Positions 1 through 64,000 of a stretch of 64,000 bases of DNA are shown here, piece by piece. The stretch lies in NCBI RefSeq assembly GCF_020085105.1, contig NC_058054.1, forward strand, positions 6,867,595-6,931,594, written 5' to 3'. The stretch comes from Siniperca chuatsi. Taxonomy: Eukaryota. A program made the position numbers and the translations under genes. Below the pieces are notes generated by a model. The model made no database searches. It was not told the DNA's origin and worked only from the letters and a program-made list of their open reading frames with translations. The stretch's first letter is position 1. Every line of letters starts with the position of its first letter.

Positions 1-600
1 GGGTTATCATTAAATTTTGTACAGACATTCATACTCCCCAGAGGATGAATTCCACCGAGTTTGGTTTTCCTCTAGCACCACAATGAGGTTGAAATTTTTG
101 GTTTGAAGTGAAACGTCTCAACAACTATTGGATGGATTGCCATAGAGTTTGGTGCTGATATTCAAGGTGCCCAGAGGATGAATCCTGATGATTTTGGTCA
201 CCCCCTGACTTATTATTAAGCACCACCAGCAGGTCAAAGTTTTTACGTATCCAGTGAAATACCTCAACATCTACTCGATGAATTGGCACAAACTTTTGTA
301 CAGACATTCATGGTTCCCAGACAGTGTTTCATAATGACTTTGGTGATCCCCTGACTTCTCTTCTAGTGCCTCTGTGAGGTTCACATTTGTGGATTTAATT
401 TTAACGTCTCACCAACTAGAGAAGAATTACTTTTATTAATCCCCCTCGGGAGAAATTCAATTGTACTGCTCCTTAAAAACTATTGGATGAATTGCCAACA
501 AATTTGGTTCAGACATTCATGTCCCCCTCAGAATGAATTGTGAAAACTTAGGTGAATCCTTAACTTTTCATCTAGCACCAACATCAGGTAAAATATTTTA
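1..600. repeat. Satellite-like tandem repeat with ~4 diverged copies of a ~135-150 bp unit. Recurring motifs are ttgtacagacattcat, cccagaggatgaat, gattttggt, cccctgactt, attggatggattgcca.
   Basis: The same ordered motif series recurs starting near 14, 165, 290 and 500. Visible directly in the sequence. Confidence 0.6.
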
Positions 601-619
601 GTCTGTCAAATACTTTGGT

Positions 620-775
620 TTATGACTAAATACAGGCATTGACATTGCCATCACAGATGTTAGCATGCTAACATGCTAAACTAATATGGTGACCATGGTA
701 AATAAGACCTGCTGAACATCAGCACGTTAACATTGACATTGTGATGTTAGCATGCTGACATTAGCATTTAGCTCA
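620..775. repeat. Two direct copies of a ~45-bp motif (cattgacattg..tcaca..tgttagcatgct.acat) carrying the palindromic core gttagcatgctaac.
   Basis: Copies at ~637-680 and ~733-775. The internal palindrome is gttagcatgctaacatgctaa. Confidence 0.45.
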
Positions 776-3310
776 AAACACAGCTATGCCTGAACACTCA
801 AAATTCTGCAAATAAATGTAGTTTAAAAAGTATTTAATTGAATTAATTTGTATAGATAGTCCTTATAATACTAAGTCCTGCTGTAAACTGGCATGAGTGA
901 TCCAATTACAGGAACATTTAAGGATCCTGTATTTTAAATATTCATACTGAAATAAATGATTGTTGGTTATGTGAAAGTGTTGTTAGTATCGCTGATACCA
1001 CTGAGAAACAACACTCAACACTCTATTTTGCAGCTCTGTGCTGCTTTCAGACACTTTGAGCTCATTGTTTTGGTTCACTAGACAGGAAAAACCAAAACGG
1101 TACCACTTTTTCAAAAACCATGGGCTCCCAGCACAGGAGCTAACACAAGCTAACAGTACACTACCTGCCTGGCACTAATGAGCCTATGAGATCTATCAAA
1201 AGTGATTTGAAATCTGTCTTGAAACATGTAATGTAAGAACCTGTAAAAAGTGCTATAAATGAATTCACTTTAAGAAAAAAGAGCAATGCTGATTGCTTGA
1301 ACTTGAACTGCTCTATGCACACTATTTATACTTCCCTGTTATCTCTCACCACACTTTCTGCTTTCCCCACCTCTTCCCATCACTGTCAGATTCCCTCCAG
1401 CTCTCTGCGGACCCCAGCACAACCTACAGGGGCTTGAGTGTATCTCAGGGGCCCAGAGCCTTGACTGTCAGGAGGGTTGACTACCGGTGACCATGCTTCT
1501 GAGGGGCAGAGTGGAACACAGTCTATAAATCTATGGCCAGGAAAGGAGACGGCAACGACGCCCAGTTCTGAGACAATGACAAATCATGGAGTTTATTTTG
1601 TTCAAGGAAGGGTTGTACCCTCTGGCATGGGAACATGGCTACTACAATAGCAAGCCCAGCCACTGGCAAGTTAGGAGTTAGTGTACCTGGATCACAAGGC
1701 AGGAGCACCATGACTAAACTTCATAACGATCAATGTGCAAGGGAGCTTGCATAGTTATTTTGTGTTACAGTACATATGCAAAAAAAAGTTTCCTTTAAGT
1801 GTTATAAACTAAAATGGTTCATCAAAATATTAAGCTTAAATAGAGAGTGCTTGACTAAACTCAGTTTTTATTAAAGGCTTATCATAAACGTATGAGAGTA
1901 TTGTCTGTTTAATTTGTCAAATTCATATCTGATATTCTTTGTTTTGACAGATATACAATACATAATGTTTGCTGTCTGTCCTTTTGTTTTTCTAACTCGC
2001 CTCTGTATGTAATGTAATGAGTGTCCTGTAAGCCCTTGTGGGCGGGGCACTTGAATAAAAAAGTATTCATTAATTTGTTCATTCACAAAGCTCAGGCTAC
2101 ATTTAATGAGCCATTGTACCCTGGGTTTGAGTTTATGTGTTTCAGGATGTCAAGCAGAATAGATATAAAAAGAAAAATCACTAAGCAGAGAGGCGGACAG
2201 TGTGTCTCTGAGTATAATCCTCCTGATTTCCTACTTTCCAACGTCTTTTGTGGTTCATTTGTTTACATTTTGGGTTATGTATCATATAACATATCAAGAC
2301 TGTCACCAAAAAACATGTTATATATTACCATTTATATTGTATTCTGATTGTAAACATTATTCACACGCTGCTGAGAATATGGTAAAATGAGCAGGACCTC
2401 TGGAGTGAAAATGCAATTAACTAAAGGACTGAATCCCAGCTTTTCTCTTTATTTTCTCGTTTTTCTCTCGTCCCTCTCAGTGAAAAATGTTGATTGACCT
2501 GACATTCCTTGGTCTCTTAGAAATTAATTTTTGCAAGATTCAATCTCTGCTGGCATGACGTTAGTCTGCACTGCTTTTGTCTGTTTTACACCATCTCCCA
2601 GTAAGCTTTGCTACTGTTGTATACAGTCCTGTGGGGAGTGGCCTTCCTACTCTCCTTAAGTAACTAAATTAATTCTTGGCCTTCCCACTCTGACCCATAA
2701 AAAGAACAAAGAGTGTAAGTCATCAGCACTACAATAGCTTGACAGAATCTCAAACGAGGAGGCCATAGAAAGAACTCTGTCTCAAACGCAGTATCGTGTT
2801 TCCACTCTTGAAGCGGATGTATTGTTCTCAACACAGCCAAGAGTCAAGTGTGTAACAACAAGCACACTCAAATGACAACACAATACATGACACTGAAGAC
2901 ATACGACTAATTAAAATAGACACACGGGTATGTTGAGTGGTTGGAAAGGCCCGACATTCTTTCATGTGTCCTCATGTTCCCACTGATACAGCTTGTAGCT
3001 TCCTGCTTGGCTTCAGTCTGGATTCTAACCTCTTCTCTTTCCAAGCCATGAGAGTCTCAATGGCAAACAGCTGTGCAACAAGTGAAGTTGGTTGGGTTGT
3101 TTCCTAAAAAGCTCATTTTATTTCAACACGTTTGTGTCCTCTGACTCTACATTGACCCTTGACTGTGTTGCCATTGGTTGCTTCCACTACATCTCCTTTT
3201 ATCCACAGGTTTAAAAGGGGAATTTAATCAATTTTACACAGAAAGGTCAGTTTATTTGTCATGGGCAGGACTCCTCAGTTATGTGGTTTGTGCGGGGTCA
3301 TGTGCAGGAC

Positions 3311-3460
3311 TATTTACAGTGACTTCTTCTCTGCTGGTTGCCTAGCAACTTCACTGTGACGTTGGAAGGAAGTTACTGCTCCCGGCCAAGATTTATTTTT
3401 ATTTTTTTACACTTTGGTTTTTGTACAGATTAAACAAACGAGATATAACATGTTAATTAG
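3311..3460. repeat. Copy 1 of a locally duplicated ~140-bp segment. Copy 2 is at 4319-4445.
   Basis: Near-identical strings tatttacagtgacttcttctctgctggttgcctag ... ttacactttggtttttgtacagattaaacaaacgagatataac in both places. Confidence 0.7.
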
Positions 3461-3479
3461 TGAACTCTAGAGGTGCTGG

Positions 3480-3600
3480 TAGGCGGATTATGTTACCTTT
3501 GGACAGAGCCAGGCTAGCTGTTTCCCTCTGTTTTCAGTCTTTATGCTAAGCTAAGATAACTGGCTGCTGGCTGTAGCTTCGCATTTACCATACACACTCC
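3480..3600. repeat. Fragment related to the MITE at 18565-18845 (ggctagctgtttccc...atgctaagctaa motif).
   Basis: Shares the motif string with 18640-18790. Confidence 0.4.
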
Positions 3601-4318
3601 TTTAAATCCCTCTCTTGTGAGTCCCCCAGACTTTAAGGAAGTTTAACACTAAATCGCTGGACTACCCCTCTAACTCCTTTATTACAAGGCTGAATACTGA
3701 AAACAGACACTTCTAAATCCTCTCTGCAGCTGAAACAGCAGCTCCTTATGGAAACTCTGCTTCTCTACTCGGGTAGTTTTCCCATACAATAAAGCTTGCG
3801 TAAAAACAGATGGCTGTCTGATGTTCATTCAGTCCATAAACGCTGTAGACTGTTTCTCCACAGGTCCTGAACCATGCAGTAAATTACTCTAATGTGATTA
3901 CTCTGTGTTGGCCATTAATACTTGTCCAGTACAGATACTGAGTGTATGACAGTGGTCCTGCACCCGGCACACACATTTACAGACAATGTTTTAAAATATC
4001 TCTCTCTGTGAATCCTCTTTCTCAGCCAAATTCTGGGCACCAACACTACAGTCACACATGTTAAGTAAAATATTGACATTGCAAAAAGTATTGTAGGAAT
4101 ACAACCACAAATACTAATTGTAGTAGTAGCCATAGTATTAATATTAGACTGGAATTAGGATGCTTGTATCATTAGCATTAGCGTTTGTTAATATTATATT
4201 GCTATTAAATGCATAAGTATATCAGTAATAGTAATACAAGTAAGTAGGATTATTAGGTGTAGGCTATTGGTATTAGCTTCATCATTAATATTAGTATTCG
4301 TGTTAGCAGGCTATCAGT

Positions 4319-4445
4319 ATATTTACAGTGACTTCTTCTCTGCTGGTTGCCTAGGAAGTTACTGCTCCCAGCCAAGAATTTTTTTGTTTTGTTTTTACAC
4401 TTTGGTTTTTGTACAGATTAAACAAACGAGATATAACGTGTTAAT
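4319..4445. repeat. Copy 2 of the duplicated segment (see 3311-3460).
   Basis: Near-identical to 3311-3460 with small indels. Confidence 0.7.
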
Positions 4446-5037
4446 TATCAGTATATTAGCACTGGTAAATTAGCATTAGGAGGCTATTAGTATGTTGTAG
4501 TCTTAAAGGGTCGGTTCACCCACAGAAAAACATATTTTCTCACTTACTTCTAGAGGTATCTATCCATGCAAATACTATTTTTGGTTAATAACTGTGAAGG
4601 CTAAAGGTAAATATAACACAGTCTCCTGGGAGGACTGGTCAGTGCAGCTGTCCTGACAAGGCTGAGCTGTCTGTGTTTAGGATCCAACATCCAATAGAAT
4701 ATCCACACATGTATAGCTGGGTGAAGAGGTGTTTTGAATCTCAGGAGGTCTAGTAGGGGTTAAAGTAGTATCTGACGTATCCTTCAGATTTGGGCTTGAA
4801 GATTGAGATTGAATCTCAGACCACCATTTCTGTTCAAACAGGGTTTTTTAGATTAAATCTGCCCAAAGTCTACTACAGTGTATTAGCACCTTGGTCAAGC
4901 CAATCATATGCTAATCAGGTACTTAACAGTGATGAGGGAGGTGCAGCCAGAAAACAATAGGCCTGATTACTGATTACTGGGTCATCATGGAAACAATTAG
5001 GTCAGTTTCAGGTGAAACTAGCTAATCAACAGTTCCT

Positions 5038-5140
5038 GTTCCATTTTTTCACAATTGAGAATGACTTCCGGATGGGAGCCGAAACGTCTTGATTCTGAAA
5101 ACAGTGTCCAGATGACTACGACTGAAACCTTTTCTACGAT
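5038..5140. repeat. Half-copy (one arm plus flank) of the foldback element whose full palindromic copy is at 57813-57977.
   Basis: cacaattgagaatgacttccggatgggagccgaaacgtcttgattctgaaaacagtgtccagatgactacgactgaaaccttttctacgat matches the right arm of the 57.9-kb palindrome. Confidence 0.7.
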
Positions 5141-7828
5141 TATTAGTGTAGTATTAGTATGAGTTAGCAGTATGAGTGTCACTATCTGAGTCAGTGCCAG
5201 TATTATAGGGGCAGCATTAGTAGCATTATTACAGTGGCTGTATCAGTATTGGTATTATTATGGTAACAGTACACTAATGTATTAAGTCACATTAACAGCA
5301 GGAAGCAGCAGCCTGGCTACTCTGTATTACTCCCACATACCTCAGTGATCCTATAGTTAGCTTGTCTTTTGAGACTTTCCAGTTACTGAGGCTAGGTTTA
5401 GACATAATGGATATTCTGTTATCACATAGGCTCTTTATGATCTAATGAAGGCATTTCCATTAAGGGTCCACTTGGCTGCTGTTTCATGAACCTGTATGTG
5501 TCAGTCAGCCTGGCTCAGAGAGCTCATTGTCTGATGTTTGAGATTTTACCTCCCCCTGGTGACACTCAGAGGGATTTAATGTGACAAGACATGTGGATAG
5601 AGGAGCACCATATGTTCCTAGATACCAATACAAGAAGTTATGATGTAAGAAACAATTTGGCATCTTCAGGCAGGATAAAGCCTACTTTTGATGTCTGTAT
5701 CTGATTCTTGAATCATGGTATGAAAAATAGTTTTAAGCAGTATTTCCTGGTGCCGGGGTGAAATGACCTGCTGAAATGAAATATTTTAGGTCATTCAGCA
5801 GCTTTAAGTCAGGGTGACCTTGCTTATCTATTCATAGACTGGGAAACTATGCTATGCAGATAATATAATGGCAAATAAAGTTGTGTTTCTCAAAATTACA
5901 ATTACTCTTGTAAAATTACAAGACAGAATGTACTACATGTCTGCAGATTGTGATAGATTTTATGAGACTTGTGATCAAATGTGATTAACTTGTGAAATGT
6001 CATTAAATCTTGAACCAACAGACAGTCACATATTTGTGACCAAACTTCACATTGCTCAATGTTTTAGGAATTCATTCTTTCCAAGTATTTTAAGTAAGAG
6101 AAAGGCAGTGCCTATTTGTTAAGAGAACATCAGGATGCTGGGGTTTTTCTGATTGACTGCCTTTTATGTTTACATAGCTATTGATGTTTTTTTTCCCCCT
6201 CTTGTCTTTAGTCTTCTTTGATTTCTTTTCTAAATTGTTCTTTCTTTTTTTAAATATCTGAACTGTTGCGTCAGAGGACTGTATCTAAATAAAGGAAAAG
6301 TTCGTATTTTTGAACATTTTACACTGTTAAAAAATGCACAAAAACCTAAATGGCAGTGCCAACATTTGATTCCCAAATATGACTATTAACTTAGCACTTA
6401 GCGCTGAATATAAACAAATGAATTTAAAAGTTATTTGCAGCAAAAGGGAATGTATTAATCATCTTGGTAAGTGGTTGGTGCTTGGAGTCTTCCCCACCAT
6501 TATTTTTGCCATATTCATCTCTCATAAACTTTCCATGTGTAACTACCTTTCCTGAGCTGCAGCCAGAGAGAAAAGTAGGAGCTGGAACTGGGATAGTCAA
6601 AGTCATGAAGGAATTATGGCTTCAGATTCCAGCAGTAAGTTCTTCTTAAAAGATGTTCAAAGCTCTACACCATCTATATCAATCCCTTACCTCCCTTACC
6701 ATTAAGGCTTTTTTGGTCTCAAGCTCCCAACATGCCCATTTATGGTTGCACTGAACCATTTAGACCCATAAAACTGTCAAGAAAACATATAATGCTACTT
6801 TAGCGTCTTTTTTTTAGGTTTTCATTGCCTTTGCCTTTTTGTAATATTTAAAAACTTTTGTCTATCTTTCCTGTAGCCTCACTCCTTTTAGTGGAGAAAG
6901 TACACATAGCAGAAAATAAGACCTGTGAAGTTTTACAGCAGAATGAGTAATATCTCAAACAGTTGCTGATTTAGGGCTGTTGAGGCGTCCCTGCAGGTGG
7001 CACTGTTCCTCAAGACAAACTTGCTCTGCTTAGAGAGGATCTAACAAACTATTTCTCATCCAAACCTTTCAAACACCTTTAACAGTCACAGCTGAGTTAC
7101 ATCATCCTTTCATGAGGTCAAACTATCTTTTGTCTCAACACTTTGCCTTTACACCAGCCAGACTCAACATCCAAGATAAGATGAATCTTTGACTTAAGTT
7201 GATTTGTCAACTTACCGATCAGTAAAGTCTTTGTTAACAACAGTCACTTTTAGTCATTTTCTCTGCTAATAAGTTATTTCATTAAACTACTACGCATAAA
7301 TCTGGCATTGCAGAAGTATTCAGAAATAATTGCTGCTATCTGGCAACACAGGATCCTAAATCCTGTTGCCGTTACTCAGAAAATATCCATCACATCCAGG
7401 AACTGAGCAGGGAAATGTGTTCTTATTGCAGGATGGATTAAGTTTCTGCTAGTGCAATCTTAAAATAAAGACACATTCAGGAAAAATTAATAATTGGGTC
7501 TCCATAGGGTTTAAGCCTTTTTCCTTCAGCCCCTCTATTCTGGATTCACCTTGTATGAGTGTTAATTTTGGTTTTTGCAATAGAAAATACATAAGACACA
7601 TCAAACCCAAGCACTTTCTTGTATAATTTATAGTGAAAACATGTTAAAAACATTAGTTTCCCTTTATAAAACGTAACAGTTACCAGTGGTCATAATTACA
7701 ACAGTGTCCTGGTAATCAAATTCCCCTGTCAATATCGCATGTAACTGGAGTGATGCATCTTAATACAAGTGCATAATCGATTTAAAATTATGCTGAATAT
7801 CAAGTGGGGGTAATGAGCTACTCTGAGC

Positions 7829-7899
7829 TCAGTTTGGCTGGTTGTCCATCTGTGAGCCTGACTGGTAGGACTGGATGTCCTCCCCGATGAACTCCGTCA
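7829..7899 (-). CDS. nfatc4: nfatc4 exon 13 (last): (V)[22 protein letters not shown].
   Basis: Acceptor ctccacag. Matches human ITLEEVSEIIGRDLSGF..*. Stop TGA at 7829. Confidence 0.8.
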
Positions 7900-10800
7900 C
7901 TGTGGAGGGAGAAGAGAAAATCACAATCCATCCTTTCATTCACCTCATATACTCAGTGTCATTGGTACAGTTTGTTCAGCTCATGCATTGCTAGAATAAA
8001 CAATATGTATCAACCTGTAAGAAATTTTATTTTCAATCATTTGGAAAGCAGCAGCATCTGAATAACTTGTCTCCTCCTACACAAATCTCTATGATGAAGC
8101 TGAATAGTGCAGATTTCTAAGGACAAAGTCTAGGAAAGATAATAGATCACAAGGAAAACATGCAATGATGCTACTTTGGCCGTAAAACACATTTTTTAAA
8201 AATACTTTGCAGCTGAAATGTTTTGCATTGTCGGTTGGCTCATATCAAAATTCTTCATTGCTGACCGGTTCAAAGTGCAAGTTAAGCTCGGCAGAATGGG
8301 AACATGTAAAAATACCAGCAGGTGTGAAATTTTTAGAGTATGCCCAGAAACTGCAAGACAGTATCAGCCGATATATTGGCTGATATTAGCTTATCACCAA
8401 TATATCCTTATCGATGTGTGTATATAAAGAAAATGCAGTATAGAAATAGCACCGAAATGGTAGCTTAGAAACAGTGACTCCTTTCCTGTTAAACGTCCAA
8501 CTTAGTACATATCTTCGTTTCAATTATTTATAAACAAATTTAAGGGATCTTTATCAAAAAAAATTGTTTACTATATTTTGTTTATTTTTATTCATTTTTA
8601 TATTATGTGTTAATGTAAAAACAAATATAGGCTGATATATTGTTATCAGATCTTTTTAAACTCTCAAATATCCAACATCAGTCTATCAGCTATAGTGGCT
8701 GGCACGTGCTTGTAACAATTCAGCTGGAAAGCGTAAACCCAAATCACAGGATTAAAACTGACGTCTGTGAACTTTCTGTTCGTTCAAACTTTCACCACAG
8801 TGACAGAGCATCTAGTGTTTCATTTGTGAAATTGTTTTTTAGTTTGCAGTTAAACTGTAATTGAACAAGCAGGTAATGTGAATGTAAAAATATATAAGAT
8901 AAAGTATGATGGCACTGGTACGACCTGTCCAAACTGATTAACAGCAGAGTATGGAGAGCATCTCCAACCATGGTATAATGCACAAATGAATGGAAAAAAT
9001 AATTCAATATCAACAAAAAACAAAGTTATATATCCTAGTTTTTAACACATTCATCCTCCCACTCATCTATACATACATACAGTACATAATAGCATTGTTA
9101 AATTACTCATTTCAGTTTTCTATCATTTCTTTATCATCTCTGGATGTCCTTTACATGTCTGTAATGTGGCCAATTAGTTCATCTTATCAACAGATTATTA
9201 CATATTTAAATAAGATAAATACATGCAACTCACCTTCTTCAAATGTAATGTGGTGCATAGAGGCAGAGCTGGTAAACTCCAGGGAGCACTCCTGGATCTT
9301 GGCATTCCTCTCTCCCCCATGTCCCGTCCCCAGCACCCTTCCCTGGGGGTCCCAGCCATCGTAGTGGGAGTAAGGTGCTGGGCAGATGTCCTGATATGGG
9401 CTGGGGTTCGAAGGAGGGGAAGGACACACCTCCTGAGGATAAGCGGAGTACTGGGGGTAAGGGGAGGTGGGAATGGGAGGCAGAGGGGAGGTCGAAATGG
9501 GACTGCCGGCAGGAAACGGGCTGAGAGAGGAAGAGTGGGAGGGAGAGGGCGAGGAGGACAGGTAGGGAGAGTCCAGCCACGGGGAAGGGGAGGGGGAGGG
9601 AGGCTGCGGGCCGCGGGGGTACAGGGGGGGAAGGAGCTCTGTGAAGCCCAGCTCCAGGTTCTCGAAGCTCGGGTGACCATCAGACAGGGCTGCCCTGGAC
9701 CCGCCGGGCTCCTCCACCGCAGCGTCGGGTTTAGAGCAGTACTCCTCATGGTAACCCATAGTGGGGCAGGGAGGGGAGTAGGTGGAGGGGTAAGGGGGCA
9801 GGTGGAAGCCCAGGCCTCGATCGTCAGCTATGGGGTCGCCTCTCACGTGGAAGCCCCTATCCATCCTGGGCTGACCCCCCCCAGGACACACAGTCCCCCC
9901 ATCCAGGGGCAGCACAGAGGGCCGGGACAGCAGCGGGTCATCCTCTTTGAACATAACTGTGAGGAGAAAACTGTTTCACTAATATGTGGAAAAAATAATT
10001 CAATTTCCTCTCAATGAAGACTTTGATATATTGTGTCTTTTTTCAGTAGTTTAATCTGTTAATTCTCTCAGAGAATTTATATTTATATTTTTTATATTTC
10101 TTTTTTCTTTTTATGATTTATATTTGTGTGAATGTCTAATTCAACTTTGGCTTTTGGTATTTAATTTAATTTTTCATTTAAATGACTGAAAACATTTTGC
10201 TGTGGAGACCTCCTAATGAACATAATAAGGATGATAAATATATATTTTGACTCCTAATAATCACATCATTGAAACAAATCGAGACGATGGGAAAAAAATA
10301 AACACCCTGAGACTTAAGTATTAGGAAAAATGCAATTCAGAGAGTACAGTTATTGGAGAAATGAACTCATAAAATAGAAAACATTGAGGATACTTTTTTT
10401 AAAGGTCGACGTTAGTGATGTAAAAGTAAGATTCATTTTCAATTTATCATATTTTTCCTGTTTTTCCCCCTGGTTGTTGGCACAATGTTTGTACTTGTAA
10501 ATGATGGATGGAAATATATGTGTATTTATGTATATATGAATATATCAGTAAGTTGGGTTTTTTGTTTGTCTTAGTAGTCTTTTCATTTGTCATTTGTTTT
10601 TTATCGTATTTGGGGAGAAAATCTCCACAGAAATATCAGGGATGATAGTAAAACCATAGGAGCAGCTCCAGATATAAACCCACAAGCTGACCAAAACTGA
10701 CGACAGAGCGGAGACAGACAGAGGTGAACAAGGTGAGATTGGACACTCACTGGGGAGATACTTGAAGCAGTGAGTGCTGCTCCTTTTCCTCTTCCCGTTG

Positions 10801-13800
10801 GAGACGTAAAGACTAACCGACAAAGGCCGACTGATAGACAGGTCGCTGTAGGCGGGGATCCTCACACACAACAAACACTATAATGAAATAAGAAGTGTGG
10901 ACACAGAATATCACAGATTAGAGGAGATTCATCAGATGCTTTAGTTGTATCAGTCACGTTGTTGCAGAGACTGTTCAGAAACTGTAACGTTGCTTTGGAC
11001 TGATGTCACACATACAAAATTACCTCATTGCTGTTGTCACGGTCGACATGAGCCTCCTCCTCCCACTGTAATTTACCATCTAATAGATAAGAACATTCGG
11101 TAGAATTAAGTGTAACCTACATGCACACACATTGACACACAGCCGGTTTAATGAACATAATTTCCTCTCACTGCATAACAGGTAACGCCTAACATTAAAG
11201 CTTTTGTAAACGAGGTTGCTCGTAAAGCAGTCTCCACTGATAACTGATTGAAATCTTAACTTCAACTGAGAACATAGAAAAGCTGATTTTTTTGAGGGGG
11301 AAAACTAACTGGATGCAGGCATGTGATTTTTAAAAAAGGTGATGATTTTTAATCATAAACATGAGGACATAAGAGTCGATTATTTCTCCAACTTGACTGC
11401 TATTTGCCAGAATAAATAATATGATATGTTTGTAAACCCTGCTCCTCCTCCTGTTCTTGCACTCACAAACCATGTTTTTTTTCATTCATCATTTTATGTT
11501 AACAAATCTACTAAAATCTGATCTAAAATTATTCTGTTGAATCACTCTGAGACCCTCATAATGTACTTTTTTTTAAATCTGACACTGACACTGTTTGTCT
11601 TATTAGCCTACATTACTTGCTTATTTACAAAAACAAAACTTATGTGCAGGTTAAAAATAAACAGAACAACTGTTATCCTTCCTGTTTTTTCACTGAATGA
11701 CTGAATGTGACTGAGGGAAAGCTCCCTGATTCATTTCAAGTGTCTAAGTGCTGTGCCACTGTACAATATGTAAATGACTGTCTGCTCTTAAAAAGCCTTT
11801 ATGGAAAGATCTGTATTTATTTACACTGAGGTACTAAATGAAAAAAGAATAGAAAACAAGCACAACATTGAATATGTGGGGCACTATTCAAAACTGAATG
11901 CAATGGGCTAAATTATTATTACCCTATTACTGAAATTAATTTTAATGTATTTTCAGACTCATTGATCATATCTGAATTGTATCACTGTTTGTGTAGCAAA
12001 AAAGATTTTCTCCTGCCAGCATTAGAAATCCTTTCTCAAACTACCACTACTATTTTCTGGTAGCTATTTCAAAATTTTGTTCTCAGCTCATTTCTGTATT
12101 TTTTACTGGCTACAGTTTAGTCAGGGACTCATCAAGACATTAGAGGCAAAAGATAAGAAACAACATTAGAAAGGATTGCGTCTCCTCTGTGGACCTTTAC
12201 CTGTCCCTCTCTCCATAAAAAGGACTCTGGAGATTGGCAGGAAGTTAGAGCCACTCAGCAGAAGCTCCTCCCCTCCCTCCACAGAGCAGGAAGTAAGACT
12301 GACAGACTCGATGACGGGCAGCTCCTGAGCCGAACGCTGGGCTGAGGCAGGGAGAGTCAGGCAAATCAAACCTTCACTACCACTTAATGTGCTTCTAATT
12401 TAAAGACACCGTGTGTAGATTTTTAAAAAATTCTGACTTTGGCGACCCCTAATGGCAATGCTACAAATCTTACACATGGTGGCTTTAACAACCTGCTTTG
12501 TTTTGTATTATGTAAGGCTGTATTCTCTTTGCAGTTAAGTCTCCATAAAACTGCATCTGACCAGCTACTCACAGCATTCGATGGGCACAGAGGCAACCTG
12601 CAGAGCCAGGACTCGGCCAGGCGGGGCCATGGGGGGCGCTAGAGGGAGGTGGGTACGAAACACCAAACGGACACGTGTGTTCTTCCGTCCTACGTCTGTT
12701 TCTCCTTTCCTCAGCTCGATGTCCGAGTTCCTCAGCTTGAGAATCCCAGCACAGTCGATGCTACGGCACAAATAATTTTTTTTTAACTGTAAATTTATCC
12801 AGGTGGCAGATTAGGTGTTGTATAGTGTTGTTTAGTAACATTTTTCAACATTGGTCCAGTAGAAGGAAGCTAAATGATTAGCCTGCTTCTCAAGTATATA
12901 CTGTAGACTTCAAATTAGCCTTGAAACTGGAGTACAAGGTTGAACAACATGCACAAATAATGAATCTTGTAGAGGAAATGTTTCCTGTCTCGTTCCTACT
13001 CACAGTGCAGTCATGTTGTTCTCAGGGTTTAAGGGGATGTCCAGCAGTTTGGTCCCCGCCTGGACGCTCTCATGACTGGCAGTACCCACCATCTTCCCTG
13101 TCACCCTGAGAGGGGAGAAACATTTACAGTTTTTATGCTGAATCAAAGTCCCGTGATAGACTGGTGCTCTGTCCAAGGTGTACCTGGCCTCCTTTCACAA
13201 AGTGCATGCAGCACCCCGCAATCCTGAACAGGATAAACGGGTACAGATTTACAATTTTGACAAGTGATTAATCATTTAAGTCATTTATCAAGCAAAAATG
13301 TCCAACATTTGCTGTATTTACAGTAAAGATTTTCTGCTTTTTTTCTGTTTCATATCATTGTAAATTTGAATACCTTGGATTTTGGACTTTTGGACAAAAC
13401 AAGCAATGTATCCTTGGGGTCCAAAACTTGTGCGGACATTTCTTTCTATTATTTCTGACATATTCTAGATTAAACAATTATACATTATCTATTAAAATAA
13501 TTGATAGATTAATTGATAATGAATTGTTAGTATCTAGCCCTACACAGTTTTTTTTAATTAAATATCAAATTATATATATACATATATACATATATATATA
13601 TAAATATATATAAATTATATTATGTTTGCTCTGATTACATTTAACCTATAGCGTGCAAAATTTGATGAAACACTTTCAGTTTATGCGTATATCTCTTCAT
13701 GAAAAGAACAAATAACAAGTAAGGACAATGTCCTGGTTACTAAAACACAGACAAATCATATGTTGTTAATGTCCAAAAATATTCCATAGGTGCCTCAAGA

Positions 13801-16800
13801 CGGAGCAGAATAATAGCATAAACTAGGGCACACAGTAGCTACGTGTCTTTGCTGTTGATGCTCCTCGTCTTCATCTATCTGGAGTTTAGATTAATGGATT
13901 TCTGTTGCTCTATTGTGCAATCATATTCAAAGATTTTACATTTTCTACAATAAGCTGATGTTCTCATCCAGAGCAAGCTTCATTGAGAACAACTGGTGCA
14001 AGACATTTCCTGGACCAACACTAGAAGCAGCTGGTGAAAAGTTACGCAATGGTTAAAGCCACAGTGGTCAGATTGTATGTTGTGTCCCTTGAATATCAAT
14101 GTATGATAGAAGGATGCTTGGTAATAGGTTTGATTATGAATAGAAATACGGTTCAGTACCTGTGTATCTGATAGAAAGGATGTGGCCTGATTGATCGGTC
14201 ATCAGCTGTTCCAACGTAAACCTGAAGGGAGAGCGGCTTCCTCTCTGTGTATCCACAAAGCTGTACGAGAGACACAGTGTGAGGGACAAAATCAAACTGT
14301 GATGAGGCCAACAGCAGTGAGCCACAACACGTGTCCTAAGACTTTGTTCCAGTATTAAGAAAAAACACCATTCAAACAAAATGTCTACTTCAGCTTCAAA
14401 AGAAATTACATTTAATATAAGGACAGTCAGAGCTGTTAAAATAATCTCATTATAAAAGCAACTAGATTATGAGTATGCAGGATTGTGCAGCATTTCTAGG
14501 CACGAAGTTGGTTGGGAAGAGCTGTTCTACCAAATCAGTATTGTCACAACTTTCAGCAGCTGCTGAAATCTGCAGGTTTGCATATCACCTTGACAACAGG
14601 ATGTCCTGTTGGTGCAGCCTTGACGGCTCCTCTGCTCCCCTCTGTCTCATAGTGGGCTCTGTGGTGTGGACGGGGCTGCACCTCAATACGCAGTTCGTAC
14701 TGGTCAAACTGGGACGGCAGCGGCCAGTCGAGTGGCGGCAGGGCATTAGACCTACGCGTAAGTGTATTAGAGCAGGAAAACTGTTTTAGTTGCAGTGAAC
14801 ATGGAGGGAGCACACCAGATGCCAATGAATAACTATTCTGCAGGCTAAATGACGAGAGTTACATATAATTTACACATGCAAACATGTTTAAAACAGACAG
14901 CATGCAGTTAGTGAAAAGTGGGACTTTTGGGGATTTTGTCATCTGGATGAATAAATGTTTATGAATACAGTTAAAATTTTATACGAATCCAGACAGTGCT
15001 GACCCCTTAGCATGTCCACATTTTATTGCTTTTTCATCTTCAACTGCAGGACTTTTCTTTTTTCATTTAACAAAAATCACAAGTGGATTAATGAACTCCA
15101 GTTTATACTATTGATGATATGGCTTCTTTTTTTTTTGCACGAAAAGATATAACCACAGTGACATGCTGCAAGCATATCGCCTGGGAATTGTTGGGTCTCT
15201 GTAACTAATGTTATAAAGGGTACAGTCTAGACCTGATCTATAGGAAAACTGTAATGAGATAACTTCTGTTATGAATATAAATAAAATTGAATTGAACTGA
15301 ATTGTTGTATTGTTACATAGTCCTTAGCTAATGTTGTTAAACCTTGAATAACATTCTTAAAGCGGATATACATTAAAGTGGATATACATTATACTGCACG
15401 TGAGAGCAGGTGGCCTTGCTTAGTCATTTTAAAACACTGAACACAGTCGGTACTGCTAAGTGAACCAGCAACCAGTTAATGCCTGGTCACACCAGAAAAC
15501 AGCACAGCAGAATGTATTGCAAAGTAGATGGTGATATAAGCTTGGAGATGTAGTGACCACTTGGCTAGTTTAATTCTTAGCAAAAAGGATATGAAGAGAA
15601 AAATCTCTTTTTGCTGTTACTTCTCATTTTGCCAAGCAGGGTTATAGAAAATTGAATGGTGCGACACAGCTATTATGACATCTTTTAACAACAACAAGTT
15701 CTGTCTGTTTCCTTAAAGGCCATCATTGTCAGGGTGGTTTTGTTAAAGTTCACCAAAGTTGAACTCTGCACAAGCACTGCACTCAATGTTCCAATGAAAT
15801 GAATTTATTTGAAGTTGTGTTATAAATGCTGGTGCGACCAAGCTCTTGGTTTCATGCCATCTGCTTTTACAAAAAAGTGACACTGTCTCAGCTCAAAACT
15901 GAAACAACTTGTATCACTTTCAGGAGAATAGCAAGCAACATACCCTTTTCCCCCACAATACAATGGAGGTAAACTGGATTTTGTTTATGGTGAAAAATTA
16001 CATTTAAAAGTCAGTATAAACATGTCCTTTTAGAAGAATAATGGAGACACTGTTTCTGGAAAGTCACATTATATTGAATTCTTTAAATGCAATGTTTTTT
16101 ATCTTTGTATGTTATTTTCTAATTTGGGTAACCAGCCCTTTAACACATCTTCAATATTTGTAGCTTCAAACTGTGACTTTTGATTTTGCATATTATCATA
16201 TGTGTGGTGATGTGTATCCTTGCCTGAACAGAGGGCTGTGGGCGCTGGCTCGGGTCCGGCCCCAGGCTAGAGCAGGGGGCACAGAGAGGTAGTCCATGCC
16301 CAGCGAGGGGGGCTCTCTCCTGGTCTGCTGGGTCTCTGGCAGCATGCAGGGGGAGCTGTGGCCCGGAGCCTGCTCCTGGTCCACCTCCCTGGGAGACAAC
16401 TGGAAAACAAAAAGTATGGTTCACCACTTTAGTGCGATGCAAATTTCTTAACTATTTAATATTTTAATCATCTTTCATATGACAAGACAACAAAATTTGA
16501 GAAACACCACGAAACCAAGCCAACGTCTTTACCTGTTCCAATGACGTCTTTCTGGTTTTCTGTGGGATGCTGAGCTCACAGTTGCTGGGTTGAGCTTGTG
16601 ACAGAGTGATGGAGTCTCCACCCTCGAGGTTGCATCCCTGCAGTTCCTCTGAGTAACTGCCCCTCCGTGAAGTACAAGGGGAGGCCAGTGGGGAGTTTCT
16701 GCGCTTTTTACCCCCAGGGGAAGTGGGCCTTGAGGAGGGCGAGAGCCCGAAATTGATTGTGGCCTCGCTCAGCTCCTCCTCCTCTACCAGCAGGGAGTCA

Positions 16801-19800
16801 CAGCTGGAGGCGGGGCTGAGCCAGCCACGGGAGGAGGGGCTGGAGGCGGGGCTGGGGCTGAGGGAGCCAGGGCACCTGTCGCGGTAAGAAAAGGGGTCCA
16901 GCAGGGGGAGGTAGAGGCGCTCTCGGTCCCACCCACTACCACCGCCCATGTCCCAGTAACTGGAAATGGTGGGTGCTGGTTCATCTTCAGGGGAGATGGT
17001 TGTTATCTGGATGCTAGGACACTCGACCACACGAGACTCTGAAACCTGGAGGGAAGATGAGAGCGAGCAAAAGATACCTTTAATTTTCTCAGTTTTGACT
17101 CTCAGTCGATAGAAAATGACAAAAATTGTAATCATTTATCAAGCAAAATGCCAAATATTTGCTTGTTCCAGCCTCTCAAATGTAAGTATTTGCTGGGGGG
17201 GCATAGAGCCACTGCATAACTTGGCAAAGCATTGTTGTTTAGCAGCTGACTCTCAAATATTGGATGGTGGACTTTCAGACAAGAAGCTAAATGCAACAAT
17301 GTAATTGCATTCAGTGTTAATTGTATGTAACACTGACAAAAGACATAAACCAACTAAATGATCACTGTAATGGATTACTTTAAGCAAGTTTCAAGACTTT
17401 GGAAGAGTGTGTTACGAGTGACAGTTCCTGCGACTTTCTCAAAATGTTTAAAGCCTTAGTTTACCTTCATAGAAATGTACATCTAAGATTTAGCTGAGTA
17501 GCTATAATAACTTAAACGTGATGTTAGTGAGTTTGTCATTATATGGAGAAAGTCACTGGTGAGTGAAGGACCCATAGCTGAGCTCACTCCATTGTAATTT
17601 GTAGTTAATGGGGTAGAATATGCAAAAGGTGCAGAATGATCCACAAACTTAGGTTTTTAGGTTGAAACCCTCTGATTATAAACAAGCAGGACTTAACTAA
17701 ACAGGTCGTCTCACCTGTACAGAGCGTGCCGGCAGGCTCTCGTAGGTCCCGCTGAACTCTCTGACGGGGGCCCTCCGTGGTGGCGGAGAATGCATCCCTG
17801 CCCGCTGATTGACCGAGGGTGGTGGGCTGGGGATGCTGATTGAATGTCCCGTGTGAGTGGAAGCCATGTGGTTATCTGTAACTGATAGAAAGAATTATCA
17901 GACTGAATCTGAGGAAACAGGATTTAGAAAATGAGGTGGCTAACATCACAAGTTCAGAGCACAAATTCAATACACTTGAGAGCAATAACAGTATGCTCTT
18001 GTTGACAAAAGTTGATCTTACTTGCTAAATATGCTGATAATCAAATGCCACAAATGTTGTTTACAGTGTGTTCATTTTCCTAATATACACCTTTCCTTCC
18101 ACATGGCAACAATTTATTTTCTGGCTGCTTTCTAGTGAAAAAAATTGTTGTTTTTTTTCTTTTGTTCAAACACACTTTTCTTTTATATCATATGTTTTGT
18201 ATTTTGGGGTCTGTGACCTCCCATTAATCTTTTTCACAACGGCAAAAAAACAGTTAGCTCTCAAAACCTGCTGTTCTTTCACATCTGGCATGAGAAAGAC
18301 TCATTAGATGTCAATCAAACTACTGTAAACACAATTCAAATGAAACAAAGATTCATTTTCTATCATCAACATGCCTTCATCATTCATTACACATCAGTTC
18401 TCCTTCATTTACTGATCTGTAATTGTCACCATATGGAAAATGCATGCAACTGGAACTTAGAGTTAATGTCTTTGAAACAGGTGCAGCATTTTTGTCACTT
18501 ACAATATAAAGGAGTGGTTCGACATTTTGGGAAATACGATTATTCACTTTCTTGCTGAGAGTTAGATGTTCATATTGATACCACTCTCATGTCTGTAAGG
18601 TAAATATGAAGCTGGAGCCAAGAGATGGTTAGCTTAGCTTAGCATAAAGACTGGAAACAGGGGGAAACAGCTAGCCTGGCTCTGTCGAAAGGTACAAAAG
18701 CAAGTTGTAAAAATCACACGTTGTTGTTTTAGGGGTGGTTATGTGCCAGGCTAGCTGTTTCCCCCTGTATGCTAAGCTAAACTAACTAGCTGCTGGCAGT
18801 AGCGTAATATTCAGAGTACAGACATGAGAGTGGTATCAATCTTCTCATCTCACTCTCTTCAGGAAAGCGAATAGGCGTATATCCCAAAATGTCTAACCTT
18901 TAAATTAAATATGTTTATATTGAATGATATGAATACTAACTTTGTTTATATTGTTATTCTTTGGTGTTAGTCTTTGTATTGTTGTTAAACTATGTGAGGT
19001 AGGATTTGGTTTTATATTCCATAATCTCACACAGTCATATGGCAACAATTTCCTAAACAGCTTTTTAAACTCTACTTTGAGTGTGAAGAAGTATTTCAAT
19101 ACATTTTTTCCATGTATTATAGTCACAAATAGTGCAGTAAAGTGTGAAGTGGGAATTGTAACCAAATCATGAAGTTTACTTTTGGCTCACTGATCCAAAT
19201 CTTACACTGCTAAGAATCACAAACCCAACTCTGCTGCTAATCTTGACAGTCATGAAGCTAATTTGGGACTTTTCTACATCTCCTTTTTAAAAATTTTTAA
19301 AAAAACATTCTCAACAAAAGTCTTTGGACTTTGCCAAACAATCATCCGAATGAGGACACTACCCCTCAAGGCCAAGGTCCCTGCCACAACATTTCCCCAG
19401 CGTGGTGTGGTTGGCCTCCTCATGGAGCCAAACGGTAGTTACCCTGTAATGAGCAAGGCTCCAACTGATCATTGGTGCGCTGCAGTGGCGACGGGCCATA
19501 CAGGCAATTTTTGGGCAACACGGACACACAACAGCAACTGCCAACAAATTAAGACTCGGGGTGAAAAATCTCTGCAAATGTTTCCTGGCAACATAAATAT
19601 TTCCAAGTGATTAAAGCTACAGTGCTGAGGCAACTCTTCTGCTGGTGGATTTTTCACATGAAACAATGATTTAGATGTTTGTGTTCAGACCAGCAGAGGA
19701 GTTTATGGGCCACGGAAACGTACCAAACACTTATTGAAGACAATAAAGCTAAACTCAACTCTAACAGGTTTAATTTACTGTAATATTTTATTCTGTGTCC

Positions 19801-21530
19801 TGAGTTGAACCTCTCACAAAAAGTGATGTTTAGATCAGTGGTTCCCAACCTGTGGATCAGGAACCCCACATGGGGTTGCATGACGATTAACATGTACAGA
19901 CCAGCAGAAGATTTTATTTCTAACTAAAGTTACCTAACAGTTATTGTACACGATCAGTTTGTCACTTTCTTTTGGGAAAACACATCTAAAGTGTAACAGA
20001 TCTAAAATCATATGGCTGCATCAGCTATTCATAAATCCTTCACTAAGTTTGTGTATAAAGTCCTTCCTAAACTCTTAGTAGCTACTAGCTAGTTTCAAAC
20101 TGGTGATTTACTAAATCGGGTTGCACCAGTAAAACTTAAGAAATGTCCTAGTAAAGACTTTAGTAATGTGTAAATTGATTGCTAGGAAACATCTGTAGCA
20201 CTGTCCAATCAAAAGCAACCAACTATGTAAACAGAAAGTTACTGCAGCATCACGAGCTGTGATATAACCTTCAAAAATAACATGTTTAGGAGGCCAAATG
20301 ATTAAATATAACTGCTAATGCATTCATGTAGAAATCTGTGTTAAGAGTGGGAAATATCCAGTTAAGCTAACCTAACCAACAGTGTTTGATCATTTAGTCT
20401 ATATTATTAACATAATGTTTTGTAATTTGAGGCATATTGTGTTTTTGTGAAATGTAATTTAAAAGTGTTCTCAGTTGACATTATTATTAGAAGGCATTTT
20501 GAAGAGGTCGCGAGATGAATCTGAGGCATCGTGAGATGATTAACAGGATAGGAAAGCGAAAAAAAGACACATTTCTTCTACACAGTCGTGTCTATTTTGT
20601 CAGACGTTCCTCTAGACATTGTTTATATTTTCTTGTAAATGAATAGCAAATTTTACTTCGTCATGGTTCTTAAAACTATTTATTGAACGATCAAAATGTT
20701 TGCGCTCAGACCAACAGAAGAGTTTATTGCTACCAAAAATTTCAGGTCTATTATACTATTATACTTTATTCCGCATCCTGAGTTGAACGTCTAACAAAAA
20801 GCGATGTTTAAAAAAAGCAAGAAAATACTTTTTTTCTGCGACACAAAACTGTGTTGTTGTTTTTTTTTCAGACTTTGCTCTGATTGTTGCTTTTTCTTGT
20901 AAATGAATGGTGAATTTAACTCTTTAAGCTCTCCTCTTAAAACTATTTAAAATTATTCCAATGAGTTCCATCCAGCGAGATATACAGACTTTAAATTTGG
21001 GGTAAATAGAGCACTAGTACTGGACTGGTGCTCTGTATCCACAGATAGCCTGATTTGAGTTATCGTATCAGAAAAGAAAAAGTGGCATCAGTACAGCCCA
21101 ACATTTGACCTCTTCAGGCATCTAAAAGTTATTCAAATAAATAAAAAAGTAAATCACTGTTTGGTTGAACTTGCCACAACTCGTATACACATCGAACCAA
21201 TGACCAGGGGTGACAAGTCGACACTGCTTTGTTTTAAGGGGTCACAAGTCAAAGACTTTGTGTGCCACTGGTTTGCATGTTATATCAATAGATAAGGAGA
21301 GCTGAGGACATAAACGTGAATTCCAGGAGTGACACCAAAGTGTCAGGAGAGCTCACAAAACACTTCTGCGAAGGTATATGCTCTGAAAAGTAAAAACTCA
21401 TCACCTAGAGTGAAGAATTGCTCTCTTGTTTCTCCTGCAGTTCACTTTCATGCCTTGGGTGTGGTAATACAACTGTATGCCAGTGTGGGCGGGAAACAAA
21501 TGAGAGAGTGGATCTGAGGATAGGAGGTGA

Positions 21531-21561
<31 letters not shown>

Positions 21562-22287
21562 GAGTGAAAAATGGGGGAGATGGAGGTTGAGTGAAAGAGG
21601 GAGGGAGGTGTGTATGTGGTGCTTGTTCAGTACACAGAGGTTGAGGTTCCTTCCCAGATGGCAGCTGTTAACTCTACTCACACGCACAGCTGATTAGAAA
21701 CACATTGAGTCTGGGGCTGCATGCACAAACACACACATGCACACACGCAAATGCCCTCACAAACAGGAATACAGTATGCACACATATGCACACAACACAC
21801 AAAACAAACACACAATAACAATATACTCATGCTCAAATGCTTACAGATAGAGGCACGCATATACATCACATGCAAGTTCAAACACACACACGAACACACA
21901 CACACAAACACACTTCATATAAGCACAGGCATGCAGATGAAGGCCCTCATTACAGCATATGCACATGCAGCTACACACACACACACACACACACACACAG
22001 AAGTTCCCATGCATTAGATATCACACTGTCAGGCCACTCTCCTCCTCTGTCCCTTTACTTCAACACATTCAGCTATCCAATAAATGACTCTAACCCAGGC
22101 TGCTGCTGCTGGAAGAGTCCAGGTGCAGCGGGGCGCCCTCACTCTCCTCCCCGGGAACGGAGCTCTCTGGCTCGGCTGTGCGCACCGGGGATGGCCCCTG
22201 GCTCTGCCGCGGCGGCGGGTCCTCCTCAAACACCAACTTGAACTCGAACTCGCCCTCCTCCCATCCCGAGCCCGGCGCGGCCCCCAT
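7829..22287 (-). CDS. nfatc4: nfatc4 (nuclear factor of activated T-cells, cytoplasmic 4). Gene-level span of a 13-exon CDS totalling 2667 nt (888 aa). ATG at 22287, stop TGA at 7829-7831.
   Basis: The exon translations align with human NFATC4 from N-terminus to C-terminus: [112 protein letters not shown], and a Pro/Ser-rich C-terminal exon. All splice phases are consistent and the total length is divisible by 3. Confidence 0.9.
9234..9956 (-). CDS. nfatc4: nfatc4 exon 12 (723 nt), the Pro/Ser-rich C-terminal transactivation region: MFKEDDPLL...[11 protein letters not shown].
   Basis: ORF track 9187..9954 minus. Acceptor cctcacag, donor G|gtgagt. Aligns with human VICKEEPLPDSS...DSVPIQGITLEE. 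Confidence 0.85.
10751..10877 (-). CDS. nfatc4: nfatc4 exon 11: [42 protein letters not shown].
   Basis: Acceptor cattatag, donor A|gtgagt. Human VTLTLTVPEYSNKRVSRPVQVYFYVSNGRRKRSPTQSFRFLP. Confidence 0.85.
11024..11079 (-). CDS. nfatc4: nfatc4 exon 10 (56 nt): (D)[18 protein letters not shown].
   Basis: Acceptor ctattag, donor gtaatt. Human [20 protein letters not shown]. Confidence 0.8.
12201..12341 (-). CDS. nfatc4: nfatc4 exon 9: (S)[46 protein letters not shown].
   Basis: Acceptor cctgcctcag, donor G|gtaaag. Human [47 protein letters not shown]. Confidence 0.85.
12573..12760 (-). CDS. nfatc4: nfatc4 exon 8 (Rel-homology domain): [39 protein letters not shown]...ASVPIEC.
   Basis: Acceptor gccgtag, donor T|gtgagt. 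Near-identical to the human RHD. Confidence 0.9.
13004..13105 (-). CDS. nfatc4: nfatc4 exon 7: (R)[33 protein letters not shown].
   Basis: Acceptor tctcag, donor CT|gtgagt. Human [34 protein letters not shown]. Confidence 0.85.
13561..13615. repeat. (TA)n / TATACA-type microsatellite.
   Basis: atatatatacatatatacatatatatatataaatatatataaattatat. Confidence 0.8.
14160..14260 (-). CDS. nfatc4: nfatc4 exon 6: [33 protein letters not shown].
   Basis: Acceptor tcgtacag, donor AG|gtactg. Human [32 protein letters not shown]. Confidence 0.85.
14589..14751 (-). CDS. nfatc4: nfatc4 exon 5: [54 protein letters not shown].
   Basis: ORF track 14553..14825 minus. Acceptor cgcgtag, donor AAG|gtgata. Near-identical to the human RHD N-terminus. 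Confidence 0.9.
16224..16399 (-). CDS. nfatc4: nfatc4 exon 4: [59 protein letters not shown]. It ends at a GC donor (CAG|gcaagg).
   Basis: ORF track 16196..16399 minus. Acceptor ttttccag. The only in-frame junction to exon 5 uses GC at 16223-16222, because the downstream GT lies after an in-frame stop. Confidence 0.8.
16533..17045 (-). CDS. nfatc4: nfatc4 exon 3 (513 nt), regulatory domain: [22 protein letters not shown]...SPSPASSP...[18 protein letters not shown]...[13 protein letters not shown].
   Basis: ORF track 16464..17135 minus. Acceptor tccctccag, donor CAG|gtaaag. Human VLECPSIRITSISPTPE...SIPQKTRRTSSEQ. SP-repeat and serine-rich motifs are present. Confidence 0.85.
17715..17875 (-). 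CDS. nfatc4: nfatc4 exon 2: (N)[53 protein letters not shown].
   Basis: Acceptor ttacag, donor CAG|gtgaga. Human [35 protein letters not shown]. Confidence 0.75.
18565..18845. mobile_element. MITE-like non-autonomous element with ~21-bp terminal inverted repeats (gataccactctcatgtctgta ... tacagacatgagagtggtatc).
   Basis: Perfect inverted termini are seen. The internal gctagctgtttccc / atgctaagctaa motifs recur at 3480-3600. Confidence 0.6.
19676..19840. repeat. Dispersed/local repeat copy A (cagaccagcagaggagtttat...cctgagttgaacctctcacaaaaagtgatgttta).
   Basis: A homologous copy lies at 20701-20815, with a short fragment at 19885-19915. Confidence 0.55.
20701..20815. repeat. Repeat copy B of 19676-19840. 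The adjacent ~90-bp units at 20606-20690 and 20870-20960 (cttgtaaatgaat..gaattt..cttaaaactattta) are also duplicated.
   Basis: Direct sequence similarity to the named copies. Confidence 0.55.
21525..21575. repeat. (GT)n microsatellite.
   Basis: gtgtgtgtgtgtttgtgtgtgtgtgtgtgtgg. Confidence 0.9.
21720..22012. repeat. Interrupted (CA)n-rich low-complexity block within nfatc4 intron 1.
   Basis: Repeated acacacacgca/cacacaaaca strings. It produces spurious 'HTHTHT' ORFs on the track. Confidence 0.85.
22143..22287 (-). CDS. nfatc4: nfatc4 exon 1 (coding part): [48 protein letters not shown].
   Basis: ORF track 22090..22287 minus. Human MGAASCEDEELEFKLVFGEE. Donor A|gtgagg is phase-compatible with exon 2. 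Lies in a GC-rich block. Confidence 0.75.
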
Positions 22288-22700
22288 CGACCTACGGCAG
22301 CAAGGACAGGATACAGATAGACTGATACAATCTTATCTCCCTGAGTCGGATACAGCGACTTTCCTTGGTGAGCCTCGAAAAAGAGAGTTTCTCGGAGATA
22401 TTCTCAAAACTTTTGTCCTTCTCCTATGTGCGTGTCATTGCGCAAATATCCCTGCTCTTGGAAGGTTTGGATGTAACTTCAGCAACTTTTCCACGCTGTT
22501 TCCACACGATGAGGACTGCGTCTTGCTCGGATATTTGCAACTTTTTCAGCCTTGATGCCTTGCGGTCCAAATCAAATCTTAACTCAGGATATCTCAAAGT
22601 CTTTTCCGAAACATATCTCCCAGATACAGTCGGGTCTTTCATTCTAGCTCCATCGCCATCCCCATAACTTCTTCTCCCTTCAAGACAGAGAGAGGAGAGA
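22143..22700 (-). promoter_or_regulatory. nfatc4: GC/CpG-rich nfatc4 5' exon plus putative 5' UTR and core promoter region.
   Basis: Dense CG dinucleotides at 22100-22300 (gcgcaccggggatggcccctggctctgccgcggcggcgggtcc) surround the conserved ATG at 22287. The transcription start site is not determinable from sequence. Confidence 0.4.
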
Positions 22701-23249
22701 AAAAAAGTTTAGCAAATATTTTTGTCGTCCTTTACCCTTAATTGCCTTTGGGTGGGTTTCCCAGCACCAGTTGGTCCGTTACTCATTCCCCATAGGACCT
22801 TGAGCCTGTCAGTCATGAATCCCCCCTGCCCAGCCTCCAGCCTCCCTCTTCTCCCCCTTCCTCACTCACTCTGGAGGTTTCTCTTTTAGTCAGACTCACT
22901 TCACATTTACTCAATACACCAACACATATTTTAAAACCCTGCAAATATGGCTTTTCTTTACAACTTAACCTACATCTTATTTCCCATCATCCACACATCA
23001 TTTTCCCACTAGAATTAAGTTTATCTCCATGTCATCCTCAGCATCAATAACCATTTCACACATTGAAGTCCAAAACAATATGATTATTATTCCAATCATG
23101 AGCAGGACTCATGGCAAACGGCTCACTGTCTCCAAAACCTGCCATTGTGGGCCGGCTGCACGGCCACCAGGGCTGTGATGTTAGTGATGTCAGTTAGTGA
23201 ACATAAGAGGGCCTATTTCCTGTGGCGATGAACACGACAGCCCCCCTTT

Positions 23250-23570
23250 TTTGGCTGTCACTCTTCCCTCTCCTCCCCCTTTCTTCTTCTGTTTTTTAAA
23301 CCCCACTCCTCCTTCCTCTCTTCTCCCCACCAACTCCTCCTCGTGCCTCCTTCTCTCGAGTCTCCCCTCCCTCCCCTTCTTCTCCACCAAAGATCTGTTT
23401 CTCATTATCCTCTGTAGTCTGCTCTCTGTCTGAGTCAGGAGACGAAAAACTTAAATAAACACACTCTCTCTGGCTCTCTCTGCCTCAGCCCTGCTCCTTA
23501 TCCCCCTCCTCCCTCTCTCTCTGTCTCTTCCCTCTGTCCTCCTTCCTCGCCTTCCTCCGATTCTCACAAT
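23250..23570. repeat. Long polypyrimidine (CT/CCT-rich) tract, purine-rich on the nfatc4 strand.
   Basis: ctcttccctctcctccccctttcttcttctg...ctctctctggctctctctgcctc...cctctgtcctccttcctcgccttcctcc. Confidence 0.8.
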
Positions 23571-24669
23571 CATTAGGCGCATGTTATACTGGCGTGTAAC
23601 TGGGGGCTTGTTTCACTCTCCCTGTCATCCTCTTGGGGTTGTGTGGGCAGGCCTTGGATCCTGGACTGATCTCAAGATGTTGCAGTATGGTCGGGGAGAG
23701 AAAAAAAGTGCTACCAGCAGGGCCGACTCAAGACTTTTTGGGGCCCGAGGCAGAATCTGATAACCCAAACCCCTAACAAGTCCCCATATGGCACCATTGG
23801 GCACTATAACAAAATGAAGGAGTGCATACATTTCCTAAACACCAGTGGTAAAACATGAATCCGAAGAGAGTTCAATTTGTTTTTTGAGTCTTCAGTTTGG
23901 GGGTCCCGTGGTGGCTGAGGGCTCCAAAGCGGCTATTCATTTTGCTGCTGGCTACGTCTAATACCTACCTGTCTACAGTAGGTCCACACTAAGCTGGACA
24001 GAAACTACAGGTATCACTGAGAAAATGAAATACCATCCAGAAGGACTTATCAGACACCAAAACACTGCACATCAGTGTATAATAACTATGAGAATAAATA
24101 TGCACTTTAACTTATATATAATACTTATATATTTGCATCTTTGAAATGCTATTTTTTATATTGCTCTTTTCTGATCTTTATTTTTATATTTTACTCTTAT
24201 TCTAATTATTATTGCACATTAGCCTATTAGCACATGCTCTTGAGTGTACCACCCCAGCACATTTGTACTTTACTTCAGTATTTCCATTTTCTGTTACTTT
24301 ATACTATCGATTGATTATAAAAATGTCCTCGTCCACACTAAAATGTAAGGCTGGCATTTTCAGATTCATCCACTCTGTTTTCTAAATGTTTTTGGGTGTG
24401 AAGAACGGCGGTTTAGTGTGGATGGGAGGCCTAAATGTAGAATAAAAGATGCATTTTCAACGTCAAGGTTCAAGGTCAAGTTTTAGCTTTACTGTCATTA
24501 TACAATACAGGATTACACAATGAAATGCAGTTGTAGCCCCCTCCACGCATCACACAGAAGATGTATATTCAAATATTTTAAATTGGAATAGAATAAAACA
24601 ATAAAATAGAACAAAGTATATAAAAGTAGCTCAAAAGGAAAACTAAATAATGCACAAGGAAGATATACA

Positions 24670-26255
24670 GTTATGCATACAGTGGCAAGGAAAAGTATGT
24701 GAACCTTTTGGAATTTCATGGTTTTCTGAATAAATTTGTCATAAAATGTGATCTGATCTTCATCTAAGTCAAGGGTATTGACAAACATAATGTATCTAAA
24801 AATAATTACACAAAAAAAATTCTGCTCTTTCATGTCTTTATTGAACACAGTCATTCAACATTCAAAATGGCAGTGGAAAAAGTAAGTGAACCCGTAGAAC
24901 TGGTTGACCCCCCATGGCAGCAATAACCTCAGCCAGGCGCTTCCTGTAGCTGTGGATCAGACCTGCACATCGTTCAGGAGGAATTTTAGCCCATCCTTCC
25001 TGGCAGAACTGCTTTAGCTCTGTCATATTCTTTGGACGTCTCATGTGTATGGCCCTCTTCAAGTCAATCCATAGCATCTCTATTGGGTTGAGGTCTGGGC
25101 TCTGACTTCGGCCACTCCAAAAGGCAGATTTTGTTTTTCTGAAGCCGTTCTGTTGCGGACTTGCTCCGGTGTTTTGGGTCGTTGTCCTGTTGCATCACCC
25201 ACCTTCTACACAGTTTCAGCTGACGTACAGACATCCTCACATTATCCTGAAGAATTGTCTGATATACTTGGGAATTAATCTTCCCCTCAATGATTGCAAG
25301 CTGGCCAGGCCCTGATGCAGCAACGCAGGCCCAAATCATGATGGTTCCTCCTCCATACTTTACAGTTGGGATGATGTTTTCATGATGATATGCCGTGCCC
25401 TTTCTACGCCAGATGTAGCGCTGTGTGTTTTTTCCAAATAGTTCAATCTTAGTTTCATCAGTCCACAAAACATTTTACCAATACCACTGTGGAGTGTCAA
25501 TGCGCTCTTTTGCAAACTTCAGGCGTGCAGCAGTGTTCTTTTTAGTAAGCAGTGGCGTCTTTCGTGGTGTCCTGCCGCGGATAGCCTGCTTGTTCAGTGT
25601 TTTACGTATTGTAGACTCATGAACAGAGATGTTAGCAAGTTCCAATGATGCCTTCAAATCTTTGGCTGTCATTCGGGGTTGTTTCTTTACCTCACTGATG
25701 AATCTTCGTTGGTGTCATTTTGACTGGGCGCACTTCTTGGTAGAGTAGCAACAGTCTCAAAGCATCTCCATTTGTAAATTGTTTGCCTAACTGTAGACTG
25801 GTGAATTTCTAAAGTCTTTGAAATAACTTTGTAACCCTTTCCAGCTTTATGTAAAGCAACAATTCCTGATCGTAGCTCCTCTGAAAGCTCTTTTTGGCGA
25901 GGCATGGCTCACATAAGCGTGTTCTTCTTGTGCAGAGCAAACTCCAAAAGTTTGAGGTTTTTTTTTTAAATCATTCAAAGTAGCTGTAGTCCACACCTTC
26001 AAACATATTATCTTAACAAGACTCCAGGTGTGCTAAAACCTGACTTCAATTAGCTTTTTTGAGGTCATTAACTCAAGGGTTCACTTACTTTTTCCGCTGC
26101 CATTTTGAATGTTGAATGACTGTGTTCAACAAAGACATGAAAGAGCAGAATTTATTTGTGTAATTATTTTTAGACATATTATGTTTGTCATTACCCATTT
26201 TATGACAAATTTATTAAAAAAACCATGAAATTCCAAATACTTTTCCTTGCCACTG
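24670..26255 (-). mobile_element. Tc1/mariner-family (Tc1-like) DNA transposon of ~1.6 kb, flanked by TA, with ~215-bp long terminal inverted repeats. The transposase gene is degenerate.
   Basis: Left end TA|cagtggcaaggaaaagtatgtgaacc. Right end ggttcacttactttttccgc...ccttgccactg|TA. An internal transposase remnant is split over 4 frame-shifted ORFs on the minus strand. Confidence 0.85.
24862..25905 (-). pseudogene. Tc1-like transposase pseudogene, frameshifted into 4 ORF pieces: HTH region (ELRSGIVALHKAGKGYKVISK), catalytic region (KYGGGTIMIWAC...DNDPKH), and C-terminus (EGWAKIPPERC).
   Basis: ORF track 25687-25905, 25475-25672, 25064-25468 and 24862-25077 are all on the minus strand in different frames. 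Typical Tc1 transposase motifs are present. Confidence 0.8.
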
Positions 26256-28561
26256 TATGTATATATATACACACACACAACATGTGCAACATCAGTGTAA
26301 GTTATTTCAGATTTAGCTGCCTTTGACTTTAGCGACAGTAACTATTTTAATTTTGTAGTTTTTATACGTGATCAGCAGCAAGATGTCAAATCAATCATTT
26401 GAAAAAATAAAGTTCTTACATGCAGGTACTGAATGTGTGCACATTTTCAGTAGTTCAGACACAGAGCCTCTCTAGAAATGGTCAGTTCTGGGGGGTTGTG
26501 AAACTGCTGAATGGCTGATAAATTGTTTAAAGGACTGGTGCAATGTGATGGATGAGTGCAACACACAGGAGGAACTGCTGAGTGTCAAGTTTATTGGAAG
26601 AAGGGGAGGGACAGAAGAAATGATTCATGCAGACGTGACGCCATCATGTGGTGAATTATCAGAAGAGTTTTACTGTAGCTTTCCTCAAAAGTCAGCTGTA
26701 CTTTCAGAGCTGAAGGACACAGTTTATCATTGAAAAATGTTTCACAACTTGATTCCTGACACACTGATGAGTCAGAGGGAGACTGATTCAAATTATTTAT
26801 TGACTGAATCAATGGCTTTAACTGAAGTACATTCTGTGGTGTTATTATAATATGTGCTATCAAACAATTTATCTACATATTATTACATATAATTACAATA
26901 TATTCAGAGACTGTATATTCAGCAAAGCTGATACAGAAAAGTACTGTTTTAAAAACTGTTGCTCCATTGTTGTTTTTTCTTTGAACACATTAAATTATAA
27001 CAGATAAGTTAAAAAAAAAACTACATTCACTATAAAGAGTAATGCAACTTGTGGCATTGTTTTAAGAATACTAAAATAAATAAGTACTGAGATGAATATA
27101 CAAATATAAACTGACACTATTCAGATGTATTTCAAAACATAAGATGCTTGGAAAGATTATAAAATGTTTGAAAATATTGTGTTTCCAAACTGGATATCAG
27201 TGGTGGAGGTAGTTCAGATCCTTTACTTAAGTAAAAGTACTAATACCACACTGTAAAAATACTCTGTTACAAGTAAAGGTCCTGCAATAAAAATGTTACT
27301 TAAGTAAAAGTATGTCAGTATAATCAAGAAAATGTACATAAAGTAATAAAAGTAAAAGTACTCAAGGCAGGAAAATGACCCCTGTGACAGTTATACTATT
27401 ATATATTATAGCATTAGATTATTATTTCTCATGCATTAAAGTAAAAGCAGGATTTTACTGTTGCAGCTGGTTAAATTGGAGCTACTTTTAAACTATTTTA
27501 TACAGGACTGCAACTAATGATTATTTTAATGTAATGATAAGTGTAATGACCTTCAATTTAGTATGATTATTATTTCCAAAGTGTTTCATCACTCCTGCAG
27601 AAGCTGAACTGTCATGGAGATACCAGGTTTTTGTTCAGTGGCGGTGGTATGTTCTATAACATACTATATATATGATGAGTAAACAGACTTTATCCTGGAC
27701 TGTCACATTCAGCGCTGGGAAAGGGAACTACACGCTTCCTTATCTCCTAAGAGACTTAATTTACAGGTGCCCTTCAACAATGTCGCACTACGTGATGTGT
27801 GGAGAGAAAAAAAGTATTTTCTCTATATGCTACTTACAGTAAGTATAAAAACAAACAAGTAGTTTCCTGTGTTATTTAAAAGTCACCTTTCACTCTTAAA
27901 ATGGCTGCAGTGAGAACAAAAAAAAACTTTAATTCATTCAATTCATTAAGCACATGTTTAAGTTATTATTTCAGAGAGATTAAGTATGAGGTGTTTGTTT
28001 GTTTGTGTCAGGAAAAGAAGTCACACGAGCAGTGCCCTAAAGTGCTCTGAGCCAAAAGTCTGCAGCCACAAAAAAAAAAGCTCATACAACTTTTTTTTAC
28101 ATATGCAGCAGTACCCAAGACCTGTAAACAGACATGGATGTGTAAAATCTATGGAACTCCCCTTTAAGCTTTTACTTTCATCAATTTAAACACATCTTTC
28201 AAGAATTTTAAAGTGATAAAGTATTTAGTGTTATTTCAGACCATTACTGTAGTTGATTCTGGCTTCAACTTCTCCATTTCAGCTGCTCGGCGGCTAACAG
28301 ACAACTATCATGAAGCTGTCTATCCGTCTCCAGTGTGTACAGGAAATGTGAAACTGCATGAATGTGAGCCATGACGTCACAAGGGCGTGCATGTTCAGCA
28401 GACCTTCTCTGGATGGATAAAGGTAAAAAAAAAAACTCTGCTCATTCACTCAGTTCTTGAGCTTCAGCTTTGCGTTTCTCCTCATTTCTCCACTTCTTCA
28501 CAGACACCAGCATTCCTGTCAGTGTCAGAGACTTGTATGAACTGGTGACTGTGAGTTGTTA

Positions 28562-28577
28562 TGTGTGTGTGTGTGTA
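28562..28577. repeat. (GT)8 microsatellite.
   Basis: gtgtgtgtgtgtgtgt. Confidence 0.8.
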
Positions 28578-31433
28578 TTATGTGTTTGCGCTTGTCTACT
28601 CAGCATCCCTGACACAGGGAGCTTGTGTAAGAATTGGAACCACCTATACTCCTCTGATCCTTCAGATTACACAACAGCTGAATCACAGAGTGAAAAGTGC
28701 CTCAGGAGACACACATACATATGCATTTTGATATGTGAAACTGGGACACGTTTAAAGGAAGAATGCATGTTTGTTCATAAAAATACCTTTATGCATACAG
28801 TGTTATAGCACAGATACTTGAGATACATTCAACAGGATTGTCATGTATGGAGATGAATAACAGTACTTAACATAGAGAGAGAGAGTTTTAAGGAAGGCCA
28901 CACCTCTCTGCCTCCCTCTCTTGTCACAGCATGTTGCTGCCTGTGGGGCAGGTTGTGATTCAGTTTATTATGGGCTGACCTAACAGAGACCGTCACACAA
29001 GGGAAACGCTGCAAGAGCCAGACAGAGTGGAGAGCAGCAGTGTGATAACAGAATCCGACACACATCGCAGAGAGACATCAAGTCCTAGAAAGGTCAGTCA
29101 CTCTTTAACATTCACTGTAAAACTTTGATTTTTGGACTTCTTATTGATTTGATTTTCCTTCAGTTGCTCTCACATTTGCTTCTTTCCGATTCGTCCATCT
29201 TAAAATAATAATTTACTTTTCTTGACTTGATTATTTACACCTAGCAGATTTATTACAAACCTATGACTCATTATATTAAAACTTTGGACTGCAAATTGAT
29301 CCATCACTAATGCTTTACTGGCAAACAGAGTTTCTGGCAGGAACAAGTCATTTGCAGTGTTCTGGTGATTTTCTGATTTTTTCAAACGTTTCTCAGTTTT
29401 TGTTTTGTTGTTTTTGTACCAGAATAATTGCTCGAAATGGTAAAAAATCCTATCTTTGCTGTACTTTACAGAAAAAGTTCCTTGTATTTTTTCCCATTTG
29501 TCGGTTTCTCTTGCATATACTTTTACAGTCCTTTCCTTAGTTTGTCATTTAAACATAAATCACACCAGATTTTTTCTCCTAAGTGCACTTTGTCCATTAC
29601 ATAAGCATATTTATGTCGTAGCTATATACATTGCAACATTAGATCGTAATTTAATTTTTGTGTTATGACCTGAGCTGATCATTTCTGAGAAACAATACTT
29701 CCACCTGACGTCATCAATGTTTTTCTTAAACTTCTAGCATTTTTTTTACTAGTGATTTACTAGTAAGTCTGGCTTTGATTCACTTTGTTTATTTGTTCAC
29801 TCTCGTATAAAGCCATCAGGGGGAAACAGTTTGCTTTAGTGGGACCAGAGCAAGGAAATTAGGATCAGGAAATTAGGATCAGGAAATTGTTCTTGTTCTC
29901 ACAAAGGGAAATGTGGTTTTGCAGAGACCATATCGTTTCTGAATCAATTACCTCCTCCATATATCACTCATATTTAGGGATCAACATCTTGAACTGTGTT
30001 ATTCCTTAAAGGTCAACCTTCTGTGACCTCCGCAATTCATGTTAGTCCAAAGAAGAGAGGCAAATGAGGACAATAAAAAAAACCCCAAAGTGAATCAAAG
30101 AATATGTCGAAATACTGCTCTTCTTTGACGAAGTACTGCCAATGTTTGGCGTGTTTTAGCATGCTGCCTCTCAGTTTGAGCTACACTGTTGGCTACAGAG
30201 TCTGATGTGAATATTTTAGAGGCTGCGTCAGGGTGGCAGCCATCCTCTAGTTCTGGAAACAGCTTGTGTACCATTGGTGAGCAATATTTTGTAATGTTTA
30301 TATTTAGTTACTGGTGCAGCATTTTCTCCAGACCATCACCATCTTCGTCTTTGACAAGTAGGTGTGCTCAGAAATCCAACAATCAAGCCCTCAACTTGTC
30401 TATCATCTGAATAAAGTGTTATGTGAAAGAACTAACTTTTTAACTGCCTGTTCCTATTAACTTTAAAGAAGAGGGATGAAATGGCAGTCCACATCACACA
30501 GATGTACGGACAAATCAGAGATATGTGACGAAAAAGTTCTCGAAGCAAATTGTTGAGGACCACGATAGCAGAGCAAAGATCCTGAGCAAATATATTCAGG
30601 AAACTCTCAGAAGAGATGAGGCACACATGTCTGACGTCAGGTTTCAGTCTCAAACTAACCTGAAAGGTTCATAAAAACATCTGCTGACTCACTTTTAATA
30701 ATATGTTGTGTGCAGCATGCTTCAGCATCTGATCTGATCAATGTTGAAAGAAGGTGTGCATCCATTACCACAGACTAAAAAATTAGATCCGGTATCTAGA
30801 AAATGGAGGTGATAAACTGTCATGTCTACCAGCAAAGATTTCTGTATCTCTCTCTGCCCCAATAACACTTCATAATCAGCAGTGGTACACAGATTGTTAA
30901 CAGAGTGAAGTAAATTTTGTTTCATACACTGCAGAGTATGGAAGCCCATTTCTTCTACTTGTAAAAAAAAATCTACCATATTTGTGTTTTTTACTCACAA
31001 TTCTTACTTATGTCAAAATAATGACAAATGTTGACACAGTATCATCATTTTGAGATACAGATACTAAGAAGTCATGAGAAAGGCATCCACATGTTTGTCT
31101 GATTCTGGATATTTAGGGAAAATAGTAGAACTCAACCAAAACTGAAATATAGTTAATTACATTTATTCGTCAGGGACCACGTACAAGAAACATTAATCTC
31201 ATTCAAAGATAAGAGATGTATTGTACCAGATTTAGCTACTAGCTCATTTCCATCTGCAGTACCTGAATACAATAAATACTAAATTCAATCAAAGATCCAA
31301 ACATACATACATACAGATTTTCATTACACTCAGCCCTTTACAATATAAATATCCCCCTCCCCTTTACTTTAATGGCAGACATATTTAGGTTCTACCTTTG
31401 TTTCTCGTCCTCAGGATCAAAACTCCTTCTAAC

Positions 31434-31994
31434 ATGAACACCTTTGAGCAAAACATTGACAATAACACAGACGATGATGAGAGCGCTGTGAGCAATCATG
31501 TCTCCACGACCATGGGTGCCCTCATCCTCAGCTTTGTCTTCCTCCTGGGCGTCCCTGGCAACCTCTTCATCGTCTGGAGCATCCTGGCACGCACCCGACG
31601 ACGCTCGATCACCACCCTCCTCATCCTCAACCTGGCGTGTGCCGATGGCTTTCTCATGGCCCTCACCATCTTCTTCATTGTCTACCTGGCCAAGCAGACA
31701 TGGGTCTTTGGTAACGTCATGTGTAAAGTCGTGTTCTACCTCTGCAACTCCAACATGTACGCCTCCATCTTTCTGATCACACTGATGAGCGTGCACAGGC
31801 TGGTGGCCGTGGTGTTCCCGCTTAAAGTGTCCACCCTGGTCAGCAAGAAGGTTGTGATAAGGGTGATCGTATGCATGTGGCTGCTGGTGATGATGATGTC
31901 TATCCCCTCACTGGTGTTTCGAGATGTGACAGAGGAAGAAGATGATAATATAACAAGATTGGTGTGTGTGCCCAATCACACCCTGTCTCGACAT
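31434..31994 (+). CDS. ltb4r: ltb4r coding exon 1 (TM1-TM4 plus ECL2 start): MNTFEQNIDNN...VCVPNHTLSRH.
   Basis: ATG at 31434 is in frame with ORF 31398..32099. Donor SRH|gtaagt at 31995. Confidence 0.9.
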
Positions 31995-33968
31995 GTAAGT
32001 AGACTAGGGCTGCAACTAACAATTATTTTCATTATCTTTTATTATTCTGAATTTCCTAAAGCCCAAGGTGACATCATCAAATCACATGTTTTAAGATAGT
32101 ACAAAAGATATCTGAAATGTATTCAAAAGTTTATCTGATGCTGATATAAGGCTTCAGAGTTAAACCTCTTTTTAGTACAATATTCCCTGTTTTTGGTTCC
32201 TGGACAGTGTTTCCATGTTGAGGGGCAGCGGAGGGATAGTAACAAAATGAGGACATTTCTCACTAAAATGGCTGTAACTTGATTTGTCTAATTTGGATTC
32301 ATATACATTTTTGCTTGAAAACAGGATCGTGCATTTTGTCCCCCATCACTTACATTGAAAGCACATTAAGGAAGGGATCTTTTCGTGGCCAGTTTGAACA
32401 GGAGGAATGATTAGAGCAAGCAAAACCTGTTTCAATGTTCACAAAGGCACCTGACTATTGTTTTAAGACTTTACCAAGTACCACAAAATAAGAAAGCATG
32501 GTGGTCGGAGGTGTAAAATAAATAAAACAAATAAACCCAAATACATACAAAGAAGTGAAAATGTATCATAACAATTCTGATTCGCGTTTTCTAGCAGTAG
32601 TATCCTAAATCCAACCTTGAATCTACAACAAGGGGTTGACTTCCACAAACAAAAACCTCTTCCATCAGAATCATTATCACATATTGACTGACTCTTATCT
32701 TGCACTGCCTTGTTTTGACAGATCCATTCATGTCTACAGAAAGCTATGTAATTATTATAGTGAGCACATCTTGTATCCTCCTGTGTGCAGGTGAGGTTTC
32801 AGTATGCCTTTGAGACGGTGGCGGGATTCATTCTTCCTTATACAGTCATCATAATCAGCTACGTCCTCATCCTGAGACGCCTGAGGCAGACCAAATTCCG
32901 CCGAAAGGTCCGCAGCGAGAAACTCATCCTGGCTATTGTGGTGATGTTTGGCATTTTCTGGCTGCCATACCATGTTGTCAACATGTTACAGGTGTGTGAG
33001 GGCATGTTCACAGTATCAGTTATCACATTAAATAATTTCTGCTTTTAGATCAATGAGCTGATCTTTTGAATGAACACTGAGTATGTTTTGGTCGGTCCAA
33101 GGTGGCAGTTGAATGGTTACCAGAGAATTCAAAAAGAAGAATAAAGTGAGTAACCACATATTTCACCCACTCCCTCAAACTAAAGTTAACTTATTTTCAT
33201 TGACATATGGTAATTTTGGGTACTTCTGGGTGGTCGTTTTATGCATTACAGAAATAGTAATTAGGTAATAATTCAGAATTTCTACACAGTCTTAAGCCAA
33301 AGTAACAGTAGCTCTGATGTTTGGGTTTTGCCTGATGTCATATTTGAGAAGAGCTTATTCATTTCCACACCAACTGCTTTGCATTTGTTTTGTCTCATTG
33401 TTATTGACTTGTGTCTATTTGTAGTCTTGTTTGTCTCTGTCATTTACTGTCGCTTTGTGTCTCTGTGGCTGTTTTGTGTCTATTTGTAGTTGTATTGCGT
33501 CTCTTTCTATGACATTTTGCAGGTGAAGCCCAGGGGGCCCCCTGACCCATTCAGTAATCCACCCATGAATATACTTAAAAGTATTTCATATCAGTTTGTT
33601 TAAGTTAAGAGCCCTAAAATGCTTCTGAACTTGAATTAAATTTTTCACAAACCCAAATTTAACATGTTCTAGTTGTGGTCTTAAATATTCTGTTTATCCG
33701 CAGTTTGGACAATATCGCTCAGTCCAGTCGTGCAGTGACCTCAGCTTTGGCCTTCATCAGCAGCTGTGCCAATCCTGTCCTCTACACCTTCGCTGGGAAG
33801 TCCTACATCAAGATGAACGGCCTTGCCTTCATGGCTCGGCTCTTTGAGGGTACGTCTTTGGACCAAACAGGAACCAAAAAGAGTCGGGCCATGGGTAACG
33901 ACACAGTGGAAAACATTACTGTTGAGTCCACACACAGCACAGAAAAGGCTTTAAAAACTGGGAGCTGA
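31434..33968 (+). CDS. ltb4r: ltb4r (leukotriene B4 receptor 1, BLT1-like class A GPCR). Gene-level span of a 3-exon CDS totalling 1029 nt (342 aa).
   Basis: MNTFEQ start. Features TM1 GNLFIVWSI, the DRY-equivalent MSVHRLVAV, FETVAGFILPY, the TM6 FWLPYH, the TM7 NPVLY, and the C-tail FMARLFEGT. Strong alignment to human LTB4R (MYASVLLITAMSLDRSLAV; FEAVTGFLLPF; AAFWLPYHVVN; SSSVNPVLYACAG; FVAKLLEGTGSE). Confidence 0.9.
32002..32094. mobile_element. Partial copy (5' TIR end) of the 'gggctgcaactaac...gttagttgcagccc' MITE family, sitting in ltb4r intron 1.
   Basis: agggctgcaactaacaattattttcattatc...agcccaaggtgacatcatcaaatc. Homologous to 41177-41545, 52478-52700, 59395-59843 and 60530-60842. Confidence 0.7.
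32791..32993 (+). CDS. ltb4r: ltb4r coding exon 2 (TM5-TM6): VRFQYAFETVAGFILPYTVIIISYVLILRRLRQTKFRRKVRSEKLILAIVVMFGIFWLPYHVVNMLQ(V).
   Basis: Acceptor gtgtgcag. Donor GT|gtgtgag in phase 2. ORF track 32785..33048. Confidence 0.85.
33704..33968 (+). CDS. ltb4r: ltb4r coding exon 3 (ECL3-TM7-tail): LDNIAQSSRAVTSALAFISSCANPVLYTFAGKSYIKMNGLAFMARLFEGTS...KTGS*.
   Basis: Acceptor tatccgcag in phase 2. ORF track 33675..33968. Stop TGA at 33966. Confidence 0.85.
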
Positions 33969-34086
33969 GCATTTAATAAATTTTGTGCATAAATGAGCGC
34001 ACTCTGAAAGTAAAAATTTATAAAACTACATTTGGAGTCTGTAGATTTGCTTACAGCAAAATTAGAGCCTGAATTTTCTGTGCTTT

Positions 34087-34107
34087 AAAAAAAAAAAAAA
34101 AAAAAAG
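34087..34107. repeat. A21 homopolymer.
   Basis: Direct A run. Confidence 0.9.
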
Positions 34108-34708
34108 CACCAGTTTAGAGGCGACCGCAAAGTATTTTGTAGATGTGTTGAAAGAAATACAAGTTTGACAGGAAGTCAGTGGTGCAGGCACAAGAAAAAT
34201 AAAACTACCTGATCTTTATATCAGAACTGAAAATACTTAACAGCTACAAAATAACTACCAAGTACTGTAACTACTTAAGGAGCAACTACATTGAGAAAAA
34301 CTAATTTCTCAACGGGTAACATTAAGTCCATATTTAGCAATATACAAACATCCAAAAATAGTTAAACATTAATGTAGTTTTATGCAGAGAATGAAATTTC
34401 TATGTATAGTATGTATACATTGCACAAAGAAAACCTAATACCCCTTTGCCTTGTTTGATCCATATATGTAATATAGTTTTATTAGATCTGCAAGTTTTAT
34501 CATTGCCCCCTGTGGGATTTTGACAATTACCAGTATTTTTGATTTCTGTTGCACAATGTAGGTCTCCGCTTCAGACTTGAGTCAGTTTTAAAGTGTTACG
34601 CATTGATTTATTTTAAACTGTACAATAAATTTTGATTTACCCTGTTTTTGTTCAACATGCAATTTTGTTTTTTTCAATAAAAATTGCATTTTCTCGCACT
34701 GGACTAAG

Positions 34709-34732
34709 TTTTTTTTTTTTTTTTTTTTTTTT
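34709..34732. repeat. T24 homopolymer.
   Basis: Direct T run. Confidence 0.9.
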
Positions 34733-35213
34733 ACATTTGACACAAAACCCCACATATTCCAAACAGCTTGGAGCTCCAAGACTGCACCAGATACCCAGAT
34801 TTACACATTAAAACACTGTTCCCTGCTTAAAGATTTGTTTAACGTCACTTTAAGTCTGTGCCATTTCTTACACTTACTAGTAACTAATATCCAACTACTG
34901 CTGAGAACTATGCACATTATGTTGTCCACTTTACATGCAGATCATCTAGGAGGTTGTAAAGTAAATGGACAATACACAGTTTAACACTTTATTCACCAGT
35001 GAATTTCACAGTTGATACCATGCAACAAGATTTTAATGCAGGGATTTGACCTTACACATTTGTGTAGATTAAAAAAAAGACATTAAATATTTCCAGGCAA
35101 CAAATCTTTGTTATGAGTTTCAAATTGCCCTACAACTGTATAAACATTCAACTTAATCCTTTGAAACTTCCAGATCCCAAATTGGGGCGATGCAGCTTTC
35201 CCATTACCTGCTT

Positions 35214-35236
35214 AAAAAAAAAAAAAAAAAAAAAAA
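35214..35236. repeat. A23 homopolymer.
   Basis: Direct A run. Confidence 0.9.
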
Positions 35237-38017
35237 GGATAGTGAGTATCAAACTTGACCGTTTTAGGAGTTTAGCGTCATGTATCAGTTCAACCAAAAA
35301 GACACTCACCTGATCAAGATACTCCCAGTCCAGACTCTTAAATCCTAAAAATAAAAAATATGACCAGTTAGTCTCCACTTGCAATACGACATACATCACT
35401 AGTATCAGAGTTGTCAAACCCATCAGTGCAGTGAAAGAATAATCATGAGGTTCAGCTGAAACACGGACTCACATGCAACTCATCATTAAGGTTTGACCAT
35501 ATAATCCAGAAGCTTTAAGTCGATTCATTATAAACAGAAAACTGGAGAAAAATAAACTATCCCTGCAGCAGGTGTAAATGCCGCCTGGCATTACACTCAG
35601 TTGCCAGTTTATAGCTACTCCCAGCCAAAACTAATGTAATCTAATACAACAATCCTGCACACTATAAGGTTTTAATGTTAAGTTTGCAAACAGTGTTAAT
35701 TAAACTGTATGATCATTTGAGATTTAGTTTGTGGTGGTGCTTAAGTGTACCACATTACACAGTCCAGCGTTATTTAGCCTGCACTCATTCATATAAACGG
35801 GCTGGATAAAATAGTAGAAACACCTGTCAGTAAAGCACCTCAAGCATCAAAATCTCTAAACTTCAACAAAAACTGATTATAACTTGCATGAAAGCAGGCT
35901 TTAGTGCAGGACTGTTGCATTAGTTTTAGCTAGGTGTACATAAAACTGGCAAGAGAGTTATAATAATCCTAAAACTTACATTAGGATTAAGGCTTGTCAG
36001 TTGCACACGTAACGTTAAGTTAATTTAGTACTAAACTTTAATTTCTTCAGCACAATTCATGCATAGAAATGCATGCATGAAAGCGCTTCACATAAAATTT
36101 AATGGTTTAAAAACAGTTCATTTTGCTCCTAGTTAAGTATTTATCCTAAAAAATAATTCACGTGGGTGCAGGCTTTTAATTTAGGCTACAATTTGTCGAA
36201 TAACGAGCAACTCGGCTCATTAGCAGAGACCATGAGGTCGGTTTGGCGCTAACAAGCGGCGAGCTAACATTATAATCTGCGCGGAAATAACCGCAACTAA
36301 CGTCCACAGACATAAATAAATACATAAAGGCTGTAAAGAAGGTGATCTGGTACAAAAATGTGAACATATACCTTAAGTACAGCTTCACACGTGTTGGTGT
36401 TTGCCGCTCCGCCGCAACACAACAGACCTCTATCACCGCGACAAAGAAGAGAGGCTGTTAATGAGGCGGAGGCTCCTTTTATCTCTTTATCAAAACCACG
36501 TGTTTGTCCTCCGTCAGAAAACATGCAGCTTCCGGGTCTGCGTAGTAGGCTGTGAAAGAGCCAAAATTATAAAACATCTGATGGTGTTTGTTGCAATTAT
36601 TTAAATCACGTTATCGTGTTTATGTCTTAAGTTGTGGACCTTATTTGCTTTATTATTTGTATTTATTGTAAAGCACTTTGTAACTTTGTTTTTGAAAGGT
36701 GCTACATAAATAAAGTTGTTATTATTATTATTAATATTATAAAGCACATGGTTTAAAAAAATAATTATAAACAGCGTCGTCTCTTTAATGTATGTATAGT
36801 GATTTTATTATTGAAATTGAATATTTTTTTAACTGAAATGCATCAACAAACATACAGACATCATCCGACCAGCAGCTAAAGGTGCATTGTTAATATTATT
36901 CTAAACTAATAAATGAGTAATAAAATATATTATAAAACGGATATTCAACTATAATATTTATCATATAATACATAAAGTTAAAAAATAATTATATGATTGC
37001 TCAGAGGACTTACCACCCAACTCCTCATAATACAGTAATATTATGAGACCATAGATGAGATAATGTTGTTGTACCCTATATTCCCCTTTTTTTGTTTGTT
37101 CATTTTTGCTCTTTTATGTTTATTGTGTGTCTTGTTTGTAGTGTTTTGTTTTGTCTTTGATTATATTGGCAGCTAAATTTGATGTTAACTCCTTCATCTT
37201 GTTGCTGTTTTGTTTTTTTCCTGCCTTGAAACCAATAAACATATGTGAAAAAACATCTATCAATGCGTAGCCTATGAGAAGATTACCCATTAAAATTATT
37301 AGATTTACACTAAAACACAAAGGTTTATTGTCACATTCAAATTTAGCCGCAATGTATATCTTCCCCCCTAATTAAAACCCAAATACATAGTTTTATTGAA
37401 CATAAATTCTTGCATATCTGTCCAAAATTTGGTTAGTACGGGACACTCAATCACTCACAATAAATGCACAACTCTTTATTACAAAATGTGTATTTATTGT
37501 CGATAAAAAATATAAAACGTTACATTTTGTAGTCATACTAGATTTATCACTTATTTGCTCTGTATGGTTTAGCAAACCAGTTAATGGTTCCAGCACTCCT
37601 GGAGCTACAGGAAGGATCCGAGCTAATTAAAAATGATCAATAATCTCACCAGATGGTATCCATTGCCTTGTCCTCACTTATTGGTATGAACTGTTTAAGT
37701 GAAACTTTAGAAATTAGCTTATTTAGCTGATTCACCACATTAACACACTTTGCTTTAGTCATTAAATATTAATAAATAAATGTATAGATAATCAGCTGTG
37801 TTTAAATAAACCCGAGAGTGAATCCACCTGTTCTTTTAAACCCCTCCCCCCGGTGCTGTTTTAAACTACAAAATGACGTGTATGCTTGGCTACGGAAGTG
37901 TTATGGGACCAAAAAGGCTGAAACACTGACTCCACTCTCAGAGTGGTACAGTTATAAAGAAACGGTGAAACCTGCAGCGACGTTCAGCTGTTTAATCCAA
38001 CATTGGACGGCAATTTA

Positions 38018-38039
38018 ATGACCATGAGAGTTTTAATAG
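38018..38039 (+). CDS. sdr39u1: sdr39u1 exon 1: MTMRVLI(G). The second Met at 38024 may be the true start.
   Basis: atgaccatgagagttttaatag|gtatgt donor. Confidence 0.7.
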
Positions 38040-40764
38040 GTATGTACGTTATTTAAGAATTATATCTTTTTCAAAAGTCGCTCGGAAAGGTCAATGTGAC
38101 ATAACGCTACCAGCTAGCTGTTAGCTAATGGCATCAATCAAGTGTATGTACCAGTAAGTTACGTGTGTATTTTGTTCGTCCAGAATATTACAGTGAACAG
38201 CGTGCCAGCTGTGTGATTAAACTTAGAAAACTGTCGTTGTGTTTTTTATTTAATAATGTTATCCAAAGCTAAGTTTGCTAAAGTGATGCCAAAAGTCCTG
38301 TTTTGTAAGCATGTATAGTACGCATGCGCACCGGTCTTACTAGCTTGGGCTTTTAGTGTGACAACCATAAAGTCTATGCTGACAAGTGACTGCATCCAAT
38401 ACATTGTGTATGCAAGTATCCATATTATATATTAGTAAAATTAGGATAAATATAACCTAAACTGTCTTTTCTCTCATTTATTGCAACTTGTAACTGATTC
38501 TGTGTGCATCTTTGGTTCTTCTGTTTGTATTGGCATTTCTCTATATTGTCTTCCTTGTAGGAGGGGGATCTGGCTTTGTGGGCCGTGAGTTGACTCGCCT
38601 GCTCAGAGACAAAGGTCATGAGGTCACAGTGATATCTCGCCAGCCTGGTCCAGGAAAGATAACTTGGGTATGATCTCAGGTTAATTCAGACTTGTAGTCA
38701 AACAGTAGGGACCAAGCTCATTTCTCATCTTGTGGAACTCCTGATTCATCACAGCGACTTTTACGTTCTAATGTCTATCGAATCGCATGACTTTCCCCTT
38801 CTTGCTGCATTGCAGATCACTGTACTTGTCTCCAAATCCAGAGTAATTTATATACTCTTGTGCTTTTTTTAATTCCCTCTGTGCTTCTGCAGGGTGAGTT
38901 GGAGTCTAGTGGCCTCCCACCATGTGAGGGCGCTGTCAACTTGGCTGGAGAGAATCTGATGAACCCACTAAGATGGTGAGCAATAAACAAATAGAACCTG
39001 GGTGACAACTTCATACAGCCACACTCTTTCGTCCAGTAGCTAATGCACTAAATAGTCAAAAGACTGTGGACATTCTTGTTCACAACTGTGGCCTGGGTCT
39101 GAGGATTTTCATGGCTAGTTTTTCTTGCCGCAGTTTGGGGAAGGTCCTTCCCTGTTTCAGCATGACAGTGCCCCCCTGCACAAAACCAGGTCCGTAAAGA
39201 AAAGGTTTTCTGAATTTAGTGTGGAAGAACTTGACTGGCCTGCAGAGAGCACTGACCTCAACCCCATCCAACACCTTTGGGATGCATTGGAACTCTTACT
39301 GCGAGCCAGACCCTATCACCCAACATCAGCGGCTGACTTTTTATGCTCTTGTGGCTGAATGGAAGCAAATCACTGCAGTCAGGATTCAAAATCTGGTGTA
39401 AAGACTTCCCAGGAGAGTGGTGGCTGTCATAGCAGCAGATTAATGTCTATAGTTTTGGAATGAGATGTTTAACAATCACATGTGGCTGTGATGTTCAGGT
39501 GTCCATACTTTTGGCCATGTAGTTTATTTGGCCTGCTCAGTTGTAGCTTTGAATTAATTGAATTTAAGTTTCAATTGATCAACTAAAAATTATTATATAA
39601 TGGGCACTTAATTCTGCAATTTCTGTATAGAATGAGTATTGCTGTGGATGCTTTGCCAGCTGTTTTTAATGTAGCTGGATCTGTTTTTATTTGTGGTTTC
39701 AGGTGGAATGAAAGCTATAAAAAGGATTTGTTCTCCAGTCGTATCGACACTACAAAAACTCTGGCTCAAGCCATTGCTGCTTCCCCCAGTCCTCCTCACT
39801 CCTGGGTCCTGGTATCAGGTATAGGTAAGTCTCTTCCTAATAATAAAACTTGACATCCTGATTTGCTGCTAGTAGCAAGTCAGACCAGACAAATAATATA
39901 GATATAGTGACATCTGTTGTATATTTCTTACTTTGCTTTTTGTCCCACAGCTTGTTACAAACCCTGTCTGACAGCTCAGTATACAGAAGACAGTGAATGG
40001 ACACCATTTGACCTCTTATCCAAACTTGTAAAAGAGTGGGAGGCCTCTGCACTTCTTCCTGAGAATGTGGCAAAAACCACCAAACAAGTCGTCATCAGGC
40101 CTGGTACGTACAAAAGTGCTTATTTCACTTTAAGTTACTGTAGAAATTCCTGGCAGTTTAATGCTCAGCAACCATCTATTGCAGCATCAGTAAGTTGCAC
40201 ATAGAGCTCTTGGGTTTTTTCATGTTTTGCACAAAAGGACAATAGTTGATGCATTGTTTGTTATTTGAGTCTACTTTACATTGTGATCCTAAGCATTTTG
40301 TGGTGGTTAACATCCATTCCTCCCTCCCTCCACCAGGGGTAGTATTGGGCCGCGATGGTGGTGCCATGAAGCAAATGCTGCTGCCCTTCTGGCTCGGCCT
40401 CGGGGGCACTCTGGGGTCAGGAAGACAGCCGTTTCCCTGGATCCACGTCTCGGACCTGGCAGGAATCATCGCCCACGCCCTGGAGCCCCCTGCTGACACT
40501 CCCTCCCCTTCACCACAAGTGTTCAACGGCGTCGCACCTGCACTGAACACCAACTACGAGTTCACTAAAGAACTGGGCCGGGTCCTGAGGAGGCCCACCA
40601 TTTTTCCTGTGCCTGGCTTCGTCATTAACACCCTAATGGGCTCTGAGAGGGCCATGGTCCTCACGCAGGGCCAGAAAGTCATACCAAAGAGAACTCAAGA
40701 GGCCGGATTTCAGTACAAGTACCCGGACTTGACCTCAGCCCTGAAAGAGATTGTTGGGCGTTAA
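38018..40764 (+). CDS. sdr39u1: sdr39u1 (epimerase-family short-chain dehydrogenase/reductase 39U member 1). Gene-level span of a 6-exon CDS totalling 915 nt.
   Basis: MTMRVLIGGGSGFVGRELTRLL matches the Rossmann GGGxGFxG fold. Aligns along its length with human SDR39U1 (MRVLVGGGTGFIGTALTQLL; AVNLAGENILNPLRRWNE; WVLVTGVAYYQPSLTAEYDEDS; GVVLGRGGGAMGHMLLPFRLGLGG; FPWIHIGDLAGILTHALE; QKVIPQRTLATGYQYSFPEL). Confidence 0.9.
38561..38667 (+). CDS. sdr39u1: sdr39u1 exon 2: GGSGFVGRELTRLLRDKGHEVTVISRQPGPGKITW.
   Basis: Acceptor ttccttgtag, donor TGG|gtatga. Confidence 0.85.
38893..38975 (+). CDS. sdr39u1: sdr39u1 exon 3: GELESSGLPPCEGAVNLAGENLMNPLR(W).
   Basis: Acceptor ttctgcag, donor TG|gtgagc. 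Confidence 0.85.
39703..39824 (+). CDS. sdr39u1: sdr39u1 exon 4: WNESYKKDLFSSRIDTTKTLAQAIAASPSPPHSWVLVSGI.
   Basis: Acceptor ggtttcag, donor G|gtaagt. Confidence 0.85.
39951..40103 (+). CDS. sdr39u1: sdr39u1 exon 5: ACYKPCLTAQYTEDSEWTPFDLLSKLVKEWEASALLPENVAKTTKQVVIRP.
   Basis: Acceptor gtcccacag, donor G|gtacgt. Confidence 0.85.
40337..40764 (+). CDS. sdr39u1: sdr39u1 exon 6 (last): GVVLGRDGGAMKQMLLPFWLGLGGTLGSGRQPFPWIHVSDLAGIIAHALE...KVIPKRTQEAGFQYKYPDLTSALKEIVGR*.
   Basis: ORF track 40246..40764. Acceptor ccaccag. Stop TAA at 40762. Confidence 0.9.
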
Positions 40765-41176
40765 CAGATGAATGTGAGCTGAATTAAGATTTTCTGTAAT
40801 TCTGTGTTCATATTTACTGGATTACAAGAATATAAACAAATATGACGGCTCAACTTTAACAAGAACTCAGGATCACAAATGGGTGATGGCATCCTTGCAT
40901 ATATTAAGATGCACTGGGATCTGATTGTTCAAACTGGATTGCTCAACATTTAGAGTTGGTCAGGGAGACATTGAAGAACTACATAGCATGATAAAACTGC
41001 TTATGCAAATCGAATGGGATACAATTTCGAAGTCCATATCGCGATAGTCCACTTCTCTTGCTGTATGTAACATCACAGATCTGTATTTTGTCCTGTTCAG
41101 CAGAATCTGCCCTTTTCTTTCACATAAAGGACTCACGTGCCAAGTTTGAATAGCAGTCTGGATAATCTGGGGCAGT

Positions 41177-41545
41177 AGGGCTGCAACTAAAGGTTATTTT
41201 CATTATCGATTTAATCTGATTATTTTCTTGATTTAATCTATAAAACACCAGAGAACAGTTAAAAAAAAAAAATGTTCATCACAGTTTCCTAGAGCCCAAG
41301 GTGATGACATCAAATGTCTTGTTTTGTCTGACCAACATCGAAAATCTAAAGAGAATCAATTTACTGTAATGTAAGACAAGGAAAAGCAGAGAATTCTCAC
41401 ATTTGAGAACCTGGAACCATTAAATATATGGTAATTTTGCTTGAAAAGTGACTTAAACATTTATCCAAATAGTTGCCTATAAATTTTCTGTCAATCCACT
41501 ACTTGACTAAATGTTGCAGCTCAGCTGGGCACTAGAGAAAAGGTC
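41177..41545. mobile_element. Near full-length copy of the 'gggctgcaactaa' MITE family, in the sdr39u1 3' flank.
   Basis: agggctgcaactaaaggttattttcattatcgatttaatctgattattttcttgatttaatc...agagcccaaggtgatgacatcaaatgtcttgttttgtc. Confidence 0.7.
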
Positions 41546-42872
41546 TGAACAGGGCTTTATAGGTCTTAGTGCTCTTCTTCATTTTGTTTCCCTTAAGCAT
41601 TTATTCTTGCTGACAAAAGGGTGCGGTATTTTCTAAAAGATGCATACAAAATCTGCTTTCCTTCATTCCTCTTTGATCAGCAGACCCACTACAGTGTAAT
41701 CATCCTTTTACGATCAGTGGTTCTTTTGGATTTTGGGATTCTTTCAGTAAAGGCATGTAATTTATCCAGATAGTCTCTGAATTTTAACAGAAACATACAG
41801 GAGGAATTGCAGCATGCTTGTTACAAGAAATTGACTATATTTTGATGAAGGTGGTGCACAATAAAGGTGGGTAAAGTACAGTAAGACTTGGTTATGACTT
41901 TTTATTGAAGTAATCAGAGGTTGTCAAATGAGTCAGTATTTTAACAATTCCAGTAAGGAAACACAAAGAAACTAAAATCTGAGTCCTTGGACAGCAGTCT
42001 TATCTTGGTTTTAGTGCGTTTCCATTGTTATAAAAGTCTAAAGAATGCGCGTCTTCCTCGCTGAATCATCATTCTGAATCACTCTTTCTGAATGATGGGC
42101 AGTTGATCTCCCCAGTCGCTGCTCCGAGCACAGCGGTACACATCTCTGATTAAAGGAAATTTAAAAAACAGTTTTCAGTCTAATGACACTGGGAAGCCAT
42201 GATCAGAGAATGTAAACGGCGGATAACCAATGAGCTTAATTCAGTGTCCAATAAAAGCAGCATACCACTGTCATGACCCAAAGGGCTGGGCATCAATACT
42301 TTCATCAATATTTTGGTACAGAATCAGAAATGTGTCTGTGGCACCATGTATTGAAGTGCCAAATACCAAAAGCTGGCATTGAATGTCTGGTTGATTTGTA
42401 CTCTTGTTTACTCTGATCAGATAGAATTTCTGAATTAAATCAAAATAAGAATTTTTGTACATTAATCTGATAATACCTCTAATAATAAATACTGCATATG
42501 TGTATCATAGACAGGGTATGAAACACCTGCCATTTGCTGGTAAAATCTGCCATCAAGTTTACGAAGTTTTGAAATGCTCACTTACAGTCAGCATTTGATG
42601 CCTTTTCTCAGGCATAGCTTCAAATGCTTTCCTGTCGTTTGAATGATATTTGCATTTCATGATGAATTATAAAGTTTAAAAGAAAAGGTAAACATGGTAC
42701 TAAAACAGGCCGTGTGGTATTTCTCTATGAAAAATGCACGCTCGTCATTGTTGGAGGAATTATTGGCAGGTAAGTTGTTTTTAGTTTAGGGACTTTATGA
42801 AAAAATGGGTTGGGAGGGGGAATGAATCTAATTATTAAAAAGCAAGACCCTCCCTTGTATTATTTATATATT

Positions 42873-43023
42873 TTAGACCCTCCCCTTGATTTGGCAGACA
42901 TAAGAAAATGGTGCAAAAAAACACACACAGAAATCCAGCCGCTCCCTGCAGCTGCTAAACAGACTGTTATTCGTCTCTGAATGAGTGAAAATAAAGCCCT
43001 GATACAGAGACAGGATAGCTTTC
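42873..43023 (-). CDS. mettl17: mettl17 exon 13 (last): (R)[49 protein letters not shown].
   Basis: ORF track 42873..43067 minus. Acceptor gccgag. Weak conservation, as expected for the C-terminus. Confidence 0.55.
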
Positions 43024-46000
43024 CTCGGCATGTAGCCAAACTCACTTTTCTGACTTTTTTTAAACAATAAATATTACAAGTGAAGAATGAAATAAAATAA
43101 AAAAATCTGGGATGAGAAAAAAGGGTGTTAAAACATCCTGCCCTGCTCTCCCAGAAATTTCAGACTACCCTCCCTTAAACAAAAAGAAGATCCCAAAGAT
43201 TAGTAAACTGATGATGCTGCAGACGCGTTTGACAGTATGTGGGATGCAGGACCTTTACCTGCTGTGTTTTCGTGCTGTTACCACCAGGTGTTGTAGTTTT
43301 CCATCAGGGCAGCACATTCGGCAGTGGACGTGTCTTGTTCTGCGCTGCACCGGTGCGATCAGCCTGGCCCAGTCCACGCCTTCTGTTTCTGTCTCCGCTG
43401 GTTCTGTCCGAGTCAGAATCAAGTAGCTGAACTTCTCCGTCTGCCGGTCATTGTGCTGAGAAAAATAAATAAATAAGTGGAATCTATCTTTGCTTTGACT
43501 GCCTGTTTTTAAGTAGAAATCAATAACATTTTCATAGAATTAGTTAAAATTTTTGCTACCTTCTGTCTGTCACACTGTTGAGATTAAACTTCCCATCACC
43601 TGTCCTTTTCACCTCATGCAGTACTTATTGTTAGTGATTATTAGACAATTTTACAAAAAGTTCAAAAGCATGAGGAAGGAGGTCATGTTATAATCCTAAA
43701 TCAAGTTTAACAAAGCAACAAACTGACTGATTTGACTCAAAAATATTAATTCAAGCTCCACTTATGAGCTTTTTCAGAAGCTTATATCAGTTGAAAGTTA
43801 GGTAAAAAGCTTGTAAATGAACCTTGAGGTTTTTTTTTTTTGGTCAAACTACTATTTCTGAGGTCAAGAATGAACTTTCATGCTTAACTAACTGGTGTTT
43901 GAAGAACGCAATCCAGAGTTTAATCTTACCCCGGGCAGAGGCAGAGGTTGGTACAGCTGCTGGAAGTTGCAGGGTGTGGTGGGCTCAACGGCCAGTTTAG
44001 GACACATCAGTTCATGAGGACACTGGAAAAACAAAACAATAGAGAGAAGATGCAAGAGGACTGTGACACTGCTGGTTGAAAGTGTGGCACGATATTTTAA
44101 ACCAGCTGGGATTTAAAACGTACCGGAGCAAACACCGACGCTGGTCTGGTGTCATGGACTGTCTTCTCTTGTTTCTGGAGATAGAGAACTGTAAGTCATC
44201 AATCTGCTTCCATTAACAAATAATTAACAAAACAAAAGTGCTATATTATTATTACTATATTTGAATACATTCAGTAAAGTGTCTCTGGCCTCCATAAGCA
44301 TCTGATGGCCCTCTTTGGTCCCATTTTCCACCAGCACCTATACCAAAAAAATGTAAAAAACATAATCAAATGTCATTAAATAAGATAGGACTTATAGGTA
44401 GCAGAATAGTTTTAAAGACAAGTTGCAATTTATACCCAAAATGTGTCAAATCTAGTATATATTCACTAAAGGTGCAAGGACAACAAAAGTAAATCAGCTA
44501 TAGGTGAAGTTTTGTCGTTATTTCAACCAACCAGGTACGAGCTTGTCTTTCTCCACAGAGTGAGCACTGCCTCTTCTCGCTCCTTCCCATTTGGAAGCTC
44601 TGACAGGGTGAAGGCGGCGACCACCAAATCGAACTGCACCTGAAAGGAGAAGCACAGGACGGTCAGGGCTCCTCATCCTTGAGATGTATGTGAAGCTGCT
44701 GCATCAATTCAAAAAAGTACCAAGCACAAAACTAAATGTGAAAGAGGGAATCCTAAAGATGTTTCTCAACAGTGTGAGTAGCACTTGTAGTCCTGGACTT
44801 TTCTCTTTATGAAGTTTTGTATTTCTTTTCTTTTGTGTCGCAGTTTAGTCACGGAGGCCAACCCTGCTCATACTACCTACCCGGTTCTTCTTCTATTTAT
44901 TGAAAAGATATTTTTTTAATGCTTTTGGAAGCATAAAAAACAAACTGTTGGAGTGAAGGTTTTTGTTAACAAAGATTGCTACTGCATTATTAGCAACAGA
45001 CAGAAACAAAAACACATTTTCCTGAGACGTGGCTTTCGATATACAGTTTTTATGGCCAATCCAACTGCGATTATCATATATATTACTTAAATACATCTGG
45101 GTAATACTGGTTGCAGTTAAACTATTCATGCATGATGATGTGATCATTGGGGAAAAAATGAATCTTTTCACATCTGACATTAATGCAAGAAATGTCTCTT
45201 TTTTGTTGCATATACAGCAAAACTCTGAGTTTGAATCTTTGTTTGGAACTCAAAATTGAAGGCTAGAATATATTTTTTGAAGAAAATTTAACTTTCTAAC
45301 ACTGAATACAGAATGTGTTTTTGCTGAAATAAAAAAATTCAGGGGGGGGGGTTACCTTTGGAGAGACCGGGAGGAACTGTCTGAAATAGACTTGTTTGAT
45401 GTGAGGTTCAGCTCTTTCGTCATCACCTGCTCAACAAAAAAACAAAACAAACAACGCTTAGATTTTCTGATCAAGTATTTGACAAAAGCCCAAACAAAAA
45501 TGTTACAAATCAAAACTGATGGAAGTGTTTGTGCGTGCACCTTTGAGAAGTCGCTCTGCCAGAATGTTCATCGGCCCGGAGCTGTCCACACAGACCATCT
45601 CCTTCAAAGTGTCGCCCCAGCACGAGTGTGACGCCCTGTGGGAGAAGGAGAGAGACTCAGTTCTTACAGTAGTCTTGTAATTTACATGAAAACTCTCTTT
45701 ATGTTGCACCAGTGTTTTACACTAACCAGGCAACAGTTCCCAGCCCTGAACCAAAATCGAGGAGAGACTGTGGGGCAAAAGAGGGATCCCTCTTCTTTAT
45801 CTGAAATGATAAAACAGTCATTTAGGACAGACCCCCTAACACATCCAGGGGTCATAATCCTCAGTAATAAGGACATTTTGTTGGTAATGTTTTCATGCTT
45901 TACCACTATAAGTATACAAACGTGTTTTTTTGTGATCTGGGTAAACTGACTCTTTAATGATAGCCCTGGTGAGTTAGCTTATGATCTCCATCATCTTCAT

Positions 46001-47101
46001 TACCTCATTTATAGCTCTCCTCACTGCTGCGTAGCCCCCAGCCAGCCGAGCCGCCATGTACACCACACCTAACTCTTCATCATACCTGAAACACAGAGAG
46101 TGAGCTGTATATAAACGCATCTACATCTCAAAACCAAGCAGGACAAAATCACGAGTGAAGAGAGGGTTAAAAAAAAACAACCTGTCGCTCCACCTCTGCC
46201 TTTGTTCAGAGTCTGATATACTAACATAATAAGTGTCTGAACTTTACATACAGCTAGTGTCAGCATGAAAAGTGAAAATGAGCTGCCAATGTACTTACCT
46301 TATAACAGGTTTAAAATGTTAAATAATGGTCAGCACTGGCACAAATCAGACTTGTATCTTGTCTTAAGGTGGGTAAAGAATGCTCTGTCTCCATTAGAAA
46401 GTAGTCACATTAATTGAGATTGTTTGTGTACACACTTATACTTTTAAAACTCCAGTAAATTCATGGATAGTATCCTTATATAAAAGAACAGATAAAAGCA
46501 AGTGTTACTTCATGGGAGTCCAGTGATATGTGGTTCTTCGGAGCTCTGAAAACACTTTCTTCCTGATGCGGTCTTCCAGCGCTTGTTCATCTATATCTGC
46601 AATATAAAGCACATTTACTTTTCTCTGGCTGCTGCATCATATAATCTGTATGCAGTTATTATACATCCATTATTATTTTATGATTCGTGTGTCACCCACC
46701 TCCTCTCTTCTCCATCGCTTTCTCCCAAAGTTGTTTCTCCAGGCTCACAGCTTTCTGCCTCAGAGTGAAATCGTCGACTGCTCGTTTTCTGCTCCACAGG
46801 AAGTTTGTGAGGCTATGAGTGCGGTCAGTCAGCCGGGTCACCTGAGCTCCTACAGGTGGAGAGATCGAAGAGTCGCATGGCATTTTGACTCATTTCAGGA
46901 CCAGTGAAGCTACAGAAACATTTGGCGTACCAACTGATAGCCACATTCATAACTTAACCTACTGTGAATAATCGACCGTGCAGCCGTCTGCAGTTCCTCA
47001 GGAAGGCGCAGAGTTTTCAGGTTGGTCACACCTGGGTGCTTCCTGTGTACTTCTCCCTTTAGGAAATCTACCTGGGACTGTGGGTGTGCAGCTGCACTCA
47101 T
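42873..47101 (-). CDS. mettl17: mettl17 (methyltransferase-like 17, mitochondrial; Rsm22 family). Gene-level span. The model has 13 exons starting from the ATG at 47101 and totals 1395 nt (464 aa).
   Basis: The exon translations align with human METTL17: [19 protein letters not shown] / HRQHPGILKLPHVRLPQAL; [19 protein letters not shown] / VQTLTSYLWSRH; RRTTYHW / RKTTYHW; [15 protein letters not shown] / LVYMAARLDGGFAAV; [13 protein letters not shown] / LMDFGSGTGSVTW; [18 protein letters not shown] / YMCVDSSAAMLDLAEKLL; [28 protein letters not shown] / [28 protein letters not shown]; [12 protein letters not shown]; FAPCPHEL; [26 protein letters not shown] / [26 protein letters not shown]. Phases are consistent and the length is divisible by 3. 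Confidence 0.85.
43259..43455 (-). CDS. mettl17: mettl17 exon 12: [65 protein letters not shown].
   Basis: Acceptor ttttctcag, donor AG|gtaaag. Conserved Cys/His cluster. Confidence 0.85.
43930..44022 (-). CDS. mettl17: mettl17 exon 11: [31 protein letters not shown].
   Basis: Acceptor ttttccag, donor GGG|gtaaga. Confidence 0.8.
44124..44188 (-). CDS. mettl17: mettl17 exon 10: (I)[21 protein letters not shown].
   Basis: Acceptor cttacag, donor CCG|gtacgt. Confidence 0.75.
44256..44337 (-). CDS. mettl17: mettl17 exon 9: [27 protein letters not shown].
   Basis: Acceptor ggtatag, donor A|gtaata. Confidence 0.75.
44532..44639 (-). CDS. mettl17: mettl17 exon 8: [36 protein letters not shown].
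   Basis: Acceptor cctttcag, donor CTG|gttggt. Confidence 0.85.
45342..45351. repeat. G10 homopolymer (C10 on the mettl17 strand) in a mettl17 intron, abutting the exon 7 donor.
   Basis: agggggggggg. Confidence 0.9.
45356..45426 (-). CDS. mettl17: mettl17 exon 7: (G)[23 protein letters not shown].
   Basis: Acceptor gttgagcag, donor AAG|gtaacc. Confidence 0.85.
45541..45635 (-). CDS. mettl17: mettl17 exon 6: [31 protein letters not shown].
   Basis: ORF track 45503..45709 minus. Acceptor tcccacag, donor G|gtgcac. Confidence 0.85.
45727..45800 (-). CDS. mettl17: mettl17 exon 5: [24 protein letters not shown](W).
   Basis: Acceptor catttcag, donor TG|gttagt. Contains the SAM-binding motif I region DFGSG. 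Confidence 0.8.
46004..46085 (-). CDS. mettl17: mettl17 exon 4: (K)[27 protein letters not shown].
   Basis: Acceptor gtgtttcag, donor GAG|gtaatg. Confidence 0.85.
46509..46596 (-). CDS. mettl17: mettl17 exon 3: (D)[28 protein letters not shown].
   Basis: Acceptor tattgcag, donor AA|gtaaca. Confidence 0.8.
46700..46849 (-). CDS. mettl17: mettl17 exon 2: (R)[48 protein letters not shown].
   Basis: ORF track 46692..46883 minus. Acceptor cctgtag, donor G|gtgggt. Confidence 0.8.
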
Positions 47102-47104
47102 TCC
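46963..47104 (-). CDS. mettl17: mettl17 exon 1 of the model (ATG at 47101): [46 protein letters not shown].
   Basis: ORF track 46910..47125 minus. Acceptor tatcctcag immediately upstream. Donor A|gtaggt. Confidence 0.7.
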
Positions 47105-48725
47105 CTGAGGATAAAAAATAAGCACAAATGTTTCTTTACCAACACTTTAAACGCTAGTGAGTTAACAGTAACCAACCTCCTTCTGGTCTTAGATTAAAGC
47201 AAAATAATAGACAGACAAGAAATACCATTAGATAGTTTTAGAACCAAGATTTTGGTATTCAATTTTATTCTGTAGTGAATCTAAGCATATTTTATTTATG
47301 ATTTCTTCATTGATTAACTCACACTGAACCGCATAGATGTATTTTATCTATACACAGTTTTTAAATTGAATTTACAGGAAATCCACAAGGTCACAATGTA
47401 TATTCCTATTGCCATATCTAATACATATACTGTATTAAATTGTTTTATCTGTATTATCCACCCCTACAAGCACATACTGTCTGAAGAGCATAGTAAAATT
47501 AACAACACAACAACAAACACCAGAAAACTCATAACAAAAATCATGCCGTAGTGTTTCAGAAGCTTGTTTTGTTAGATAGTTTGTTGTTGAGTGACTGAAG
47601 GACTGGATTCAGCACTCGCACATAAGTTGAAATCTTTTTCCACAAATAATTGAGTCAGACTGTGATTCAGAAATGCTCTGTCTGTAAAGCTTTTTGCAGA
47701 AAACACATTTATAAATATGTATATATACAGTATAAGTATATGATATATGCAATGTATATATCTATTGAGTTTTTACAGAAGCACCATAAAGATTATCCTC
47801 TGCCACTGTGCCACGGTGTGGTATGCCAGCTGCATCTACACAAGAAGGTTAGCAACATCAGTAAGGACCCAACGCACTCAGTTCACAGTCTGTTTGTCTC
47901 CTTGCCATCGGGGAAGAGATACAGATCCATCAAAGCCCGATCTAACAAACTGAGGAACAGTTTCTTCCCCAGAGCTGTAGTCTCCATCACCCCCACCCAC
48001 CCATAGCTGTTGAGGACTGAGGACTGGACACTTTATTACATACAATACATATTACATCTGTAATATAAAATCTTCATACTACATTGTATCAATGTTATAA
48101 TAACAAGTACCTCATTCATCGTGCAATACCTGTTATACTGCACCGTTACGGTTTACCTGCCATGCATAATTAGGCTATATACAGATAGAGCTCACATGTC
48201 TCTGTATTGTTTTTAACTATCTAATTTGTTGTGCAATACCTTTTTATATAGTGCCTTAATTTATTATATATAGATAGAGGACTCTACCTCATTATTTTTA
48301 TCTTGTTTTCTATTGCTGCTGGTCTCTGAGAGTTACCAAACATAATTTCGTTGTATGCCTACAATGACAATAAAGTGTCTTATCTTATAATCGGTATTAT
48401 AGTCTAATTGTAGCAAATAATATCTTAAGAAAACAATAATTAGCAGATTGTTTCGGGGACCACTATATTTACCAGTCAAAATCTAGGTGAGAAATGTTAC
48501 ATTGCGTTGACAAAAAGCAACGTATTCAAACAGGAACAGACTGCTATTCACAGATGAAGACATGTGATAAATTAATGAATAAGAACAGTAAGTTTACTCC
48601 TACATAAACTGCGCTGTGAACAGAGCTAAACTATACTCCGTTTGTTTATCTCAGTCCTGTTTTTAACTGTCTGACCTCCATGGTAAAGATGCTGCGTTCA
48701 ATGACACTCACAAACTACACTCACC

Positions 48726-48793
48726 CTGCACATCATCTTCACGACAGTCGCCTTCTGGCAGAGGACACAGGCGCCATAGCTCCGTGATGCCAT
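48726..48793 (-). CDS. mettl17: Possible additional 5' exon of mettl17 (MASRSYGACVLCQKATVVKMMC + AG) ending at the strong donor CAG|gtgagtg. Its phase (2) does not join the downstream exon in frame, so it may be a 5' UTR exon, a uORF, or require an unseen intervening exon.
   Basis: ATG at 48793 on the minus strand. Donor gtgagtg at 48725-48719. Lies 630 bp from the parp2 ATG, head-to-head. Confidence 0.3.
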
Positions 48794-48978
48794 TTCTTCG
48801 GCGCCCGAACTGTGACTTCTTCTGTTTAAATGGCTCTAATTTTGAATTTAACTTTCATCCACACCGTGAAGACCACGGAGGCACGTTACGATTTTTTCTT
48901 TAACCAATCCTTCAACAAAATAATTCCGATCATCGGTTACGTCGGAACCTTTCGTCCCGAGGTTTTGTTCCACGAGCA

Positions 48979-48986
48979 TATATAAG
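48979..48986 (+). promoter_or_regulatory. Canonical TATA box (TATATAAG) in the mettl17-parp2 intergenic region.
   Basis: catatataagagag. The sequence is palindromic, so it could serve either strand. Confidence 0.5.
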
Positions 48987-49011
48987 AGAGACCCCTCACT
49001 CTGCCCTTGTT

Positions 49012-49225
49012 TCCGGGTACAGTCCAACATCTCATCTCGAAGATATTAATTTTAGCATAGTATGGACACAATTACGCATAAGCACGACATATTAAAAGCC
49101 ATTGCCAAAGTTGGACTATTTCTGATGAACTTTGAACATACTTTGAGCATCAAGCTCGACTTTGTTTCAGGTTTAGTGCTGAGATCGTTGCCATAGTAAC
49201 GGCAATGCCTCCACGCTTTTTTTTT
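49012..49225 (+). ncRNA. Candidate small Pol III-type (type-3 promoter-like) ncRNA of ~210 nt. It starts ~25-30 nt downstream of the TATA box and ends at a T9 terminator-like run, with internal long-range complementarity. Identity unknown.
   Basis: TATA at 48979-48986. A possible PSE-like element ttacgtcggaacctttcg lies at 48939-48956. The 8-mer AGTCCAAC (49021-49028) is complementary to GTTGGACT (49117-49124). A terminal hairpin ttgcc..ggcaa (49187-49205) is followed by TTTTTTTTT at 49217-49225. Confidence 0.25.
49217..49225 (+). terminator. T9 run, a Pol III terminator-like element.
   Basis: ccacgctttttttttgacg. Confidence 0.35.
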
Positions 49226-49239
49226 GACGAGGGTGTAGA

Positions 49240-49248
49240 GCGCATGCG
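49240..49248. promoter_or_regulatory. parp2: NRF1-like palindromic motif GCGCATGCG in the parp2 proximal promoter, ~180 bp upstream of the ATG.
   Basis: gagcgcatgcgtc. A Kozak-consensus accaccATGa sits at the start codon. Confidence 0.4.
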
Positions 49249-49426
49249 TCTGGGTCACAATAGGTTTTGTTTTAACCACGGAGTGATTCATCTCGATGCT
49301 AGACGATCTTTATATTTTAGCGGCACCACAGACTAGGAAACAGCGGCGGGGAAAGTTTTCCGCCGTCTTTGTTGTCACTGTGTCACCTTCGTTACTGTAC
49401 CTACCTGGCTATTTTCATAAACCACC

Positions 49427-49499
49427 ATGAGGCGTACAAGAAGTTCGAGAAATAAAAGTCAGAGTGCACAAGAAAATGAAGAAGTACAGTCAAAAACAG
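49427..49499 (+). CDS. parp2: parp2 exon 1: [24 protein letters not shown], a basic N-terminus.
   Basis: Kozak accaccATGa. Donor G|gttggt. Confidence 0.85.
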
Positions 49500-52400
49500 G
49501 TTGGTGCTAGTTTCCCGTAGGAAGGTTAGCTTGACAGGATAGCTAGCTGCTGTAACGTCGGCTATCGGGAAAATAAAGGAAAAAAAATGTTACGTACTTA
49601 TGGCCCATGCAGGCTTTACTGTTGTTGCAAAGCTTTTTAGGAAACAACATTTGTTTCTGCCCAGGGTGGCATCTATACCTGTAACAAGTTGACCATGTTA
49701 GTAAAAACCAGTCATTGCCCCACACTTAACACCTGTTTAAAACTCCAGTAACCTAAAGGTATTTGAGGCCTAAAGTGTGCATTTCTCAGGTGCATGTGCA
49801 TTTATAAGGTACAACCGTTTTGTACAGTCTATGGGTACAACTAGCTAGAACCAATACAGTCTAATACAACATGCAGGATGGTTATAATGTTCAGTTTTTG
49901 TTTTAGAAAGGTGTTGATTCAACTTTATAGTCATTTTGGAGGCTGCAGTTTGGGGTGCTGTTGAATCAGCACTGATGTGCATTTGTCCAAACCTATGTGC
50001 AACTCAGGTTATGCTTTTCAGACAAGGCATTTTAAGGCAACATATAAGTTGGAAGTAAAGTCGTTAAAGACCACTAAATTCATTCTGTTTCTAATGATAA
50101 TTGTGTAGTTGTTTTAAAGTACATACTGTTGGGGGGAAAGTGCTCAATCAGACGAATATCAGCAGTAAGAATAAGCTTTTACAGCTGATATCAGACTGTA
50201 TTGGTTTGGCAATATGTTGGTGCTTCTATTAAGATTGTTATCCTAAACTGCTGCCTTGGTAATTGAAGACTATCTGGTTGAATCAAAGTTGCAAAGAAGC
50301 ATATTTTGTAGTTTTTCCCTCTCTGCCCCATTTGCGTATGATTGGTCAGGTTTTCCCTACATTTTTCTCTGCAAGGACCTCTTCAAAACAGATCCGTATC
50401 GGATGCCAGACTCAATTTCAGTACCTCCAAAAAGCTTTACAAATTTTAAATATAAAAAAGAAACAACTGAGTCAACAATAACATAAAACGTATTAACAGT
50501 GTTAACTACATTTTTTTCCTAAAATGAAATAGAAGGTGAACCGAAACAGTAACGTGGAAGGGAGAGACTGCAGTCAAGTATTTCAATGAAAAGAAATGCC
50601 ATGTCGTGTCTATTAATTTAATCAGTCCCAACTTTTCTTCAATCTTAAATTGAAAATTTTTGTTCCACACTCCCAGTTGTTAGATATGACTTAGTACTAA
50701 AATATGTAAATATACTACATACCAGAGCTGCTTTGCACGATTATTTTCATTATTAATTTAGTAGCTATTTTTGATTAATTCAACAATCATTTTCTCTTTA
50801 AACTCTCAAAATAATGACAAGGGAACTTACCAGAACTTAAAGTGCTGTTTGAAATTAAAGTATTTGAATTGTTACAGTGGTAATAACAGCCTTTCTCACT
50901 GTGTGTGTTCAGTGTGGCAGTGGAAAGGAGATGATGGACAGTGGGAACCATACTCGCCTTCAGCCTGCGCCTTGTTGGACTCCGCCGTCTCTTCAGGAAA
51001 AACCTCTGTCACTCTGACTCTGGGCTCTGGGACGGCCTACGAAGTCGACCTGAAGAAGATGGTCCAGATTAATCCTGTCACCAAGTACAAGAGGAAGATT
51101 CGCTCTCAGACAGTAAAACCAGGTATGTGTGTGTTATGTGTTATGTCTTATGTCTTGTCATTTTCTGCCACAGCACGTTTTATTTTAAATAAGTTATATT
51201 ATTTTAAATTGTTTTTTAATTTCCGTCATCTCCTCTGCTTGGATTTTTGCTATCAGTGTGTATTATTTTGCATTTAATTAATAACTTTGTCATGTTGATG
51301 TCTTAAGGTTTCTTAGGGTGTCTTGTAGCCAACAAATCCAACTTTCCCAAAAATTACCATCATCCTATTTCACATTTTTTTAACAGTTGTTTTATTAGAT
51401 TTATTACATTTAATAGATTTACACATTTTACACATTGTAACCTTTTTAGGAAAGGCTTTGTGTAGTAGTTAGTAGTCATAGTAGAAGTATTAAATTAAAT
51501 TTATATTGTTTTTGTTCAGTTTTTTAATTGTATTTGTAAATCATTGTATCATTGTATAAATCTATAATCATTGTATATCAACATTACTGAAGGTATTTAA
51601 AATGTTTCCTCTCTTGTCTTCTTTTGTTCAGAAAGTTTGAATGAAGCTGGTGACGTGACTGCTCATAATGGGAGGCCAGTTCAAGTTAAAGAGGAAGAGG
51701 AGGAGCAACCTGCAGCTAAGAGGAGAAGAGGGCAAAGCAAAAAGGAGAGTCAGACAAAAGCTGAAGAAATGCCCAAAGAAGAAATAAAAAGTGAAGGTAA
51801 CGTGGATCTAATTGTCATGTATGTTGCTATGTAATACCGTAAGACAATGAAATAGGATTTTAAAGTTGTGGGTAACTGGTTTCCGTTTTAGTTTTGTTTT
51901 TTCGGTTTATTCAGGTTAAAAGGACATGGTGTTACCTGTACTTCATAGTAGATGTCAGTTGACCTCATTAATGGTTTGTCTCTGATCTTTGGATGTTGAA
52001 CAGAGGTTGTGAGGACGGTGGTCATGAAAGGAAAAGCTCCAGTGGACCCTGAATGTAAAGCCAAACTCGGAAAGGTGCAGTATCTATATCCACACGAGAT
52101 ATGAAACTCAAGATTTACATGCTTCTGGTTTAAAACCTGTTTGAAGAGCATTCCAGTTGCAGTTCCCCTTGAGAGCATGTCAGTTTGTGGTTTATTATAC
52201 ATGGGTGTGTTACTATTCTGTTAAATGTCGGATCTTAAATCAGTCAATTGATTGCCGTTTGAATATTTTAAATGATTGTTGTACCCAGAGCAACTTCTTA
52301 GAAATTTTATTTTGTGTGTGCAGGTCAATGGGCAATAGATATGAAAGCATATCACTGCGGTTACTTACAGTAACAATGTACGATGTAGGTTTGATTCTTG

Positions 52401-55400
52401 GAAATGAACATTTAATTAGTAATCATTATTAAGTATCTTCTATAATCTTTAATAAAACAGCCATACTAGCACAAACATTTAGAGCTGCAACAGTTAGTTG
52501 ATGAAAAGAAGACAATGAGTTGTCGACTATTTTCATAATCGACTAAATTGCTTCAGTAATTTTTATTGCAAAAATTTAAAATTTGCTGGTTCCAGCTTCT
52601 CATATATGAGGATTTACCACTTGTCTATATCTATATATCATATATGATAATGAATAAAATATGTTTCAGTTTTGGACTGTTTGCCGAACAAACCAAGCAG
52701 CTTTAGGGCGTCACTTTGGGTTCTGGGAAGTTGTGTTGGCCGTTTTTCACTACTCTGTGAAAATGTACTTTATCACTTGTGTTATGTATGAACAATTTCA
52801 TAAATCATTGTTGTCTTAATAAACTGTACAAAAAAATTCATGCAGTGTAAAGAAAGGAAATAAGAAGTTTACAGTTTTTAATTTCCCCCTGCAGATCAGG
52901 TGTGGTTACCTTCATTTATTTTAGTAACTGTTCAATTTCTCTTTCAGGCTCATGTTTACAGTGAAGGAAATGATGTTTACGACGTGATGCTAAATCAGGT
53001 AAAATGTTTAATAGCATTTAATTACAAGTTGACTCAAAGGGATCTGCCAAATGAATATCCTAAAATGTTGAGAGGGAATTTTCTTACACTCAAAGCTGGA
53101 AGGGCTTTTTGGTCAAAATTCAAAAGCAGTAGTCTTTATTTCCATATTGAGTAGTGCTGACTGACTAAAAAAGTAATTGTCAATAGTTAATAGATATTCA
53201 ATCACAATCGTTCACCACAGTTATACTTATTAGAGCGAAATGTATTTAACTACGCTTCTTGGCTCGATAACGTTCCGGCTGTTTTCACCTACACTTCAAT
53301 GTGTGATATGCGATTCTTCATAGCTAATAATGCAGCTCCTATACTGAAAAACAGAAATCAAGTGAAGGCTTTAATTGTATTTTCATTTTACATTTTGATT
53401 TGTGGGAAAGTGAATATATTGTTACCTTTCTGTTTTATTTTGTAGACAAATCTTCAGTTTAACAACAACAAATACTACCTGATCCAGCTGCTGGAGGACG
53501 ACAGCTCCAAGGCTTACAGTGTGTGGTTTAGATGGGGCAGAGGTGAGTTTATGTGCCCATGATTGTTAGCATATCTGACAGATGTATAAATGTTTGTATT
53601 TAAGCAGGAAATTAACACCAGCCTGCAGTTCAGAAGATCTTTTCTAAATTGTAAACTAACCGATTAAATATATTTTGGTGTTTCTCCACTGTTTTTCAGT
53701 GGGAAAAGTGGGTCAAAACAGTCTGACAGCCTGTGGTGGAGACCTGCTGAAAGCCAAAGATTTCTTCAAGAAAAAGTGAGATTGTGCTATTAAAAAATAT
53801 ATTTCTGGATGTCTCCCATTGAAGTGAGATTAATAACATTCTGAAACTGGTTTGTTTTGCCACAGGTTCTTTGACAAGACCAAGAATGAGTGGGAACACC
53901 GAGCGAGTTTTGAGAAAGTAGCTGGAAAATACGACATGGTGTTCATGGACTACAGCACGAATGAAAAGGCAAGGAGCAAGACAAAGAACCAACAACTTAT
54001 ATATCTCCTCATTATCTTTGTAATTAGGACTTGACAACTCAGAAATAGGAGCTTTCATTGAATTGCAGGTAAGGTCTATCATTATGAACACTGCCGTATT
54101 TCACTGTTCCAGGAGGAGAACCAGACCACAGTGGATGTTGCACTCAAAAAGAGGACCTCCAAGCTGGATGTGAAGATCCAGTCGCTCCTGGAGCTAATCT
54201 GTGACCTCAAAGCCATGGAGGAGTGTGTGCTGGAGATGAAGTTTGACACCCGGAAAGCTCCTCTCGGTCAGTCTGACAGAATCGAAATCGCAATAGAAAT
54301 GTACCGGAATTTGTCCCGTTATACTCTTTTAATTTCTACTAACAACATTCACAGAATTTAATAAAATTTTACATAGAGCACATATAGCATTTAAAAATAT
54401 TATATATATATATATATAAAAGTTGCTGCGATGTGATCCAAAGATGCAATAAAACAAGTTCTCATCATTTTAGCTCCAATTGTGCCACCTGACTGTATGA
54501 GTAGCTGGTGACAAACATGTAACCAGTATTTTCAAACCTTTCGTTGTTGTGCTTCATATTTCATATTCATATTTCTTCATATTTTAAATTCAGTATTTAT
54601 CTTTCTACCTGCAGGCAAGCTGACCTCAGAGCAGATCCGTGCAGGCTACACGGCACTGAAGAAAATTGAGACGTGTATGAAGAAGAAGGGCAGCAGTCGT
54701 GAGCTGCTGGAAGCATGCAACCAGTTCTACACCCGCATCCCTCATGACTTTGGGTAAGGAATATCTGGCTGTACAGTTAGAGAGATGCACTAATGCTGCT
54801 GTGAAATTGATGTCTAAATGCTGACTTGCTGTAACTAAAAGATGTAATTTTCCAGGTTGAAAACTCCTCCAATCATTCGTACAGAAGATGAGCTGAAGGA
54901 AAAAATTGCACTGTTGGAGGTACAGGGGTTCTCCATTAAGTGAGGTCTACAATTATTCTGTTTATGTCTTTACTTAAATCTGTGGTCATACATTTTTTTT
55001 ATCTTATTTCTTTTTTCAGGCTCTGAGTGACATTCAGATAGCAGTGAAAATGGTTCAGTCCAGTGAAGACAGTGATGAACATCCTCTGGACAGACAGTAC
55101 AGCTCCCTCCAGTGCCAACTGCAGCCTCTGGACTCAAGCTGCCATGAGTACAAGGTCAGCGTTTTTCTATTCATAACTGTTACAGTGATAATGATTTATT
55201 AACCTGGACTAATACACTGCTACTGTGTTCATGGATGCACGCTCAAGATTTATGTGGAGCATTTATTATCTAACCAAGTCACTGAAATTGTCATCACAAC
55301 AGTCAAACCAGAAAAGTAGGTCCAAGTCAATCAGGATTTTCAAGACACTCTTTCAAGACAGTTTGCTCTTGGCCAATTAATATTCCCAAACCAACATCAT

Positions 55401-58400
55401 AGGCTGATGTATTTGTTCTTGGTCAGTCAAACTGCACCAAAAACATCAAATGATCCAAGGCAACTTAATATAATATCCTTTGCAAGATGATGATGCAGAC
55501 GGCACTCTCTGTGTTGCGCTCTCTTTTTTCTTTTTCTGTTTTTGTTTATTTGTTCAGTTTTCAGCTCTCCCTTTCCGATTACATTCACCGGGGAGGAACT
55601 TTTATATACACATCTATTTTTTCACGTACTTGTATGTACATTATAGTTAAATGTTTATCTGTCTTTGTTCAGCTTTGTTGTTGTTGTTTTTAGCTGTAGT
55701 CCTATGTCTATTTGTCTCTTCCTGAAAATTGCGTGTAAGTACATCGTGAGCAACGAAAAATCTGAGTCAATTTCCTTGTAGGTGTACACATACTTGACCA
55801 GTAAAGCTGTGGATCCTGATAATCCACATATAAAATGTTGAACTGCTCCTCTAGGTCTAGTATTTTGTTGAAAATCGTACATGTACTTCAGTGCGACTGA
55901 ATAGCCCTTATTGGATTTTTTTTTAAACTATTGGTGAGGTACCTTGCATACGTGGTCAATTGTAGATGATGTTGCATATTAATGTTTTTCAGCTACAATG
56001 GAGTTGAATGTCTAAAGAATTTTCAGATGTGTTTATATATGTGTATGTATATCTAAGTATATCTGTATCTATATCTATAATGTAATGGTACATGAAACAG
56101 CAACATTTTCTTTGTAGAGCTGCCTTTCTGTACAAACTTCAAGCCACCACACAGGGAGGGACTGTTTCATTGTAAACTTTCCTCTTCTCTGTGTGAAGGT
56201 GATAGAAAAGTATCTACAGTCCACTCACGCCCCCACCCATTGTGACTACACCATGACTGTGCTTGACATCTTCTCAGTGGACAGAGAGGGGGAGAGTAAC
56301 AACTTCCTCTCACAGTTACACAACAGGTAATACACAGTGGGCTTAGTGTTTGTATAAATTGGGAATACACCTGTTGGCTTTGATAAATACCATTACTGGT
56401 TTATGTCGCCTCAGATGTTATATTGTATGTGCTGTGCTTCTTTGAAATCTGCATTGCTACAAAGTTTGCCTGCATAACGTCTGACAATGAAATCAATAAA
56501 ATATGGTGCTCTTAGAAGTGAACTTCTCTTCACACAGCCCACTATGTCTATCTATCTGTCTGTCTACCTACCTACCTACCTGTCTGTCTACCAGGACTCT
56601 GTTGTGGCATGGTTCCCGTCTGTCTAACTGGGTCGGCATCCTCAGTCAGGGGCTCCGAGTGGCCCCACCTGAAGCTCCTGTCACTGGTTACATGGTAGGA
56701 TGGACAGAAAAATACATGCAATTACTGTTTTTCACTTGATACATCCGTATCAAGTGAAATAATAATTTCCGTTTCTCTTTCATCTAGTTTGGAAAAGGCG
56801 TCTACTTTGCTGACATGTCGTCAAAGAGTGCCAACTACTGCTTTGCCAATCAGCACAACCACGTTGGACTGCTGCTTCTGTGTGAGGTGAGTTGATTGAC
56901 TCTTTTCTGTGGCCAGATTAAATGTTTTGTCTCACCTGCCAGTGGCTGTTAAATGGCTGGTAAAGAAAATTTACAGAAGTAATTGTGTGTGCATCCCATT
57001 CTATATTTAGGCCAAATGCAGTACAACAGATTCAATGGAGGAAAAAAAGTGTAGTGTCTGCACACTGGATTTTAGCTCCCCAAAATTTATTAGTATTATA
57101 TTAGTATTTGACTGAAAAAGGCAATATTTCGACCCTTTATCATATTTTGAATGTTTTTCAAATCATTAAAAAAATTCATATAAAGACTAACCAGCCACGT
57201 CACACAATATGAAAACATTTTAATCAGTGGGATCTATTAAATGTGATCAAATGAATCAATTTTTTTCTATTTAAACTTTGTATAGACTTGTCTTGTATCA
57301 CTCTGTTTCAGGAATATACTTTTTTCTTTTTCTTTTTTTAAAACAAACAGACATTTAGGGTGTTTTTTAGATGTATTTTGTGGGATTACTGTGACTGTGT
57401 TTTGTGATTCTTTCAGGCACTGACAATGTATTTTATCTTGATTATGTATCAAGTCATATCATGAATAGGTACTTATAATGACATCAGCATTTGGTGTCTG
57501 TATATTTGTCAGATGAAGACCAGGTAGGGAGCAAAACAGTGTGCAGGAGTTTTATCATTGGTAAAGAAAGTTTATCTGCCAAGAAACAATTTTGCCATCC
57601 AGTATAACCCATATACTGTAATTAGTTTGGGTGTTATCAGTCTATAGCATAGGTTAAGCACTGTGTAAAACATTGAACTCATTTATAGAGTAGATTTGCT
57701 TTTTGCAGGTCTCACACCTGCTATATGTCAACTCTATTTCTACAAATACTAAGATGTTCAATGATGATGTACACTGATGAGGAGTGTAAAAAAAGTATGT
57801 TTACATTGTTGTATCGTAGAAAAGGTTTAAGTCGTAGTCATCTGGACACTGTTTTCAGACGTTTCGGCTCCCATCCGGAAGTCATTCTCAATTGAGAATG
57901 ACTTCCGGATGGGAGCCGAAACGTCTTGATTCTGAAAACAGTGTCCAGATGACTACGACTGAAACCTTTTCTACGATAGAACACTCCTGGACGAATGAGG
58001 GACTACACCGTTTTACATTGTTGTATTAAATTTACTGGGAAAGATAGCAAGAGATATCCTCCAAAGACTAATTGTGCCAGTAGTTGGTGCGTTTATTTCA
58101 GACCCTGTAGACCTGCCAATACAAGTCCACAACTCGTATTAACAATAAAAACCAACATGATGTGAACTTCACATTACATGTTTGGCCCAGATGTGATGCA
58201 GCACTGTTTTAACGTCCATGCTTTGTGTCTGTGTGTGGTTGCAGGTCGCTCTGGGAGACTGTAACGAGCTGCTGGATGCCGACTTCGAGGCCAGCAGTCT
58301 GCCTGCTGGAAAACACAGCACCAAGGGCCTGGGACAGACTGCACCTGACCCCAAAAACTCCATCACTCTGTTAGTCTGTCTCATTACACTGATACATTGG

Positions 58401-60331
58401 ATACAGGCCAAACATTGATTTAATTGTGCTCACTGTTACACAACAAAAATCATTACATTATCTGAGAGGGGGAGTTTGTTAATTACAGTAGCAACGAAAA
58501 AATGCAGGTTGATGAGCACAGAGAAGAATAAAAATATAATATAATATTACAAGAAGTAGCCCATAAAGAGTCTATATTGGTTTTAAAGAGTTCTTTCTTT
58601 GAGATTTATAGTTATTTGACAAAACATTTTCCAAAACAACCATCACCACTGGTGTCTTCTGATGTGTCCTACTCTGCTAACTGTAAAATAATTTTATTTC
58701 TAATTTCTTATATGTTTATGTTTGTAAAGGGTAAAAAAGTAAGTAAGTAAGGGAAAGTAAGGATGTTTCCAGCTGTCGTTTTCCTATTAACTTCACAAAA
58801 TAATACATTTATGTATTATTCTATAATATTATTTCATCAGTGTGTTTTTACAACAGTAAATACATTCAGCTCAGAAACCCCAATATCTTTATAGTTTTTG
58901 GCTAGATTACCTAAGATGTTTATTTTATCTATGTAGACCTACATGTATTTGTTGAGGGCCATTTTCAAGCACATAAAAATGTCAGATGGTTTTACTCCAG
59001 AAAAAAGGCAATTTGGAGTAAAACCACTAAAATGAAAGTCAAAATACCTAAATGCTGACCTCTGTTTGCTCTGTAGTGGCTCGTACACTAATGGACTGAC
59101 CTTGCTTTACTCTCATTTGTTCTGCTGTCTCTCCCACTCTGCTGCCTCGTCTCTCTAGATTTCACAATCTGAAAAAATACTGTTTTTCTTTACAGAACAG
59201 TCCTCGGGGCATGAAACTAATTTGATTTAGTGCCATCCTTGAAATCCAAATCTGATCCACCTCAAGAGACAATCCTGGTTGTTTCAGTCAAGTCATTTTG
59301 AAGCATTTTATGGTTCTCAAATGTGAGAATTTGCTGCTTGTTACATTATACCAAATATTTTGGGGTTTTGGACATTTGATGACGTCGCCTGCTGTACGAT
59401 GTTGTGATGGACATTTTTCACTGTTTTCTGATTCTGGTTTTATAGACGATTAATCGATAATGAAAATAATCGTTAGTTGCAGCCCTAGTTTTAGCCCCTC
59501 TACAATAGAGCTCTAACGATTAATCGATAGATGGGAAATTGATCTGCAACAAATTTAATTGATTAATCGTTTTAAGTAATTTTTTAAGCAAATATGCCAA
59601 AATCCTCTGGTTCCAGCTTCTCCAATGTGAATATTTGCTTTGTCTTCTATGATTGTAAAATAAATATCTTTGGTTTTTGGACTGATGGTTGCACTAAACA
59701 AGGTATTTGACAACATCTTGGACTCTAGGACACTGGGATAGGCCTTTTCTTTTCTTCTTTTTTTACCATTTTCTGGACCCAACGTTTAATCAATTAAGAG
59801 AAAATAAGTTTTAGATTAATCAGTAATAAATATAATCATTAGTTGGAGCCCTAACTGAACATATTTTGCATTACTGCCAACCAATTTCCAAATAATTGTA
59901 TGATATTTTAGATGAGATTTACCACCTTCCTGTCAGCAACTGGTTACAGTTAATCTCAAGCACGTCTGAAGTCTCTGCAAGTTAATTTTCATATTGTGCT
60001 GGCATGGACTGAAACTAGTAACTCTCTGAAAGGTTGGAAATCACTCTAAAAACTTATGGTATGTTTTCAAAAATAGTCAGAAGTATTGTAAAGGAAAGGC
60101 AATTTGTACTCAATGTGTTAAAACCACCAGAATGGTCCTTAAATAAATGCAACTTTTCAATTCTTTCTCAGGGATGGTGTGACTGTGCCAATGGGGCCGG
60201 GGGTGAAGACGGGGGTGGGCAAATACAACGCTTACTCCCTCCTGTACAATGAGTTCATCGTTTATAACCCTGCCCAGACTCGCATGAGGTACCTGCTGCG
60301 GATCAAGTTCAACTACTCTTCACTGTGGTGA
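49427..60331 (+). CDS. parp2: parp2 (poly(ADP-ribose) polymerase 2). Gene-level span of a 17-exon CDS totalling 1950 nt (649 aa). It contains an N-terminal WWE-domain exon not present in mammalian PARP2.
   Basis: The WGR domain [52 protein letters not shown]...WFRWGRVGKVGQ is nearly identical to human PARP2. Helical and catalytic domains also match: [96 protein letters not shown]. All splice phases are consistent and the length is divisible by 3. Confidence 0.92.
50913..51122 (+). CDS. parp2: parp2 exon 2, WWE domain: [70 protein letters not shown].
   Basis: Acceptor gtgttcag, donor G|gtatgt. The WxW..D..W..Y...LE.A......V.L......Y.VDL..M.Q.N..T...R.IRR pattern matches the WWE consensus as in RNF146 and PARP11/14. 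ORF track 50771..51277. Confidence 0.85.
51632..51796 (+). CDS. parp2: parp2 exon 3: [55 protein letters not shown], an acidic/basic linker with a KRRR NLS-like motif.
   Basis: Acceptor ttgttcag, donor G|gtaacg. ORF track 51637..51834. Confidence 0.85.
52004..52074 (+). CDS. parp2: parp2 exon 4: [24 protein letters not shown].
   Basis: Acceptor gaacag, donor AAG|gtgcag. Confidence 0.9.
52478..52700. mobile_element. Partial copy of the 'gggctgcaactaac' MITE family in parp2 intron 4.
   Basis: agagctgcaacagttagttgatgaaaagaagacaatgagttgtcgactattttcataatcgactaaattgc...ggttccagcttctcatatatgaggatttacc. Confidence 0.6.
52948..52998 (+). CDS. parp2: parp2 exon 5: [17 protein letters not shown].
   Basis: Acceptor ctttcag, donor CAG|gtaaaa. 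Confidence 0.9.
53446..53542 (+). CDS. parp2: parp2 exon 6 (WGR): [32 protein letters not shown].
   Basis: Acceptor ttttgtag, donor G|gtgagt. Confidence 0.9.
53700..53775 (+). CDS. parp2: parp2 exon 7: [25 protein letters not shown].
   Basis: Acceptor tttttcag, donor AA|gtgaga. Confidence 0.9.
53866..53968 (+). CDS. parp2: parp2 exon 8: [35 protein letters not shown]. It ends at a GC donor (AAG|gcaagg).
   Basis: Acceptor gccacag. Downstream read-through hits a stop and the next conserved exon starts in phase 0 at 54113. A GC-AG intron gives exact alignment length to human PARP2. Confidence 0.8.
54113..54266 (+). CDS. parp2: parp2 exon 9: [51 protein letters not shown].
   Basis: Acceptor tgttccag, donor G|gtcagt. 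ORF track 54131..54361. Confidence 0.9.
54397..54418. repeat. (TA)n microsatellite in a parp2 intron.
   Basis: atattatatatatatatatatat. Confidence 0.85.
54615..54753 (+). CDS. parp2: parp2 exon 10: [46 protein letters not shown].
   Basis: Acceptor tacctgcag, donor GG|gtaagg. Confidence 0.9.
54856..54919 (+). CDS. parp2: parp2 exon 11: [22 protein letters not shown].
   Basis: Acceptor ttttccag, donor GAG|gtacag. Confidence 0.9.
55020..55154 (+). CDS. parp2: parp2 exon 12: [45 protein letters not shown].
   Basis: Acceptor ttttttcag, donor AAG|gtcagc. Confidence 0.9.
56199..56326 (+). CDS. parp2: parp2 exon 13: [42 protein letters not shown].
   Basis: Acceptor gtgtgaag, donor AG|gtaata. Confidence 0.9.
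56545..56592. repeat. (CTAT/CTGT/CTAC)n pyrimidine-rich tetranucleotide microsatellite forming the polypyrimidine tract of the parp2 exon 14 acceptor.
   Basis: ctatgtctatctatctgtctgtctacctacctacctacctgtctgtctaccag. Confidence 0.8.
56595..56694 (+). CDS. parp2: parp2 exon 14 (catalytic): (R)[33 protein letters not shown].
   Basis: Acceptor ctaccag, preceded by a (CTAT/CTGT/CTAC)n pyrimidine microsatellite at 56545-56592. Donor ATG|gtagga. ORF track 56503..56739. Confidence 0.9.
56787..56885 (+). CDS. parp2: parp2 exon 15: [33 protein letters not shown].
   Basis: Acceptor catctag, donor GAG|gtgagt. Confidence 0.9.
57813..57977. repeat. ~165-bp near-perfect palindrome (foldback/MITE-like hairpin element) in parp2 intron 15, centred on ctcaattgag at 57886-57895. 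The arms are identical except for a 6-nt TTGATT indel.
   Basis: Left arm tcgtagaaaaggtttaagtcgtagtcatctggacactgttttcagacgtttcggctcccatccggaagtcattctcaattgag is the reverse complement of the right arm. A half-copy lies at 5038-5140. Confidence 0.85.
58245..58369 (+). CDS. parp2: parp2 exon 16: [41 protein letters not shown].
   Basis: Acceptor ggttgcag, donor CT|gttagt. ORF track 58218..58418. Confidence 0.9.
59395..59843. mobile_element. One to two adjacent or nested copies of the 'gggctgcaactaac' MITE family in parp2 intron 16 (termini ...cgttagttgcagccctag and ...cattagttggagccctaactg).
   Basis: gattaatcgataatgaaaataatcgttagttgcagccctag; ctctaacgattaatcgatag...ggttccagcttctccaatgtgaatatttgc...cattagttggagccc. 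Confidence 0.65.
60172..60331 (+). CDS. parp2: parp2 exon 17 (last): [53 protein letters not shown].
   Basis: Acceptor tttctcag. Stop TGA at 60329-60331. Human ...YNEYIVYNPNQVRMRYLLKVQFNFLQLW*. Confidence 0.9.
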
Positions 60332-60529
60332 GGCTGCTAAAAACAGTATGGCTGTGTGAGTCTTTGGGGGATTTACTGTCCACAAAGCAGGGATGATACA
60401 TCAGTCAGTCATTCTTCCTGTACAGTTAGATACTGTTCAGCTCTTGGTTTTAGGGAAAGGTTGTTAAACCTGAACACACTGCTGTGAGTGGATAACAGAA
60501 ATGTTTACTTTCTCGGTGATGTATTGGTT

Positions 60530-60842
60530 GATTATCAATTAGTCATTTGACAGAAAATGAATTGGCAACTGTTTTGATAATCAGTTCATTGTTTTAGTCA
60601 TTTTCGAAGCAAAAGTGCCAAATATTATGTGGTTGCAGGTGACTCACTGCTTTTCTTCGTCATATCTAAAATCTTTGGGTTTTTAACTGTTGGTCAAATA
60701 AAACAAGCAATTTGTTGGCTGTGGAAAATTAAAATAGGCATTTTTCACTATTACATTTTATAGACAAAGCGATTAATGGATTGATCAGGAAAATAATTGG
60801 CAGATTAATTGATAATGAAAATGAACGTTAGTTGCAGCCCTA
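60530..60842. mobile_element. Copy of the 'gggctgcaactaac' MITE family in the parp2 3' UTR/flank, ending gaacgttagttgcagccctacag.
   Basis: ttttgataatcagttcattgttttagtcattttcgaagcaaaagtgccaaatatt...attaattgataatgaaaatgaacgttagttgcagccc. Confidence 0.65.
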
Positions 60843-63800
60843 CAGTGATGTCAACAATGGGTCCAAAGTTTATACAAATCACTTGATATGTAAATGTGAA
60901 GAAAAACACCAACAAAACTGCTTCTACTTTTTCCTACAGTGGGTTTTCTCTACTAATACGACATTTCATCTTCGTTCTTTTTGAGTCAGAAAATGATGAT
61001 GGACCCTCTCAAAGAATGTCTGAATATTGCTTTGTCAGTAGAGTGAGACTGTAGGTTAACTATATCGCTGCCGAAGCTTTGGTAAGGGTAAAAGATGAGA
61101 AGGAATACATGCGATACGGTATAAAATATGCTAAACATTTTGCACTACTTTTTGTCCTCATATCAATGTAAGATGTATTGTATTACATGTTACGTATGGC
61201 AATATTCATTGCATTTTGGTTTCTGCTTTGGTGCTGTATGAAACACAAATGGTCTTATGGATCTATTGGATTATCAGTGTGTGTAATAACATAACATAAT
61301 GATTTGGAAGTTCTTTAAGCATGTTTGACATAAGCATTTGTATTGAATAATTCCCTAAATGTTATTGAATGTATCTTATTAATGTTGAAAAACTAGAAAT
61401 GGATTGCTTTCATTTGTTTCTATAATTGTCGGGTCAAATTTTTGTATGGGTTAACGTGCAATGCAAAACAACAAATACAGTACAACATTGTTTTTATATC
61501 AATTTTTATTTATGTAAAACTGAGACAAAGACAAGATTCTGTAAAAACACTGAAAATCATTCATTCAGTGTCACTAAAAACAGGATGCAGTTACAATATA
61601 TACATTAAAATAATAATAATAAAGGACATTTTCATTGTGGTTACAGTTTTGGATGTCCGTCTGTGTGTTTTGTGTATGAAGATTCACTTCCTCCCCAGCA
61701 GGTAGAGGAAGATGAGGACTATGTCCAGGTAGATCATGAGAGCAGCGTTGATGTATTCCTCTGGATCCAGACGGTAGCTCATCATCCCCATCAGCAGCTG
61801 ACAGTCGATCATCAGGAACTGAGACAGGCAGGAAGGGAGGGAGAGGAGGAGAGGAAGATTTAGGACAGGGTGAGAGATTACTACCAGATAACTAATAGTA
61901 AATTATTACATGTCACAGCAGGAAAAGGCTCACTGTCATAACTTAATGGCAAACTTGAATAGAAGAGTCAATGTTGTTAGTAACATGAAAACGTGTTTCT
62001 TGCCATGGGAGAAATGTTCCTTTTGCTAAGTGGCCCTTTCACCATTGTTGCTGACAGATTGATGATTTCACTTAAACTGCTGCTGTGGAAGTCACTTTAT
62101 GTGTGAGATTGGATGAATTCCTAAAAATCAAACTTATTACATCCACTCTCTGGCTTGTGTGGCTTTGACCCTTGCACTAATTTAGACTTGGTATGCCTTC
62201 AAAGCCTGTAAACATACAATATATTGTTCAACCTCACAGAAGAAGCTGTTAAGGCAGGACAAAGCTGCATTCAGACCAAAATGCGCCTGGTGAAATTTAG
62301 TGTGGTCAAAAGCAAGGGGGGCAGGAAATGGGTAGGGTTGTAAACATAAGCTGTGTCCCAAAACTTACATACTTAACATACTACATACTTATTCCATAGA
62401 GTACGCACTACATCATAATCATCATAGTATACTGTGTTTGCTGTTAGTATACAAAAATACCAACACACTTTGGAAAGCTACTGCCAATTAAACTGAACAA
62501 AGAGACATCAAAATCAAGATTTTTATGGAGCTGTTTCACTATCACCCACAATTTATTTTAATGTTTTTCAGCTGTGAGCAGCTCCTCCATTTCCTCTGTG
62601 CATTGCATTGTGGGAGAATAGTGTGCATCAACAGCACACTCAAAAAACAACCTTTCATTAGTATGCTACTGGCTGGTTTGTATAGTATACTTTATTTTGA
62701 CACTTTTCCAGTGTGAAAACCTGCTTAGAATCTGCATGTAGTATGGATCTGGGACACGGCGCATACAGTATTTACCCTTCGCCATTTTATTTTAATGTTT
62801 GAATTCTGAGTTGAATTTTATGCTCTATATAGTACCCTTAAAAGTTCTCAGTAACAATCCCACAATGCAAAGCGTCACATTTTATAGCTGCAGAAGTTAC
62901 TGTTGTGCAGCTCTACACCTGCCACACAAATTTCAATTTACTGCTCACAATAGAGTAAACTATTGAGTGTCTTTTACATATGGAGTAATGAATGCGTGAA
63001 CAAGGGAGTGATTTCGGACACAGGCCTAGACACACTCATTGTTCACAGGTGTTTTCCTTTATTTTGCCTGATTAGATCTCTTCTCGAGGCTGAGTCGGCA
63101 TGTAACACTCTGTTCAACTGTCATTACTTTTCTGTTGAAGCTGTTAATGAAAGCACCTGTTTGGGAGTGCAGTACCTTTAATGTGGCTGATAAAGACATT
63201 ATTTCCACTGCTGTACACTCGTTTGTTCTAACTAAAACCAAGTCACGAGGTTAAATGTAAAATAAAATAAAAAAAGTACTGTAAATGAAGTGGAACTGTG
63301 CATTTTGACGCCACAGTGAACCTCCCACAGAGCTTCCTTTTTCTCACAGAAAAATTGTTCATAGCTGTAGTGGCAGACAATATTCAACTGTACAAAACTG
63401 TTTGTATTTCTGTCTAGCATATAGCATATAATGACTGGTGAATGCTTTTACAGGGTATCTGCAAGTCTTGAAAAGTCTTAAAAAGCATTGAATCCAGTTC
63501 CCTCAAAAAAGGCCTTTGTGAATTTTATTTACAAAGGTCTTGAATATTTTTTCTTGCCCGCCGTAGACAGCAACATTAGTTATAACTTTTTTTGTATGTG
63601 GCTGCAGGCTGTTGGGGGACATTACTCGTCTATAAACTAGTGCAACGGCTGATAATGCGCACAGGAGGCTGTTTAATCCTTTTTTGTGGAGTTTCAGTCA
63701 GCATCATCAGACCTGTAGCAAACACTGTCACTTCAGCTAGCTGCAGTAGCTAGGAAGCTCATCGACTTTATATTACTAGCAAGTATTGTTATATACAGCT

Positions 63801-64000
63801 GGGAAGTGCTGACAAAAATGTGATATATGTAATAATAAATTCATATACTTAATAAATAATTGTAGGCCTTATTGTCCTTACTGGTTTTCCGTCATTCTTT
63901 GATGGTATGACTGTGAAACAGGCATTAAATTGTGCTCTATGTGGTATTAAAAATGTCTTAAAAAATCTTATATTTAATTTGGTGAACGCTGCAGGAGCCC

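What the first reader, a model, noticed from the sequence alone, without database searches (positions are those of the whole stretch)
50913..51122. Fish parp2 carries an N-terminal WWE (iso-ADP-ribose-binding) domain exon absent from mammalian PARP2
The second coding exon encodes [66 protein letters not shown]. This reads as a textbook WWE domain: the W-x-W...W..Y core, the Y-x-V/I-D-F/L..M.Q.N and the R-x-I-R-R tail, as in RNF146 and PARP11/14. It is spliced in frame between the basic N-terminal exon and the canonical WGR-helical-catalytic exons. The whole model totals 1950 nt (649 aa), about 66 aa longer than human PARP2 (583 aa), and the WWE exon accounts for the excess. Human PARP2 has only a basic SAF/SAP-like N-terminus. 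If real, this lineage has PARP2 reading poly(ADP-ribose) through a WWE module and writing it with the same polypeptide. That is a different domain architecture from the mammalian enzyme, with implications for PAR-dependent recruitment and branching.
Basis: partly seen in the sequence, partly recalled or inferred. Interest (0 to 1): 0.6.

Follow-up and report, generated by a model that had tools for sequence, protein, structure and literature searches.

The report
Fish PARP2 WWE exon: real, known
The exon really does encode a WWE (ADP-ribose-reading) domain spliced into the fish DNA-repair enzyme PARP2, but this architecture is already annotated and published, is ancestral to animals, and was lost only in placental mammals.

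Summary
Observation confirmed. Window 50913-51122 (+) is a 210-nt, phase 1-1, AG/GT-bounded exon. Its peptide matches Pfam WWE (E=3.8e-19, 69 bits against a cut-off of 21).

The 17-exon, 649-aa model is letter-for-letter RefSeq XP_044076681.1, PARP2 of Siniperca chuatsi. Its domain order is WWE, WGR, PARP_reg, PARP.

It is not new. Perina et al. 2014 already reported WWE domain(s) at the N-terminus of PARP2 in frog, fish and other non-mammals. All 120 best homologues (teleost PARP2) already carry the Pfam WWE call.

The framing needs three corrections:
1. The domain is ancestral, not a fish innovation. Sponge, oyster, sharks, sturgeon, lungfish, amphibians, reptiles, marsupials and monotremes carry two WWE domains in tandem. 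Only placental mammals lack them.
2. Teleosts keep only the second domain. That is the copy with a complete ligand pocket.
3. The pocket resembles HUWE1/TRIP12 (terminal ADP-ribose type: Trp28, Asp31/32). It does not resemble the iso-ADP-ribose-specific RNF146, and PARP11/14 are more distant.

PAR binding is inferred, not shown. I found no functional study. Low interest as a discovery.

The parts
49427..49499 (+). parp2 coding exon 1. It holds the ATG and a short basic N-terminus, [24 protein letters not shown], plus the first base of Val25.
   Evidence: Read directly. GT donor at 49500-01. Part of the model identical to XP_044076681.1. AF2 pLDDT is below 50 for residues 1-22.
50913..51122 (+). 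parp2 coding exon 2, the finding itself. One complete WWE domain (aa 25-88) plus 6 linker residues. 210 nt, symmetric phase 1-1.
   Evidence: Pfam PF02825 at E=3.8e-19. AF2 pLDDT 89.6 with a beta-beta-alpha-beta-beta-beta-beta layout. Foldseek best hits are the HUWE1 and TRIP12 WWE domains, TM 0.81-0.89. Mean identity 86% across 125 teleost PARP2s, against 72% in the flanking segments.
51632..51796 (+). parp2 exon 3. Predicted disordered acidic/basic linker (EEEEE ... KRRRGQSKK) between WWE and WGR.
   Evidence: AF2 pLDDT is below 50 for aa 93-164. Its role as a nuclear-localisation or nucleic-acid-binding patch is inference.
52004..52074 (+). parp2 exon 4 ([24 protein letters not shown]). This is the start of the region shared with human PARP2.
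   Evidence: tblastn with a recalled human PARP2 sequence; model.
52948..53968 (+). parp2 exons 5-8: 52948-52998, 53446-53542, 53700-53775 and 53866-53968. They encode the WGR domain (aa 184-263). Exon 8 ends in a GC donor (AAG|GCAAGG).
   Evidence: PF05406, E=5e-24. The GC-donor model is confirmed by exact identity to the RefSeq protein.
54113..55154 (+). parp2 exons 9-12: 54113-54266, 54615-54753, 54856-54919 and 55020-55154. They encode the PARP regulatory (helical) domain, aa 298-428.
   Evidence: PF02877, E=1.2e-45.
56199..60331 (+). parp2 exons 13-17: 56199-56326, 56595-56694, 56788-56886, 58245-58369 and 60172-60331 (includes the TGA stop). They encode the ADP-ribosyltransferase catalytic domain, aa 443-643, with His494, Tyr528 and Glu624.
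   Evidence: PF00644, E=5e-78. H494, Y528 and E624 are invariant in the 58-sequence alignment.

Best explanation
Shown. Window 50913-51122 is the constitutive second coding exon of parp2 in the mandarin fish Siniperca chuatsi. It encodes one complete WWE domain (aa 25-88). In the predicted structure this domain is a separate globular module. It follows a roughly 22-residue basic tail and is joined to the WGR-helical-catalytic core by a linker of about 70 residues that is predicted to be disordered.

Shown. The domain is orthologous to the second of two tandem WWE domains found in PARP2 of most animals. Teleosts lost the first copy. Placental mammals lost both.

Inferred. The domain is a poly(ADP-ribose) reader of the HUWE1/TRIP12 kind. 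Trp28 would stack on the adenine and Gln76 would hydrogen-bond it. Tyr67, Asn78, Thr81 and Arg85 would hold the phosphates. The acidic Asp31/Asp32 loop and the Trp in place of RNF146 Tyr107 argue against iso-ADP-ribose selectivity. The preferred ligand is therefore the ADP or terminal ADP-ribose unit.

Inferred. By binding PAR made first by PARP1, or by PARP2 itself, the domain would tether the enzyme at ADP-ribosylated damage sites and favour further PAR synthesis on existing chains. The unstructured basic N-terminal region does this job in human PARP2.
For: - Exon and frame.
- Domain identity: Pfam WWE E=3.8e-19 on the exon alone and 4.8e-18 in the full protein, with WGR, PARP_reg and PARP following.
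- Gene model: exact sequence identity to XP_044076681.1.
- Splicing: all 120 best homologues are teleost PARP2 carrying PF02825. Many come from 2-3 kb contigs that can only be spliced mRNA. Fourteen such ORFs are gapless across junctions 1/2 and 2/3. The mRNA contig L001 reads exon1-WWE-exon3-exon4 contiguously.
- Fold: AF2 pLDDT 89.6. Foldseek hits HUWE1-ADPr 6pfl/8rd7 at TM 0.81-0.89 and TRIP12-ADP 9bks at TM 0.85, rmsd 1.1 A.
- Ligand residues: mapped through the HMMER alignments to HUWE1 and TRIP12 onto the contacts listed by Munzker et al. 2024 (PMC11269756). They are 97-100% conserved in 125 teleosts and invariant in a 58-sequence vertebrate alignment.
- Orthology to the second WWE: alignment with sturgeon, reedfish and lungfish.
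- Ancestral tandem architecture and placental-only loss.
- Modular layout: full-length AF2 gives pLDDT 73-88 for the WWE and below 50 for aa 1-22 and 93-164.
- Functional analogy: the human PARP2 N-terminal region binds PAR and is needed for PARP1-dependent recruitment and branched PAR synthesis (Chen et al. 2018, PMC6089979).
Against: - No binding or cell experiment exists for any PARP2 WWE domain in the literature I could search. PAR binding and the recruitment role rest on residue conservation and analogy only.
- HUWE1 Asn1674 (Thr825 in TRIP12) is Tyr83 in the fish.
- TRIP12 WWE has the same pocket yet binds an 11-mer PAR much more weakly than HUWE1. Pocket conservation therefore does not predict affinity.
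- WWE domains also bind ATP and ADP in vitro, so free nucleotides cannot be excluded as ligands.
- The full-length AF2 model has only moderate confidence (mean pLDDT 65.5). It says nothing reliable about contacts between domains.
- The search tools gave no RNA-seq from S. chuatsi itself. The same-species evidence is the RefSeq model.
Confidence: 0.7

Rival explanations
1. A fish-lineage architectural novelty in which PARP2 acquired an RNF146-like, iso-ADP-ribose-specific WWE reader.
For: A WWE domain really is present. RNF146 is a detectable relative: 3v3l at E=4e-3 by sequence and TM 0.87 by fold. The adenine and proximal-phosphate residues shared with RNF146 (Tyr144, Gln153, Arg163) are conserved as Tyr67, Gln76 and Arg85.
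Against: - The architecture occurs in sponge, oyster, flatworm, centipede, sharks, sturgeon, lungfish, amphibians, reptiles, marsupials and monotremes. It is ancestral, not a gain.
- RNF146 Tyr107, which contacts the distal ribose, is Trp28. Arg110, which contacts the distal phosphate, is Asp31. The loop is acidic, as in HUWE1 and TRIP12, which prefer ADPr over iso-ADPr.
- DTX1, TRIP12 and HUWE1 score four to eight orders of magnitude better than RNF146 by sequence.
Confidence: 0.08
2. The WWE fold is retained but does not read PAR. It would act as a protein-protein interaction or autoregulatory module, or bind ATP/ADP, as proposed for WWE domains that lack PAR binding such as that of PARP14.
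For: - The PARP14 WWE is reported to be devoid of PAR binding.
- The first WWE of tandem-WWE PARP2s lacks the phosphate-binding Tyr in all 72 sequences, so degenerate WWEs persist in this same protein family.
- WWE domains bind ATP analogues in vitro.
- TRIP12 WWE binds PAR weakly despite an intact pocket.
Against: Every ADP-contacting residue defined in the HUWE1 and TRIP12 co-crystals except one is conserved. They are near-invariant across 125 teleosts and 72 other vertebrates: Trp28 71/72, Tyr67 70/72, Gln76 72/72, Asn78 72/72, Arg85 68/72. That degree of conservation is hard to explain without ligand binding. Teleosts kept precisely the ligand-competent copy and lost the degenerate one.
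Confidence: 0.2
3. A gene-model artefact. The exon would belong to another transcript, or normally be skipped, because its 1-1 phase allows in-frame skipping. The mature fish PARP2 would then resemble the mammalian enzyme.
For: The exon is 210 nt and phase 1-1, so joining exon 1 to exon 3 would stay in frame (G+AA = Glu). I could not inspect same-species RNA-seq directly.
Against: - The model exactly equals the RefSeq protein.
- All 120 best homologues carry PF02825, and none is a WWE-less isoform.
- Fourteen transcript-derived ORFs and mRNA contig L001 include the exon with no gap at either junction.
- The exon is under stronger constraint than its neighbours: 86% against 72% mean identity.
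- No other gene-like ORF lies between exon 1 and exon 3.
Confidence: 0.02

Closest known systems
PARP2 of non-placental animals with N-terminal WWE domain(s), described by Perina et al. 2014 (DNA Repair 23:4, PMC4245714) and annotated in RefSeq/UniProt.
   Same: Same gene, same order of WWE, WGR, regulatory and catalytic domains. The window's protein is itself one of these database entries (XP_044076681.1).
   Different: Most non-teleost members have two WWE domains in tandem: sponge, oyster, ray, sturgeon, lungfish, frog, lizard, opossum, platypus. Teleosts have one, the orthologue of the second.
WWE domains of the HECT E3 ligases HUWE1 and TRIP12 (PDB 6MIW, 6PFL, 8RD7, 9BKR, 9BKS)
   Same: Best structural matches, at TM 0.81-0.89 and rmsd 1.0-1.5 A for the closest chains. 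Same ligand set: stacking Trp, adenine-binding Gln, and phosphate-binding Tyr, Asn, Thr and Arg. Same acidic Asp-Asp loop where RNF146 is basic.
   Different: 33-39% identity only. Here the domain is attached to a PAR-writing enzyme instead of a ubiquitin ligase. HUWE1 Asn1674 (TRIP12 Thr825) is Tyr83. Ligand binding has not been tested.
RNF146 (Iduna) WWE domain, the iso-ADP-ribose reader (PDB 3V3L)
   Same: WWE fold (TM 0.87). Equivalents of Tyr144, Gln153 and Arg163 are conserved.
   Different: Tyr107 is Trp28 and Arg110 is Asp31. No clear equivalent of Lys175. The determinants of iso-ADPr preference are therefore missing.
N-terminal region (NTR) of human PARP2
   Same: Same position in the protein, upstream of WGR. 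The NTR binds PAR and mediates PARP1-dependent recruitment and branched-chain synthesis (Chen et al. 2018). That is the role I infer for the fish WWE. The fish also keeps a basic patch (KRRRGQSKK) in its linker.
   Different: The human NTR is short, basic and has no WWE (Pfam finds only WGR, PARP_reg and PARP in placental PARP2). Its PAR binding is thought to be of the nucleic-acid-binding type rather than through a pocket.
PARP11 (single WWE + ART) and PARP7/12/13/14 (clade 3 WWE-PARPs)
   Same: WWE and an ADP-ribosyltransferase domain on one polypeptide. [quoted passage not shown]
   Different: These are a different PARP clade, made of mono-ARTs without WGR or the helical domain. Their WWE domains are much more distant: 2dk6 at TM 0.64 and 1x4r at TM 0.72, both with rmsd about 5 A. 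The PARP14 WWE lacks PAR binding.

Membership tests
WWE domain (Pfam PF02825) | Sequence profile match above the curated gathering score | tested here: met
   69.3 bits against a cut-off of 21.1, E=3.8e-19, profile positions 2-66 of 67. 65.7 bits in the full-length protein.
WWE domain (Pfam PF02825) | [quoted passage not shown] | tested here: met
   On a predicted structure only. AF2 pLDDT 89.6, with strands 2-4, 10-12, 31-36, 40-45, 50-52 and 59-63 and helix 15-26. All 24 Foldseek PDB hits with E below 0.1 are WWE domains.
WWE domain (Pfam PF02825) | Binding of ADP-ribose-derived ligands or PAR | not testable with these tools
   Needs ITC, fluorescence polarisation or NMR with the recombinant domain.
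HUWE1/TRIP12-type (ADP / terminal ADPr-binding) WWE | Trp stacking on adenine, Gln hydrogen-bonding adenine, and Tyr/Asn/Thr/Arg holding the phosphates (HUWE1 W1619, Gln, Y1658, N1669, T1672, N1674, R1676) | tested here: met
   The equivalents are W28, Q76, Y67, N78, T81 and R85. They are 97-100% conserved in 125 teleosts. Only the N1674 position differs (Tyr83).
HUWE1/TRIP12-type (ADP / terminal ADPr-binding) WWE | Acidic residues in the loop that binds the distal phosphate in RNF146 (HUWE1 D1621-22, TRIP12 D773-74) | tested here: met
   K29-G30-D31-D32-G33. D31 is present in 125/125 teleosts. Position 32 is E or D in 102/125.
RNF146-type iso-ADP-ribose-specific WWE | Tyr107 hydroxyl contacting the distal ribose | tested here: not met
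   The position is Trp28 (123/125 teleosts), as in HUWE1 and TRIP12.
RNF146-type iso-ADP-ribose-specific WWE | Basic pocket for the distal phosphate (Arg110, Trp114, Lys175) | tested here: not met
   Arg110 corresponds to Asp31. Trp114 corresponds to Trp35 and is conserved. No residue aligns with Lys175 (my manual alignment; Lys93 lies nearby, so this position is inconclusive).
PARP2 (clade 1 DNA-damage PARP) | WGR + PARP regulatory (helical) + PARP catalytic domains, in that order | tested here: met
   PF05406 at aa 184-263, PF02877 at 298-428, PF00644 at 443-643.
PARP2 (clade 1 DNA-damage PARP) | H-Y-E catalytic triad | tested here: met
   H494, Y528 and E624 are present and invariant in the 58-sequence alignment. 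Assigning them as the triad rests on general knowledge of PARP catalytic motifs.
PARP2 (clade 1 DNA-damage PARP) | Orthology to annotated PARP2 | tested here: met
   Exact identity to XP_044076681.1. 93% identity to Micropterus salmoides PARP2. Collinear with a recalled human PARP2 over all WGR-to-C-terminus exons.
PARP2 (clade 1 DNA-damage PARP) | DNA-break-dependent poly(ADP-ribosyl)ation activity | not testable with these tools
   Needs an enzyme assay.

The most novel reading that the evidence does not exclude
In all animals except placentals, PARP2 would be a true reader-writer. The ligand-competent second WWE domain would bind the terminal ADP-ribose of an existing PAR chain and hold the catalytic domain there, driving PAR-dependent recruitment and chain extension or branching. 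Placental mammals would have replaced this pocket-based reader with the basic disordered N-terminal region. The first, Tyr-less WWE would be a non-binding partner that teleosts could discard. The searchable literature contains no experiment on any PARP2 WWE domain. The placental-only loss and the difference between the two WWE copies also seem not to be described there.
Probability: 0.4. Interest if true: 0.45.

Novelty: already known. Interest (0 to 1): 0.15.

Why it matters
As a discovery it adds little. The domain is in RefSeq, UniProt and Pfam for more than a hundred fish, and it was noted in print in 2014.

It does matter practically. Zebrafish, Xenopus egg extract and other non-placental models have a PARP2 whose N-terminus differs from the human drug target. 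Results on PARP2 recruitment, PAR-dependent activation, branching or inhibitor trapping may therefore not transfer directly.

The refinements found here give a cleaner evolutionary frame and a cheap biochemical experiment that no one appears to have published. Those refinements are the ancestral tandem WWE, the loss only in placentals, the teleost retention of the ligand-competent copy, and a HUWE1/TRIP12-type rather than RNF146-type pocket.

Tried and rejected
1. The first homologue search used exon 1+2 (94 aa). It returned only 22 single-exon genomic ORFs and no full-length proteins, so it said nothing about architecture. It did yield P0020/L001, a spliced mRNA contig.
2. Rfam at gathering threshold over the whole window gave 0 hits. 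No structured RNA gene lies next to parp2 here.
3. I looked for a decayed second WWE exon in 46000-53500, all six frames, with two HMMs. Nothing scored better than E=0.6 apart from exon 2 itself.
4. A neighbour-joining tree of isolated WWE domains did not place the teleost domain cleanly in the W1 or the W2 clade. The question was settled by alignment with sturgeon, reedfish and lungfish.
5. The bacterial-type promoter/terminator scan and the composition profile around exon 1 are irrelevant for a vertebrate gene. They showed only higher GC in the exon.
6. Wang et al. 2012 (PMC3278890, the RNF146/iso-ADPr structure paper) is not held. I took the residue roles from Munzker et al. 2024 instead.
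7. The full-length AF2 model reached only pLDDT 65.5. I used it for the ordered/disordered layout and not for interdomain contacts.
8. Citarelli et al. 2010 list WWE only in PARP clades 2 and 3, so that paper is not the prior report.
Full report
**1. The observation**

The coordinates 50913-51122 are exact exon boundaries. An AG acceptor sits at 50911-12 and a GT donor at 51123-24. The exon starts with the last two bases of a codon. Read from 50915 it gives [69 protein letters not shown]. The preceding Val is completed by the G that ends exon 1 (49427-49499, ATG...ACA G|GT).

Pfam scores the 70-residue peptide as WWE (PF02825). E is 3.8e-19 and the score is 69.3 bits against a gathering cut-off of 21.1. 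The match covers profile positions 2-66 of 67. This is not a chance resemblance.

**2. The gene**

I used a recalled human PARP2 sequence only as a guide for tblastn and read the splice sites directly. This gave 17 exons from 49427 to 60331. All are AG/GT except one GC donor after exon 8.

Pfam on the protein finds WWE at 25-88, WGR at 184-263, PARP_reg at 298-428 and PARP at 443-643.

An exact-sequence look-up shows that this protein is NCBI XP_044076681.1, 'poly [ADP-ribose] polymerase 2 [Siniperca chuatsi]'. The window is therefore mandarin-fish DNA, and the model, GC donor included, is the public RefSeq model.

**3. Is the exon really spliced in?**

- All 120 best database homologues are teleost PARP2 proteins of about 650 aa with precomputed Pfam WWE+WGR+PARP_reg+PARP. 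None is a WWE-less isoform.
- Many of these come from 2-3 kb assembled contigs that hold a roughly 1950-nt ORF. Such contigs can only be spliced mRNA. Fourteen of them align without any gap across the exon 1/2 and 2/3 junctions.
- One mRNA contig from a more distant fish (L001, Logan SRR11928275) reads exon 1, WWE, exon 3, exon 4 and the whole rest of PARP2 in one frame, interrupted by a single TAA.
- Across 125 teleost sequences the WWE segment is 86% identical on average. Exon 1 and the following linker are 72%. The WWE level is close to that of the WGR and catalytic domains.
- The exon is phase 1-1, so skipping it would stay in frame. I saw no evidence that this happens.

**4. Fold and ligand pocket**

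AlphaFold2 on the exon peptide gives pLDDT 89.6 and the strand-strand-helix-four-strand order of a WWE domain.

Foldseek against the PDB returns only WWE domains at E below 0.1:
- HUWE1 with ADP-ribose and TRIP12 with ADP/ATP rank first, at TM 0.81-0.89 and rmsd about 1.0-1.5 A for the closest chains.
- RNF146 follows at TM 0.87 and rmsd 2.2 A.
- PARP11 and PARP14 are clearly more distant, at TM 0.64-0.72 and rmsd about 5 A.

By sequence the order is DTX1 (8.5e-11), TRIP12 (1.8e-7), HUWE1 (5e-7), then RNF146 (4e-3).

Munzker et al. 2024 (PMC11269756) list the contacts in the co-crystals:
- a Gln that hydrogen-bonds the adenine;
- a stacking Trp (Tyr in RNF146);
- Tyr and Arg on the proximal phosphate;
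- in HUWE1, specifically Tyr1658, Asn1669, Thr1672, Asn1674 and Arg1676.

Through the HMMER alignment these map to fish Trp28, Gln76, Tyr67, Asn78, Thr81, Tyr83 (the one difference) and Arg85. They are 97-100% conserved in 125 teleosts. W26, W28, W35, Y67, Q76, N78 and R85 are invariant in a 58-sequence alignment that reaches sharks and marsupials.

The same paper attributes RNF146's preference for iso-ADP-ribose to Tyr107, Arg110, Trp114 and Lys175. It notes that HUWE1 and TRIP12 have Trp and two Asp at the first two of these sites and prefer ADPr/ADP. The fish has Trp28 and Asp31-Asp32. The domain therefore belongs with the HUWE1/TRIP12 type, and the label 'iso-ADP-ribose-binding' is not supported. 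Actual binding has not been tested.

**5. Layout of the whole protein**

A full-length AF2 model has only moderate confidence (mean pLDDT 65.5). It still shows the WWE as a folded unit (pLDDT 73-88) flanked by low-confidence segments at 1-22 and 93-164. The picture is a globular reader on a flexible, roughly 70-residue acidic/basic tether ahead of the WGR domain.

**6. Distribution**

An exhaustive HMMER search of 50%-identity representatives, followed by my own WWE HMM scan, Pfam and name look-ups, shows WWE+WGR+PARP_reg+PARP proteins in many animals. These include a sponge (Ephydatia), oyster, a snail, a centipede, a flatworm, an electric ray, a frog, a snake and the platypus. Most have two WWE domains.

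A further search seeded with platypus PARP2 lists the WWE call in:
- both monotremes and eleven marsupial species;
- salamanders, caecilians and frogs, including Xenopus tropicalis;
- squamates, tuatara, crocodilians and turtles;
- lungfish, sturgeon and reedfish;
- several sharks and rays.

Every named protein without it (560-584 aa for full-length entries) is a placental mammal. These span Afrotheria, Xenarthra, Laurasiatheria and Euarchontoglires. Of the 120 proteins listed, 72 have two WWE domains, one has a single domain, and 47 have none.

The WWE is therefore ancestral in animal PARP2 and was lost on the placental stem, not in 'mammals'.

**7. Which copy did teleosts keep?**

Alignment with sturgeon, reedfish and lungfish places the teleost domain on the second WWE. 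Compare Siniperca '...[22 protein letters not shown]' with sturgeon '...YTVDLVKMVQINNKTKYQRKIQ'. No remnant of another WWE exon is detectable in 46000-53500.

In the 72 tandem proteins the second WWE keeps the full ligand set: W 71/72, Y 70/72, Q 72/72, N 72/72 and R 68/72. The first WWE never has the phosphate-binding Tyr; it has Leu, Ile, Phe or a gap there. Teleosts thus retained the ligand-competent copy.

**8. Prior knowledge**

Perina et al. [quoted passage not shown] Citarelli et al. 2010 had listed WWE only in clades 2 and 3. Suskiewicz et al. 2023 treat human PARPs only.

I found no functional study of a PARP2 WWE domain.

Chen et al. 2018 showed that the human PARP2 N-terminal region binds PAR and is required for PARP1-dependent recruitment and branched PAR synthesis. 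This is the closest functional analogue of what the fish WWE is likely to do.

**9. Mechanism and verdict**

Shown:
- the exon, its splicing and its domain identity;
- the predicted fold;
- residue conservation;
- orthology to the second WWE;
- the phylogenetic distribution.

Inferred:
- the domain binds the ADP or terminal ADP-ribose unit of PAR;
- it thereby tethers PARP2 to ADP-ribosylated sites, helping PAR-dependent recruitment and further synthesis.

However, the feature is already annotated and published. It is ancestral rather than fish-specific. It is present in non-placental mammals. It is not of the RNF146 iso-ADP-ribose type.

Novelty: already known. Interest: low.

Noticed in passing
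Related proteins P0320-P0333; no window coordinates: Marsupial (11 species) and monotreme (platypus, echidna) PARP2 entries carry WWE domains, while every placental entry listed lacks them. The loss is therefore placental-specific, not mammalian as the literature phrase 'non-mammalian' suggests.
   Followed up: yes
Window 50913-51122 compared with P0349, P0428, P0356 and 72 tandem-WWE PARP2s: Teleosts keep one WWE, orthologous to the second of an ancestral tandem pair. In the tandem proteins the first WWE always lacks the phosphate-binding Tyr (it has Leu, Ile, Phe or a gap), so it looks ligand-incompetent. No relic of a first-WWE exon is detectable in 46000-53500.
   Followed up: yes
Window 53968-53970: Exon 8 of parp2 ends in a non-canonical GC donor (AAG|GCAAGG). 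A downstream in-frame GT (GTAATT) would add a hydrophobic stretch of about 17 aa. The GC choice is confirmed by exact identity with the RefSeq protein.
   Followed up: yes
L001:113-2032 (Logan SRR11928275 contig), stop at about 584-586: A full-length parp2 mRNA contig from another fish has a single in-frame TAA where other fish have AAA (Lys) in the conserved ...PVDAECKA*LGKAHVY... motif. The gene caller split it into two ORFs. It could be an assembly or sequencing error, or a real nonsense allele.
   Followed up: partly
Window 50913-51122: The WWE exon is symmetric (phase 1-1, 210 nt). Skipping it would join exon 1 to exon 3 in frame (G+AA = Glu). No WWE-less isoform appears among the 120 best homologues.
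   Followed up: partly
PMC4245714, section 3.1.1: Perina et al. [quoted passage not shown] 'Bird' is probably a slip, perhaps for lizard. No bird appears among the PARP2 hits.
   Followed up: partly
Window 1-64000: No Rfam family reaches its gathering score anywhere in the window. From memory, the human PARP2 promoter is shared head-to-head with the RNase P RNA gene RPPH1. No such RNA gene is detected upstream of fish parp2 here.
   Followed up: partly
Window 31398-32099 (+) and 40246-40764 (+): Neighbouring genes upstream of parp2. One ORF is a rhodopsin-family GPCR (7tm_1, E=8e-30). The other contains DUF1731, the C-terminal domain of SDR39U1-type epimerase-family proteins (E=6e-19).
   Followed up: partly
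Window 9187-9954 (-), 16464-17135 (-), 25064-25468 (-): There are two long Ser/Pro-rich ORFs on the minus strand. By eye they look like the regulatory region of an NFAT-type factor. A third ORF looks like a Tc1/mariner transposase fragment (...DNDPKH...). None gave a Pfam hit at E<=0.01, so these readings are unverified.
   Followed up: partly
One search compared: The word-indexed protein search with the 94-aa N-terminal query found only 23 candidates, all genomic single-exon ORFs. It missed more than 100 full-length teleost PARP2 proteins that contain the same domain at 80-93% identity. Short queries to that tool can therefore give a misleading picture of what is known.
   Followed up: no
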